Positions 1 through 53,469 of a DNA stretch of 53,469 bases are shown in pieces. How positions within the stretch are numbered: position 1 is the first letter of the stretch; every line of letters begins with the position of its first letter. Position numbers and translations under genes: made by a program. The notes beneath the pieces were generated by a model. That model was not told the origin of the DNA and did no database searches. It worked only from the letters and a program-made list of their open reading frames with translations. This DNA is from Candidatus Fermentithermobacillaceae bacterium UBA3907 (lineage in GTDB: Bacteria; Bacillota; Sulfobacillia; Fermentithermobacillales; Fermentithermobacillaceae): contig DGFF01000068.1 of assembly GCA_002391545.1 (NCBI GenBank), forward strand, positions 653 through 54,121, given 5' to 3'.

Positions 1-1223
1 TGAGGCTAAAAGAGCTAAGGGATCAAGGCAAGATCTTGGAAGCGTACAGATTGGAACAAAGGACCAAATTTGACTTGGAAATGCTACAGGAGATGGGATA
101 TTGCCCAGGTATTGAGAACTACTCAAGACATCTTACTCAAAGGGCACCAGGGCAACCCCCATACACTTTGCTAGATTTCTTTCCTGATGACTTTATAGTT
201 GTAATAGACGAATCCCACGTGACCATACCTCAACTTAGGGCTATGTACGAAGGAGACCGCTCTCGCAAACAGTCGTTGGTGAATTACGGATTCAGGTTAC
301 CTTCGGCCTTCGATAATAGGCCCCTTACCTTCGATGAGTTTATGTCAAAGATAGGTCAGGTGATATACGTTTCGGCTACGCCGGGTCCTTTTGAGCTAGA
401 AGTAGCTTCTCAAGTAGTAGAGCAAGTTGTACGTCCTACAGGGCTTATCGATCCAGAGATACAGGTCAGGCCTACTGAAAATCAAATAGATGACTTAATC
501 GCTGAGATACGAGAGGCGGCTTCAAGAAATGAAAGGGTTTTGGTAACTACACTTACCAAGCGCATGGCAGAGGACCTGACTGAGTATCTGAGGGAAATAG
601 GCATAAAAGTAACGTATATGCACTCTGACGTAAAGACTTTAGAGCGCATGGAAATAATTAGAGATTTAAGACTCGGCGTTTTCGATGTTCTAGTGGGTAT
701 TAACTTGCTTAGAGAAGGACTGGACTTACCTGAGGTTTCGCGAGTTTGCATATTAGATGCTGACCGGGAAGGGTTTTTAAGATCTGAAACCTCGCTTATA
801 CAAACGATCGGAAGGGCAGCTCGAAATGTAAATGGAAAAGTTATAATGTATGCAGATACTGTAACAGGGTCCATGGAACGGGCAATTCGGGAGACTGAAA
901 GACGCAGGGCGAAGCAAAAAGCGTACAATGAGAAGCATGGAATTGTTCCCCAAAGTATTAAGAAAGACATCCGTGATGTGATTGCCCATGAAAGACCGCT
1001 GGAAGAAGAAAAAATAGACTCTTTCTTGAGAGAAAAGAGTCTAAAAGATATCCCGAAGAAAGAAATTCCAAAAGTTGTAGACACCTTAGTAAAAGAAATG
1101 AAAGAAGCGTCTGCGAACCTTGAGTTTGAAAGGGCAGCGATTCTAAGAGATATGATATTCGAGTTAGAACAATCCGGAGTGGAAATTCCATCTTTGAGAG
1201 GTAAACGGAATGTCTCACGATAA
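1..1223 (+). CDS. uvrB: excinuclease ABC subunit B, C-terminal part (5' end lies outside the window)
   Basis: The frame stays open from base 3, upstream of the listed TTG at 36 ([28 protein letters not shown]). Helicase C-terminal motifs are present ([33 protein letters not shown]), as is a terminal UVR motif ([11 protein letters not shown]). It overlaps the uvrA start by 14 nt. Confidence 0.95.
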
Positions 1224-4131
1224 AATAGTCATAAGGGGTGCGCGCCAGCACAACTTAAAGAACATAAACCTAGAGATTCCGAGAAACACCCTGACGGTCA
1301 TAACAGGATTGTCAGGTTCGGGGAAAAGTTCGTTAGCCTTTGATACTATTTATGCTGAGGGTCAGAGACGATACGTAGAATCCCTGTCAGCGTATGCCAG
1401 GCAGTTTTTAGGTCTTATGGATAAGCCTGATGTAGATTACATTGAAGGGTTATCACCTGCTATTTCCATTGACCAGAAATCGGGGGTTAGGAACCCGAGA
1501 TCGACTGTGGGCACTGTAACTGAGATATACGACTATTTGCGGCTTCTTTATGCACGTGTGGGGCATCCTCATTGTCCCAAATGTGGAAAACCTATTTCCA
1601 GACAAAGCGTGGATCAGATAGCAGACCAAATCCTCAAGTTTCCTGAAGGTACTAGGATTTCAGTATTGGCTCCTTTGGTGCGCGGAAGAAAAGGGGAATA
1701 TGAAAAGGTTTTCGAGGATATCCAAAGATCCGGTTTCGTAAGGGTTAGGGTGGATGGAGTTACAGGTGAGATATCAGAATTTTTGGGGAAGCGGTTATCA
1801 AAACACAAGAAACATGACATAGAGGTTGTAGTAGACAGACTCATAATTCGCGAAGACATAAGGCCGAGGTTGGTAGATTCTATAGAAACTGTAATTTCGT
1901 TATCAGGCGATCTTGTGGTTATTGAGATTGGAGTAGGGGATAAGAAAGAAGACGTGATCTTCAGCCAGTCTTTGGCTTGTCCAGATTGCGGAGTATCAAT
2001 ACCAGAGCTTGAGCCCAGGTTGTTTTCTTTCAATAGTCCGTTTGGGGCTTGTCCAGCGTGCAACGGGTTGGGAGTCAACATGGAAATCGATCCTGAGATG
2101 ATTATCCCGGATAAGAGAAAATCCATATCCGACGGTGCTGTCGTTCCTTGGAACGGTACTCCTGACGGATATTACGCTCAGTTATTGGATGCTGCAGTTA
2201 ATTACCTAGGGATATCTGCAGATGTTCCTATCCAAGATCTTCCACCTGAACATGTAGAGGCCATTTTGTATGGAATTCCAGACCAAAAGATTCCTTTTCA
2301 CTATGAAGGCCCCTATGGTAGGGCATCAGATCGTTTAGTTACATTTGAAGGGGTTATCCCCAACCTCCAGAGACGCTATAACCAATCTAACAGCGACGAT
2401 GTGAGGCAGTGGATTGAGCAATTCATGGCTGCTGTACCTTGTCCAGTTTGCCAGGGTAAGCGCCTCAGACCGGAAGCTTTGGCTGTCACTGTAGGTGGGA
2501 TCAACATAGCTGATCTTACCAGCATGTCATGTGAAAATGCCCTGAAATTTATAGATGGCTTGACCCTTACAGATAGAGAGGTTCTTATCGCAAATCAGAT
2601 TCTAAAACAGCTTCATGCCAGACTGAAGTTTTTGACTGACGTAGGATTAGGATATATAACCCTAAACCGCCATGCAGGGACTCTTTCTGGAGGAGAATCT
2701 CAAAGGATACAGTTGGCTACCCAAATAGGTTCAGGCTTGGTTGGGGTGCTGTACGTATTGGATGAACCTAGCGTGGGACTCCATGCCCGGGATAACAAGA
2801 AACTCCTTGATACCCTGAGACATCTTCGGGATATAGGGAATACAGTAATTGTGGTGGAGCACGATGAGGACACCATTCGCTCAGCAGACTATGTGGTAGA
2901 CATTGGGCCTGGCGCTGGTGAAAATGGTGGCTACGTTATATGCGCCGGGTCAGTAGAGGATCTTCTTAGATGCGAAGAATCTCTAACTGGCCAATACCTG
3001 TCTGGGAAAAGGCAAATTCCTGTTCCTAAGAAGCGACGCAAACCGGAAAAGTTTATTACGATCAAAGGTGCCAGGGAGCATAATCTAAAGAACATAGATG
3101 TAAAGATTCCTCTAGGGGTATTTACGTGCATTACAGGGGTTTCAGGTTCAGGAAAGAGCACCTTGGTGGATGACATATTGTATCGGAAACTGGCATCTTC
3201 GTATCACGGTGCCAGACTACGACCAGGTGACCATGACGGCATCGAGGGAATCGAACTTTTGGACAAAGTCATAAACATAGATCAGTCACCTATAGGGCGG
3301 ACTCCAAGATCTAACCCAGCTACGTATACAGGAGTGTTTACTGATATAAGGCAACTTTTCGCCGGAACTCCCGAAGCCAAAATGAGAGGGTACAAGCCAG
3401 GGAGATTTAGCTTCAACGTAAGGGGAGGCAGGTGCGAAGCTTGCAGGGGCGAAGGGATCATTCGAATAGAAATGCAGTTTTTGCCCGATGTGTACGTTCC
3501 GTGTGAGGTATGCAACGGCAAGAGGTACAATAGCCAAACCCTGGAAGTGAAATATCGAGGAAAGAACATAGCCGAGGTTTTGGATATGACAGTTGAAGAG
3601 GCTATGGAACATTTCAAGAACGTGCCTTCAGTTAAGCGCAAGCTGAAAACCCTTTACGATGTGGGATTAGGGTATATAAAGCTGGGGCAACCGGCTACCA
3701 CATTATCTGGAGGAGAAGCTCAAAGAGTAAAGCTATCTACTGAGCTTTCGAGAAGGGGCAATGAGAAAACCCTTTACATTTTGGATGAGCCGACTACAGG
3801 ACTTCATTTTGAGGATATACGCAAACTGTTAAGTGTACTCCAGCGCTTGACAGATGCAGGCAGTACTGTAGTGGTTATTGAGCATAACATGGATGTTGTA
3901 AAATCTGCAGACCACATCATAGATTTAGGCCCTGAAGGTGGCGAAGAAGGCGGGTATATCGTTGCAGAAGGCACTCCAGAGGAAGTTATGGCAAATCCAT
4001 CTTCCTACACTGGTCAGTCTCTTAGAAAAGTGTTGCCTTTACCTGCAGATAAAACTAGGAAGAAATTATCTAAGGGAAAAGCTGCAGTTGGAGATGGCAA
4101 CATTCGTGGGGTAAGTGAAAGTGAAAAGTAA
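1210..4131 (+). CDS. uvrA: excinuclease ABC subunit A
   Basis: 973 aa. It has two ABC ATPase modules ([12 protein letters not shown] / LSGGESQRI / [10 protein letters not shown], and [10 protein letters not shown] / LSGGEAQRV / [10 protein letters not shown]). It also has CxxC zinc modules (CPKCG, CPDCG, CPACNG, CPVCQG, CEACRG, CEVCNG). Confidence 0.97.
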
Positions 4132-6004
4132 CTCGCAAGAACACATATGGACTGGTATTACAGGTGATCGTGAAGTGTTGGCTGAGAGGACAAAGGATCT
4201 GCCTACTTCTCCTGGCGTATACGTGTTTTACGACCAAGCAGGAGAAGTTTTGTACGTTGGTAAAGGTGCAAATTTAAGAAGTAGGGTGCGCTCGTATTTT
4301 GGTCCTAACTTGTCAACCAAAACTGAGGCTCTCATGGAAAAAGTAGGTGGTCTTGAAACCATAATAGTAGATTCTGAGGCAGAAGCCCTAATCCTCGAGT
4401 GTAATCTAATAAAAAAGCATCGCCCGCGCTATAATATACTGCTACGCGATGATAAAAACTATCCGTACCTAAGAATCGACTTAGAAGAAGAGTGGCCTAG
4501 GGTTAATGTAGTAAGGAGAATGAACCAGGATGGTGCTCGTTACTTCGGCCCGTTTACCAAGTCAGGATCACTTAGGGAGACTCTCTCGCTTTTGCGCCGG
4601 ATTTTTCCGTATAGAACTTGTTCAGATGCGTATTTATCCCAGGCTTCTCGGCCGTGTTTGGACTATCAGATAGGAAGATGTCTGGGTCCTTGCACCGGAG
4701 ACCTGGATAGGGACACCTACATGGAAACCATCGACGGCGTAATAAAGTTTTTGGAAGGCCGCCATAAGGATGTGAGGGATACCCTATCTGCGCGCATGCA
4801 ACAATGCGCTGAGAACCTGGACTTTGAAGGAGCTGCAAGAATTAGGGATCGAATCTCTGCCCTAGATGATGTAACTCAAAAGCAGAAAATTGTGCTTTCG
4901 GATATGAAGGACCGAGATATCTTGGGCTTGGCCCGTTCGGGAAAGCTTAGTTTTGTTGCACTCTTGCCAGTGAGAGAGGGCAAAATTATGGGTAAGGAAG
5001 GGTTTGTACTTACAGGGACTGAGTTGGATGAAGATTGTGAGATAATCAGTGCATTTGTGAGTCAATACTATCCCAATGCTTCCTTTATCCCAAAAGAGGT
5101 TGTAGTTCCTGTTTCACTGCCTGATGCAAGAGAAATTAGTGAATATACAGGGTTGAAAATAAGGGTTCCCAAGAGGGGAGTATTGAAAGACTTAGTATCC
5201 ATGGCTAACGACAATGCAAGAGCCATGATGCAAGCATACGTACCTAGATACGAAAGGGAAACCCAGGAAACTGTGAAAGCCTTACGAGATTTGGCAGATG
5301 CATTAGAATTGCCTGAGGCACCTCGGCGAATAGAATGTTATGACATATCTAACACTTCTGGTAAAGAAGCTGTGGCATCTATGGTCTTGTTGCTAGATGG
5401 TAAGCCAGATAAGTCTTCATACCGTAGGTTTCGGATGAAGACAGACGGCAAACCTGATGACTATGGAATGATCCAAGAAGTGCTATGGAGACGTTTCAGA
5501 AGAGGGATTCAAGAAAGGGATGCCATAGAAAAAGAGGGTAAGATGTCCAGGCGGCAGAGCAAATTTGCAATATTCCCAGATCTTATAATCGTAGATGGGG
5601 GCAAGGGGCAAGTTAGTGCAGGGAAACAAGTTCTGGATGAGTTAGAATTGGATATACCCATAGCAGGTTTGGCAGAGCGGAACGAGGAGATTTTCTTGCT
5701 TCACAGGTCTGAACCTGTAATACTTCCAAGAGATTCGGGTGCTTTGTTTCTGCTCATTAGAATCCGCGACGAAGCTCACAGATTCGCCCTTTCTTATCAC
5801 CGCGATCTAAGGGATCGAAAGTCTATAGGCACGGAATTGTCGCAAATCCCCGGGTTAGGACCCCAAAAAAGTAAGGAACTCCTTAAAGTTTTTGGTAGCG
5901 TAGACGCTGTAAAATCTGCATCTTACGAAGACCTTCTCAAAGTGAAAGGGATAGGCCCAAAACTCGCCTCATCCATCCTCGAATACTTCGATACTCACCG
6001 CTAA
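4115..6004 (+). CDS. uvrC: excinuclease ABC subunit C
   Basis: GIY-YIG N-terminus ([25 protein letters not shown]), UVR motif ([14 protein letters not shown]) and C-terminal helix-hairpin-helix pair ([22 protein letters not shown]). The GTG start overlaps the uvrA end by 17 nt. The exact start is uncertain. Confidence 0.93.
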
Positions 6005-6048
6005 TACAAAATAGTTCAATTGAGCAATTAATATTATTAATATTGGTA

Positions 6049-6077
6049 TTGACATTTCTAAACTTTCGTCATATATT
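6049..6077 (+). promoter_or_regulatory. sigma-70-type promoter for the DUF2089 cluster
   Basis: TTGACA (6049-6054), a 17-nt spacer, then TATATT (6072-6077). The RBS GAAAGGTGGG and the ATG at 6101 follow. Just upstream is a tandem TTAATATT-a-TTAATATT motif (about 6027-6043) that could be an operator. Confidence 0.6.
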
Positions 6078-6100
6078 GATGAAGAAAGGTGGGATGAAAT

Positions 6101-6502
6101 ATGCCAAATGAAGTGATCGGAATATGTCCTGTTTGTTCCCAGCCTATGGAGGTTACAGAACTGGAATGTCCTGTCTGCCACACCAAAATATCGGGCAACT
6201 TTCAGCTGTGCAAATTCTGCTCCCTTACCCCTGAGCAAAAAGGGTTTGCAGAAGTATTCATAAAAAACCGAGGCAACATCAAAGAGGTTGAGCGGGAGTT
6301 GGGAATCTCATATCCCACTGTAAGAAGTAGACTGGAGTCTTTAATAAGGGCACTGGGGTATGCAGTAGACGAGGAAGTGGGCACCTATGCCGATCAAGAA
6401 ACATACGCAGAGGAGCGGAAAATTATCCTGGATAGGCTGGATAGCGGGGAGATAAGTGTACAAGAAGCAACCAAGATGTTAAAGAGGTTAGGTCGTAGGT
6501 AA
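6101..6502 (+). CDS. DUF2089-like zinc-ribbon + HTH protein
   Basis: N-terminal CxxC pairs (CPVCSQ...CPVCHT, CKFC) followed by a helix-turn-helix-like segment (GISYPTVRSRLESL). I recognise this architecture as DUF2089. Confidence 0.7.
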   Translation: MPNEVIGICPVCSQPMEVTELECPVCHTKISGNFQLCKFCSLTPEQKGFAEVFIKNRGNIKEVERELGISYPTVRSRLESLIRALGYAVDEEVGTYADQETYAEERKIILDRLDSGEISVQEATKMLKRLGRR

Positions 6503-6533
6503 GGATCTCAGTATATGGCAAGGGGGAAGACGT

Positions 6534-7697
6534 ATGTCAAAAGAGGAGAAGATGTTGATTTTGGAAATGGTGAAGGAGGGCAAGATCACACCAGAACAAG
6601 GTGTCGAGTTGCTTAATGCTCTTGGGGAGCCTAAGCCGTCATTCAAAGCGCCTCTTATATCTGTACCTGGCATTTCCGATGACCTCGGGGATAAAGAGGA
6701 GCAAATAGAGGAACTGGTAGAATCAAGAGCCGAGAGTTTAGCCGAACGCATAAGTAGTATGTTTGCAGGTGGTGTGTCGCGGGGTCCTCGGTTTGAACTG
6801 TTAGAGGAATTCGAAGGCGAGTTAGACCCAGAAGGCGAAATTGAAGTTAATCTGCACTCCACAAATGGCGCCATAGAAGTGAGGAGTTGGGATAAGGCAG
6901 GCTACCACTTAGAGGTCCTGAAAAAAGTAAACGCTAGAACTGAAGAAGAGGCTAAGAGGATTCTCGAAGGCTGCTTCGAGTTTAGTCACAAAGGTTCAGT
7001 GCTCACTGGGGTAGCAAAGGGTCGCCAAAGTTTTGGCAATAGAAATCTATCGGTAGATTTCATACTCACGATACCTGCAGATAGAAGTGGGGCGCTAAAC
7101 CTTCATTCAGCTAACGGCCGTATAACTGTGGAGGACGTATCAGGGCCTCACTTAATAGCCAAAACAGCCAACGGACGGATAGAGGTAAGTAACGGCCAAT
7201 TTGAAACTTTGGAATTGAACACGGCTAACGGTCGGATAGTCATTGAGAACGTTTCAGGCAAGAAGTGTACTGCAGAAACTATGAATGGTCGTATTGAGGC
7301 TGAAGATTGCAGATTTGATGATGTTGAGATGACGGATATGAACGGGCGAATTGAATATCAAGGCGAGTCTCGCAACATGATGGCAAAGACGATGAACGGG
7401 CGGATAGTTGCGGAACTCACAGGGACAGGGAATTGGAACCTCAAGACAAGTAACGGACCTATTGAAGTGAAGATCCATAAGGGAGAGGCTGATTTTTACG
7501 AGGTAGATCTGTCTTCCAACAATGGAGCCATCGATGTTGGCGGGCTAGACGACGTGGATGTCATAATCGATGAAAGAAGAAAACACTTGCACAATAGGCG
7601 TTATAAGGCTTGCAGCAAAGGGTTTGCAGAAGCAGATTCAAAGGGTTCTTTGAAGGCATCGACTAGTTCGGGCAGGATATCGGTGGAATTTCTCTAA
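6534..7697 (+). CDS. SHOCT-like N-terminal domain + DUF4097-type beta-helical repeat protein (LiaX/YvlB-like)
   Basis: The N-terminus MSKEEKMLILEMVKEGKITPEQGVELLNAL is a SHOCT-like helical hairpin. The C-terminal half carries NGRI-type repeats typical of DUF4097. Confidence 0.7.
   Translation: MSKEEKMLILEMVKEGKITPEQGVELLNALGEPKPSFKAPLISVPGISDDLGDKEEQIEELVESRAESLAERISSMFAGGVSRGPRFELLEEFEGELDPEGEIEVNLHSTNGAIEVRSWDKAGYHLEVLKKVNARTEEEAKRILEGCFEFSHKGSVLTGVAKGRQSFGNRNLSVDFILTIPADRSGALNLHSANGRITVEDVSGPHLIAKTANGRIEVSNGQFETLELNTANGRIVIENVSGKKCTAETMNGRIEAEDCRFDDVEMTDMNGRIEYQGESRNMMAKTMNGRIVAELTGTGNWNLKTSNGPIEVKIHKGEADFYEVDLSSNNGAIDVGGLDDVDVIIDERRKHLHNRRYKACSKGFAEADSKGSLKASTSSGRISVEFL
7101..7538 (+). 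repeat. intragenic ~57-nt (19-aa) periodic repeat encoding x-N-G-R-I-x-V strands
   Basis: The N-G-(R/P/A)-I motif occurs at residues 194, 213, 232, 251, 270, 288, 307 and 330 of the 387-aa protein. Examples are SANGRITVED, TANGRIEVSN, TANGRIVIEN, TMNGRIEAED, DMNGRIEYQG, TMNGRIVAEL, TSNGPIEVK and SNNGAIDVG. The spacing is 19 residues for most of the run. Confidence 0.85.
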
Positions 7698-7714
7698 AAG
7701 GAGGCGCTATGTAA

Positions 7715-8104
7715 GTGATGGATGAAGAAAGAATTCGTGTGCTTCAGATGTTAAAGGAGGATAAGATCACTGCTGAGGAGGCTCTGAGCCTGCTTGAAGC
7801 GATGGAGGCGTCTACCGAGGTGTCTGAGTCGGACGTACCCCAGACACCTGCCAGGTGGCTCAAGATCAGGGTGACTGATCTGGGGGCAAATAAACCCAAA
7901 GTTATGGTCAACCTCCCTATGAAACTTGTTAACTGGGCGCTCAAAACCGGCAGCAAGTTCTCATCTGTAAGTGGTGTCGACCTAGATGAGATGGGAGTGG
8001 ATCTTAACGACCTCAGTGAAGCTTTATCCTACGGTTTTCGAGGTAAGCTGATCGACGTAATTGACGAGGATGAAGGACAACACGTAGAAATTGTAATTGA
8101 GTGA
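7715..8104 (+). CDS. SHOCT-like domain protein (small paralog of the N-terminus of the preceding gene)
   Basis: MMDEERIRVLQMLKEDKITAEEALSLLEAMEAS parallels the N-terminus of the 6534 gene. The RBS AAAGGAGG (7697-7704) lies ahead of GTG 7715 / ATG 7718. Confidence 0.6.
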   Translation: MMDEERIRVLQMLKEDKITAEEALSLLEAMEASTEVSESDVPQTPARWLKIRVTDLGANKPKVMVNLPMKLVNWALKTGSKFSSVSGVDLDEMGVDLNDLSEALSYGFRGKLIDVIDEDEGQHVEIVIE

Positions 8105-8124
8105 TCGCATCTAATCTATATTGG

Positions 8125-9018
8125 CTAAGGCAAACCCTCTGGGGTGTCTTTCACTCCCCTGGGTTTTCCTTTTTTTATAGACTCAGCTTTTTCTGCTATT
8201 CGGCGCAATCTGTGGTTGACTGCAGATTTGGAAATTGGAGGTGCAAGAGATTGTCCCAATTCTTCCATAGTTAGGGAAGGGTTGTCTAGCCTGGCTTGAG
8301 CTATTTCACGAAGAGCCGGTGATAACGAGTTCAAACCGATCTCCTCGTCTAGAAGCTCAATATCGGCGATTTGAGCCAAAGAAGAATCAACGGTTCTGGA
8401 TAGATTAGCCTTATCCATATTAATTTGTCTTTGCACAGAGCCTCTTACTGTTTTTCTCACTCGTATTTGTTCATATTCAAGAACGGATCTAGATGCACCA
8501 AGCATGGTTAGGAATTGGGATATTTGATCGCCGTTTTTCATGTAAACTATGTGTGCTCCCCTGCGTTTGATGATTGCGTTTTTTAACCCCTCAAGGTCCA
8601 GAAGGCTGGATACGAAAATTGCCATCTCCTCTGATGGAAGTACCAGTTCTAAATGGTGCTGATTGCTAGGAGACGACAAATAGCCTCTAGCCAAAAAGAG
8701 TCCTCTCAAGAAAGCCTTTCTGTCTTCTGGATTATTCTTCAGTTGTTCTAAGCTGGGCTGGTTTTCACAGAGACTTAAGAGATTTTTGTCAAGGTAAAAC
8801 ATTCGACGCAGCAGATACGGCTTTACCTTGTCTTTAGAAGATTGAAAATCGAAAGGGGAAACAACTGGGGAGCCGTTTGATACCTCAAAATCTTTGTTGG
8901 GGCCGAGAAGGCAGATCAACCCACAATACTCCCAAAAGGCTTGAGAAGGGCCGGTTATTTCTACCCTAGACAATTCTTCTTTTACTGTTCTGGAGAACGT
9001 ATCTTTTCCAGATTTCAT
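8125..9018 (-). CDS. whiA: DNA-binding protein WhiA
   Basis: N-terminus FSRTVKEELSR, a degenerate LAGLIDADG segment (FLRGLFLARGYLSSP) and a C-terminal HTH (SKSAVNHRLRRI). It lies downstream of rapZ-yvcK, the conserved Gram-positive arrangement. Confidence 0.9.
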   Translation of the reverse strand: MKSGKDTFSRTVKEELSRVEITGPSQAFWEYCGLICLLGPNKDFEVSNGSPVVSPFDFQSSKDKVKPYLLRRMFYLDKNLLSLCENQPSLEQLKNNPEDRKAFLRGLFLARGYLSSPSNQHHLELVLPSEEMAIFVSSLLDLEGLKNAIIKRRGAHIVYMKNGDQISQFLTMLGASRSVLEYEQIRVRKTVRGSVQRQINMDKANLSRTVDSSLAQIADIELLDEEIGLNSLSPALREIAQARLDNPSLTMEELGQSLAPPISKSAVNHRLRRIAEKAESIKKGKPRGVKDTPEGLP

Positions 9019-9023
9019 GTCGC

Positions 9024-10001
9024 TTAGTAAAGACCTTCCTTTGCGTTCATACTTGGCCTGGCTAGTGCGAGTATCGCATCTGCGATTTTTTCTGAATTAT
9101 GGTGCGCAAGATCGTCGCTTGCAATAAAGTTACCTGTAATAGGTACATAACCTTGCGCTTCTATGACATCCAAGTCCGGTACTACCAAGTATTTGTTTTC
9201 GTTTGCATAGTTTTCACGTAGTTTAACAGGAGGTATGCCAGTGTTTATAATCACATACGTGAATAACCTGCCTGCATGTTCCTGTATGGCTTTTATATGG
9301 TCAAAAGCGGTATAGTTATGGGTTTCCCCGGGCTGAGTCATTATATTGCAGACGTAAACCTTCTGAGCGTTGGACCTTTCGATAGCTTCTCGTATGCCTT
9401 GGACTAATAGGTTAGGGATAACAGATGTGTACAAACTTCCGGGTCCTATGGCAATAACATCAGCGTTTTCAATTTCGCATACTGCTTCGGAAAGGGCAGG
9501 GGGGTCTTCGGGATGCAAGCGCAAGCGTTTTATCTTACCGTTAGCTGCGGATATGTTGGCTTCGCCCGATACTATACTCCCATCTTCCATTTCAGCCATA
9601 AGAACCACGTCGCTCAAAGTAGCAGGCAATACTGTACCTTTGACCGCCAGGATTCTTGACATCGCCCTTACGGCTTCTTGAAAATCCCCTGTCATTTCAG
9701 TCATAGCTGCAAGGAACAAGTTGCCGAAGTTGTGGCCTTTTAACTCCCCTTTTTGGAATCTGTGATTGAACAGGGCTGTCATATCGCTCTCAGCTTCGGC
9801 TAGGGCTACAATGCAATTTCGAATATCACCTGGCGGCAATATCCCCATGTCTTTTCTCAGGCGCCCGGAACTGCCGCCATCATCGGCTACTGTAACTACA
9901 GCTGATATCTTGCAGTTAAGTCTTTTTAAGCCGCGCAAAACTGTGGAAAGACCTGTTCCACCGCCTATAGCCACCACGTTAGGAAGTGAGGTTTCTGTCA
10001 T
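9024..10001 (-). CDS. yvcK: YvcK/CofD-like gluconeogenesis factor (UPF0052)
   Basis: VVAIGGGTGLSTVLRGLK N-terminus. 325 aa. It sits between rapZ and whiA and overlaps rapZ by 4 nt. Confidence 0.9.
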   Translation of the reverse strand: MTETSLPNVVAIGGGTGLSTVLRGLKRLNCKISAVVTVADDGGSSGRLRKDMGILPPGDIRNCIVALAEAESDMTALFNHRFQKGELKGHNFGNLFLAAMTEMTGDFQEAVRAMSRILAVKGTVLPATLSDVVLMAEMEDGSIVSGEANISAANGKIKRLRLHPEDPPALSEAVCEIENADVIAIGPGSLYTSVIPNLLVQGIREAIERSNAQKVYVCNIMTQPGETHNYTAFDHIKAIQEHAGRLFTYVIINTGIPPVKLRENYANENKYLVVPDLDVIEAQGYVPITGNFIASDDLAHHNSEKIADAILALARPSMNAKEGLY

Positions 10002-10888
10002 TCCTCATCATCTCCCTTTTCGCCCAGGTCTATGTCCCTATGTTCTAGGATGACCTTGTATCCTTTGGATTCTAGATGTTTTCGTATTGCCTCTCCAATT
10101 ACAACAGAACGATGACGACCTCCTGTGCATCCTATAGCGATCGTGAGACTGGTCTTGCCTTCTTCAATGAAATTTGGTATGAGAAAGTCCAAAAATTCTT
10201 TTGAGTATTCTAAAAATGTTTGAGTTATAGGTGAATCGAGAACATATCTTGCTACTGCTTCATCTAGCCCCGAATCCTGTCTAAGATTTTCTATGTAGTA
10301 GGGATTGGGTAAAAAGCGAACATCGAACACTAAATCTGCATCTACTGGCAGACCGTGTTTAAATCCAAAAGTTATGATGTTTATGATGAGTTGCTCTACT
10401 TTTACGCTTGAGGATATTATTTCTATGATTCGCTTTTTCAACTCTGCAGAACTAAGGGTTGTAGTGTCTATTATCACATGAGCCTTATCCCGGATTTCCT
10501 TAAGCATTTCTCGCTCATCTCTTATGCTTTCCAAGACACTGCTTTGGGCAGATAGAGGGTGTCTTCTGCGCGTAAACTTGTATCGTTTAACCAGTGTTTC
10601 CTCATCTGCCTCCAGAAACAACACAGTTGGCTTAATACCTGCTTCTCTCAATTCTTCCACAGCTTTGGATATATCCTGGAAAAACTCTCCTCCCCGTATG
10701 TCGACTACAATCGCAATTTTGTCAAGAGGCTCCTTAGTCTGGGAACAAAGCTCTATAAACTTTGGAATTAGGGCAGGCGGAAGGTTGTCTACGCAAAAAT
10801 ACCCCAGATCTTCCAATGCCTTCAAAGCAGTGGATTTACCGGCTCCTGATAACCCTGTTATAATTATTAAGTTAGTATTTTTATCCAA
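9998..10888 (-). CDS. rapZ: RNase adapter / nucleotide-binding protein RapZ (YvcJ)
   Basis: IIITGLSGAGKSTALKALEDLGYFCVDNLP P-loop N-terminus and CTGGRHRSV near the C-terminus. Confidence 0.92.
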   Translation of the reverse strand: MDKNTNLIIITGLSGAGKSTALKALEDLGYFCVDNLPPALIPKFIELCSQTKEPLDKIAIVVDIRGGEFFQDISKAVEELREAGIKPTVLFLEADEETLVKRYKFTRRRHPLSAQSSVLESIRDEREMLKEIRDKAHVIIDTTTLSSAELKKRIIEIISSSVKVEQLIINIITFGFKHGLPVDADLVFDVRFLPNPYYIENLRQDSGLDEAVARYVLDSPITQTFLEYSKEFLDFLIPNFIEEGKTSLTIAIGCTGGRHRSVVIGEAIRKHLESKGYKVILEHRDIDLGEKGDDEE

Positions 10889-10921
10889 GAATAACTCAAC
10901 CTCTATTCCCCAAGATAGCTG

Positions 10922-11698
10922 TCAGGTATTCCAAAGGTGTTCGTAGAGGTGAGGTCTAACAAGAAAACCTAGATCTGCACCTTCCTGCCACGATTTGTAC
11001 ATGCTCTTCATACGGTATAAGCCTAACTCAGGGAAATCCCTAGGCTTTTCCAACCTAGGCTTGGGATATTGACTGTACGCATCGTTGGGCATAAATATAC
11101 TACTTCCCTTGTATTCAACATCGTAATAGGCCATTCCTCTTCTGGCTTTTATAGGTTCGTAAACTGACGCAAAGTCTCTTGCGATCCAGTTGGCTATGAT
11201 AAGAGGTTCGTTTCCTGGGTTCACAGTTACGTGAGCGTAGTGAGGCGGGATTAGCAAAATATCACCAGGTTCAAAGTCAGCAACGACAAAATCTTCTACT
11301 TCGCCGCTGATATTGCCACCTTTCTGCATGAGAAAATGGGCTCTTCCGTACAACACTTGATATATTTCAGGATAAGTGTATGAGGTCCCAGGTACCAGAG
11401 GATGATAATGTCCGACTGTCTTCACGTATTCTGAACCTATCTTGCCAGGGTAGATTACGGTTATGTCATATCGTAACCCAGAATTGATCATTGCAATTGC
11501 GTCCTGTTTTAGGCCAGTGCCTCTGTACATGAGATACAAGATCTCAGGCCCATCTTGTTCAGGATACAAAAGCACGTACGTAGCATCTTCTTTTTTTCGC
11601 GCATCAGGGGTTGGAGATAGTACATCTTGGCCGAACTCAAGAAGACCATCGTCATTGAGAAAAACTTCAAATCCTGCATATTCTGAAATGTCTATCAT
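10922..11698 (-). CDS. cupin-type (archaeal-type) glucose-6-phosphate isomerase family protein
   Basis: Cupin metal motifs TVGHYHP...YPEIYQVLYG and IPPHYAHVTVNPGNEP match the GHxH...E.Y and PPxxAHxxxNxG signature of cupin PGIs as I recall them. The N-terminal extension is longer than in the archaeal enzymes. Confidence 0.6.
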   Translation of the reverse strand: MIDISEYAGFEVFLNDDGLLEFGQDVLSPTPDARKKEDATYVLLYPEQDGPEILYLMYRGTGLKQDAIAMINSGLRYDITVIYPGKIGSEYVKTVGHYHPLVPGTSYTYPEIYQVLYGRAHFLMQKGGNISGEVEDFVVADFEPGDILLIPPHYAHVTVNPGNEPLIIANWIARDFASVYEPIKARRGMAYYDVEYKGSSIFMPNDAYSQYPKPRLEKPRDFPELGLYRMKSMYKSWQEGADLGFLVRPHLYEHLWNT

Positions 11699-11720
11699 CT
11701 ACTGTCCTCCTCAAACCCCT

Positions 11721-12278
11721 TTATTTCTTACGTGTGAGCGGTTTGCAAAGTATCTCAAGGATCTGGGTATCGAATACAGTGTTTGAGTGGGAAGGAATCA
11801 GCACAAGAGCTGTATCTGCACCTCCGCCCGAGCCCGCTACAGAAACAATTGGTTCGCCATATGGGATCATTCCTGCGTCTAGGGCCATGACTGCGATCTC
11901 TACAGCTACCTTTGTTCCTTGGGAAAACATGCGGAGGGTATGGGAAATTATCCCACCAGGGTATAGGCCGCCGAATTTGTTGGTCACTGCTCTTTCTACG
12001 TTTCCAAATAGATGAGTAGTAGTTAGAACGTTCACTCCTTGATTAGTAAGGTTTTCACGCATCTCCTGGCTCATTTCGTTGGTTCCTGGTTCGCGAAATC
12101 CTTGCTGATGGGTTACACAGGTTAGATTGACGCCTTTGCCTGTGAAGAACTCAGCGGTATATCCTGTATTAGAGGCAACCACTATGTGTTTTATGCCAAG
12201 CTCTTGCGCACGTTTGAGAGCGATTGACGCAGTTTGCTCTGTGTTGTGCCTGCCAGGCACTTCGAAGTAAACAGTCAT
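11721..12278 (-). CDS. pyruvate-kinase C-terminal (alpha/beta) domain-like protein (AF0103/COG1751-like)
   Basis: VYFEVPGRHNTEQTASIALKRAQELGIKHIVVASNTGYTA, and later GSGGGADTALV. This matches my memory of the stand-alone PK C-terminal-domain-like family. Confidence 0.55.
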   Translation of the reverse strand: MTVYFEVPGRHNTEQTASIALKRAQELGIKHIVVASNTGYTAEFFTGKGVNLTCVTHQQGFREPGTNEMSQEMRENLTNQGVNVLTTTHLFGNVERAVTNKFGGLYPGGIISHTLRMFSQGTKVAVEIAVMALDAGMIPYGEPIVSVAGSGGGADTALVLIPSHSNTVFDTQILEILCKPLTRKK

Positions 12279-12474
12279 ATGTATTCACGCTCCTTAGATG
12301 TTTCCTTTACCTAGTATTAATGATACACAATTAAGCGGTGCAATGGAATGGAGAGGCAGGGTGGGCGCGTCATATGGCGCTTTCTAGAGGAGAACGTGAT
12401 GTTGACCGCAAATCTTTTTAAAAAGGGTTTATTGGCGACTGCGTGAATGTTATCCTATATGCAATGGAAAGGAA

Positions 12475-13302
12475 GTGTACAGTTACTTGTTAGAGCAACT
12501 CGGATTCTTTACTTTGCAAGATGCTGTCTTAGCGGTTATAGACATCGCTCTTGTGGCCTATTTTTTCTACAAAATATACACTCTAATTCGGGGCACCAGG
12601 GCAGTGCAGCTTCTCAAAGGCATTATTGTCTTGCTTATTTTGGTGTCTGTAACCCAATGGGCGAGATTGTACACTGTTAACTGGCTGTTGGTGCAAATTA
12701 GGACCATGCTGATAGTAGCTCTTCCCGTAGTTTTTCAGCCAGAGTTGAGGCGTGCCCTTGAACAAATAGGGCGCGGCAAAATATTTACGCGTGCCTTATT
12801 CAAACCTCCTGGGGAGTCTATAGAACGGACCATCGAAGAAGTGGTAGATGCTTGTTTTGACATGTCTAGGGAAGGAATTGGTGCCCTTATCGTGATTGAG
12901 CGGGAAACTGGTTTGGAAGAATATATGGAGGAAGCGGTTAGACTTGATGCGTTGGTAAGCAAGGAACTATTGAAGAATATATTTACTCCAGGAAGTCCTC
13001 TGCATGATGGTGCCTGCATTATAAGGGGCGACAGAGTTGTGGGAGCTGCGGTGTTTCTGCCGTTTACCCAGAACTCGGTTGCTGTAGAATTGGGCTCTAG
13101 GCACAGGGCTGCAATAGGTATTACCCAGGTCTCTGATGCCATTTCAGTGGTTGTATCTGAGGAGACGGGAATCGTATCCATGGCTGAAAACGGGAGACTG
13201 ATAAGAGGGTTAGATGCCAAAACCCTCAAGGATAAACTTATAGAGGGACTTGAAGCCCAACGTGTCTCTGGTCTTTTTGTCCGGGAGGATAGCCAATCAT
13301 GA
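12475..13302 (+). CDS. cdaA: diadenylate cyclase CdaA (DacA)
   Basis: N-terminal TM helices, then a DAC domain with PGSPLHDGACII and GSRHRAAIGITQVSDAISVVVSEETG. The start could instead be TTG at 12487. Confidence 0.93.
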   Translation: MYSYLLEQLGFFTLQDAVLAVIDIALVAYFFYKIYTLIRGTRAVQLLKGIIVLLILVSVTQWARLYTVNWLLVQIRTMLIVALPVVFQPELRRALEQIGRGKIFTRALFKPPGESIERTIEEVVDACFDMSREGIGALIVIERETGLEEYMEEAVRLDALVSKELLKNIFTPGSPLHDGACIIRGDRVVGAAVFLPFTQNSVAVELGSRHRAAIGITQVSDAISVVVSEETGIVSMAENGRLIRGLDAKTLKDKLIEGLEAQRVSGLFVREDSQS

Positions 13303-14510
13303 AAGCAGCACTTACTCAAGACCTACCTGCAAAGATTATTGCGGTTATACTTGCGTTGATTGTTTGGACGCAGGTTATAAGCGATAAGAATCCTATAGAG
13401 CGACGTACATTTGTTGTGGATGTGGTTCCTACAATGGTAGAGGAAGGCATGATGATCATCTCTACAAAACCTGATAAGGTAAGCGTCACCCTTGAGGGAC
13501 GTGCAAGGACTCTGGATGAAATTGAACCGAACAAGTTGAAAGCGGAAGTGGATCTAAGTGCGGTGGAACCAGGCTCTTTTGTTGCAGACCTCCGCGTGGA
13601 GATTCCGGCCGGAGTTAAAGTGGTTGAGTTAGACCCGTCAAGTGTCACTTTTGAACTAGACATGGTTAGTTCTGCTCAAGTAGAGGTAGTAGTTGAAGTG
13701 CAGGGTAATCCGAGCGAAGATTATGAGAAGGGCATTCCCATGGTATCAGTAGATACGGTAACAGTAAGGGGTGCTAAGAGATATGTGGATAAGGTAAATC
13801 GGGCTTGCGCAAGGGTGGATATAACCGGGGCGTCAACCGAGGTAGTGACGAACGCGAAACTGGTAGCGTTGGATTCGGCAGGTACGGAAGTCACAGGCGT
13901 AGAGATCTACCCTCCTGAAATAGAAGTTATTGTACCGCTTGAGAAACTTCCTCCGGCGAAAGTTGTACCCGTTCAAGTAGTGGTAAACGGTACTCCAAAG
14001 GAGGGTTATACAGTTGGCCCGATAACAACTAATCCTCGAGAGGTCAAGATCAGGGGGGAGCAGAGCGTTATCGATTCCATAAACTGGATAGGCACTAAGC
14101 CGGTAGACGTGACCGGAAAGGATAGCACTTTTCAAAGCACAGTTAGTCTCAACCTCCCTAGAGGAGTAACGTGCCAGACCCAACAAGTGGTGGTAAAGGT
14201 AGAGATAATCGAAGAAATTGAAACAAAAACCTTTGATAATGTAATCGTACAGTTAGAGTCGCCTCCTGTTGGTTACACGTGGAGCATTGAGCCAGCTACT
14301 GTGAGCGTAGTGGTTACAGGTAGGAGCGATATCGTAAGGAAACTTCAAGCACAAGACATAACTGTGTATATAGATGCGCAGGGTAGAAGCGAGGGCACAC
14401 ACGATCTGGTGGTGGCTTACAAAATCCAGGTTCCTGAAGGAGGTTCAGCCGATAAGTTTCAGGTTGATATAAAGCCCCCTAGGGTTAAGTTGACGTTGAC
14501 TGAAAGATGA
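13299..14510 (+). CDS. cdaR: CdaA regulator CdaR (YbbR-domain repeat protein)
   Basis: N-terminal TM anchor followed by repeated beta-rich YbbR-like modules. It overlaps cdaA by 4 nt and precedes glmM, the conserved cdaA-cdaR-glmM operon. Confidence 0.85.
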   Translation: MKAALTQDLPAKIIAVILALIVWTQVISDKNPIERRTFVVDVVPTMVEEGMMIISTKPDKVSVTLEGRARTLDEIEPNKLKAEVDLSAVEPGSFVADLRVEIPAGVKVVELDPSSVTFELDMVSSAQVEVVVEVQGNPSEDYEKGIPMVSVDTVTVRGAKRYVDKVNRACARVDITGASTEVVTNAKLVALDSAGTEVTGVEIYPPEIEVIVPLEKLPPAKVVPVQVVVNGTPKEGYTVGPITTNPREVKIRGEQSVIDSINWIGTKPVDVTGKDSTFQSTVSLNLPRGVTCQTQQVVVKVEIIEEIETKTFDNVIVQLESPPVGYTWSIEPATVSVVVTGRSDIVRKLQAQDITVYIDAQGRSEGTHDLVVAYKIQVPEGGSADKFQVDIKPPRVKLTLTER

Positions 14511-14574
14511 CCTAGCAGATGCAGAGAAGTATGGGACTTAGGTCTCATAAATGATTTAAACTGGAGGTTTTCGG

Positions 14575-15915
14575 ATGAGTTTATTTGGGACTGATGGTAT
14601 TCGGGGCATTGCTAACCAAGAACTTAGTTGTGAAATAGGTTTCAGATTAGGGAGGGTAGCAGGTTCATCTTTACCATCAAAGGGCCCAATAGGCATTGGC
14701 AAGGACACCAGGATTTCTTGTGACATGTTGGAGGCTGCTCTGATAGCGGGAATTACTTCAACAGGAAGGAACGTAGTCCAATTAGGGGTTTTAACTACAC
14801 CAGGCCTTTCATATATAGTGAAGCAATATGAATTAGCAGGTGGAGTAATGATTTCCGCCTCGCATAACCCGTTTCAATACAATGGACTTAAAGTTTTTGG
14901 GAGTGATGGGCTTAAGATCTCAGATCAAACCGAAACTAGTTTTTCTCGCGCCATAGAGGAAGGGATTGACGACGGTCCGTGGCCTATAGGCAAGGAAATC
15001 GGGAGGGTTATCCGAGGTAATCATCTTGTGGAGTCTTACGCTGATTTTTTAAAGGGGTTGCCTACTGAGGACTTGTCGAATCTGAGGGTATTGGTAGATA
15101 CTGCCAACGGTTCGGCGTCTAACATTGCCCGAGATGTGTGGAAAACTATTTGCCCAAATTCCGATTTTATCAATTTTAGTCCTGATGGGGTCAATATAAA
15201 TGCGGGATGTGGTTCTACAGATCCTAATATGCTCAGATCTTACGTGGTAGAAGGCAGTTATGATGTAGGTTTTGCATATGATGGCGATGGAGATCGGTGT
15301 ATCGCCGTTGACGAACAGGGGAACGTAGTAAACGGCGATGGATTAATGGCGATAATAGCCCTGGATATGGCGGCGCAGGGACGTTTGGCAAAAAACACGG
15401 TTGTAGGTACTGTTATGTCCAACTACGGTTTGGAAAGATGCCTTTCTTCTCGCGGTATAAAACTTATTAGAACCTCTGTAGGCGATAAATTTGTCTTCGA
15501 AGAGATGTGTAGGGGTGGCTACAACCTTGGCGGTGAGCAATCTGGGCATATTATTATAAAAGACATTTCAGAAGTGGGAGATGGCTTAGTTACGTCTATA
15601 TGCGTCGCCCAGATCCTTGCTCAATCTGGCAGTAAGTTTTCGGGTCTTGCATCTGTAGTTGAAGAAGTCCCTCAATTACTGGTTAACGTGGAAGTGCCTA
15701 ACCCTGTTGAAATACTGGATTTTCCTGAAGTTAAGCAAGCTGTGGAAAAGGTTTCCTTGGATTTATCTGGGGTAGGAAGAGTGCTGGTAAGGGCATCGGG
15801 GACTGAACCTGTAGTTAGAATAATGGTCGAAGCCGAAGATGAAGACTTGGTTCGCGAGTGCGCAGAATATTTGGAGAAAATTTTGATTAGAGAGAGCGGT
15901 ATGTTGGGACGGTAA
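14575..15915 (+). CDS. glmM: phosphoglucosamine mutase
   Basis: MSLFGTDGIRG N-terminus, phosphoserine loop ISASHNP, metal loop YDGDGDR and GGEQSGH. Confidence 0.96.
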   Translation: MSLFGTDGIRGIANQELSCEIGFRLGRVAGSSLPSKGPIGIGKDTRISCDMLEAALIAGITSTGRNVVQLGVLTTPGLSYIVKQYELAGGVMISASHNPFQYNGLKVFGSDGLKISDQTETSFSRAIEEGIDDGPWPIGKEIGRVIRGNHLVESYADFLKGLPTEDLSNLRVLVDTANGSASNIARDVWKTICPNSDFINFSPDGVNINAGCGSTDPNMLRSYVVEGSYDVGFAYDGDGDRCIAVDEQGNVVNGDGLMAIIALDMAAQGRLAKNTVVGTVMSNYGLERCLSSRGIKLIRTSVGDKFVFEEMCRGGYNLGGEQSGHIIIKDISEVGDGLVTSICVAQILAQSGSKFSGLASVVEEVPQLLVNVEVPNPVEILDFPEVKQAVEKVSLDLSGVGRVLVRASGTEPVVRIMVEAEDEDLVRECAEYLEKILIRESGMLGR

Positions 15916-15929
15916 GGATGGATGAAGGG

Positions 15930-15962
15930 AAAGGGGAGCCAATTGGCTCCCCTTTTGTTTTA
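15930..15962. terminator. bidirectional rho-independent terminator between glmM and the convergent C69 gene
   Basis: Perfect stem AAAGGGGAGCC (15930-15940), loop AATT, GGCTCCCCTTT (15945-15955), then TTGTTTT. The complementary strand has an equivalent run. Confidence 0.85.
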
Positions 15963-17384
15963 CTTGCTCAGTAAAATTTGGAATAATTCTCTCCAAGTTA
16001 CCCAGGCTAAACGCGCCTGTTCCTCTGTGTGGGAAGTTAACGTATCTTTAGCCCGGTCAGGGTCTTCCCTCAGAAGTTTCTCGACTGTCGATTCAATTTC
16101 CAATTGGGATGTCAACCATTTATCTTCGAGGCTGTTTCTGTTTGTTTTGATGAGGTCTATAAACTCCTTGTATGAGGCGTCTGCCAGGTCTTGAACATCT
16201 TGAAATGCCCACCATGCCCGGCCCGGTCTGTAACTAAGGTCGGCAGGAGGCACGTTAAAATGAGTTGCGAATCCTATTTCTGGAGGCAGCCAATTATACC
16301 CAGGGGGTATTTTGCTGATTCCTAAATACCATGGCACGTAAGGACTGGTACATGGGTTTAGTAGAGCGCGCCAAACACAAGTCAGTTCGGTTTGTTCATG
16401 GAATTCAACTATAATGCTTTCTATGGTAGTGCCAGTGCATATGGTTCGTTTCCCGGTCCTGTGAGGGTTTATGAAGTAGCCTTCAGATAGATCATCTTCA
16501 GTTCCTTCATAGTGGGTCCTCAAGATATCCTTAACATCTTGAACTCCTAGTTTCCTTTGGGGCTTTACTGAAAAAGCCCGAACGTCATCAGGCTCTTTAC
16601 CTAAAATCATCCTAAGCGCATTCTTTTGACGCACAATATTGCCATCTTGTTTTTGATTAGGATCTTGGTAGGCTAAGGCAAAATCAAAATCTGTGTAGTC
16701 TCCTGGCACTTTAGGGGTATACCAGCCTCGTTCAATGGCGTACGTTATGATATCGGGAGATGCGATGTAGTTTTCCTTATCGGATAGGTCTACTTCATGG
16801 ATGGTATACCAGTTAGGAATAAACATGACTTCATCGTCAGGTACTCTTTTGGCTACATAGTGCTTTCCTTTTACTACCTGAAGAACCCATCCCTCGTCTT
16901 TATCGACGATTTGATACGCTCTTCCAGATGCGGTGTATCCATATTTTTCTATTAGTTGTGCGGCGATTTCTGTACCTTCCCTTGCTGTTTTAGCTCTTTG
17001 AGCTAGGATATGCCCTAAACCGTAGCCAATGCCACCGTTTGTAAGCTCGGGCATATCTTCTCTAGAGTTGGAGCAGCTGTCACTGGCTATTGCTACACCC
17101 CATTCGTTTATGAAAGTATCACTGAACGGGGCTTTCCAGCTGGCCCTAGTTTCTGACCATAAATAACTCCAGGTTTGTTGTACCTGAGGGATCTTTGCAC
17201 ACTCAGGTTCAAAAGTCAGAAATTCCCCAGGTTTATGTGTTTTACGCGGAACCTTGTATTGAACCATCACATTATTTCCTCGGTCATCTTCATTGTGTCC
17301 AAACAGGACTTTATTAGTGATAGATGCGTTCTTTCCTACTATGATTGCGCTGCAGTCTTCAAGGATGTGTGCGTTTTCAGTCAT
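15960..17384 (-). CDS. peptidase C69 family dipeptidase
   Basis: N-terminal nucleophile region EDCSAIIVGKNASITNKVLFGHNEDD is typical of C69 (PepD-type) dipeptidases. 474 aa. Confidence 0.8.
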   Translation of the reverse strand: MTENAHILEDCSAIIVGKNASITNKVLFGHNEDDRGNNVMVQYKVPRKTHKPGEFLTFEPECAKIPQVQQTWSYLWSETRASWKAPFSDTFINEWGVAIASDSCSNSREDMPELTNGGIGYGLGHILAQRAKTAREGTEIAAQLIEKYGYTASGRAYQIVDKDEGWVLQVVKGKHYVAKRVPDDEVMFIPNWYTIHEVDLSDKENYIASPDIITYAIERGWYTPKVPGDYTDFDFALAYQDPNQKQDGNIVRQKNALRMILGKEPDDVRAFSVKPQRKLGVQDVKDILRTHYEGTEDDLSEGYFINPHRTGKRTICTGTTIESIIVEFHEQTELTCVWRALLNPCTSPYVPWYLGISKIPPGYNWLPPEIGFATHFNVPPADLSYRPGRAWWAFQDVQDLADASYKEFIDLIKTNRNSLEDKWLTSQLEIESTVEKLLREDPDRAKDTLTSHTEEQARLAWVTWRELFQILLSK

Positions 17385-17416
17385 GCTTTTGCTCCTTCCA
17401 GAATTTGTTTCTAACG

Positions 17417-18889
17417 TTATTCTACCTTTGGTATGAGTCTAAGGCCTTGGCGCATTGCCCATACTTGCCCTTTAGGGTCAAACAAGAAGAACAAGTTTAT
17501 ATCTTCTTCATCGCCCAGGACTTCCCTATCTCTTTGGACAGATATGGAGTCGTATCCTGTTGGTGTTGCACAGTATACGGACTCACGGTTTTTGCCATGG
17601 GTGATGTAAAATAGGTTTTTGCCGTCAGACGCAATGGTAATTTCTGTGCCTTCTCCAGACGCGTAACGACCAATGAGTTTTTCCAGATGATAAGAAGGAA
17701 TATCTACTGGGGGCATGCGGAGCTCGTTGTAACTTCTGGGAAGGCCCAGGATTGCATTTACGGCTGCAAAGAAGACTTTGGAGGCAGGAAAATTGCTCAA
17801 GTTGGACAAGACTGCCACTTTTATTTTTCTTTCTGGTATAAACCCGATGTATGAGGCTACACCTACTATATTCCCGCCGTGATGTATGAGTGTTATGCCA
17901 TTTGAGTATTCAGGCTCTGTTTGGAAACCGTACCCGTAGTAACTTCCATCTTCCAGAGAGTAATATGGAGAGGTTATCCTATCTATTGTTCCTGTTTCAC
18001 ATATTCTGTTGCCGTCGCAAAAACCTTTGTTCACATAAAGATCCATGTATCTAAGCAAGTCGTTTATTGATGATTTTAGAGAACCTGACGAAACAAAAGC
18101 TTCCCTATGCTTCCAAGGTGCTTTAACCACATTTCCATGATCATCACGATAATACAATCCTTGGACTTCAAAATTGGACAGGGCGGCTAAGTCGATAAAC
18201 GTGTGATCCATACCCAAAGGATCCAAAATGTTCTTTTTGAGGTATTGCTCGTAAGTGAGACCTGATACCCTTTGGATTACTTCTCCAAGGAGGGAGAAGC
18301 AATCGTTTGAATAACTCAAGTACTGTCCCGGTCTACCAAGGAGTTCAAATTCATAGTTACCTATAAATTGCAACAGGTCTTTGTTGTCTCTTATTACTGG
18401 TTTACCTCCTAGGCTGTCCTCGGGCTTGTTCTTTAGGCAATTGGGATCTTTTAGGTATTCTTCTAGCGTAATGCTAAGCTCATTTACGTAATCGAGGGAC
18501 GGAAGAGGGGGTATTCCTGACGTATGAGTAAGAAACGAATGAATTGTCATTTTGTCTGCCGCCCATGATCTTAGGATAGTAAATTCGGGAAGGTAACGTT
18601 TCACTGGATGTGCAGTAGATAGTTTCTTTTCTTCAGCCAATAGATTGATGCACAGCGCAGTAAAAGATTTGGTCACTGATGCAAGCCCGAACACAGTATC
18701 TGGTGTTATAGGTTGTCTCTTTTCTACATCTGAAACACCGAACCCTTTGAAGTATTCCAAGTTATCGCCGATAGAGATCCCTACGCCAATTCCTGGAACG
18801 CCAGTTTTTTCCTTCAACTCAGAAACATAATCTTCAAACTCGTTGGGATTAAAATTCTTTAGCACTTTATCTCCTCCATACTTACTCAT
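17417..18889 (-). CDS. serine hydrolase, beta-lactamase/DD-peptidase fold (S12 family, D-aminopeptidase/esterase-like)
   Basis: SxxK motif (ASVTKSF), YxN motif (LSYSNDCF) and HGG (LIHHGGNIVG) at the position where KTG is usually found. A C-terminal extra domain is present. Confidence 0.8.
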   Translation of the reverse strand: MSKYGGDKVLKNFNPNEFEDYVSELKEKTGVPGIGVGISIGDNLEYFKGFGVSDVEKRQPITPDTVFGLASVTKSFTALCINLLAEEKKLSTAHPVKRYLPEFTILRSWAADKMTIHSFLTHTSGIPPLPSLDYVNELSITLEEYLKDPNCLKNKPEDSLGGKPVIRDNKDLLQFIGNYEFELLGRPGQYLSYSNDCFSLLGEVIQRVSGLTYEQYLKKNILDPLGMDHTFIDLAALSNFEVQGLYYRDDHGNVVKAPWKHREAFVSSGSLKSSINDLLRYMDLYVNKGFCDGNRICETGTIDRITSPYYSLEDGSYYGYGFQTEPEYSNGITLIHHGGNIVGVASYIGFIPERKIKVAVLSNLSNFPASKVFFAAVNAILGLPRSYNELRMPPVDIPSYHLEKLIGRYASGEGTEITIASDGKNLFYITHGKNRESVYCATPTGYDSISVQRDREVLGDEEDINLFFLFDPKGQVWAMRQGLRLIPKVE

Positions 18890-18920
18890 ACTGCAAACTA
18901 CACCCTGATTGCAATATGAA

Positions 18921-18950
18921 TTGGAAAGTTAAAGGGCTCCCTTGTATGAT
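18921..18950 (+). promoter_or_regulatory. putative promoter of acpS-nnr-mazEF
   Basis: TTGGAA (18921-18926), an 18-nt spacer, then TATGAT (18945-18950) preceded by TG. It lies about 45 nt upstream of the acpS start. Confidence 0.4.
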
Positions 18951-18996
18951 TGTAGAAAAGAGAACTTTAATGCAGGGCCCATTTTTTAAGGAGTTG

Positions 18997-19404
18997 ATGG
19001 TCGTGGATTCCCTAGGTTTTAGAATAGGGTTGGATCTAATATTTCTGTCTCGAGTAGAAGAGTTGTATAACAGGCATTCTACCAACTTCCTCCAAAGATT
19101 TTTCACTGAAGACGAAATAAAATATTGCTTTAAAAGCCCTATTTTTCAAAAACAGATAGAATGTATGGGAGGTTTCATCGCCGCAAAAGAAGCGGTAATG
19201 AAAGTTCTAGGTGAAGGTTGGCCTAGGATACCTTGGACTGACATCGAAGTAATTCACGATGAAAGAAACAGGCCTTTTGTGGCCTTAAAAGGGGAAGGTT
19301 TGCTTCATATGGAACAAAATAATTTCGAGTCGGTACAAATTTCCATTACTCACGACGAATTGATAGCTGCTGCAGTTGCTATTGGAATTCCCGGAAAGTT
19401 TTGA
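18997..19404 (+). CDS. acpS: holo-[acyl-carrier-protein] synthase
   Basis: The homologous part begins at MVVDSLGFRIGLDLIFLSRVEE. The RBS AAGGAG (18988-18993) precedes ATG 18997 and an in-frame GTG at 19003. The 5' extension to 18916 in the ORF track lacks AcpS-like sequence. Confidence 0.85.
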   Translation: MVVDSLGFRIGLDLIFLSRVEELYNRHSTNFLQRFFTEDEIKYCFKSPIFQKQIECMGGFIAAKEAVMKVLGEGWPRIPWTDIEVIHDERNRPFVALKGEGLLHMEQNNFESVQISITHDELIAAAVAIGIPGKF

Positions 19405-19418
19405 GGAGGTCAAAAGCG

Positions 19419-21062
19419 TTGTTACTTGTATCTGCGCAGCAAATGCGCGAATTAGATGATAAGGTTCAGAAAATGGGTGTGCCTGCGCTTATACTTATGG
19501 AAAATGCAGGGAAGGCTTTGGCCTATCATTCTATGATAAGACTCGAGGAAAGAAGATCATCCTATGCGCCTGAAAGTGCAGATTCTTTACGGCATAAGGG
19601 CAGCATTGCGATTCTAGCCGGGCCAGGTCAGAACGGGGGTGATGGTTTTTGCGCCGCAAGGCACTTAGCGTCCTGGGGATACCAGGTGAAGGTAGGTTTC
19701 TTCGGAGACGAAAAACGGCTTCCTAGAGAAGCTTCTCTGAACTACGCCATGTTAGAAGGGTACCCAGTTGAGATCTATTCCGCAAACTATATGAGCCCAG
19801 AAATGGTTATGGATAAACTAGGTTATCCAGATCTGATAATCGACGCGCTTTTGGGAATAGGTGCTGGTGGCGATCCTCGCTTCCCCATAAGTCTGGCTGT
19901 AGATTGGGCAAATTCTCAAGGTGTACCTATCGTAGCTTGCGATATTCCTACAGGAATTTCAGCAGATACGGGGCAGGTGTATACCCCGTGTATAAAAGCG
20001 GATCTCACCGTTACTATGGGCTTTGCCAAAATTGGATTGTTTTCCTATCCTGGCAGAATGTTTGCAGGAGATATTATAGTTGAAAACTTAGGTTTTCCTC
20101 AGAACGTTGTGAAGATGGTTGCAGATGGGGAAGACGAACTAGGTGACCTGGGACATTTTGCCCTTGAAAAAGTGTTCGCCCAGGCGGTGTGCGCTCGGGA
20201 AATTCAAGAGCTATTGCCTCGAAGGCGTGACGACCATCACAAAGGGTTGTCTGGGCACGTCACCGTTATCGCAGGATCGGTTGGTATGGCCGGTGCCTCA
20301 GTTTTGACCGCAAAAGGAGCATTGAGAGCAGGGGCAGGAACTGTTACTCTTCTTTGCCCTGGGAAAATATATCAAGTTTGTGCTTCCATGGCGCCTGAGG
20401 TTATGGTGGTGCCCTGCGGAGATTCAGCTGTCTTTACGCCTGATCCTGAATCAATTAAAATGGCTAAGGATCATATAGATAGATCTGATGCAGTTGCCAT
20501 AGGCCCTGGATGGGGCAGAGGGCGTTCCCAGACAGAATTCTTGAAGGAGATCTTATCTATCATGTCGAACACCGCTTGTGTGATAGATGCAGATGCTCTT
20601 TTTGCCCTCAGGGAGCTTGGTGGATTGCCGTACATTGCAGGCATAGATGGGGAGTTTGTTTTAACTCCACATCCCGGAGAGATGGCAACGCTCAGGGATA
20701 TGAGTACTCAAGAGGTGGGTCGAGCCAGAACTGAAGTATCGAGAAAAGCAGCTATGGAATCCAGAAACGTTGTGTGTTTAAAAGGAGCAGGTACATGTAC
20801 TGCCGGTCCAGAAGGTGAGCTGCTTATTAACACGTCAGGCAATTCTGCTATGGCTACAGCCGGTTCAGGAGATGTTCTAACTGGTATAATTGCTAGTCTG
20901 AAAGCGCAGGGACTTTCTTGTCTGGATAGCGCCGTTGCCGGCGTGTTTTGGCACGGAATTGCAGGCGATATTGCCTACGAAGAAAAAGGGTCGTTTGGAA
21001 TCATTGCCGGAGACATCGTGGAACATTTACCTCAGGCTCGCGCTTTTATAGAGCGCGCATAG
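19419..21062 (+). CDS. nnr: bifunctional NAD(P)H-hydrate repair enzyme Nnr (epimerase + ADP-dependent dehydratase)
   Basis: YjeF_N motif GPGQNGGDG and C-terminal kinase-fold motif GSGDVLTG. GAGGAGG at 19403-19409 followed by TTG at 19419 is a better start than the listed TTG at 19401. Confidence 0.9.
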   Translation: MLLVSAQQMRELDDKVQKMGVPALILMENAGKALAYHSMIRLEERRSSYAPESADSLRHKGSIAILAGPGQNGGDGFCAARHLASWGYQVKVGFFGDEKRLPREASLNYAMLEGYPVEIYSANYMSPEMVMDKLGYPDLIIDALLGIGAGGDPRFPISLAVDWANSQGVPIVACDIPTGISADTGQVYTPCIKADLTVTMGFAKIGLFSYPGRMFAGDIIVENLGFPQNVVKMVADGEDELGDLGHFALEKVFAQAVCAREIQELLPRRRDDHHKGLSGHVTVIAGSVGMAGASVLTAKGALRAGAGTVTLLCPGKIYQVCASMAPEVMVVPCGDSAVFTPDPESIKMAKDHIDRSDAVAIGPGWGRGRSQTEFLKEILSIMSNTACVIDADALFALRELGGLPYIAGIDGEFVLTPHPGEMATLRDMSTQEVGRARTEVSRKAAMESRNVVCLKGAGTCTAGPEGELLINTSGNSAMATAGSGDVLTGIIASLKAQGLSCLDSAVAGVFWHGIAGDIAYEEKGSFGIIAGDIVEHLPQARAFIERA

Positions 21063-21118
21063 AGGGGGATAAAATTCTGCGAAGAGAGGTGAAAGGCCTA
21101 GTATAGCTAGGCTAGGAT

Positions 21119-21391
21119 TTGAATAGAACTAAAGAAATAGTGGCAAGATTGCCGGAAGATGTGTTGGTAGACATAGATAATGTTGTAAAAAAGAGCAACA
21201 AAACCTTATCTGTGTTCATTACAGAGGCATGTTGTTTCTATCTTGAAAAGATAAAACGGGATAGCATGCTTGAGGCCATGAAGACGGGATATTTGGAGAT
21301 GGCAGAGATAAACCAGGTTCTGGCTGAGGAGATATGGTGCGATTTTGCTCATTTTTGCCAGAGCGAGTATGAAAATTGGAGGAAGACCTGA
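21119..21391 (+). CDS. mazE: MazE/EndoAI-type antitoxin (ribbon-helix-helix)
   Basis: RHH N-terminus (IVARLPEDVLVDIDNVV) and MKTGYLEMAEINQVLAEE, resembling B. subtilis EndoAI. It sits immediately upstream of mazF. The start codon is uncertain. Confidence 0.8.
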   Translation: MNRTKEIVARLPEDVLVDIDNVVKKSNKTLSVFITEACCFYLEKIKRDSMLEAMKTGYLEMAEINQVLAEEIWCDFAHFCQSEYENWRKT

Positions 21392-21742
21392 TTGGAGCCT
21401 TCTCGAGGAGACATTTATTTTGCAGATCTAAACCCGGTGCTCGGTTCCGAGCAGGGCGGTTTCAGGCCTGTTCTGATAATACAAAACGATATAGGGAACA
21501 AATACAGCCCTACAGTTATCGTTTCAGCCATAACTTCGCAGATCCAAAAGGCGAAACTTCCTACTCATGTTGAGCTTCCTGTAAGCATTTCAAATTTAGA
21601 GAAAGACTCAGTTATTTTGCTCGAACAGATAAGGACCATAGACAAGAGGAGACTGAAAAAGTGGGTTGCGAGACTCGATAAGACAATCATGAACAAGGTT
21701 GACGAGGCGTTACTGATATCGTTAGGGTTAAAGGAGTTATAA
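21392..21742 (+). CDS. mazF: MazF/EndoA (PemK family) mRNA interferase toxin
   Basis: [58 protein letters not shown] is nearly collinear with B. subtilis EndoA. The TTG start abuts the mazE TGA. Confidence 0.93.
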
Positions 21743-21767
21743 CAAATCCAATTAAGGAGGTGCCCAA

Positions 21768-22841
21768 TTGCTACCATATGCCTTAGGATTTCCCCGGGTG
21801 CGTCTTTCTAGCTTACCGACTCCTTTCGAAGAAGTCCCTCGTTTTTCGGAAGCTTTGGGAGGGCCAAGGATATTTGTTAAAAGGGATGATGCTACCAGTC
21901 TTGCACTAGGGGGTAACAAAGCTAGAAAACTCGAGTTCCTTTTGGGGGAAGCGTTGGAAGAGGGTTGTGATACAATAATTACTGCAGGAGGTCCTCAATC
22001 TAACCATGCGAGGATGACTGCAGCGGCTGCAGTAAAGTTTGGCATGGAGCCAATCTTAGTATTAGATGGCGAAGATCCTGGATATAGGCAGGGAAACTTG
22101 CTGTTAGACTATATATTAGGCGCACGTTTGATTTTCACAGGCGGTAGGGAAACTGCCGATGTAATATCCGAAACTGTGGAAAGCCTAAAATGTGATGGTA
22201 AGAAGCCTTATGTAATACCGGTAGGTGGCTCCAACTGTATAGGAACGTTGGGTTACATAGGCTGTGCAGCAGAACTTGCAGAGGATTTCAAGAAGGCCGG
22301 AGTTGAGCCCAAAAGTTTGTATCTGGCTACAGGATCGTCGGGTACATTGGCAGGGTTGCTACTTGGGAAGTTGCTATATAACCTTTCTTTTTCCATCAAG
22401 GGAGTTGCAGTAAGCCCAGGCGCAGATAAAAAAGAAGATAGGGCTTTACAACTTGCCTTAGAAGCTTCAGATCTTCTAAAAGCAAAGGTGGAAAGCCTAA
22501 ATGAATCTCCACTTTCCTCGATTGATATTCAGGAGTTGGAGAATAGGATATGTGAGGTTTCTATTGAAAATATAAAAGATGAATTTAGCGTCACTGAGGA
22601 TTTCGTGGGTCCAGGGTATGCTGTGCCCACGCCCGAAGGAATTGAGGCTATTTTTGCTTTGGCTCGAACAGAAGGCATAATCACCGATCCTGTGTACACA
22701 GGGAAGGCTTTAGCGGGCTTGATGGCGGACGTACGTAATGGATTGTACGATAAAGACGATGTAGTTGTTTTTCTCCACACAGGAGGAACGCCTGCCAACT
22801 TTGCCTATGTAGAAGCTTTTCTGGAAGGGGGATTTAAATGA
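21768..22841 (+). CDS. PLP-dependent D-cysteine desulfhydrase / ACC deaminase family protein
   Basis: GGNKARKLEFLLGEALEEGCDTIITAGGPQSNHARMTAAAA contains the PLP-lysine region. GGSNCIGTLGY and HTGG motifs are also present. Confidence 0.85.
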   Translation: MLPYALGFPRVRLSSLPTPFEEVPRFSEALGGPRIFVKRDDATSLALGGNKARKLEFLLGEALEEGCDTIITAGGPQSNHARMTAAAAVKFGMEPILVLDGEDPGYRQGNLLLDYILGARLIFTGGRETADVISETVESLKCDGKKPYVIPVGGSNCIGTLGYIGCAAELAEDFKKAGVEPKSLYLATGSSGTLAGLLLGKLLYNLSFSIKGVAVSPGADKKEDRALQLALEASDLLKAKVESLNESPLSSIDIQELENRICEVSIENIKDEFSVTEDFVGPGYAVPTPEGIEAIFALARTEGIITDPVYTGKALAGLMADVRNGLYDKDDVVVFLHTGGTPANFAYVEAFLEGGFK

Positions 22842-23545
22842 AACCAGTTATAGGCATAACATCTAGCTGGGATGAGGAAAAACAGACGTCAGTATTGCCT
22901 TATGCGTACGTCGACGCTGTTTTGGAAGCGGGGGGAATTCCTGTTTTACTCCCAATAATGCCCAAGGATGATGCTGAAGAGATCTTGTCAAACATAGATG
23001 GAGTGTTATTTCCAGGTGGTGCAGACGTGGACCCTCAGAGATATGGAGAACGTCCCCACGAAAAGCTGAACTACGTTGATCCTAGGCTTGACGAGATGGA
23101 GTTGAATATAGCCAAATTGTCGCTTGAAAGGAGATTACCTATACTTGGTATTTGCAGAGGTTGCCAGTTGGTTAATGTGGCGGCAGGCGGCACCTTGGTT
23201 CAAGATATACCGTCTCAGGTAGGCGGAGCTATGAAGCATTCCCAGAAAGCTCCTAGGTGGCACGGAACCCATGAAGTGATTCTTGAAGAAGGTTGTTTCG
23301 CTGCAGACATCTTCGAAACCCGTAGGTTTGCGGTAAATTCGTTCCATCATCAGTCAGTAAGGGATGCAGGAGATGGTCTTAGTATTTCAGGTAGAGCTTT
23401 AGATGGTGTTGCAGAAGTAACTGAGGGAAGGCAAGGTTTCGTACTGCTTTTGCAATGGCATCCTGAGGCCATGTGGAGGAAGAACCCTCTATTTCTCAAG
23501 CCATTTAAGGCATTTGTGAAGGCGGCGGAACAGTTTAGCTACTGA
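22838..23545 (+). CDS. gamma-glutamyl-gamma-aminobutyrate hydrolase family protein (peptidase C26, class I glutamine amidotransferase fold)
   Basis: Nucleophile elbow GICRGCQLVNVAAGG and QWHPE. ATGA start/stop overlap with the preceding gene. Confidence 0.85.
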   Translation: MKPVIGITSSWDEEKQTSVLPYAYVDAVLEAGGIPVLLPIMPKDDAEEILSNIDGVLFPGGADVDPQRYGERPHEKLNYVDPRLDEMELNIAKLSLERRLPILGICRGCQLVNVAAGGTLVQDIPSQVGGAMKHSQKAPRWHGTHEVILEEGCFAADIFETRRFAVNSFHHQSVRDAGDGLSISGRALDGVAEVTEGRQGFVLLLQWHPEAMWRKNPLFLKPFKAFVKAAEQFSY

Positions 23546-23566
23546 CTTGGAGGATATTAGTTAATA

Positions 23567-24691
23567 ATGGGATACGATATTTCACAGTCTACGAGTAACC
23601 CTAGGCGTCGTTTCAGAGATTATGGATTGTCGGTAGGATCGCTATCTACAGGTCCAATGAATGCCATAACAGATGTTCCAGGAGTTTTAGTGGGTCACTC
23701 AACAATCATAGAAGGGGAAGGCCCCCTAATTCCCGGTAAAGGACCAGTTAGGACAGGAGTTACTGTAGTACGCCCTCATCCAGGGAATTTGTTTAGAGAA
23801 AAGGTGAGAGGGGCCGTACACATAATAAATGGTTTTGGAAAGGCAACGGGTATTGCGCAAATACAGGAACTTGGTATTATAGAGACACCGATTGTTTTAA
23901 CCAACACTTTAAGCGTAGGTTCAGCGTGGGATAGTCTTTGTGAATACATGCTGGACTGCAATCCTGGAATAGGAATATCTGAGGGAACGGTTAACCCTGT
24001 GGTTTTGGAATGCAATGATGGTTATCTAAATGATATAAGAGGAAGGCATGTTAAAAGAGAACATGTGTTTGATGCCCTAGAAAATGCTTGTGGAGGATCT
24101 GTAGCAGAGGGTAATGTTGGATCTGGCACAGGTATGTCGTGTCTAGGTTTTAAAGGAGGCATAGGTACATCTTCAAGGGTTATAGACCTCACAAAACAAT
24201 GGACGCTAGGTGTTCTGGTAATGTCCAACTTCGGCAAGATGGAAGATTTGCTAATCTGTGGCATCCCCGTAGGTATGGAGTTAAGTAAAGATATTGAAAT
24301 GCAACCGCAAACACCCCCAGGTTCCGTTGTGATTATAGTAGGCACTGATGCTCCTTGCTCAGATAGACAGCTGTTGAGGATCGCACGACGATGTCAGGGT
24401 GGACTGGCTCGCGTCGGGTCCATGTTTTCTCATGGCAGTGGCGATTTTGTCCTGGCGTTCTCTACAGCAAACAAGGCATTAGAATCAGATACTCATGACC
24501 CTTGTGTCCAGGAATATATAAGAGATGACTCACGAGCTATGGGTCTCCTATTTAGAGCGTGCATAGAAGCAGTGGAAGAGAGTGTGCTCAATTCTTTATT
24601 TATGGCAGAGACCATGATAGGACGGGACGGTAATACAAAGTATGGCATACCCATTGATATGGTTCTTGATATATTAGATAGATCTACATAG
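23567..24691 (+). CDS. peptidase S58 (DmpA/BapA-type, P1 family) aminopeptidase
   Basis: PGKGPVRTGVTVVRP, VGSGTGMSCLGFKGGIGTSS (Ntn self-processing region) and GSGDFVLAFST. Confidence 0.8.
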   Translation: MGYDISQSTSNPRRRFRDYGLSVGSLSTGPMNAITDVPGVLVGHSTIIEGEGPLIPGKGPVRTGVTVVRPHPGNLFREKVRGAVHIINGFGKATGIAQIQELGIIETPIVLTNTLSVGSAWDSLCEYMLDCNPGIGISEGTVNPVVLECNDGYLNDIRGRHVKREHVFDALENACGGSVAEGNVGSGTGMSCLGFKGGIGTSSRVIDLTKQWTLGVLVMSNFGKMEDLLICGIPVGMELSKDIEMQPQTPPGSVVIIVGTDAPCSDRQLLRIARRCQGGLARVGSMFSHGSGDFVLAFSTANKALESDTHDPCVQEYIRDDSRAMGLLFRACIEAVEESVLNSLFMAETMIGRDGNTKYGIPIDMVLDILDRST

Positions 24692-24816
24692 ATTTATGCT
24701 AAAATGTATAGGAATTTTTGATGAGCAGGATAATTCTGAAAGTTGTAGAATGAGGTACGAAATGTTTCAGGACCGGGCGATAGTTTGGCAGAAACAGTTT
24801 TTGGCCGGGGAGGTTT

Positions 24817-25533
24817 ATGATGGCAGAAGCAAAAGATGAGGGAACAAACGCCGAGAAGCAAACGCCAGACGTAGGTAGACCCTCATATCTTAGGGGCCCA
24901 TTGCCCAAAAAGAGCGATGTTCAACTCGAAGGGGAAACGGTTGCGCCAACAACTGAAGATCTCGATGAAGGGTCGGCTGCTAAAGTAGCAAAGAAGGATG
25001 TACAAGCAGAAGATGTTGAGCTGTACTCATGGAAGGTATGGCTTCTTCCACTTCGTCCCTGGATTTCTGTTTTAGTAGTGGCATCAATTATAGGGTGCCT
25101 AGGTCTTGCGTATTGGGCATTTCCTCAGTTATTCTTTGTATTAATAATGGCAGTTATATTGTTAAATAGGCTCGCGGTCTATCTATTTCCAGTAAAATAT
25201 GTTCTTACAGAAGAAACGGTAGGTTTCCGAACGTTTCTAGCTAGAGATATTCGCTCTTGGGATAAAGTTCTCACCTACTACGAGTTTGAAGACGGGGTAT
25301 TGGTCTCCCATGATACGCGGACGGTGAGAGGACGGCTGAAGTCTGGTTTGTTTTTGTATTACTATCCTGATGGTTCAAATAAAGAGCAGGTGCTCCAAAT
25401 AGTAAAATCAAAACTAAAACCCCCTGACGAAGCGTTTGTGGAAAAGGACCGACTTATTGAACAGCAGAAGAAGGAAAAAGGAGGGGTAGGTTCAGCAATC
25501 GAACGAACTCGTAAAGTCAAATCCAAAAAGTAG
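24817..25533 (+). CDS. membrane protein: acidic N-tail, TM hairpin, PH-like domain, Lys-rich tail
   Basis: There are two hydrophobic helices (WISVLVVASIIGCLGLAYWAF and LFFVLIMAVILLNRLAVYLF). A beta-rich segment follows (VKYVLTEETVGFRTF...VLTYYEFEDGVLVS) that resembles bacterial PH (YdbS-like) domains. The tail is QQKKEKGG...RKVKSKK. The RBS GGGGAGG precedes the ATG. Confidence 0.55.
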   Translation: MMAEAKDEGTNAEKQTPDVGRPSYLRGPLPKKSDVQLEGETVAPTTEDLDEGSAAKVAKKDVQAEDVELYSWKVWLLPLRPWISVLVVASIIGCLGLAYWAFPQLFFVLIMAVILLNRLAVYLFPVKYVLTEETVGFRTFLARDIRSWDKVLTYYEFEDGVLVSHDTRTVRGRLKSGLFLYYYPDGSNKEQVLQIVKSKLKPPDEAFVEKDRLIEQQKKEKGGVGSAIERTRKVKSKK

Positions 25534-25634
25534 GCGGCAAATGGCCGGTAATTACTGGGATCTCCAGTCTGTTGGGAGGATCCCTAGACGTAGAATGATT
25601 GGCAGTTTGAGATAAGAGTTAAGGAGGGAATCGG

Positions 25635-27569
25635 ATGGAGGATATTGAGCGAAAGGAAGGCGTTGATGAAAGACAAGCAGAGTCTATTCTCGCGACTGAC
25701 GTTGGATCGACGACTACGAAGGCTATACTCATAGAAAAACGTGGTGATGAGTATCGACTGGTGACTCGCGGTGAGATGCCAACAACAGTAGAGGAACCAT
25801 GGGAAGATGTGATGATTGGGGTCAAAAAAGCCATTCGACGTATTGAAGAACTTATCGATAGGCGCATTTTGGATGATTCAGGCAACTTGATCAGGCCGAA
25901 AAGGGGAGAAGAAGGTGTAGACCTCTATGTCTCAACGTCATCTGCAGGTGGCGGATTGCAGATGATGGTTGCAGGCTTAGTTAAAAGTATAAGTGCTAGC
26001 TCGGCTCACCGTGCTGCTTTGGGTGCCGGAGCTGTAGTCTTGGACGTGATCTCAGTAGATGACGGTAGAACACAATCAGAGCAAATTACCAGAATTACAG
26101 AACTGCGTCCTGACATTATCTTGATGTCAGGTGGTGTTGATGGAGGCTCAGTTGCTTATATAGCGTCAATTGCTGAGATCATAAAACAGGCTAATCCCCA
26201 GCCAAGGTTCGGTGCAACGTATAAGTTGCCGCTTATTTACGCAGGAAACAAAGACGCCCAAGACATTGTAGTGGAAATATGTGGCAAAGACATGGATGTT
26301 CACGTAGTCGATAACTTAAGACCCAGGCATGATCTTGAGAATTTAGGGCCGGCTAGAGAGATTATACACGAGATCTTTATGAATCACGTTATGGCTCAGG
26401 CACCTGGCTATGCCACACTAATGGAGTGGGTCGATGCTACTATTATGCCTACTCCAGGCGCAGTTGGAAAACTGATTATGCTCCTTGCTGAAAGGGGTAA
26501 CCAGAACATTATAGGTGTGGATATTGGTGGCGCTACAACTGACGTGTTCTCCAGTTTTGAAGATACTTTCACGAGGACCGTGTCTGCAAACCTTGGGATG
26601 AGTTATTCGATCTGCAACGTTCTAGAAGAAGCAGGTTTTGAAAATATACTGCGCTGGGTGCCATTTGAGGTTGATCGTTCACGCATCTCAGACTGGATCG
26701 CAAATAAGATGATTCGCCCAACAACAGTTCCGCAAACCATGTATCACCTGATAGTTGAGCAAGCTATTGCTAGAGAAGCTCTTCGTTTGAGTTTCGAACA
26801 TCACAAAACCCTTGCCAAAAAGGTTGAACAACAAGAGGTAGGACTCCTAGTTACAGGTCGCTCAACAGTAACATCTGCATCAGGGCGAGATATAATTGAC
26901 ATGATTCATCTAGATATGTTGGTTGGGTCAGGTGGAGCTTTGTCACACGCTCCGAGGCGACAACAAGCTGCCCTCATGCTCATTGATGCTTTTCAACCTT
27001 GTGGCGTTACGTATCTAGCAGTCGACTCCATATTTATGATGCCGCACCTAGGTGTCCTTTCATCAGTTTATCCTGACATAGCTGAAGAAGTCTTCTACAA
27101 AGACTGTTTGGTGAAACTAGGAACTGTTATAGCACCGGTTGGACCGTTTAAACCTGGTAGAGTAACCGCTACAGTTAAGATAAAAATGCCGGACGGGACT
27201 GTATGCGAGCACCAAATCAAAGGTGGGGAGCTTGAAGTTATCCCGCTAGGTGTTGATGAGGTAGCAATGTGTAGGATACAGCCTCACGGTGGGAATATAG
27301 ATGTAGGTGCTGGAAGAGGTAAGGCGATAGAGAAAGAGATTCACGGTGGGTTGGTTGGTATTATCCTAGATGGTAGAGGGCGTCCCTTGGAACTTCCGGA
27401 AGACAATATTGAACGCATTAATTTGGTTACATCTTGGTTTGAGGCGATGGATATTTATCCTATGGATGTCATCCGTGAATTGCAGGAAAAATATCCACCT
27501 ACTAGAACCAGCGCAAGCAATCAAGGAGGGAAGAAGCGTGGCGGACTTTTCAGTAGATCTACCCGATGA
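25635..27569 (+). CDS. GlmL/MutL-like ASKHA-fold ATPase, paralog A1
   Basis: ASKHA phosphate-1 (LATDVGSTTTKAILIEK) and phosphate-2 (GVDIGGATTDVFS) motifs, plus STSSAGGGLQMMVAG and GSGGALSHAPRR. I recognise this as the glutamate mutase L (MutL, PF13941-type) family, with a long C-terminal extension. The RBS TAAGGAGGG is 7 nt upstream. Confidence 0.8.
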   Translation: MEDIERKEGVDERQAESILATDVGSTTTKAILIEKRGDEYRLVTRGEMPTTVEEPWEDVMIGVKKAIRRIEELIDRRILDDSGNLIRPKRGEEGVDLYVSTSSAGGGLQMMVAGLVKSISASSAHRAALGAGAVVLDVISVDDGRTQSEQITRITELRPDIILMSGGVDGGSVAYIASIAEIIKQANPQPRFGATYKLPLIYAGNKDAQDIVVEICGKDMDVHVVDNLRPRHDLENLGPAREIIHEIFMNHVMAQAPGYATLMEWVDATIMPTPGAVGKLIMLLAERGNQNIIGVDIGGATTDVFSSFEDTFTRTVSANLGMSYSICNVLEEAGFENILRWVPFEVDRSRISDWIANKMIRPTTVPQTMYHLIVEQAIAREALRLSFEHHKTLAKKVEQQEVGLLVTGRSTVTSASGRDIIDMIHLDMLVGSGGALSHAPRRQQAALMLIDAFQPCGVTYLAVDSIFMMPHLGVLSSVYPDIAEEVFYKDCLVKLGTVIAPVGPFKPGRVTATVKIKMPDGTVCEHQIKGGELEVIPLGVDEVAMCRIQPHGGNIDVGAGRGKAIEKEIHGGLVGIILDGRGRPLELPEDNIERINLVTSWFEAMDIYPMDVIRELQEKYPPTRTSASNQGGKKRGGLFSRSTR

Positions 27570-28896
27570 CGTGAAGAAGCAAATCACCCTAATTCGTAAG
27601 ACGCGTAAGTTGCCTTTACCAGGAGAAGTCTTAGTTAATGTGGGAGATATTGTAAAACCTGATACACCGGTGGCAAGGATTGCGGTTAAACCTGGAATTC
27701 CTTGGGTAGTACCGGCAGCTAGATTGTTGGGAATTGAGCCAGATAAGCTTTCTAGTGCAATGCTTAAGGAAGTAGGGGATCGAGTAAAGACCAAGGAAGT
27801 GTTTGCTAGGGCAGATCAAGGACTATACGGACGTAAGGAACTTGAATCCCCGACTGACGGTGTCATAGAGGCAGTATCTGATCGTTCAGGCAGGGTCACT
27901 ATTCGTGAAGAATTTGGGCGTGAAGACCCTCCTGTTACGTTTGATGTTGCTTTTCAGTTGAAGTGCAGACCAGAGGAACTTCCCCAGCATATGCTTAGGA
28001 CAGTAGGACAAGAAGTAAAGAAAGACCAGATGATCGCTAAGAAAGGCGAGGGTCAAGCTTTCTTTACAAAGACTGCTCTTGCACCTGTGTCAGGGGTAAT
28101 ATCGGAGATAAATACCAAAACGGGTACAGTCACTATTTCACGGCCCTTTAAAGAGGTTGTAGTGTATGCCTATATAGAAGGTGAAGTTGTCGAAATCATT
28201 GAGGATCGTGGCTGTGTGATCGAGACCCCAGGGATTAAGATAAACGGTATTTTCGGTCTCGGGCGAGAAACCCATGGGGAGATTAAAGTTCTGGTTGATG
28301 GGCCAGAGCAGGTATTAGAAGCTGACATGATAACAGAGGACTGCAAAGATAAGATAATCATTGGCGGTTCTTTTGCCACTAACGAGGCACTGGACAAGGC
28401 ACTGGAAGTCGGAGTTAAGGGAGTTGTTACAGGCACTGCCAACTACTTTAACCTTACCCAGTCCCTAGGTGTCAAATTGGGTATAGGCATTACTGGGCAA
28501 GAGGATATACCCATAACAGTGGTTTTAATGGAAGGGTTTGGCCATTTGAATATGAGAAGAAGTGTATGGGAAACGTTGGCAGCTCTTGAAGGTATGACTG
28601 CATCTATGAACGGTGCGACCCAGATTAGAGCTGGAGCAATAAGGCCGGAGATAATCGTGCCATTCTTCGGGTATACTGGCGAACTAGCCGAGCCTACTTT
28701 TTATGATGTTGACTTGCGCCAAGGAATGCCTGTGCGTATTGTAAGTGAACCATACTTTGGAGTAGTCGGTGAAGTGGCGGAAATAGTTAAAGAGCCAGTC
28801 ATGATAGAAACAGAAGCTAAGGTTCCTGTGGTTAAGGTGAAGTTGGAAAACGGTGACAAAGTAGTTGTGCCGAGAGCAAACGTGGAGATGATCTAG
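27538..28896 (+). CDS. uncharacterized multi-barrel partner protein, paralog B1
   Basis: The GTG at 27538 is preceded by AAGGAGGG (27523-27530). It gives VADFSVDLPDDVKKQITLIRKTRKLPLPGEVLV, collinear with the N-terminus of the 31447 gene. The listed upstream extension (27370-27537) only overlaps the end of A1. Lipoyl-like hybrid-barrel motifs are present (SPTDGVIEAV, APVSGVISEI), along with EGFGH, NGATQIRAG and VPRANVE. Confidence 0.75.
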   Translation: MADFSVDLPDDVKKQITLIRKTRKLPLPGEVLVNVGDIVKPDTPVARIAVKPGIPWVVPAARLLGIEPDKLSSAMLKEVGDRVKTKEVFARADQGLYGRKELESPTDGVIEAVSDRSGRVTIREEFGREDPPVTFDVAFQLKCRPEELPQHMLRTVGQEVKKDQMIAKKGEGQAFFTKTALAPVSGVISEINTKTGTVTISRPFKEVVVYAYIEGEVVEIIEDRGCVIETPGIKINGIFGLGRETHGEIKVLVDGPEQVLEADMITEDCKDKIIIGGSFATNEALDKALEVGVKGVVTGTANYFNLTQSLGVKLGIGITGQEDIPITVVLMEGFGHLNMRRSVWETLAALEGMTASMNGATQIRAGAIRPEIIVPFFGYTGELAEPTFYDVDLRQGMPVRIVSEPYFGVVGEVAEIVKEPVMIETEAKVPVVKVKLENGDKVVVPRANVEMI

Positions 28897-28959
28897 ACGG
28901 CACAGAACACAATTGCCTCTGGTCTTTTCGCTCGTTCTCATAATTGGGCGATCAACGCC

Positions 28960-28990
28960 TTGGTCAAGCTAAGGTAAGTAGGTGTATAAT
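28960..28990 (+). promoter_or_regulatory. putative promoter for the second module (small protein-A2-B2)
   Basis: TTGGTC (28960-28965), a 19-nt spacer, then a perfect TATAAT (28985-28990) preceded by TG. The RBS TGAGGAGGTG (29018-29027) and the ATG at 29034 follow. Confidence 0.45.
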
Positions 28991-29033
28991 ATTACAGTCA
29001 TGGAGTATCTGGGATTATGAGGAGGTGTCATAA

Positions 29034-29471
29034 ATGCTGCAATTTCGTGATCCCATTGATGATGAGAGACGAGACGAGATCATCGAGGCTATGGCAAATC
29101 AGATAGTGCGGTTTGGGATGACAGTCCCTGCCATATTCTTTTTGGAGATGAGCAAGCCACTAAGCTTCATAGGCGGTCAGGCTATGCATTTTTTCGCGCC
29201 AATCGTTGGTGTATTTTTCGATACGTTTGAGGATTATGCTTTCTTCTTCGACAATAGAGATAATGTGGAACTCTTGATTCAGCGTCTGGAATTGGCAGCT
29301 ATGGAAGAAAAGGCCGAAGAAAAGAAGGCAAAAGAAGCCAAGAAAGAATCTAAGAAAGAGACTAAGAAGGCTAAGAGATGGAAGAAGGGTTCTGCACTAG
29401 ATGAAGCTATGAACATGGAAAGCGATGGGAACCGGGAGACTGATTCTCCAGAAGAAGGACCTAAAGAATGA
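29034..29471 (+). CDS. small hypothetical protein with hydrophobic core and Lys/Glu-rich tail
   Basis: Strong RBS. Hydrophobic segments are MTVPAIFFLEM and FIGGQAMHFFAPIVGVFF. A low-complexity stretch EEKAEEKKAKEAKKESKKETKKAKRWKKG follows (nt about 29304-29390, a purine-rich tract). I recognise no family. Confidence 0.55.
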   Translation: MLQFRDPIDDERRDEIIEAMANQIVRFGMTVPAIFFLEMSKPLSFIGGQAMHFFAPIVGVFFDTFEDYAFFFDNRDNVELLIQRLELAAMEEKAEEKKAKEAKKESKKETKKAKRWKKGSALDEAMNMESDGNRETDSPEEGPKE

Positions 29472-29566
29472 TTCAAGATTTAGAGGATTTACGTAAAGCG
29501 ATGTCGTAATGTACATGGTAGATATTTATCACGATGTTAGTTGGCAGCAAGGGAGGGGAACAGTTC

Positions 29567-31429
29567 GTGCAGGAAGGTAAAACGGTGTTGAACCCAGATG
29601 AGATAAATACTGTTCTGGCAACAGACTGCGGTTCTACTACAACTAAGGCTATCCTCATTGAAAAGGTTGACGATGAGTATCGACTCATTGTGAGAGGTGA
29701 AGCACCTACTACAGTAGAAGCACCTTACGAAGATGTTACTCTAGGTGCGCGAAACGCGATTAGAGAAGTTGAAGAGCTCACCGGTAGGCGTTTTCTTAGC
29801 GACGATGGAGTCATTACTCCTACTCAACCAGATGGTTCCGGGGCTGACATATTCATGTCAACCTCTTCAGCAGGTGGCGGATTGCAGATGATGGTAGCCG
29901 GAGTTGTCAAGACGATGACGGCAGAATCGGCAGCCAGGGCTGCTCTTGGAGCAGGCGCTATAGTTATGGATGTTATTGCAGTTGATGATGGAAGGAAGCC
30001 TCATGAGAAGATCCAAAGGATAAGGCAATTGAGACCAGATATGATTCTTCTTTCTGGAGGAATTGACGGTGGAACTATAACCCACGTCGTAGAAATTGCA
30101 GAGCTTATCGCTGCAGCAGAACCCAAACCTCGTCTGGGAATAGGATACAAACTGCCGGTTATTTACGCTGGCAACAAGTTTGCGAGAAAGCATGTGGAAG
30201 AAATTCTTGGCGAGAAGACGGACTTGAGGGTTGTAGATAATTTAAGACCGGTTTTGGAAAAAGAGGTTCTAGGACCTGCAAGAGAAGCTATCCATAATCT
30301 TTTTATGGAGCACGTTATGGCACAGGCCCCTGGTTACAACAAACTTATGACCTGGACACCTGTACCTATTATGCCAACTCCTGGGGCGGTAGGCAACTGT
30401 ATGCAGACAGCGGCCAAAGAATATGATATGAGCGTCATAGGTGTGGACATAGGTGGAGCTACTACTGACGTCTTTTCAGTGTTCGGCGAATATTTTAATA
30501 GAACGGTGTCTGCAAACCTAGGGATGAGCTATTCCATATGTAATGTGCTTCTTGAAACGGGTCTACCCAACATAATGAGGTGGATTCCGTTTAAGATGGA
30601 TGAGGCGAACCTTAGGAACAGGATCAGAAACAAGATGATTCGACCCACCACCATCCCCCAGACTTTGGACGATCTTATAATTGAACAAGGCATAGCCAGA
30701 GAAGCGCTTCGCCTTGCGTTTGAGCATCACAAAAGTCTCGCGGTAGGGCTTCGAGGTGTTCATAGGGAAAGAACAATCGGGGACGTGTTTGAGCAGACCG
30801 GATCGGGTGAAACGTACATTGATATGATGGAATTGGGTATGTTAATTGGGTCCGGAGGAACACTCTCTCACGCGCCTAGACGGGCGCAAGCCGCTCTTAT
30901 GTTGTTAGATGCTTTTCAACCCGAAGGGGAAACCATGTTAGCGGTTGACTCGATTTTCATGATGCCTCAACTGGGCATACTTGCTACGGTCCATCCGAAA
31001 GCAGCTATGCACGTTTTTGATAAGGACTGTCTGGTGAAATTAGGGACAACCATTGCTCCTTTAGGTCCCAGCAGCAGCAATCTTAAATTTGGAGAACCTT
31101 GTGTGACTGTAACAATTGAATACAATGAGCAAGTCATTGAGGAATCGGTACCTTATGGATCAATGAAGGTTATAAAGATTCCTGAAGAGACGACGGTAGA
31201 CGCTGTCATTCGGCCTGAAAGGCACTTTGATGCTGGCAATGGATATGGACGTGTTGTTGAAACCCAAGTTCACGGTGGCGTAGTTGGCGTGATAATAGAC
31301 TGTCGGGGACGTCCTACTGTTCTTCCAGAAGATCCGGTTTTGAGGAACCAGAAGCTAGTCGAATGGTTTAAAGCTATGGATATGTATCCAGCAGATCTAC
31401 TTGATAAATATGCGGCTCAAGGCGTATAG
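29567..31429 (+). CDS. GlmL/MutL-like ASKHA-fold ATPase, paralog A2
   Basis: Collinear with A1, with long identical runs: STSSAGGGLQMMVAG, HVMAQAPGY, IMPTPGAVG, IGVDIGGATTDVFS, RTVSANLGMSYSICNVL, NKMIRPTT, LSHAPRR, LAVDSIFMMP and KDCLVKLGT. The GTG at 29567 is preceded by AAGGGAGGGG (29549-29558). The ORF track's ATG at 29534 is an alternative start. Confidence 0.8.
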   Translation: MQEGKTVLNPDEINTVLATDCGSTTTKAILIEKVDDEYRLIVRGEAPTTVEAPYEDVTLGARNAIREVEELTGRRFLSDDGVITPTQPDGSGADIFMSTSSAGGGLQMMVAGVVKTMTAESAARAALGAGAIVMDVIAVDDGRKPHEKIQRIRQLRPDMILLSGGIDGGTITHVVEIAELIAAAEPKPRLGIGYKLPVIYAGNKFARKHVEEILGEKTDLRVVDNLRPVLEKEVLGPAREAIHNLFMEHVMAQAPGYNKLMTWTPVPIMPTPGAVGNCMQTAAKEYDMSVIGVDIGGATTDVFSVFGEYFNRTVSANLGMSYSICNVLLETGLPNIMRWIPFKMDEANLRNRIRNKMIRPTTIPQTLDDLIIEQGIAREALRLAFEHHKSLAVGLRGVHRERTIGDVFEQTGSGETYIDMMELGMLIGSGGTLSHAPRRAQAALMLLDAFQPEGETMLAVDSIFMMPQLGILATVHPKAAMHVFDKDCLVKLGTTIAPLGPSSSNLKFGEPCVTVTIEYNEQVIEESVPYGSMKVIKIPEETTVDAVIRPERHFDAGNGYGRVVETQVHGGVVGVIIDCRGRPTVLPEDPVLRNQKLVEWFKAMDMYPADLLDKYAAQGV

Positions 31430-31446
31430 AGGGGAGGAAGGAGTAA

Positions 31447-32574
31447 ATGGCACACGCATATACACCAGGATTAAAGGTTACGGAAAAGGCGGTTATAAGG
31501 AAAACACGACGCCTTCCTATCCCCGGCGAAGTTTTGGTAGAAAAGGGGCAGAAAGTATCACCTGACACAATCGTAGCGAGAACCAGTATCCCAGGTAATC
31601 CGCAGACTGTTAACGTTGCCAATCTTTTGGGCATAGAGGCTACTGATGTTCCAGACTACATGGTCAAAAAGGAAGGGGACTTTGTCGAGGAAGGGGAGGT
31701 TTTGGCACGGTATACTTATTTCTTCGGCCGTTTCAAACGTGAGGTAACGTCACCTGTAACTGGCACAATAGAGATGATCTCAAAAGTTACAGGGCAAGTG
31801 ACACTCAGAGAGCCCCCCATTCCTGTTGAGGTGGATGCCTATATTGAAGGCATAGTAGAGGAGATTATTCCAAGGGAAGGCGTAGTTGTGGTCACTGAAG
31901 GCGCGTTTATACAAGGGATTTTTGGCGTAGGTGGAGAAACTACAGGGACTATAAGAGTTGCAGTTGATTCGCCTGACGATGTGCTCACCGCTTCTCACAT
32001 AGAAAGTGACGATGACGGTAAGGTTGTAGTTGGTGGTTCGCTTATAACCAGCGATGCAATTCAAAGATGTGCAGAAGTAGGAGCGCGCGGTATTGTAGCA
32101 GGTGGCATAATAGATCATGACCTAGTTGAGTACCTAGGTTTTGATATCGGAGTAGCAATTACCGGTCACGAAGACGTACCGGTGACCCTCATAATAACCG
32201 AGGGTTTCGGTCAGATGAAGATGGCGGACAGGACTTTTAACTTGCTAAAGAAACTGTCTGGATTGAGAGCGTGCATAAATGGAGCTACGCAGATCAGAGC
32301 CGGTGTTATGCGCCCCGAGATAATAGTTCCAGGATATGAAGGAGAAGGTGAATCAGCCTCTGATGACCGGTATTTGAGTGAAGGCTTGGTAATTGGAACA
32401 CCTGTAAGAATTATTAGAGAGCCTTATTTCGGGTTGCTTGCTGAGGTTGTAGAATTGCCTCCCGAGCTTCAGCTCATCGAATCCGAATCTAGGGTTAGGG
32501 TTCTCAAAGCGAGGCTGGAAGACGGGACTATAGTTACTGTTCCGAGAGCAAACGTTGAAATAATCGAGGCGTAA
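31447..32574 (+). CDS. uncharacterized multi-barrel partner protein, paralog B2
   Basis: 375 aa. It shares IRKTR(K/R)LP(L/I)PGEVLV, AYIEG, EGFG, NGATQIRAG, RPEIIVP and VPRANVE with B1. The RBS GGGGAGGAAGGAG lies upstream. It starts 17 nt after the A2 stop. Confidence 0.75.
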   Translation: MAHAYTPGLKVTEKAVIRKTRRLPIPGEVLVEKGQKVSPDTIVARTSIPGNPQTVNVANLLGIEATDVPDYMVKKEGDFVEEGEVLARYTYFFGRFKREVTSPVTGTIEMISKVTGQVTLREPPIPVEVDAYIEGIVEEIIPREGVVVVTEGAFIQGIFGVGGETTGTIRVAVDSPDDVLTASHIESDDDGKVVVGGSLITSDAIQRCAEVGARGIVAGGIIDHDLVEYLGFDIGVAITGHEDVPVTLIITEGFGQMKMADRTFNLLKKLSGLRACINGATQIRAGVMRPEIIVPGYEGEGESASDDRYLSEGLVIGTPVRIIREPYFGLLAEVVELPPELQLIESESRVRVLKARLEDGTIVTVPRANVEIIEA

Positions 32575-32605
32575 CTGACCTGTGACCAGTCTTCGATTAC
32601 TTGCG

Positions 32606-32645
32606 GGACGACATAGATGCGACCTTTGTCGTCCTTTTTGTTTTT
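32606..32645 (+). terminator. rho-independent terminator after module 2
   Basis: Stem GGACGACA (32606-32613) / TGTCGTCC (32627-32634), a 13-nt loop, then TTTTTGTTTTT. Confidence 0.75.
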
Positions 32646-32725
32646 AAAAGAAGGGTAAATTTCTTTTAGCCTTCGGATAGAGGGATACCCTGTCTCGGCG
32701 AAGAACCAATGTATATCATAGGTGT

Positions 32726-33733
32726 ATGGAAGGAGGATTAAAGAGCAGGCTAACAACGTTGTTACCTGCCATAAAAATGGATTATGACGTTCTTAAACAG
32801 TTTCTAAAAGAGCCTGTGATTCCTATGGCGTGCAAGTTTGGCGATTATTTGCCAGTTCTACTAGATGTACGCCAAGTTTCACAAATTGTAGTGCCTGCTG
32901 AACTCCCCGATGCCGCTGTTTTGGGCGCTACTATTGATAACAGATTTCGAAGCACGATAGACGGCACAGGAACTTCTCAGGAGTCTTTAGTACAGCAGCT
33001 CAAGCGAAAAGCCAGTAGGTTAGGGCGAAAAGACAAGGCCAAAGAAACCCGAATGAAAAGTGACCTTTTAAGGGAACTATACACTGAAGTAGTTGAAAAC
33101 TCAGTTTCATACAAAGTGTATATGGAATGGATAGAAAAGTTAGGGTTGGAGAAGAAAATACTAGAGTCCAGACCTACTATACGGGAAGTATACATCTTCA
33201 AAGATATTTCCCTTGCTGTAGAACTTGAGGAACTACAGGATATGCGTAAGGATATACGGTGGGATTTTTTGCGAGCCCACGATAGATCTGTTCCACCAAC
33301 ATTTTGGGCGTTTCCAGAAGAACTGAGTCCTGCCTTTTTGAGAAAACTTGGCGATTTGTTGGGATACCCTGCTTGTTGCATAGACAGATATATTTTCGAT
33401 AGGTCCTCAGGGATTTTGAGCCCAGAAGTAAGGGCTGCTAACCAGATTATACATGCGGAAAGCCCTGAGGAAGTAGATAAATTCGCTTACTTTACCAAGG
33501 ACTTTTTCCCGTGTCAACCTGATTGCGAAAGGGCCGCAGAAATAGGTAGGAATATGTATGAGAGAGTCAAAAGACTGGACGCTGATTTAGGAGAACTTTA
33601 TCTTGAATATTTGTCGGACAATGTGAATTTGATTAGGCAGTATCCTGAGATTATAGAGGAAAAGGCCAGGCGTCTAGAGCGTGAACGTGAGGGATTTCAG
33701 AGACAGGGAGATGACGTGGAGGATGAAAGATGA
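32726..33733 (+). CDS. hypothetical four-cysteine protein (GYPACC...FFPCQPDC), possibly DUF483-like
   Basis: 335 aa. The central part is charged and coiled-coil-like. The C-terminal half contains LGYPACCIDRY and FFPCQPDCERAAE. The start codon is uncertain. Confidence 0.5.
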   Translation: MEGGLKSRLTTLLPAIKMDYDVLKQFLKEPVIPMACKFGDYLPVLLDVRQVSQIVVPAELPDAAVLGATIDNRFRSTIDGTGTSQESLVQQLKRKASRLGRKDKAKETRMKSDLLRELYTEVVENSVSYKVYMEWIEKLGLEKKILESRPTIREVYIFKDISLAVELEELQDMRKDIRWDFLRAHDRSVPPTFWAFPEELSPAFLRKLGDLLGYPACCIDRYIFDRSSGILSPEVRAANQIIHAESPEEVDKFAYFTKDFFPCQPDCERAAEIGRNMYERVKRLDADLGELYLEYLSDNVNLIRQYPEIIEEKARRLEREREGFQRQGDDVEDER

Positions 33734-34400
33734 CTTAGTTCAGAATTCCCTTTTCGAATACCCTGGCCAAGGCGGAAAAACTCTCAGGGAGAAAAAAGGC
33801 GAACCTATCGAGGCGGGCTATGCCGACAAGTTTGCCGGCATCGATAGCCTTGATGCTTTGAGGGAAATTGTTATCCAATGCAAGGAATGTGAACTTAGGC
33901 AGTCAGCCAAAGGGGTGGTCTTCGGCGAGGGGAATAGTAAAGCACGCATAATGCTGATAGGAGAGGCACCTGGGAAAACCGAAGACGACACAGGCAAACC
34001 TTTTGTAGGACGAGCCGGACACCTTTTAGATATTATGCTAGAGGCTAACGGTTTTTCCCGGGAGGAAGTCTTCATAACCAACATAGTCAAATGCCGCCCA
34101 CCTGGGAACAGAATGCCCAGTAGCGAAGAGGTTCAGGCGTGTCTTCCAAATCTCAAAGCTCAGATTCGGGCGATAAAGCCTGATATAATTGTGCTTCTAG
34201 GTGCGCTTTCTTGCCAGACTCTAATAGATCCTAGCCTTAGGGTTACAAAGGATAGGGGCAAGTGGTTTGAAAAGGATGGCATACAGTACTTAGTTACGTT
34301 CCACCCTGCTGCTGTGCTACGGGATGAACAAGGGAAGAAACATCTCATGCTGGAAGACATGAACAGCCTGAGAAAGAAATATGAAGAACTGGTCAGATAG
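33681..34400 (+). CDS. udg: uracil-DNA glycosylase, family 4
   Basis: CKECELRQ (Fe-S cysteines), GEAPGKTEDDTGKPFVGRAGHLL, NIVKCRPPGNR and TFHPAAVLR. The start is ambiguous (GTG 33681, ATG 33711 or ATG 33723). All three overlap the end of the previous gene. Confidence 0.88.
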   Translation: MNVRDFRDREMTWRMKDDLVQNSLFEYPGQGGKTLREKKGEPIEAGYADKFAGIDSLDALREIVIQCKECELRQSAKGVVFGEGNSKARIMLIGEAPGKTEDDTGKPFVGRAGHLLDIMLEANGFSREEVFITNIVKCRPPGNRMPSSEEVQACLPNLKAQIRAIKPDIIVLLGALSCQTLIDPSLRVTKDRGKWFEKDGIQYLVTFHPAAVLRDEQGKKHLMLEDMNSLRKKYEELVR

Positions 34401-34406
34401 TTGTGA

Positions 34407-34946
34407 ATGGTGATGCTTTTGGAGGGTAGATTGCTTACTTTACAAACGCGATCTTCTCATGAAACTGCAGAATTGGGAAGAGTCATAGGGGAGCGCCTCA
34501 AAGGTGGCGAGATAGTCTTATTGGAGGGCCCTTTAGGTGCAGGTAAAACCACAATGGTTCAAGGGATCGCTCGAGGACTGGGCGTTGAGAAACCTGTGAG
34601 CAGTCCTAGTTTCGTCCTGGAGAAGATATACGAGGGAAGAAGCCCACTCCATCATTTCGACTTCTATCGCTTGGATTTGGAAGATATTGAAGAGTCTGGT
34701 TTTCTTTATGATTTGGATCCTGAGGCTGTCATAGTGATAGAATGGGCTGATCGACTTGGTGGCATGTTATCTGACTGGACGCTTAGGATCAGTATAGATT
34801 TTGTTAGTCCATCTGTTCATAGGGGTTGTTTTGAAAGGGCAGAATTACGAAACGTGAAGATCAGGGTGAAAGACGAAGGTATGGCCAATGGGATCGAGCA
34901 GTTCATTCAAAGAGGAAAAGCAGATGGTGGAAAAACTGGCAAATAG
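34407..34946 (+). CDS. tsaE: tRNA t6A37 biosynthesis ATPase TsaE
   Basis: LEGPLGAGKTTMVQGIARGLG and HFDFYRL motifs. It precedes tsaB. Confidence 0.9.
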   Translation: MVMLLEGRLLTLQTRSSHETAELGRVIGERLKGGEIVLLEGPLGAGKTTMVQGIARGLGVEKPVSSPSFVLEKIYEGRSPLHHFDFYRLDLEDIEESGFLYDLDPEAVIVIEWADRLGGMLSDWTLRISIDFVSPSVHRGCFERAELRNVKIRVKDEGMANGIEQFIQRGKADGGKTGK

Positions 34947-35694
34947 AATATTGGCAGTAGAAACTAGTACAGATTTCCTGGGTGTATCTATAGTTGACGC
35001 CGGAGGAGTACGTTTCGAGATAACTACGTCTCAGCCTAGGATTCACTCGGCCCTACTCTTGCCGCTGTGCGTTTATGCTCTTGAGATGGTAGACGTAGAA
35101 TTGAACGATATAGACTGTTTCGCAGTGTCAACGGGTCCTGGTTCGTTTACAGGCCTTAGGATAGGATGCGCAGCGGTTCAGGGGCTGGCGCTAGCCCGCA
35201 ATAAACCTGTGGTTAAGGTGCCTACTTTCGAAGTATACTTAAGGCAGTGTAGAGGGTACGATAACTTGGCGGTTGTACAGGGTAGAGCCAAGGGTCAAAC
35301 AGTATGCGCTTTTTACAGGCGCGCATTGTTGCCCTACCAAAATGGAGAGGGATTTTGGAACGAATATGGATTTGAGCAAGTTGTGACTATTGGTCCTAGG
35401 TCTTACGAAGAGTTTTGCCAAGATCTGATGAAATCGGCAAAAGAGCGCATTTGGGTTACAGGAGACGCGGCTTATGAGTTTGCTGAGTTCGCTTCAACGT
35501 GTTTGCCATGCGAAGTGCGTTTGGTCGATGAGTATTTGTTGTTACCGCGTCCAGGCATAGTAGGTTTGATCGGTAGGCAAATGTTTGCACATGGGCAGGC
35601 TGTCCATCCTTCTCTGGTTGTCCCAGAATATTACAGAAAATCTTACGCTGAGGTCATTTTTTCACAACGTCAAGACGAAGGTGAAATGCCATGA
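34924..35694 (+). CDS. tsaB: tRNA t6A37 biosynthesis protein TsaB
   Basis: ILAVETSTDFLGVSIV and GPGSFTGLRIG. The ATG at 34924 with the RBS AGAGGAAAAG is preferred over the listed 34888. Confidence 0.88.
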   Translation: MVEKLANRILAVETSTDFLGVSIVDAGGVRFEITTSQPRIHSALLLPLCVYALEMVDVELNDIDCFAVSTGPGSFTGLRIGCAAVQGLALARNKPVVKVPTFEVYLRQCRGYDNLAVVQGRAKGQTVCAFYRRALLPYQNGEGFWNEYGFEQVVTIGPRSYEEFCQDLMKSAKERIWVTGDAAYEFAEFASTCLPCEVRLVDEYLLLPRPGIVGLIGRQMFAHGQAVHPSLVVPEYYRKSYAEVIFSQRQDEGEMP

Positions 35695-36191
35695 AGAATA
35701 TTATGCAGGTTACAATAAGTGAGATGACTCTGGATGATCTAGATGAAGTTCTGGCAATTGAAAATCAATCTTATCCGACCCCCTGGTCTAGGCGGGCTTT
35801 TGAATCGGAACTTAAACACAATCTATATGCGCATTATTTCGTAGCTAGACATGAGGAAGAGATTGTAGGTTATTTTGGCATGTGGGTTATATTAGACGAA
35901 GCCCATATCACCAACATTTGTGTGAACCCTAAGTATAGGCGTCAGGGCATAGGAGAGCAGATGCTCAGGTTCGCTTTTGACAAGGCCAAAGAACTTGGTG
36001 CCTCGCAAATGACTTTAGAGGTAAGAGTCTCTAATCATGCAGCCCAGAACCTTTACCGGAAGCTGGGTTTTGAGGAGAGAGGGATTCGAAAGGGGTATTA
36101 CACGGACAATAATGAAGACGCTCTCATTATGACCAAAGATGACTTAGGCCCGGGAAGACCCCAGTCAGAACAGGTTAAATGGATGCTATAG
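35691..36191 (+). CDS. rimI: ribosomal-protein-alanine N-acetyltransferase RimI
   Basis: GNAT motif A (ITNICVNPKYRRQGIGEQML). It occupies the conserved position after tsaB. Confidence 0.88.
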   Translation: MKNIMQVTISEMTLDDLDEVLAIENQSYPTPWSRRAFESELKHNLYAHYFVARHEEEIVGYFGMWVILDEAHITNICVNPKYRRQGIGEQMLRFAFDKAKELGASQMTLEVRVSNHAAQNLYRKLGFEERGIRKGYYTDNNEDALIMTKDDLGPGRPQSEQVKWML

Positions 36192-37098
36192 CACAGTTTA
36201 CATCATCTCTTGTTTTTCGAGCGGCGTCTGCAATTGCTTGGTATATTTCTTCGGGAGCAGGGCGAAGATCGTCTAATTGTTCATAGGCAAAAATGATCTG
36301 CCTGGACGAAGACACAAGGGCGCCTCTGCCATCTTTCAGAAAAGCTGGTTTTACGTCTTCTGCAGTTCCCCCCTGGGCACCATAACCCGGCAGCAGGAAA
36401 ATTGTTCTAGGCATGAGCTGTCTTAGACGAGTTAGGTTTTCAGGATAAGTAGCCCCAACTACTGCACCTACATTGGAAAAATTGCAATTACCCAGGTTCA
36501 AATTGCCAATCGCTGCCACTGAAGCGGCGACTTTTTCAAACACAGTTTGAACTGACGTACAGTCTTCCTCTGTCACCTTGAGATCTTGAAAGGCCGAAGA
36601 ACCGGGATTAGATGTCTTGACTAGCACAAAGAGCCCGCAATCATTTTCATTTGCCATTTCAACAAAAGGCTCGAGGGTGTCAGGTCCTAGAAAAGGATTA
36701 ATAGTTAACGCGTCTACAAAAAAATCTGATTTAGGGTGAAGGTAGGCGGCAGCATATGCCCGACCTGTGTTCCCAATATCGCCTCGTTTGGCATCTAGGA
36801 TTACAGGAATGCCTAAATTACGTGCGTATTTTATAATTCTAGAAAGAACTGTCAATCCTGTGATCCCCATGCTTTCAAAGAAGGCAGCCTGGGGTTTTAC
36901 GGCGCAGGCGTATTGTTTTGCTACATCAATTACCATGACGCAAAAAGTTTCTAATAGATGTTCCTTGGATTTTCCTGAGAAAGATTGTTGCAGCTTCGAA
37001 CCGGGGGCAAATATGCGCATAGGATCCGGGTCTATTCCAATTACAATACGAGAGTCTGTCTTATCGATGGCATGTTGGAGCCTGTCGGCAAAATGCAT
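36175..37098 (-). CDS. pyrF: orotidine 5'-phosphate decarboxylase, type 2
   Basis: The homologous part starts at MHFADRLQHAIDKTDSRIVIGIDPD (ATG at 37096-37098, RBS AAGGTGG upstream). It contains DAKRGDIGNT. The listed ORF's extra 137 N-terminal residues run antisense into tsaD and look spurious. Confidence 0.88.
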   Translation of the reverse strand: MHFADRLQHAIDKTDSRIVIGIDPDPMRIFAPGSKLQQSFSGKSKEHLLETFCVMVIDVAKQYACAVKPQAAFFESMGITGLTVLSRIIKYARNLGIPVILDAKRGDIGNTGRAYAAAYLHPKSDFFVDALTINPFLGPDTLEPFVEMANENDCGLFVLVKTSNPGSSAFQDLKVTEEDCTSVQTVFEKVAASVAAIGNLNLGNCNFSNVGAVVGATYPENLTRLRQLMPRTIFLLPGYGAQGGTAEDVKPAFLKDGRGALVSSSRQIIFAYEQLDDLRPAPEEIYQAIADAARKTRDDVNCAIASI

Positions 37099-37235
37099 AG
37101 CAATTTCCCACCTTTGAAAAGGTATTGCCCACGAAGAACTGGCAAGAACAAGACTACCAGCACTAGTAGATTGATGCAAGACGGCCAAGTAATTTTGGAG
37201 TTGACGCAATTTCTGAGAAAGTCTTTTGGGAACCG

Positions 37236-37241
37236 TATAAT
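37236..37241 (+). promoter_or_regulatory. possible -10 box for tsaD
   Basis: A perfect TATAAT lies 29 nt upstream of ATG 37270. No convincing -35 is present at 17-18 nt; TTGACG at 37201 is too far away. Confidence 0.25.
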
Positions 37242-37269
37242 TGTTGTAGACTGATAAGAGGTGATATAA

Positions 37270-38298
37270 ATGCTCATGTTGGGAATTGATACATCTTGCG
37301 ATGACACTTCGTGTGCAGTGGTAGAGGATGGGCAAAAGATATTGTCTAATGTAGTTTCTTCCCAGACGGATCTCCATTCTAAATATGGAGGCGTTGTTCC
37401 TGAGATAGCTTCTAGACGTCACGTCGAGATTATAGTTCCTGTTACTGAAGAGGCCCTGCTCCAAGCAGGTGTGACTCTTTCTGATATTGATGGGGTCTCT
37501 GTAACCCATGGTCCCGGATTAATAGGGGCCTTACTGGTTGGAACATCTTTTGCTAAATCCTTGGCCTATGGATTAGGAGTACCATTAATTCCTGTGCATC
37601 ATCTTGCTGGTCATATATATGCCAATTTTTTGGGTAAGGATGTTCCTAAGTTTCCCGTTCTTAACCTTGTGGTTTCAGGTGGACATTCTGAACTTATACT
37701 AATGAAATCTCACGGTCATTTCCGTATTGTATGCCAAACTTTGGATGATGCAGCAGGAGAAGTGTTTGATAAAGTAGCTCGGGAAATGGGGCTGCCTTTT
37801 CCTGGAGGTCCTTATCTAGACGAACTTGCTGAATTTGGTGACCCTGGGAGCATTTTCTTTCCCCTCCCCAAGATTGAAGGCTTTGAATACGCGTACAGTT
37901 TTTCAGGCATCAAGACCCGTGCTATTTTGGAGTTTCAAGCTAAAGGTGAGAGCGAAGAGTTTAAGGCGGATTTGGCTGCAAGTTTCAGAAAAGCAGTTGT
38001 GGACCAGTTATTACATCCTGTAAAAGAAGTGATTGACAAGACAGAGGCCAAATCGTTTGCCATTTCGGGGGGAGTTGCAGCCAACATGCTGCTTAGAAGA
38101 GAAGCGGAAGCACTATGCAAAGAACTAGGCGTTCCTCTTTATGTTCCGCCACCTGAACTTTGCACTGATAACGGGGCAATGATCGCTGCAGCGGGGTTTT
38201 TCAAATACCAGTGCGTAGGAAGGGATATGAATGAGTGGTTATATTTGAGCCCGTCTGCAGGTCTTGAACTCGAATCTTGGGGAGATGGGTATTCATGA
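37270..38298 (+). CDS. tsaD: tRNA N6-adenosine threonylcarbamoyltransferase TsaD
   Basis: MLMLGIDTSCDDTSCAVV, PVHHLAGHI and GGVAAN motifs. Confidence 0.95.
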   Translation: MLMLGIDTSCDDTSCAVVEDGQKILSNVVSSQTDLHSKYGGVVPEIASRRHVEIIVPVTEEALLQAGVTLSDIDGVSVTHGPGLIGALLVGTSFAKSLAYGLGVPLIPVHHLAGHIYANFLGKDVPKFPVLNLVVSGGHSELILMKSHGHFRIVCQTLDDAAGEVFDKVAREMGLPFPGGPYLDELAEFGDPGSIFFPLPKIEGFEYAYSFSGIKTRAILEFQAKGESEEFKADLAASFRKAVVDQLLHPVKEVIDKTEAKSFAISGGVAANMLLRREAEALCKELGVPLYVPPPELCTDNGAMIAAAGFFKYQCVGRDMNEWLYLSPSAGLELESWGDGYS

Positions 38299-39641
38299 GC
38301 GTACTTGAGCCTACACCTCCTCCTTCAATCGAGGTCCTTTTGTACCATGCGGAAAATGAGGGGATATTGCCTATAACTTCAGTGTGCAACATGGGCTGTA
38401 TTTTTTGCTCCAATAAGTACAATCCTGAAGGTTGCGAAGTCTTTAACATCGAACCGCGACCGCTCAAACATATAGAAGAGACCATCCTTTGGCTCGGAAG
38501 CACTAGAAGCCCGGTAATCATTGGGGAGTCTGTAACACGGATTAACGAAGGGGAACCTTTGACCCATCCTGATTTTCTTGAAATCCTGAAGCTAGTGCGT
38601 GGAACCTACCCTGAACGGAGTATTCGAGTGACTACCAATGCTTCTTTGTTTACTGAGACATTGATTGACGAAGTTAGAGAGATGGGAAATGTGGAGTTTC
38701 TAATTTCGTTAAACACGGTAGGCTACAGAAAAGAACTGATGGGCGATATGAATCCAGAAAGAACTTTGAATAATGTTCGCACCTTAGGCCAGAGCAATAT
38801 TACGTTTGAAGGAAGCATAGTTGCTTTGCCCTTTATAACAGGGTGGAATGATGTTGAGGACACGGCTAAATTCTTGAAAGACTGCGGCGCAACGTGTATA
38901 CGGCTGCTTGCTCCAGGATTTTCAAAATTGCATCCTCTAAGTTCCAAGGTACCTATAGATTTACGTGATGAACTCTTAGATTTTGGTTTGCGTTTGAGAA
39001 AAGAACTGAAGATCCCTGTTCTTGTTGAACCGCCCTATCTGAAAGATTTGACGCCTGTGGTGGTAGATGTATTACCCCGTTCTCCGGCAAAAAGGGCAGG
39101 TATAAGGCCTGGCGATGTAATCGCTTACGAGCGGGGTAGAGAAATATTTTCTAGTTCCCACGCGTTCAAAATCATGAGAGATTTGGAGAACCCGAGAATC
39201 ACTTATGAAAGGGACGGGGTTTTTTACGATACTGTCATTTATAAAGAACAGTTCACATCTCCGGGGGTTATCATGTACGACGATCTCGACCCTGAAGACT
39301 GGTTCGACTGGGAGAGGAAGTCTGGGGTAAGGCGGAGAAAGATGCTCATCCTCACCTCGGTTTTTGCCAAACCTCTTATCGAAAGCGCCTTAGAAAAGCG
39401 GGGTTTGACTGCAGAGGTTAAAGCAGTGCGTTCCCTTTTCTTTGGCGGAAACATTGAGGCTGCTGGATTGCTCACAGTTAGAGATTTTTTGGGTAGTTTT
39501 GAAGAAGTTGTTTCGTCAGGGTTTGAACCAGGTGTTGTGACTTTGCCGAAGCGGGCGTTTGACCCGTGGGGCAGAGACCTTGAGGGCGTCAGATACAAGG
39601 ATTTCGAGGTTTTAACCGGGTGCAGGGTAGTTCTTGGCTGA
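38295..39641 (+). CDS. radical SAM protein with PDZ domain and DUF512-like C-terminus
   Basis: CNMGCIFC (Cx3Cx2C), a PDZ segment (PRSPAKRAGIRPGDVI), and a C-terminal region resembling DUF512. ATG 38295 forms an ATGA overlap with the tsaD stop. The listed TTG at 38277 is an alternative. Confidence 0.75.
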   Translation: MSVLEPTPPPSIEVLLYHAENEGILPITSVCNMGCIFCSNKYNPEGCEVFNIEPRPLKHIEETILWLGSTRSPVIIGESVTRINEGEPLTHPDFLEILKLVRGTYPERSIRVTTNASLFTETLIDEVREMGNVEFLISLNTVGYRKELMGDMNPERTLNNVRTLGQSNITFEGSIVALPFITGWNDVEDTAKFLKDCGATCIRLLAPGFSKLHPLSSKVPIDLRDELLDFGLRLRKELKIPVLVEPPYLKDLTPVVVDVLPRSPAKRAGIRPGDVIAYERGREIFSSSHAFKIMRDLENPRITYERDGVFYDTVIYKEQFTSPGVIMYDDLDPEDWFDWERKSGVRRRKMLILTSVFAKPLIESALEKRGLTAEVKAVRSLFFGGNIEAAGLLTVRDFLGSFEEVVSSGFEPGVVTLPKRAFDPWGRDLEGVRYKDFEVLTGCRVVLG

Positions 39642-39742
39642 CGAAAAGGAGGAATGAATTTGGATATTGGAGAAGGAATGTGAGGTAGGGAGGTGCCACT
39701 GAGTTTAAGAAGATAAAGTGTCTTTGGGAGGTTGAGAGGAAA

Positions 39743-40807
39743 GTGGACATTAAGCAATTCTTAAAAGACGCATCCATGGCCCATGGGGTTAGTGGCTTTG
39801 AATTTGCAGACATTGCTAAGATTGTTCAAGAACGAATGTCAGGATTAGTTGATGAAATTCGCACAGATGCCCTTGGGAACATTATAGGAGTGCGTTATGG
39901 GGATACAACGGACCCCTTAAGGCCCAAGGTGATGCTCGCAGGGCACATGGACGAAATTGGGCTTATGGTCACGAAAATTGAAGAAGGCGGTTTTCTGCGA
40001 TTTACCCAAGTAGGTGGAGTGGATCCCCGAATATTGCCGGGCCATGAAGTTATTGTGTACGGGAAAAAACCTCTTACAGGGATAATAGGGGTAAAACCTC
40101 CACACTTAACTTCAAGGGAAGAAGCTGCACGTGCCCATAAAATGAGCGACTTATTTATTGATGTTGGCATGCCTGAAGAGATGGTAAGAGATCTGGTGAG
40201 GGTAGGGGATGTTGTTACCTTCAAGCGCCAGGTGAGCGAGCTTACCTCAGACGTGCTGGCCGGCAAGTCTTTTGATGACCGCGCAGGTGTGGCTGTGATG
40301 CTAGTATGCTTAGAGGAATTAAAGCGGTACAAAGTAGCAGCGGACGTTTACGCAGTTGCTACTACTCAGGAGGAAGTGGGGCTAAGAGGGGCTATGGTAT
40401 CTACGTATGGCATTATACCTGATATAGGTATAGCTATTGACGTTTGCCACGCAGAGACTCCTGGAGTTCCAGATTGGAAGACTTCATCTATGGGAAAGGG
40501 TCCTGCCCTTACCCAGGGTGCTAACATTCACCCTAAGGTGTACCAAGGATTAGAGAGGGCAGCTAAGGAACTGGGTATTCCAGTGCAGCCTGATGTAGCT
40601 CCTGCAGCAACTGGGACTGATGCGTGGGCCATGCAGGTTGCTCGGTGTGGGGTAGCTACAGGATTAGTTTCTATCCCAGAAAGGTATATGCATACTTCAG
40701 TTGAAACTTTAAGTATTTCAGATGTGGAGAAGGCGGGAAGACTTATCGCTAGATTTATATCGTCAGTAGACGCTTGTTTTGTGAAGGAGTTGAAAAAATG
40801 GACCTAA
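39743..40807 (+). CDS. M42 family metallo-aminopeptidase (TET/FrvX/YsdC-like), copy 1
   Basis: MLAGHMDEIGLMV, SFDDRAGVAVM and TTQEEVGLRGA motifs. Confidence 0.88.
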   Translation: MDIKQFLKDASMAHGVSGFEFADIAKIVQERMSGLVDEIRTDALGNIIGVRYGDTTDPLRPKVMLAGHMDEIGLMVTKIEEGGFLRFTQVGGVDPRILPGHEVIVYGKKPLTGIIGVKPPHLTSREEAARAHKMSDLFIDVGMPEEMVRDLVRVGDVVTFKRQVSELTSDVLAGKSFDDRAGVAVMLVCLEELKRYKVAADVYAVATTQEEVGLRGAMVSTYGIIPDIGIAIDVCHAETPGVPDWKTSSMGKGPALTQGANIHPKVYQGLERAAKELGIPVQPDVAPAATGTDAWAMQVARCGVATGLVSIPERYMHTSVETLSISDVEKAGRLIARFISSVDACFVKELKKWT

Positions 40808-41817
40808 AAACCCTTACATCTCTTTCCGGCGTTTCAGGTGATGAATATGAGGTTCGGGACGGGATAATAAAAGAGCTAGATAGCATGGGAGTATCGTACG
40901 AATGCGACGTGCTGGGCAACGTAATTGCAAGAAAAGGCAACAAAGGGCCCAAAGTCATTATAGATGCTCATATGGACGAAGTTGGGCTGGTAATTACGTA
41001 TATTGAAAAGAACGGATTTCTTAGATTTGCTACAGTTGGGGGTATAGATTCTAGAGTTTTGGTGTCCAAGCGTGTTTTGATAGGTAAACATAGAACACCT
41101 GGCGTAATAGGAGCCAAGGCCATACACCTCCAGGAGCGGGATGAACGTAACCGAGTAATACCTTCAGACCAGCTTTTCATCGATATCGGCGCTAGTTCGA
41201 AAGAAGAAGCGGAACGCAAAGTCAAACAAGGTGACTATGTGATCTTTGATACCGAATATGAAGAACTATCTGACGGAATAGTAAAGGCCAAAGGTTTGGA
41301 CGACAGGGTAGGCTGCGCTATATTGTTGGAGGTTCTCAAGGAGCCTTGGGAGGATATAAACCTTTACGCAGTATTTGCCACTCAAGAGGAAGTGGGACTA
41401 AGAGGCGCTAAAGTAGCCGCATATGGCATTGAGCCTGATATGGGTTTGGCCATAGAGGGTACCGTTTGCGCAGATATACCAGGTACTGACAAAGAGTTTC
41501 AAGCTACACGTCTAGGTCAAGGAGCTGCTCTTAGCATTATGGACTCAGGTTCCATACCTAACAGGGCAATGTTGAAAGAGCTAATAAGGTTAGCTAAAGA
41601 AAACGACATTCCTGTGCAGTTCCGGGAGGCTACTTCAGGCGGAAACGATGCGGCTGCGATCCAACAGGCTAGGGCTGGATGTCCAGTAGCCTCTGTTTCT
41701 GTACCTTGTCGGTACATACACACGCCCTGTTCTTTAATGTCAATGTCAGATTTTGAAGCAGCTAAACAATTGGTAATTGCTTTCTTGAAAAGTGTTGAAG
41801 GAGGTTTTAGACCGTGA
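40798..41817 (+). CDS. M42 family metallo-aminopeptidase, copy 2
   Basis: IDAHMDEVGLVI, GLDDRVGCAIL and ATQEEVGLRGA. ATG 40798 is preceded by GAAGGAG (40783-40789). The listed start at 40774 is probably too early. Confidence 0.88.
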   Translation: MDLKTLTSLSGVSGDEYEVRDGIIKELDSMGVSYECDVLGNVIARKGNKGPKVIIDAHMDEVGLVITYIEKNGFLRFATVGGIDSRVLVSKRVLIGKHRTPGVIGAKAIHLQERDERNRVIPSDQLFIDIGASSKEEAERKVKQGDYVIFDTEYEELSDGIVKAKGLDDRVGCAILLEVLKEPWEDINLYAVFATQEEVGLRGAKVAAYGIEPDMGLAIEGTVCADIPGTDKEFQATRLGQGAALSIMDSGSIPNRAMLKELIRLAKENDIPVQFREATSGGNDAAAIQQARAGCPVASVSVPCRYIHTPCSLMSMSDFEAAKQLVIAFLKSVEGGFRP

Positions 41818-42806
41818 AAGAACTTGTAAAGAAATTCACAGAAGGTTTTGGGCCATCAGGCTTTGAGGATTCTATAAGAGAGATCATTCGTAAAGAAGTA
41901 GAACCATTTGTGGATGAAGTTAGAGTAGATGCATTGGGTAATCTGATTTGTTTTAAGAAAGGAAATGGCGGCAAAAAGGTTTTGCTCGATGCCCATATGG
42001 ACGAAATCGGCGTAATAATTACTCACATTGACGAAAACGGGTTCCTCAGATTTGGCAGTATAGGTGGAGTCAACCCTATAATCGCTCTAGGCCAGAGAGT
42101 TTACTTCGAAAATGGTGTTTGCGGAGTTATAGGCAGTGAAAGAATTGAAGATCCTAAAGACTTAAAGTTGGAGAAGTTTTTCATAGATATTGGTGCTAAG
42201 AGCAGGGAGCAAGCTGCTGAAAAAGTTAAAGTGGGAGACGCTGGCGCGTTTTTGCAGACAGCCATCGATCTAGGCGACAGAATGATCGCAAAGGCTATGG
42301 ACGATAGAATTGGATGTGTAGTGATCGTAGAAGTCCTTAGGCAGCTTAAGGAAACTAAACATGACATATATGCAGTGTTTGCCACCCAAGAAGAGGTAGG
42401 TCTAAGGGGAGCTAGGGTAGCTGCTTACGGTGTAGAACCAGACGTAGGCATTGCATTTGATGTGACCGGTACAGGAGATACTCCTAAGGCTCGTACTATG
42501 GATGTGTCCATCGGGAAGGGTGCTGCAATCAAAGTGAAAGATTCCAGCTTGATTTGTCATCCAGGATTAAGGGAGTACCTCGTAAAATTGGCTGAAGAGA
42601 ACGGGATTCCTTACCAGCTTGAAGTACTAGAATCAGGTGGTACCAATGCAGGTGCGATACAGATGACTAAAGCCGGTATACCCGCTGGGGTCATTTCAAT
42701 TCCTTCAAGATACATTCACACACCAGGAGAAATGGTAGATCTTGATGATGTCAAGGCTTGTATAGATCTTTGCGTTGCCGCTTGCCAAAGCCCACTGGAT
42801 TTTTGA
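41814..42806 (+). CDS. M42 family metallo-aminopeptidase, copy 3
   Basis: LDAHMDEIGVII, AMDDRIGCVVI and ATQEEVGLRGA. 4-nt overlap with copy 2. Confidence 0.88.
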   Translation: MKELVKKFTEGFGPSGFEDSIREIIRKEVEPFVDEVRVDALGNLICFKKGNGGKKVLLDAHMDEIGVIITHIDENGFLRFGSIGGVNPIIALGQRVYFENGVCGVIGSERIEDPKDLKLEKFFIDIGAKSREQAAEKVKVGDAGAFLQTAIDLGDRMIAKAMDDRIGCVVIVEVLRQLKETKHDIYAVFATQEEVGLRGARVAAYGVEPDVGIAFDVTGTGDTPKARTMDVSIGKGAAIKVKDSSLICHPGLREYLVKLAEENGIPYQLEVLESGGTNAGAIQMTKAGIPAGVISIPSRYIHTPGEMVDLDDVKACIDLCVAACQSPLDF

Positions 42807-42829
42807 AGGGGGAAGGAGCGTAGTTCTCA

Positions 42830-44257
42830 ATGTTAGAACTAGAAAAGGTGTTAGGAATTGCCCAGAAATTAGGGGCTGAATACGCAGATGCTCGCTACGT
42901 GTCTACTAAGGCAGAACCCATATTTCTCGAAAGTGATGGGGCAAGTAGCGTATCAACTTCTAAAAGCACAGGTGTAGGCTTGCGAGTGTTGGTAGATGGC
43001 GCATGGGGTTTTGCGTCAACTCCCAATCTGAATGAAAGAAGTTTGGGCCAGTTGGCAAAAGAAGCAGTTGAAATCGCTAGCGCATCAGCGATGTACAAAA
43101 AAGGTGAAGGAACCAGCTTAGATCCCCTGCCTTCAATTAACGTTAAGTACAAAACGCCAGTAAAAGTTGATCCGTTTAGCGTTAAGGCTGAAGAAAAACT
43201 GGAGTATCTAAACGATGCCCTAAGCGAGGTAAAAGGCATGCCAGATATTTCTCGGGCTAGGGCTTCTATGATTTCCTACACAGAAGAAAAAGTGTTTTTG
43301 TCTACAGATGGGCGAAAGATCTCTCAGAATTTAACCTATACAGGGGCAGGGATTTCCGTTACCGCAAGGGGGCCCAACGATGCCCAAAGCAGATCCTTTG
43401 ACGATTACGCTTCTTCTGGGTATGAGTTTGTATTAGATTTGGATTTGAAAACTAAGATACAGGACCTGGCGCGAGAAGCAAGAGAACTATTAAACGCCCC
43501 TGTCTGTCCTGAAGGAGTGACAGACCTGGTGATGGGCGGTTCCATGACTGCGTTGCAGATCCATGAATCATGCGGACATCCTGTGGAGCTGGACAGAGTA
43601 ATGGGTTGGGAAACGACTTATGCAGGCACTTCGTTCCTGACGCCGGAGAAGAAAGGAACTTTTAGGTACGGTTCTCCTGAAGTACACATAGTCGCTGATG
43701 CTACCATACCTGAAGGTCTTGGGAGTTTTGGATACGATGACGAAGGCATTGAAGCTCAAAGAACAGACCTAATAGTTGATGGAATCTTCCAGGATTATCT
43801 GACTTCCAGAGAGTTGGCACCTATGTTTGATCAAGAGTCTAACGGCAGCATGCGTGCAGTGGGCTGGGAAAACTTGCCTATGATAAGGATGACGAATATA
43901 AACTTGGAGCCAGGCGATTGGACTTTAGATGAGATCATACGTGATACCCAAGACGGCATTTTTGTAGATACGCCGAAAAGCTGGAGCCTTGATGACAAGC
44001 GCTTGAATTTCCATTTTGGTCAAGAAATAGCCTTCGAGATCAAAGACGGTTCTTTAGGCAGGATGCTGAAGAACTCGGCCTACACCGGCATGACGCCTGA
44101 GTTTTGGAGATCATGTGATGCAGTAGCAGGGAAAGACGAATGGAAGGTTTGGGGAACGCCCGGCTGCGCCAAAGGCGAGCCAGTCCAGGTTATCCATGTG
44201 GGGCACGGAGCATCGCCGGCTCGCTTCCGCAATATAAAGGTAGGTGTGGAGGAATGA
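42830..44257 (+). CDS. tldD: TldD family metalloprotease
   Basis: HExxxH zinc motif in LQIHESCGHPVELD. 475 aa. It is paired with the PmbA-like gene. Confidence 0.88.
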   Translation: MLELEKVLGIAQKLGAEYADARYVSTKAEPIFLESDGASSVSTSKSTGVGLRVLVDGAWGFASTPNLNERSLGQLAKEAVEIASASAMYKKGEGTSLDPLPSINVKYKTPVKVDPFSVKAEEKLEYLNDALSEVKGMPDISRARASMISYTEEKVFLSTDGRKISQNLTYTGAGISVTARGPNDAQSRSFDDYASSGYEFVLDLDLKTKIQDLAREARELLNAPVCPEGVTDLVMGGSMTALQIHESCGHPVELDRVMGWETTYAGTSFLTPEKKGTFRYGSPEVHIVADATIPEGLGSFGYDDEGIEAQRTDLIVDGIFQDYLTSRELAPMFDQESNGSMRAVGWENLPMIRMTNINLEPGDWTLDEIIRDTQDGIFVDTPKSWSLDDKRLNFHFGQEIAFEIKDGSLGRMLKNSAYTGMTPEFWRSCDAVAGKDEWKVWGTPGCAKGEPVQVIHVGHGASPARFRNIKVGVEE

Positions 44258-45597
44258 TAGGAAAAGAAGATGCCTTTAAAGTTTTGGATAGGGTGCTTTC
44301 TTATGGCGAGGGAGTAGATATTGCCGCCCACCTAACTTCAGAGGACATTAGCCTTACTAGGTATGCGCGGAATCAGATTCACCAGAATCTGAGACGGGAA
44401 AACTGCCATTTGACAGTTACAGCGGTAAAGGGTAAGAAGGTTGGCGCAGCGTCTACCAATCTATTGGATGAACGGTCCTTGCGTTGGGTAGTTGAACAAG
44501 CTAAAGAAAGTATGGAACTTGCTCAAGAGGATCCAGACCTGCCCCCTCTTTTCCGAGCTGAACCTGCGGCTCCAATAAATACGTATGTGCCTTACACTGC
44601 CCAGATGACTCCTTCAGAAAGAGCTTTAGGTTGTGGTGCAGTTATTTCGGCGGCTCAAAAGGAAGGTATTCTGGCCTCAGGCACTTATTCTACATTGGTT
44701 AGGGAAACGGTAGTTGCCAATACGCCTGGCACCAGGGCGTACAACGTTGCCACAGAAGCGTTTTTCAAGACTGTTGTAGAATCGGGAGACAACACTGGAT
44801 ATGCTGATAGGCTTGTGAGAGATGCAAGAGATATTGATTATGACCAAGTAGCCAGGGAAGCAGTTGAACGAGCCCTCCTTTTCGATGAACCTGTGGATTT
44901 AAAGCCTGGGAGATACGATACTATTTTCCTAGAATATGCTGTGGCCGATTTAATCCGTTTCCTGGGTTATGTTGCGTTCAGTGCTGCCGCAAAGCAGCGG
45001 GGTACCAGTTTTATGGCTACGAAAATGGGACAGAAGGTCATGGGTGATAATGTCACTATGTGGGACGATGGCATGGATACTAGGGGATTTGCGTCTCCCT
45101 TTGATGCTGAAGGTGTTCCTAGGGAAAAGGTGGTATTCATAGACAAAGGAGTAGCTACGGGTGTAGTTTACGATACTAGAACTGCAGCCAAAGACGGTGT
45201 TACTTCTACAGGGCACGCGACTTCAGTTCTAGGCAGGTCCCAACCTATGCCCCACAACATGTTTATGGCTACAGGAGATTCTTCTTTGGAAGATATGATT
45301 CTATCCACAGAGAAAGGTGTCTTAGTAACCCGGTTCCATTACACTCATTGCCCTGAACCCATGAGGGTCGTTGCGACTGGTACTACCAGAGATGGTACAT
45401 TTCTCATAGAAGATGGACAATTGGTTGCTAGAGTCCACAATTTACGTTTTACCGAGTCTATGCTCGATGCTTTTTCTAACGTCGAAGCTATATCTAAAGA
45501 CGCTAGAGTGGTTAAGGACTGGTGGAGCACTTTTATTTCAGTTTTTCCTGCGGTTAAAATAAAAGATTTCAATTTTACAGGTTCTACTACGTTCTAG
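44254..45597 (+). CDS. pmbA: PmbA/TldE family protein
   Basis: Homologous to TldD-fold proteins but lacks the HExxxH motif. ATG 44254 forms an ATGA overlap with the tldD stop. The listed extension to 44140 overlaps tldD. Confidence 0.82.
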   Translation: MIGKEDAFKVLDRVLSYGEGVDIAAHLTSEDISLTRYARNQIHQNLRRENCHLTVTAVKGKKVGAASTNLLDERSLRWVVEQAKESMELAQEDPDLPPLFRAEPAAPINTYVPYTAQMTPSERALGCGAVISAAQKEGILASGTYSTLVRETVVANTPGTRAYNVATEAFFKTVVESGDNTGYADRLVRDARDIDYDQVAREAVERALLFDEPVDLKPGRYDTIFLEYAVADLIRFLGYVAFSAAAKQRGTSFMATKMGQKVMGDNVTMWDDGMDTRGFASPFDAEGVPREKVVFIDKGVATGVVYDTRTAAKDGVTSTGHATSVLGRSQPMPHNMFMATGDSSLEDMILSTEKGVLVTRFHYTHCPEPMRVVATGTTRDGTFLIEDGQLVARVHNLRFTESMLDAFSNVEAISKDARVVKDWWSTFISVFPAVKIKDFNFTGSTTF

Positions 45598-45608
45598 AAG
45601 CAAAAATG

Positions 45609-45648
45609 AGGGCGGTTGGAAAATTATATGCCACCGCCCTTTGTTTTA
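45609..45648. terminator. bidirectional rho-independent terminator between pmbA and the convergent amidase gene
   Basis: AGGGCGGT(T)GG (45609-45619) pairs with CCACCGCCCT (45631-45640), with one bulged T. TTGTTTTA follows on the plus strand, and the minus strand has a CATTTTTG-type run. Confidence 0.8.
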
Positions 45649-45656
45649 TCTCAAAT

Positions 45657-47897
45657 TTATCTAGAAGTTCCAGGTGTAAAGTATGCTTGAAGAGCATTGA
45701 AAATTCCTCGAGCTGCGGCTTCTTGAATGTTTGCTTGCTTCAGCAGCTGCTCTTCTCTAGGATTTGAAAGATACATAACTTCCACTAGGATGGAAGGACA
45801 CTGGGCTTCTCTGTTTACAAAAAAGTTGGCATTCCTAATTCCCCTGCTGTAAGTGCCTAAACTCTTCGTAACTTCTTTCTGCATCAGTTGGGCAAGCCTT
45901 TTAGATTCAGATACGTTTAAGGTGTTTTCACATACGTAGGTAGTGGTGCCACAGATGGACTTATCGTTATGGGCGTCGTTATGTATTGAAACGAACACAT
46001 GGGCTTTAGATGACCATGCTGTCCTTTTAGCCAGATCCCCTGAGTATTCATCTATATCTGGCTTCCAATCTTCAGGCGCAGTGGCTGCCTCATAAGGCCC
46101 TGATCGGGTCATAATAACGGTAGATCCTGCATCTTCTAAGAGTTTTTTGAGTCTTATCGCTATCTCCCAGTTAGCCACCCGCTCAGAGTATCCTGTAGGT
46201 CCTATTGCACCTGGATCGCTGCCGCCGTGGCCAGGATCAATCACAACAACTTTTCCTTCTAGACCTGGGTTGTGGAAAATAGCTTCTACGGAATTTGGAT
46301 TCTTTTTAAGAAGATATGAAGCGCCTTGAGACGCATCTAGCGATAAAGTCACTCCGTCTTTTCCAGAGGAAACGTTTGTCGCTTTAACTAGGTTACCCTG
46401 GATTTGAGACAATTCTCCTGAATACGATGCCCCTGGCAAAAACATGTCGACTGTAGAACCGTTTCTGTACATAGTTGGCCAAGCATAACCCAGGGTGTTG
46501 ACCTGTAACGCTTCTCCATCGTCCCGGGGTTCAATGGTTACAGATGTAATAACAGGTGAAAACACCATAACCAGTTTGCCTGGGCTTTGTTCCTTTACCA
46601 TATATGAAGGTTTTTCCTGAAATTTTACGATAACATTGTTTCCTTCAATTCTTACGCTTTCAAATTCGCAGAAGTTTATGTCTAGCCTGCCTGAGGCGCC
46701 AAAGGATGTGGAAGCAGAAATTTTAATAGAATTATCCTCTTCGTTGGGGGTAATCGTCGCAGATTGGAATGGACCTTGCACTGTAAATACCCGAACGCTA
46801 GAGCTTGTGTCTAGGGAAACTGAGAAACTAGGTCCCTTTCCTGGGTTTCCAATAGTTAGCCAAGAAGCGATCCACCCTACTATGCCTTTAGGCGATATAC
46901 ATTTTATCCATTGACCTTGAGTTTCAAGAACCCTAAGAGAGTCACCTTTTTGAACCATGGATATTACAGGGTAATTGGTTCCTGGTCCAGCACGGAAGTT
47001 AACGTCAGTCGCGTTTACACTGATGGTATTGTATTTGCCTATGGACCACGAAGATTCAGACACGCCAAAAGATAGCGTTGGATCGGTTACACACGTTATA
47101 ACTGTATCTGGACCGTAAACCCATCCCCTTGCTCCCCGCGAGGTTTGAACAGCTATCCATGCTCCTTTAGATGTTATGTACTTGGCTGAATCCCCACTCT
47201 TCAGCGTAGCAATGGTTCCTGAGCCTTTTAGGGGATGCTGATAAACTGTAACAGACTGCCCCCGAGGTCTGACCATCATATCTCCTACAACCTTGTCTGT
47301 TTGTTCAATAGACGGTAGTTCCAACTGGAGCAAATCAGATCGCACCCATCCAGATTTTCCGTTGCCAATGGAAAACCTAACCCAGCTACCTTTGCCCTCT
47401 TTATCTCCCCTTCGGGCTTCAGCGAAATAGGTGTTGCCCCTTTGAGTTACTCCGATTACAGGGTAGCTGATGCCCGGTCCTTGGCGTATATTCACGTCTG
47501 TTTTAGTAATAACTGCCTTTATGTTGTAAGAAGTAAGGTCTATGTCTACCAGCCAGTCGGCTATCCACGCTTCTTGATTTTTATACCTAACTTTTAGCCA
47601 GTTGTCTTGGGTTGTTAGTATGTCTAACCAGGTTCCTTGTAAAACTAATCCGATAGATGAGTGCTCAGTCCCTGGGCCTGTCCTTAAGTTACACGCGTCT
47701 CCAACTACTATTCCTTTGAACCCTGCAAAGTCTTGCGGTATTGACGCTGCTTGAGACGCCATGAGTGTGGGAGTTAACGTGAGGGTTGTAGTTGATACTA
47801 TGCAAGCGATCAGAACTAAGAGGAGAATTTTTGGCGTCCGCGTTTTCTTAGAGCGTACTGTGGCATTGGGATAAAAAGGCAAATTGAGTTTTTTCAT
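45657..47897 (-). CDS. N-acetylmuramoyl-L-alanine amidase (Amidase_3) with signal anchor and four SH3b domains
   Basis: The C-terminus has VVVIDPGHGGSDPGAIG...VSIHNDA. The N-terminal TM is ILLLVLIACIVS. Repeated SH3b-like units are present (CNLRTGPGTEHS, VNIRQGPGISYP, VNFRAGPGTNYP). Confidence 0.85.
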   Translation of the reverse strand: MKKLNLPFYPNATVRSKKTRTPKILLLVLIACIVSTTTLTLTPTLMASQAASIPQDFAGFKGIVVGDACNLRTGPGTEHSSIGLVLQGTWLDILTTQDNWLKVRYKNQEAWIADWLVDIDLTSYNIKAVITKTDVNIRQGPGISYPVIGVTQRGNTYFAEARRGDKEGKGSWVRFSIGNGKSGWVRSDLLQLELPSIEQTDKVVGDMMVRPRGQSVTVYQHPLKGSGTIATLKSGDSAKYITSKGAWIAVQTSRGARGWVYGPDTVITCVTDPTLSFGVSESSWSIGKYNTISVNATDVNFRAGPGTNYPVISMVQKGDSLRVLETQGQWIKCISPKGIVGWIASWLTIGNPGKGPSFSVSLDTSSSVRVFTVQGPFQSATITPNEEDNSIKISASTSFGASGRLDINFCEFESVRIEGNNVIVKFQEKPSYMVKEQSPGKLVMVFSPVITSVTIEPRDDGEALQVNTLGYAWPTMYRNGSTVDMFLPGASYSGELSQIQGNLVKATNVSSGKDGVTLSLDASQGASYLLKKNPNSVEAIFHNPGLEGKVVVIDPGHGGSDPGAIGPTGYSERVANWEIAIRLKKLLEDAGSTVIMTRSGPYEAATAPEDWKPDIDEYSGDLAKRTAWSSKAHVFVSIHNDAHNDKSICGTTTYVCENTLNVSESKRLAQLMQKEVTKSLGTYSRGIRNANFFVNREAQCPSILVEVMYLSNPREEQLLKQANIQEAAARGIFNALQAYFTPGTSR

Positions 47898-47990
47898 AGA
47901 TACTAACCTCGCACATATTCTATGCCGTAGACTTCAAGTTCATATCTTCTGTTTAAGACGGTATTAACCCTGCAAATGTTCCAAAATTAA

Positions 47991-48040
47991 GTCAAGCCAC
48001 AACTATTACAATACTGTGAGCTGCGGCTTGACCTTTTTTT
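47991..48040 (-). terminator. possible terminator downstream of nifU
   Basis: GTCAAGCC (47991-47998) pairs with GGCTTGAC (48025-48032) around a long 26-nt loop. T/A-rich runs sit on both sides. The large loop lowers confidence. Confidence 0.35.
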
Positions 48041-48440
48041 ACTCGTGGATGCCTTCTTCAGCCACTTGAACCTTGCCCGTTTTTTCATAGTAGTCTTTAA
48101 TGGCCATGTGTACTGCATCGGCTGCTAGGTTTGAGCAATGCATTTTCTGTGGAGGCAACCCTTCCAGAGCTTCTGCAACAGTTTTGTTGGATATCTCTAA
48201 AGCTTCGTCTAGGGTCTTTCCTTTGACAAGTTCAGTTACCATCGAACTGGTAGCGATGGCCGCGCCGCAGCCGAAAGTCTTGAACTTAATGTCTTCAATT
48301 CTTCCGTCTTTTACTTTTATGGTGATCTTCATGACATCGCCGCATACTGGGTTTCCGACTAGCCCTACCCCATCTGGATTCTCAATTTCGCCTACGTTTC
48401 TTGGGTTCATGAAGTGGTCCATAACCTTTTCGTTGTACAT
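48039..48440 (-). CDS. nifU: Fe-S cluster assembly scaffold NifU/IscU
   Basis: GNPVCGD, FKTFGCGAAIATSS and MHCSNLA cysteine motifs. Confidence 0.93.
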   Translation of the reverse strand: MYNEKVMDHFMNPRNVGEIENPDGVGLVGNPVCGDVMKITIKVKDGRIEDIKFKTFGCGAAIATSSMVTELVKGKTLDEALEISNKTVAEALEGLPPQKMHCSNLAADAVHMAIKDYYEKTGKVQVAEEGIHE

Positions 48441-48468
48441 ATATATCCCACCTTAGCATTAATACAGT

Positions 48469-49647
48469 TTAATTGCCAAATACAGACATTGCCCGAAGTT
48501 TTTCTACTATGGGCGGCAATACTTCTAGAACATAATCTATGTCTTCCTTTGTGTTAGACCTTCCCAATGTCATCCTCAATGAACCGTGGGCGGTTTCATG
48601 AGGAATTTTCATCGCTAAAAGCACGTGAGAAGGTTCAAGAGAACCTGATGTACAGGCTGAGCCAGATGAAGCTCCGATGCCAAATAAGTCTAAGTTGAGC
48701 AGTATTGCCTCACCTTCCACATATTTGACGCTAATATTTGCATTATGAGGTAATCTTTTTTCAGGGTGTCCGTTTAGCACAGTATCTGGGATCGTGTTAA
48801 GAATACCGTTTATGAGTCTGTCACGCAGCTCCCTTAGTCTTTTAGACTCCTCGGGCATTTCTTGCTGGGCAAGTCGACAAGCTTCGCCAAAACCTACGAT
48901 GCCTGGAACATTCTCTGTTCCTGCCCGAAGTCTTCGCTCATGGATGCCCCCAGTAACTTGGGGTTTTATCTTGGTTCCTTTCCTCACATAAAGAGCGCCT
49001 ACTCCCTTGGGCCCATATATTTTGTGGCTTGAGATTGTGAGCAAATCCACCCCCATGGCATCAACGTTTACAGGAATTTTACCTAAGCTCTGCACTGCAT
49101 CTGAGTGAAATATTATGTTTCGTTCTCGAGCAATTTTCCCGATTTCTTCTACGGGCTGGATTGTTCCTACTTCGTTTTGTCCGTGCATAATCGATATGAG
49201 AATGGTTTCATCTGTGATCGCTTTTCTAACGTCATCTGGATCGATCATCCCGTACTCATCGCACGGAACATAAGTCACCTTGAATCCTTGCTTGGCCAAG
49301 TCTTGAAACGTGTTCAAAACTGCATGATGTTCAATTTGGCTGGTTATTAAGTGGTTTCCTTTGTCTTTCAGCGATTGGGCAACGCCTCTTATGGCGAGGT
49401 TATCTGCTTCAGTCCCGCCAGATGTAAAAATTATCTCTTGAGGGTTAGCGCCTATAGCCGAAGCTATTTGTTCGCGGGCGGCATCTACTGCAACCCGGGC
49501 TTCACGTCCCCAACTGTGTATGCTTGACGGATTTCCGAACTTATCGGCAAAATATGGCAACATAGCCGCGAGAACTTCTGCTCGCACAGGAGTTGTGGCA
49601 GAATGGTCCAGGTACACGAGCCTACGGGCGTTGGAGTGAGTGTTCAT
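48469..49647 (-). CDS. nifS: cysteine desulfurase NifS/IscS
   Basis: PLP-lysine region SSHKIYGPKGVGALYV and active-site loop SSGSACTSG. Confidence 0.93.
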   Translation of the reverse strand: MNTHSNARRLVYLDHSATTPVRAEVLAAMLPYFADKFGNPSSIHSWGREARVAVDAAREQIASAIGANPQEIIFTSGGTEADNLAIRGVAQSLKDKGNHLITSQIEHHAVLNTFQDLAKQGFKVTYVPCDEYGMIDPDDVRKAITDETILISIMHGQNEVGTIQPVEEIGKIARERNIIFHSDAVQSLGKIPVNVDAMGVDLLTISSHKIYGPKGVGALYVRKGTKIKPQVTGGIHERRLRAGTENVPGIVGFGEACRLAQQEMPEESKRLRELRDRLINGILNTIPDTVLNGHPEKRLPHNANISVKYVEGEAILLNLDLFGIGASSGSACTSGSLEPSHVLLAMKIPHETAHGSLRMTLGRSNTKEDIDYVLEVLPPIVEKLRAMSVFGN

Positions 49648-50089
49648 GACTCTTTTCTCCTTTCAGGTTTTCTATTTCGTCTGTGTCTTCAAGCAAATCC
49701 TGCAGAGTTATGGAATGTAAAACATCATTGATGGCTGTAGTTACTTCACGCCATACTAATTTCGCTTTGCAGTCTGGAGGTCCTTTGCAGCTAGAGAAGT
49801 CTTCCATGGCGCATTTAACCGGAGCCACGGGCCCTTCTACGATGGTTATAATGTCGCCAATGGTTATTTGGCTTGCAGGCTTTGCTAGTTTATAGCCGCC
49901 GCCGAAGCCTCTTTTGCTTTCGACTAGGTTGTGATCCCTCAGGGGTTTTACAATCTGCTCCAAGTAGCCATAGGAAATATTTTGAGTAGAGGAAATCTCC
50001 GCCAGCGACGTTAGATTGTTTCCTCCTTGGGCTAATTGGAACATCATCAATACTGCATAACGACCTTTTGTGGAAATCGAAAAGGACAC
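49622..50089 (-). CDS. Rrf2 family transcriptional regulator (IscR/CymR-like)
   Basis: STKGRYAVLMM...ISYGYLEQIVKPL winged-helix N-terminus. C-terminal cysteines (PVKCAMEDFSSCKGPPDC) suggest an Fe-S ligand set. It lies upstream of nifS-nifU. Confidence 0.88.
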   Translation of the reverse strand: MSFSISTKGRYAVLMMFQLAQGGNNLTSLAEISSTQNISYGYLEQIVKPLRDHNLVESKRGFGGGYKLAKPASQITIGDIITIVEGPVAPVKCAMEDFSSCKGPPDCKAKLVWREVTTAINDVLHSITLQDLLEDTDEIENLKGEKSHEHSLQRP

Positions 50090-50112
50090 CTAATTCACCT
50101 CGAATTCCATAC

Positions 50113-50143
50113 CATTAATCCTATTATTGTACTAGGATTAATG
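50113..50143. promoter_or_regulatory. 11-bp perfect inverted repeat, candidate Rrf2 operator
   Basis: CATTAATCCTA (50113-50123), a 9-nt spacer, then TAGGATTAATG (50133-50143). It lies 24-54 nt upstream of the Rrf2 gene start. Confidence 0.6.
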
Positions 50144-50151
50144 TGAGTCAA
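50123..50151 (-). promoter_or_regulatory. putative promoter of the iscR-nifS-nifU operon
   Basis: On the minus strand: TTGACT (plus 50146-50151), a 17-nt spacer, then AATAAT (plus 50123-50128). The RBS GAGGTGA and a GTG start at 50089 follow. Confidence 0.5.
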
Positions 50152-50250
50152 GAAGGTTTTGCAGACTTAGACATGAAATGCGTGATAAAGGTATTATATA
50201 TGAGAACATAGAATATATATCAAACTTCAACAGCATAGTGAGGGATCAGC

Positions 50251-51699
50251 GTGACTATTGATGAGAAATCGTTGAGAGAGATAATAAACCGCCTCGAGAA
50301 CGAAGTTGCAAGGCGACCGAAGGACATAGCGACCAGGCTGCAGTTGGCGTTGTCTTATATGCAACTGGGAGATATTGAAAACGCTAAAGAGCACCTTCTG
50401 AAGGTTATCGAGCTAGATAAACGCAATGTAGAAGCGTATTACTACCTCGGAATTGCTTTGGCCGATGCAGAACAACTAGATGAAGCCAAAGCTGCATGGG
50501 AGAAAGTTCTGTCCATAGATAAAAACCACAATCAATCTCTGTACTTCTTGGGAAAGATCCATGCGCTTGAGGGTGATATTGATGGTGCCATTTCTCTGAC
50601 TGAAAGAGCGCGCAATTCACGACCTGGGAACATATTGGCCCATGCTCAGCTAGGCGAACTTTATCTGGCTAAAGGGAAGGTAAAAGAGTCTCTGTTAGAA
50701 TGGGACGAGGTGCTTAAACGTGATCCATCGAACATTCAGGCCCTGCATAACATAGGCGCCATATATACGGATCTTCAGATGTACGACGAAGCTCTTGAAA
50801 TCCTTGAAAGGGCTGAACGGCTCGGCTCAGATGATCCGCTGATCCATTTCAATAAAGGATTATGCTACATGGGTAAACAAGACTACGCCAAGGCTATTGA
50901 ATCTCTAGAGAAGGCTAAAGAACGAGAACCTGAAAACATATACACCATGACTATTCTTGGGGAAGCCTACGCCATGACTGGAGATATGGACGCGGCTATA
51001 AGCGAGTGGGAAGAAGTCATCTCCATAAAGCCTGATGATTTGTACGCTACGTACAATTTAGGGTTGGCTTTCTTCCAAAAGGGTGAGAGAGACAAAGCCG
51101 TTGAAATGTGGAAAAAGTGCATCATGATCAATCCCGGCTACATTTTGGCTCGCCAGAGGCTAGCGGATTGCTACATCATGGAAGAAGATTATGAAAAAGC
51201 TATTTACCAGTGGGAACAGATAAGAATTGTAGATTCAAAATCCCCGTACCCAATAATGGTTTTGGCCGATTTGAATTACAGAGCAGGTAACCTTGAAGAA
51301 GCGAAAAAATTGATTGAAGAAGTTTTGGATATGCAACGAAGCAAGGAACCTAAAGAGATCGAAGAGAGAAAGTTCAGGTCAGATTGTGAATTTCTATATG
51401 GGACAGTGCTCTTGGCCCAGGGCAATGCGAGGGAAGGACTTAAGCGCTGGGTAGCAGCCATGAGGTATAATCCCAATTTCGCTCTTGAATCAGGGGGATT
51501 TATTTCCCGTGCAATTTGGCCAGAACTCCTCCAATTTGCCAAGGACAACGCCAAGACTGAGGACGAAAGGAAGGTAACCAGTCTGGTTGGAAGTTTCGTT
51601 AAAAAGGGTACCGAGCCTCCTCGTGGCTTAGACAGAATTCCAGGTTCTCCCGAAACTAGAAAGGAAGGCTCCAGGTGGCATCGACCGGAAAAGAAATGA
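50251..51699 (+). CDS. tetratricopeptide (TPR) repeat protein
   Basis: Repeated 34-aa TPR-like units (e.g. AYYYLGIALADAEQLDEAKAAWEKVLSIDKNH, ALHNIGAIYTDLQMYDEALEILERA, ATYNLGLAFFQKGERDKAVEMWKKCIMINP). Confidence 0.85.
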   Translation: MTIDEKSLREIINRLENEVARRPKDIATRLQLALSYMQLGDIENAKEHLLKVIELDKRNVEAYYYLGIALADAEQLDEAKAAWEKVLSIDKNHNQSLYFLGKIHALEGDIDGAISLTERARNSRPGNILAHAQLGELYLAKGKVKESLLEWDEVLKRDPSNIQALHNIGAIYTDLQMYDEALEILERAERLGSDDPLIHFNKGLCYMGKQDYAKAIESLEKAKEREPENIYTMTILGEAYAMTGDMDAAISEWEEVISIKPDDLYATYNLGLAFFQKGERDKAVEMWKKCIMINPGYILARQRLADCYIMEEDYEKAIYQWEQIRIVDSKSPYPIMVLADLNYRAGNLEEAKKLIEEVLDMQRSKEPKEIEERKFRSDCEFLYGTVLLAQGNAREGLKRWVAAMRYNPNFALESGGFISRAIWPELLQFAKDNAKTEDERKVTSLVGSFVKKGTEPPRGLDRIPGSPETRKEGSRWHRPEKK

Positions 51700-52535
51700 C
51701 ACCAATCCAAATGTTCGATGATATTGAGGTTATCGGGCTTATAGGGCCTAGTGGAACCGGCAAATCCCATCATGCCATGGGGGTTGCCCAGGAGCATGAT
51801 TGCGATGCAATTGTTGACGATGGTCTTTTGATTGTGGGGTCTAGAATTGTAGCAGGTAGGTCTGCAAAAAGGGAAGAAACTAAACTAGCCGCGGTCAGAA
51901 GAGCAGTTTTTACCTCTCCTTCTCACGCAGTAGAAGTCCGTGGAGCCATTGCAGAATTTAGGCCTAAGCGGATCTTGGTTTTGGGTACTTCTCTGTCTAT
52001 GGTGGAAAGGATAGTGGAAAGACTGGGGCTGCCTTACCCTTGCGAAATTTTGGATATAAGAGATCTGAAGAGCGAAGAAGAAGTAACAGAAGCTCTTAGA
52101 CACCGTAAGCAGGAGGGTAAACATGTTATACCTGCTCCTACTTTCGAGGTAAAAAAGACGTTCTCTGGTTACTTGGTAGATCCTCTGCAGATATTTGTGA
52201 GGTCTCGAGAAGAAAAGCCGGCTATTGTAGAAAGAAGCGTTGTAAGACCTACCTACAGCTATTTTGGCAATTTCTATATTGCAGATAATGTAGTAATGCA
52301 CATAGCTTCCGAGATATGTTATGAGTTCCCTGAGGTGAGAAAGGTACTGAGAACGCTAGTGATTAACACAAGTGGAGGTGCCAACTTACAGGTTGAACTG
52401 GCTCTAGCCTACGGGGTAGATGTGTTTTCTGTCATGAAGCAAGTGCAAACCAAATTGAAGGAGAAGGTAGAGTATCTTACAGGGATTTACCTGGTTAGCG
52501 TTGATGTGGTTACAAGGAAAATCAGTTTAGAATAG
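51696..52535 (+). CDS. fusion protein: HprK-like P-loop domain + Asp23/Gls24-like domain
   Basis: N-terminus IGLIGPSGTGKSHHAMGVAQEHDCDAIVDDGLLIV (Walker A followed by a DD motif, as in the HPr kinase core). The C-terminus YIADNVVMHIASEICYEFPEV...GANLQVELALAYGVDVFSVMKQVQTKLKEKVEYLTGIYLVSVDVVTRKI resembles Asp23. ATG 51696 forms an ATGA overlap with the TPR gene stop. GTG 51675 is an alternative start. Confidence 0.6.
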   Translation: MTPIQMFDDIEVIGLIGPSGTGKSHHAMGVAQEHDCDAIVDDGLLIVGSRIVAGRSAKREETKLAAVRRAVFTSPSHAVEVRGAIAEFRPKRILVLGTSLSMVERIVERLGLPYPCEILDIRDLKSEEEVTEALRHRKQEGKHVIPAPTFEVKKTFSGYLVDPLQIFVRSREEKPAIVERSVVRPTYSYFGNFYIADNVVMHIASEICYEFPEVRKVLRTLVINTSGGANLQVELALAYGVDVFSVMKQVQTKLKEKVEYLTGIYLVSVDVVTRKISLE

Positions 52536-52597
52536 TGTGGAGATTAGATGAAAAGGGCGGGTTTGCAGGTGTAACATGCGAGTAAGGGAGGGAGACC

Positions 52598-53469
52598 ATG
52601 GAACCTGGATACAGCCTGGAACTTGTACAAACTCAAAAACTCGTCCTCACGCCCGAACTGCGTCAGGCCATAATGATTTTGCAGATGAACGTCGAGGAAC
52701 TCGCCCAGCTGATTTTGCAAGAGATCGAAGAAAATCCTCTTTTGGACATTGCAGATGAAAGAAGGGAAGATGTTACGCTTACACCTTCTATTGAAGAAGA
52801 TCATGATGAGGAATGGATCGCCTACTTCGCAGATTCATCTGACTTGGGTATCAGCCAAGGGGTGTCGAAAAATACCAGAGAGTGGCTTGGGCTTTCCCAT
52901 CAAAGCGTATTTCTAAGAGAAGGTAGCGTATGGGACGCTCTTATGTCCCAATTAGCGCTTTTGGATTTGAGCGCCGAAGATCTTGAACTTGCTCAGTTTA
53001 TAGTTGGAAACATTGATGATAACGGTTACTTGAGGTGTTCCGTTTCTGAGATATCTATGACCTTGTCTAGAAGCCCTGCAGAGGTTGACTCCATGATTAG
53101 GACAATTCAAAGCCTTGAACCTCCAGGTATTTGCGGGAGAGACTTGAGGGAATGTCTTGAACTGCAGGCTTTATCCAAGGGATTGGGGGATCTGGAGTTA
53201 AGCATCATACGTGGACATCTTGAAGATTTAGCTGGGGCGAGATACAGCAAGATCGCTCGAGAACAGCAAGCTTCATTAGAAGACGTTTTGCGGGCTAGAG
53301 ATGCTATTTTGGAGTTGGATCCTAAGCCTGGAGCCAGCCTATCTTACTCCAACACCACTTACATAGTGCCTGACATCGTAGTGAAGAAGATAGAAAATGA
53401 TTTCATTGTGATACTCAACGATGCTGCTTTGCCTGCTATAAGGTGGAACCCTGTCTCTTATACACATCT
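52598..53469 (+). CDS. rpoN: RNA polymerase sigma-54 factor, N-terminal ~290 codons (3' end outside the window)
   Basis: It is not in the ORF track because it has no stop in the window. ATG 52598 follows the RBS AGGGAGGGAG. The translation is MEPGYSLELVQTQKLVLTPELRQAIMILQMNVEELAQLILQEIEENPLLD (sigma-54 region I). Later come RYSKIAREQQASLEDVLRARDAILELDPKPGASL and YIVPDIVVKK (core-binding region). Confidence 0.9.
   Translation, partial: MEPGYSLELVQTQKLVLTPELRQAIMILQMNVEELAQLILQEIEENPLLDIADERREDVTLTPSIEEDHDEEWIAYFADSSDLGISQGVSKNTREWLGLSHQSVFLREGSVWDALMSQLALLDLSAEDLELAQFIVGNIDDNGYLRCSVSEISMTLSRSPAEVDSMIRTIQSLEPPGICGRDLRECLELQALSKGLGDLELSIIRGHLEDLAGARYSKIAREQQASLEDVLRARDAILELDPKPGASLSYSNTTYIVPDIVVKKIENDFIVILNDAALPAIRWNPVSYTH

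Follow-up and report, generated by a model that had tools for sequence, protein, structure and literature searches.

A duplicated MutL-type ASKHA protein and its partner belong to a widespread, so far undescribed gene set of bacteria and archaea and may form the core of a membrane-associated system

We analyzed a 53,469-nt stretch of DNA from Candidatus Fermentithermobacillaceae bacterium UBA3907 (the window; contig DGFF01000068.1, positions 653 to 54,121), in which a pair of genes, here called A and B, occurs twice in tandem. The pairs A1-B1 (25635-28896) and A2-B2 (29567-32574) lie among the following features.

24817..25533, plus strand: Y, a 238-aa predicted membrane protein, conserved upstream member of the gene set
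25635..27569, plus strand: A1, a 644-aa putative MutL-domain ASKHA ATPase with a C-terminal beta-rich extension
27538..28896, plus strand: B1, a 452-aa 'long' partner protein with a GTG start
29034..29471, plus strand: X, a 145-aa conserved small protein
29567..31429, plus strand: A2, a 620-aa putative MutL-domain ASKHA ATPase (631 aa from the ATG at 29534)
31447..32574, plus strand: B2, a 375-aa canonical partner protein
32619..32632, plus strand: terminator-like hairpin and T-run, 45 nt after B2, from a consensus scan (weak evidence)
32726..33733, plus strand: DUF483-family gene, 335 aa, Cys-rich (PF04467, E = 4.2e-6, above cut-off)

The four A and B reading frames lie where a preliminary description of this DNA had placed them, and its account of their junctions also holds. 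The B1 GTG (27538) lies 32 nt inside the 3′ end of A1 and has its own ribosome-binding site (AAGGAGGG, 8 nt upstream), gene callers likewise giving B1 a length of 452 aa, and the B2 ATG (31447) follows the A2 stop by 17 nt. For A2, the GTG at 29567 is a better start than the ATG at 29534 because GGGAGGGG lies 8 nt upstream of it. The consensus scan found terminator-type sites in the region in a number not above shuffle expectation. The preliminary description omitted X and Y, both conserved parts of the gene set; in the window they stand upstream, a long A (about 600-660 aa) followed by B occurs twice, and A1-B1 sits between Y and X.

The two A-B modules are paralogs, as had been proposed. A1 and A2 are identical at 349 of 619 positions (56%, E = 0), and all four of the identical runs quoted earlier are found in their alignment. 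B1 and B2 share 168 of 440 positions (38%, E = 2e-85), and B1 carries an insert of ~75 aa relative to B2 that repeats the preceding barrel, an extra barrel-sandwich repeat. Orthologs of A1 (64-78% identity) occupy the same position in seven other Bacillota genomes, and a subfamily of long B proteins (~450 aa) recurs in other loci. A1 is the divergent paralog, paired with the long B, and A2 is the canonical ortholog of the single-copy A in other phyla; A2 is 55-59% identical to archaeal A proteins, the same level as to A1. The A-B pair may have been duplicated long ago in the window's lineage, yielding A1 with the long B1 and A2 with B2.

A can be classed as an ASKHA protein of the MutL/hydantoinase-A type whose nucleotide-binding motifs are intact. 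The expected Pfam MutL match (PF13941, gathering score 27 bits) was obtained for both copies, at E = 1.2e-123 for A1 (413.7 bits, residues 18-491) and E = 3.8e-126 for A2 (421.9 bits), and covers model positions 1-450 of 450. The ASKHA motifs previously read in A are borne out across the family: DxGSTTTK, DIGGATTD and GSGG are 84-100% conserved among 53 A proteins, and A has the phosphate-1 DxG, phosphate-2 DxGG and adenosine GxGG motifs together with the fold of the superfamily. In A1 the MutL model stops at residue 491 of 644 and in A2 at residue 499 of 631; the GlmL model likewise stops about 130-155 aa short of the C-terminus. What follows is a beta-rich C-terminal extension of 130-155 aa, which corrects an initial figure of about 170 aa. 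The A proteins that adjoin B are 590-663 aa long (median 618).

B had been suspected to lie outside any characterized family, and our checks in Pfam, NCBIfam, the PDB and Foldseek leave that view standing. No Pfam or NCBIfam match passes its cut-off, and PDB sequence and profile searches returned no match. Foldseek matched only the C-terminal KOW barrel; the last ~60 residues reach a TM score of about 0.8 on the target against KOW domains, and over the whole protein no PDB chain among the 50 best listed matches has a TM score above 0.16. Among the best 120 of 8000 scored homologs, the named ones are called 'hypothetical protein', except for one JGI 'NusG'. B resembles NusG/Spt5 in its KOW-like barrel, but it lacks the NGN domain. 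Sequence conservation spans more than 15 phyla, among them Bathyarchaeota and Korarchaeota-type archaea, with identities to B2 of 53-60% (~55% for B between Bacillota and Bathyarchaeia).

The AlphaFold2 model of B2 (pLDDT 84.5) begins with barrel-sandwich-type beta domains, continues with an alpha/beta domain (~181-295) and ends in a KOW/SH3-like barrel; calling B 'barrel-rich' was therefore right about the barrels and overlooked the alpha/beta domain. Residues invariant across the family include R21, E164, E242, E252-G-F-G, T281, R284 and R289. The N-terminal barrels show a weak barrel-sandwich hybrid likeness to lipoyl/biotinyl and RnfC_N domains (RnfC_N, 23.0 bits; Biotin_lipoyl_2). Two candidate identities were rejected. 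A lipoyl/biotinyl carrier would need a modifiable hairpin lysine, which is not conserved (position K97 is Lys in 34 of 116 diverse members, Arg in 23, Thr in 18 and Ser in 12), and an RnfC/NqrA-type subunit is not supported by hhalign, which aligned B with RnfC over 43 columns at 7% probability.

A and B appear to act together, because they are tightly adjacent, fused in some lineages and correlated in their divergence. The 61 adjacent A-to-B pairs have a median gap of 15 nt, and 16 of them overlap. A-B fusion proteins of 974-1022 aa form 44 clusters in Marinimicrobia and Planctomycetota, and a model of one such fusion has overall scores of pTM 0.81 and pLDDT 81. Over 53 pairs, the pairwise identities of A and of B correlate with r = 0.82. 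Neither protein has predicted membrane segments.

The pairing of A with B stands, but the 'two-component' machine first proposed is too narrow a description, because the set also includes X and Y and, in other lineages, a membrane module of four genes. X combines a hydrophobic core motif (VPAIxFLESxKPLSFxGxQ...EDRxNVE) with a Lys/Glu-rich tail. Its homologs occur in 35 loci of bacteria and archaea and lie directly upstream of A in most lineages, with a median X-to-A gap of 28 nt; X has no relative in Pfam, NCBIfam or the PDB and no segment above a simple transmembrane threshold. Y starts with an acidic tail, forms a hydrophobic hairpin around residues 74-130 (by hydropathy) and ends in a PH-like domain, the bacterial PH-domain models being weakly matched by 2-3 of 25 Y-family members (bPH_6, 4.5e-5). 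In about 20 loci a Y homolog is the gene immediately before X-A-B or A-B.

The membrane module comes after A-B in many other lineages and consists of c5 (a DUF6754 protein) and the unnamed proteins c7, c9 and c8, all four predicted to be membrane proteins; topology prediction places the N-terminal fn3 domain of c5 outside the cell. The order Y-X-A-B-c5-c7-c9-c8 recurs in Zixibacteria, Eisenbacteria, Marinimicrobia, Synergistia, Fermentibacteria and others, and the same components are clustered in a different order in Bathyarchaeota and Korarchaeota-type archaea. The median gap from B to c5 is 69 nt, with five overlaps, and a single A-B is trailed by one to three tandem membrane modules. When the 53-kb window was translated in six frames and searched with HMMs, no homologs of c5, c7, c9 or c8 were found at E <= 10; in basal relatives of the window's lineage, c7, c9 or c8 lies directly upstream of A1 (three loci). 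The linkage is frequent but not obligatory, because A or B lies within 10 kb of 12 of 32 evaluable c5-anchored loci, and of the 65 evaluable loci anchored on B, 24 lack an A within 8 kb (WOR-3, Poribacteria, Stahlbacteria). The membrane components show no homology to known transporters. A relationship of c5, c7, c8 and c9 to RnfA, RnfE and RnfD was considered and rejected, with profile probabilities of at most 2.2%.

A DUF483-family gene is possibly an accessory member of the set. In nine other Bacillota loci it follows B2 at a distance of no more than about 1.1 kb, and it adjoins the c8 membrane gene in two Bathyarchaeota loci. The PADLOC anti-phage models gave no match to Y, A1, B1, X, A2, B2 or the DUF483-family protein at E <= 0.01. 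Y-X-A-B, with its frequent membrane module, is a widespread and so far undescribed gene set of bacteria and archaea, for which our searches found no publication.

We now turn to what this gene set may do. Our leading reading, which we hold tentatively and at somewhat less than an even chance, is that A and B form one cytoplasmic complex, the ATP-using core of an undescribed membrane-associated system and not a helper of a B12 enzyme. A would bind and hydrolyze ATP, or transfer its phosphate. B, with its lipoyl-like barrels that lack a modifiable lysine, its KOW-like barrel and an alpha/beta domain whose invariant pocket is rich in Gly, Arg and Glu, would be the obligate partner and would convert or pass on the work of A. 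Y, with two hydrophobic helices and a PH-like domain, and X may hold or couple the complex at the membrane, where in most other lineages the operon continues into the four-protein integral-membrane module (DUF6754 protein, c7, c9, c8). Because one to three tandem modules stand behind a single A-B, the arrangement suggests that A-B energizes one or more such modules, the simplest purpose being transport, for example of an amino acid.

The gene arrangement resembles that of ECF-type ABC transporters, in which one cytoplasmic ATPase unit is encoded with, or apart from, the membrane components that it serves, here one to three tandem paralogous modules. This would be a likeness in manner of working only, and no ABC/P-loop ATPase is present here. 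Against the transport reading, we know of no transporter that is driven by an ASKHA ATPase. A bolder reading, which we consider unlikely though well worth weighing, is that Y-X-A-B with DUF6754/c7/c9/c8 constitutes a new class of ATP-driven membrane machine in Bacteria and Archaea. If so, it would most simply be a primary-active transporter or a group-translocation system whose motor is a hydantoinase-A/MutL-type ASKHA ATPase, not a P-loop (ABC), P-type or rotary one, and between one and three exchangeable membrane modules would depend on a single A-B motor.

A point against a membrane system is that, by structure, A stands closest to soluble enzymes. In Foldseek the A part is matched best by N-methylhydantoinase (9h03_A), acetophenone carboxylase (5l9w_B) and acetone carboxylase beta (5svc_B); these enzymes use ATP, which together with the conserved motifs speaks for A being an active ATPase. 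Hydantoinase-A enzymes, Hsp70, PilM and FtsA are all matched with a Foldseek probability of 1.0, the TM scores to hydantoinase-A-type enzymes being low (0.18-0.29). A resembles N-methylhydantoinase, 5-oxoprolinase and the acetone and acetophenone carboxylases in overall size (about 620-700 aa) and in having an ASKHA core and a C-terminal beta domain, and it retains the ATP-binding motifs. A weak Hydantoinase_A match (PF01968) spans a 40-residue stretch only, which falls on the second phosphate motif of A (A1 26.8 bits, A2 22.3 bits, cut-off 22.9).

These matches argue for an alternative that we think unlikely, though it deserves to be taken seriously: A-B as a self-contained ATP-dependent enzyme of the hydantoinase, oxoprolinase or acetone-carboxylase type. 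A would phosphorylate a carbonyl, an amide or bicarbonate, B would replace the HyuB-type subunit in a catalytic or substrate-binding role, and the membrane genes would do no more than bring in the substrate or release the product, for instance a cyclic amide yielding glycine or another amino acid. The invariant polar, glycine-rich pocket of B resembles a ligand or phosphate site, B has sub-threshold, weak matches to phosphate-binding barrel enzymes, and the lack of predicted membrane segments in A and B also suits a soluble enzyme. Glycine-cleavage genes, amidohydrolases and peptidases occur among the neighbors. The commonest neighbor outside the system is the glycine-cleavage P protein (11 of 150), with LplA after c8, and this association is confined to 8-11 loci of related phyla; the window copy is flanked by peptidase genes, and members of the host class are predicted fermenters of peptides and amino acids (PMC10215811). 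This amino-acid theme also speaks for the leading reading.

However, the known enzymes of this type are soluble and have a HyuB-type partner, whereas A has the unrelated B and a context of membrane genes. The loci examined contain no HyuB-like gene, and B has no detectable relationship to an enzyme family. A soluble enzyme would also leave unexplained the conserved X and Y genes with their translational coupling, as well as the membrane module in the operon. The genomic context is that of housekeeping genes, not of a catabolic island, and an identity of about 55-59% across domains is unusually high for a niche catabolic enzyme.

The same housekeeping surroundings, which include cell-envelope and lipid genes (cdsA, plsX, a lipid kinase, ribosomal and tsa genes), can be read in another way. 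A could be a polymerizing or scaffold ASKHA protein, tethered to the membrane and akin to FtsA, PilM or MreB, that, with B, X and Y, organizes an envelope or membrane-biogenesis complex of c5-c8 and takes no part in transport, a role that we judge improbable. PilM and FtsA are in the Foldseek list, and PilN binds PilM, an arrangement of which the small membrane partners here are reminiscent. But PilM, FtsA and Hsp70 are generic matches to the ASKHA fold, of lower rank and with low TM scores; we know of no polymerizing member of the MutL/hydantoinase-A branch, and the invariant pocket of B suggests ligand chemistry.

Last, A-B might be a reactivase or chaperone, like GlmL/MutL, DdrAB, PduGH or EutA, for a cobalamin-dependent or radical enzyme encoded elsewhere; although A and GlmL have the whole Pfam MutL domain in common and a diol-dehydratase reactivase likewise consists of a large ASKHA and a small subunit, this is highly improbable given that the conserved neighbors are membrane proteins, that no B12 enzyme or riboswitch lies in the window and that A misses the family cut-offs detailed below. 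DdrAB, PduGH and EutA share with A-B an ASKHA ATPase and a dedicated partner, and are the model behind the 'reactivase' label of GlmL, but B is a protein of 375-450 aa without a family match, not a small beta subunit, and there is no B12 enzyme nearby. The DDR and EutA families have no Pfam match to A at E <= 0.1.

A-B is independent of B12 operons, in line with the preliminary description, which had seen no B12 enzyme in the window and had asked whether the pair is normally embedded in B12-mutase operons. Annotation of the rest of the window yielded no B12 enzyme, and the window has no cobalamin riboswitch, because Rfam gave no match to it. B12 enzyme families are absent from the individually annotated A-bearing loci and from the families matched by at least two of the 150 nearest neighbors of such loci. 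Genes for glmS/glmE were never seen beside A in the loci examined, nor were oraS/oraE-type or other aminomutase neighbors, and diol/glycerol dehydratase or ethanolamine lyase genes appear neither in the window nor among the listed neighbor families.

The preliminary description had also taken the reactivase role of GlmL as established; the role does exist in the literature, where it was assigned by analogy with diol dehydratase reactivase (PMC4682846). A and GlmL align end to end over the MutL domain and have the ASKHA motifs and an inserted STSSAGGG / SGGxDGG region in common. GlmL is about 460 aa long and consists of the MutL domain only, whereas A carries the additional C-terminal domain and has B, X, Y and often the membrane module as its fixed partners. 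A scores about half the equivalog cut-off of the GlmL model (NF040745; A1 234.9 and A2 224.2 bits, cut-off 475). Its similarity to Or-4 of the ornithine-degradation, D-ornithine aminomutase cluster is at the same level (NF040744; A1 228.5 and A2 209 bits, cut-off 600), and it also falls short of the GlmL-subfamily model TIGR01319 (A1 177.8 and A2 162.9 bits, cut-off 204.05). The label 'glutamate mutase L' on A is a mislabelling. JGI still labels A homologs 'TIGR01319 family'.

The cluster has the gene order Y-A1-B1-X-A2-B2, where each A gene encodes an ASKHA-fold protein with a MutL domain, each B gene encodes its partner protein, and Y and X are small conserved genes. A DUF483 gene follows B2.

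Genes of the cluster, from the ORF table
24817-25533, co-directional with the rest of the cluster, Y, 238 aa
25635-27569, co-directional, A1, 644 aa
27538-28896, co-directional, B1, 452 aa from GTG
29034-29471, co-directional, X, 145 aa
29567-31429, co-directional, A2, 620 aa
31447-32574, co-directional, B2, 375 aa
32726-33733, co-directional, DUF483 gene, 335 aa

Both A-B junctions lie exactly where the preliminary description had placed them: the B1 GTG is 32 nt inside A1 and is preceded by AAGGAGGG, and B2 starts 17 nt past A2. The start of A2 is ambiguous (29534-29567), as the GTG at 29567 has a strong ribosome binding site (GGGAGGGG), the alternative ATG at 29534 has none, and both the 620-aa and the 631-aa form occur among public gene calls. 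The same gene calls are found on identical contigs of anaerobic-digester metagenomes. A scan for promoters and terminators returned site counts equal to the shuffle expectation and consequently does not define the transcription units.

A and B are partners, and the duplicated pair is obligate. An A gene lies directly upstream of B in 39 of the 65 evaluable B-anchored genome loci, the 61 adjacent pairs have a median gap of 15 nt (16 overlap), and the sequence identities among A proteins correlate with those among the corresponding B proteins (r = 0.82, 53 pairs). In Marinimicrobia and Planctomycetota, the two are fused into a single chain of 974-1022 aa (44 clusters), for which a model built from a mixed paired/unpaired alignment has a pTM of 0.81. 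Among metagenome loci anchored on the DUF6754 gene c5, B stands beside every full-length A, with a small gene between them in locus L099. This gene (L099:4766-5173) has a sub-threshold match to 8xMP, an octameric membrane protein family (E = 8.7e-6, 26 bits versus a cut-off of 30); the same locus carries a SIR2_2-domain gene inserted between X and A (L099:1680-2813).

The two pairs in the window are clear paralogs, with A1 and A2 56% identical (E = 0) and B1 and B2 38% identical (E = 2e-85), B1 having an extra barrel repeat of ~75 aa. Seven other Bacillota genomes contain the same two pairs in clear orthology: the A1-type proteins share 64-78% identity with A1 and ~55% with A2, A2-type proteins show the reverse, and the long B always accompanies the A1-type. 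Because A2 is as close to archaeal A proteins (55-59%) as it is to A1, sequence comparison identifies A2-B2 as the canonical pair and A1-B1(long) as an old divergent paralog.

The B family is large, with 2608 clusters at 50% identity when E <= 1e-3, 560 when E <= 1e-30, and matches in ~600 or more species-level genomes. Its conservation is striking: members from Bacillota and Bathyarchaeia share ~55% identity, and B2 matches proteins from WOR-3, Zixibacteria, Eisenbacteria, Poribacteria, Ignavibacteria, Planctomycetota, Synergistia, Cloacimonadota, Bathyarchaeota and a Korarchaeota-type archaeon at 53-60% identity. Pfam and NCBIfam gave no B match above cut-off, only weak barrel-sandwich signals (RnfC_N, Biotin_lipoyl_2), and sequence and profile searches of the PDB were empty. 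In the AlphaFold2 model of B (pLDDT 84.5), beta domains at the N-terminus are followed by an alpha/beta domain and, at the C-terminus, a KOW/SH3-like barrel; this last barrel alone matched PDB structures in Foldseek, and the whole-protein TM score was <=0.16 among the 50 best PDB matches listed. The residues invariant among 116 diverse members fall in Gly-rich loops (GxFGxGGE164, ITGxE242, TE252GFG, NGxTQIR284AGxxR289P), a pattern that suggests a ligand or phosphate pocket.

Three known types of protein were considered for B and rejected. A lipoyl or biotinyl carrier is ruled out, as the hairpin lysine is not conserved in the 116 members. A phospho-carrying swivel, like that of PEP-utilising enzymes, does not fit the alpha/beta domain, where T201 is conserved in just 54 of 116 members and neither a PF00391 match nor such Foldseek matches appear. 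An RnfC/NqrA-like B, with the membrane proteins c7, c8 and c9 as Rnf/Nqr-like subunits, gave hhalign probabilities below 8%. At the right edge of the window is a sigma-54 gene (rpoN), and just beyond it on the same contig is an Rnf operon (L168:188-5300; rnfC, rnfD and Rnf-Nqr subunits), which served as the negative comparison for B and c7/c8.

A-B is one part of a larger conserved set of genes, which also encodes small membrane-associated proteins. By clustering the ORFs of 80 genome loci, we found X upstream of A-B in 35 loci of bacteria and archaea and Y in ~20, with Y usually overlapping X (median gap -10 nt) and X separated from A by 28 nt. X, which the preliminary description had passed over, has the core motif VPAIxFLESxKPLSFxGxQ...EDRxNVE, followed by a Lys/Glu-rich tail. 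Y combines a hydrophobic hairpin with a PH-like C-terminal domain (weak bPH matches only), and its copy in the window has an additional acidic N-terminal tail of ~70 aa. The Cys-rich DUF483 gene (CC...C...C) may be a further component: it lies downstream of B2 in Bacillota and adjoins the c8 membrane gene in two Bathyarchaeota loci, L051 and L053.

A-B is also frequently operonic with a four-protein membrane module, c5-c7-c9-c8, which follows B as an invariant set in many lineages. The DUF6754 protein c5 has a conserved domain between hydrophobic helices and often an N-terminal fn3 domain, extracellular by predicted topology; c7 and c8 are predicted polytopic membrane proteins of ~210 aa, and c9 (~280 aa) has hydrophobic helices at its termini. 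In loci with a fused A-B, small genes occupy the positions of Y and X, and the fusion, c5, c7, c9 and c8 come next in that order, with 4-nt overlaps. A reciprocal, c5-anchored scan recovered the module in 80 metagenome loci, always in the order c5-c7-c9-c8, and one A-B can be followed by as many as three modules in tandem. The module is doubled or tripled, as tandem paralogs, in L093, L095, L097, L098, L105, L135 and L158, with a single A-B wherever A-B is visible. The idea that c7 and c8 are paralogs forming a pseudo-symmetric pair was discarded (hhalign probability 0.3%).

We tentatively interpret A-B as the ATP-using cytoplasmic core of a membrane-associated machine, a reading to which we give slightly less than even confidence. 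Most simply, A-B would energise one or more c5-c8 modules, and the process energised could perhaps be amino-acid transport. A or B lies within 10 kb of the module in 12 of 32 evaluable loci, and c7, c9 or c8 lies directly upstream of A1 in the basal relatives L010, L012 and L013. Counting against the membrane machine, the linkage is incomplete, as 20 of those 32 loci have neither A nor B and 24 of the 65 B-anchored loci have no A within 8 kb, and the 53-kb window contains no c5-c8 homologs. If the interpretation is correct, an ASKHA-fold ATPase powering a membrane process would represent a novel kind of energy coupling.

Where c5-c8 loci stand alone, the genes next to them proved too heterogeneous to serve as a functional clue (acyl-CoA ligase, class II aldolase, XdhC, MobB, PurF, a CitMHS transporter). 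B loci lacking A are found in WOR-3, Stahlbacteria and Poribacteria (a subset of L014-L082, e.g. L025, L045, L054, L071); in WOR-3 and Stahlbacteria, a PorV/PorQ-like gene comes after B, often together with accA, and in Poribacteria it is preceded by an ECF sigma factor and two ABC-2 permease genes.

Taken alone, A forms a new and distinct subfamily within a known domain family. A1 and A2 match Pfam MutL across the whole model, and they score well under the curated NCBIfam cut-offs for GlmL (235/224 versus 475), Or-4 (229/209 versus 600) and the GlmL subfamily (178/163 versus 204). Beyond MutL, A has a C-terminal extension of 130-155 residues, beta-rich in the predicted model, with a conserved GGxxGxxxDxRGRP motif. 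The ASKHA nucleotide motifs are kept at 84-100% in 53 family members, and A is therefore likely an active ATPase or kinase, as judged from its motifs. A PDB sequence search with A2 found no relative. The top fold matches of A are N-methylhydantoinase, acetophenone carboxylase and acetone carboxylase beta, and the main rival to the membrane machine is an ATP-dependent hydantoinase/carboxylase-type enzyme, with B as its novel catalytic partner; we consider it less likely than the membrane machine, and if true it would establish a new class of ATP-dependent enzyme. Generic ASKHA proteins (Hsp70, PilM, FtsA) rank after these matches, and a scaffold or cytoskeletal role for A-B is improbable.

The gene set is independent of B12 operons. 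The preliminary description had suggested that the A-B pair is not a helper of a B12 enzyme, and this is supported: outside the cluster, the window holds housekeeping genes (uvrABC, whiA, rapZ, cdaA-ybbR-glmM, peptidases, tsaEBD, rimI, tldD/pmbA, iscS-nifU), and cobalamin-dependent families are absent from the families matched by at least 2 of the 150 nearest neighbours of A-bearing loci. GlmL/MutL itself has been named a reactivating chaperone by analogy only (PMC4682846), and a trans-acting reactivase of a B12 or radical enzyme is the reading of A-B that we find hardest to credit. The commonest neighbour family is the glycine-cleavage P protein (11/150); the other frequent families are housekeeping genes specific to particular lineages (UDG, TsaE), as well as peptidases and amidohydrolases. 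In 8-11 loci from several FCB-type phyla, gcvT-H-PA-PB precedes Y-X-A-B and LplA follows c8. In L077, gcvT-gcvH-gcvPA-gcvPB (1082-5422) immediately precedes Y-X-A-B-c5-c7-c9-c8, and a lipoate-protein ligase gene (12489-13232) directly follows the module, a layout shared by L057, L058, L064, L089 and L123. Riboswitch control by cobalamin or glycine was dismissed, as neither the window nor six loci linked to glycine cleavage gave an Rfam match; so was a defence system, with no PADLOC matches.

As a system, the gene set matches no characterized kind. Its components have no detectable kinship to each other or to Rnf subunits; X, Y, c7, c8 and c9 have no convincing relative in Pfam, NCBIfam or the PDB, and PDB profile searches returned nothing for X and c9 and just the N-terminal fn3 domain for c5. 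A literature search by family identifiers and names found no description of the A-B pair or the gene set, and for seven of the approximately eight components there is at most a DUF designation, with neither a solved structure nor a paper in the literature searched.

The pair is part of a large family, located amid the housekeeping genes of many mostly uncultured phyla, and its annotation has practical consequences. Databases label A proteins 'glutamate mutase L', 'methylaspartate mutase' or 'TIGR01319 family', and identical or near-identical A proteins (P0121, P0123, P0140 and others) carry the first two names in NCBI records. Given the scores under the curated cut-offs, such labels are over-annotations; they are misleading, can add a false B12-dependent glutamate fermentation step to MAG reconstructions, and the mislabelled records are a likely source of false pathway calls.

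The nearest named organism is Ca. Fermentithermobacillus carboniphilus (A2 83%), a member of class DTU015, whose members are predicted to be thermophiles that ferment peptides and amino acids (PMC10215811). Peptidase genes are dense near the system (22838-24691, 39743-42806, also 15960-18889), including C26, S58 (DmpA-type), three tandem M42 and C69 types, together with a beta-lactamase-fold protein, and this density is consistent with the peptide-fermenting lifestyle proposed for the class.
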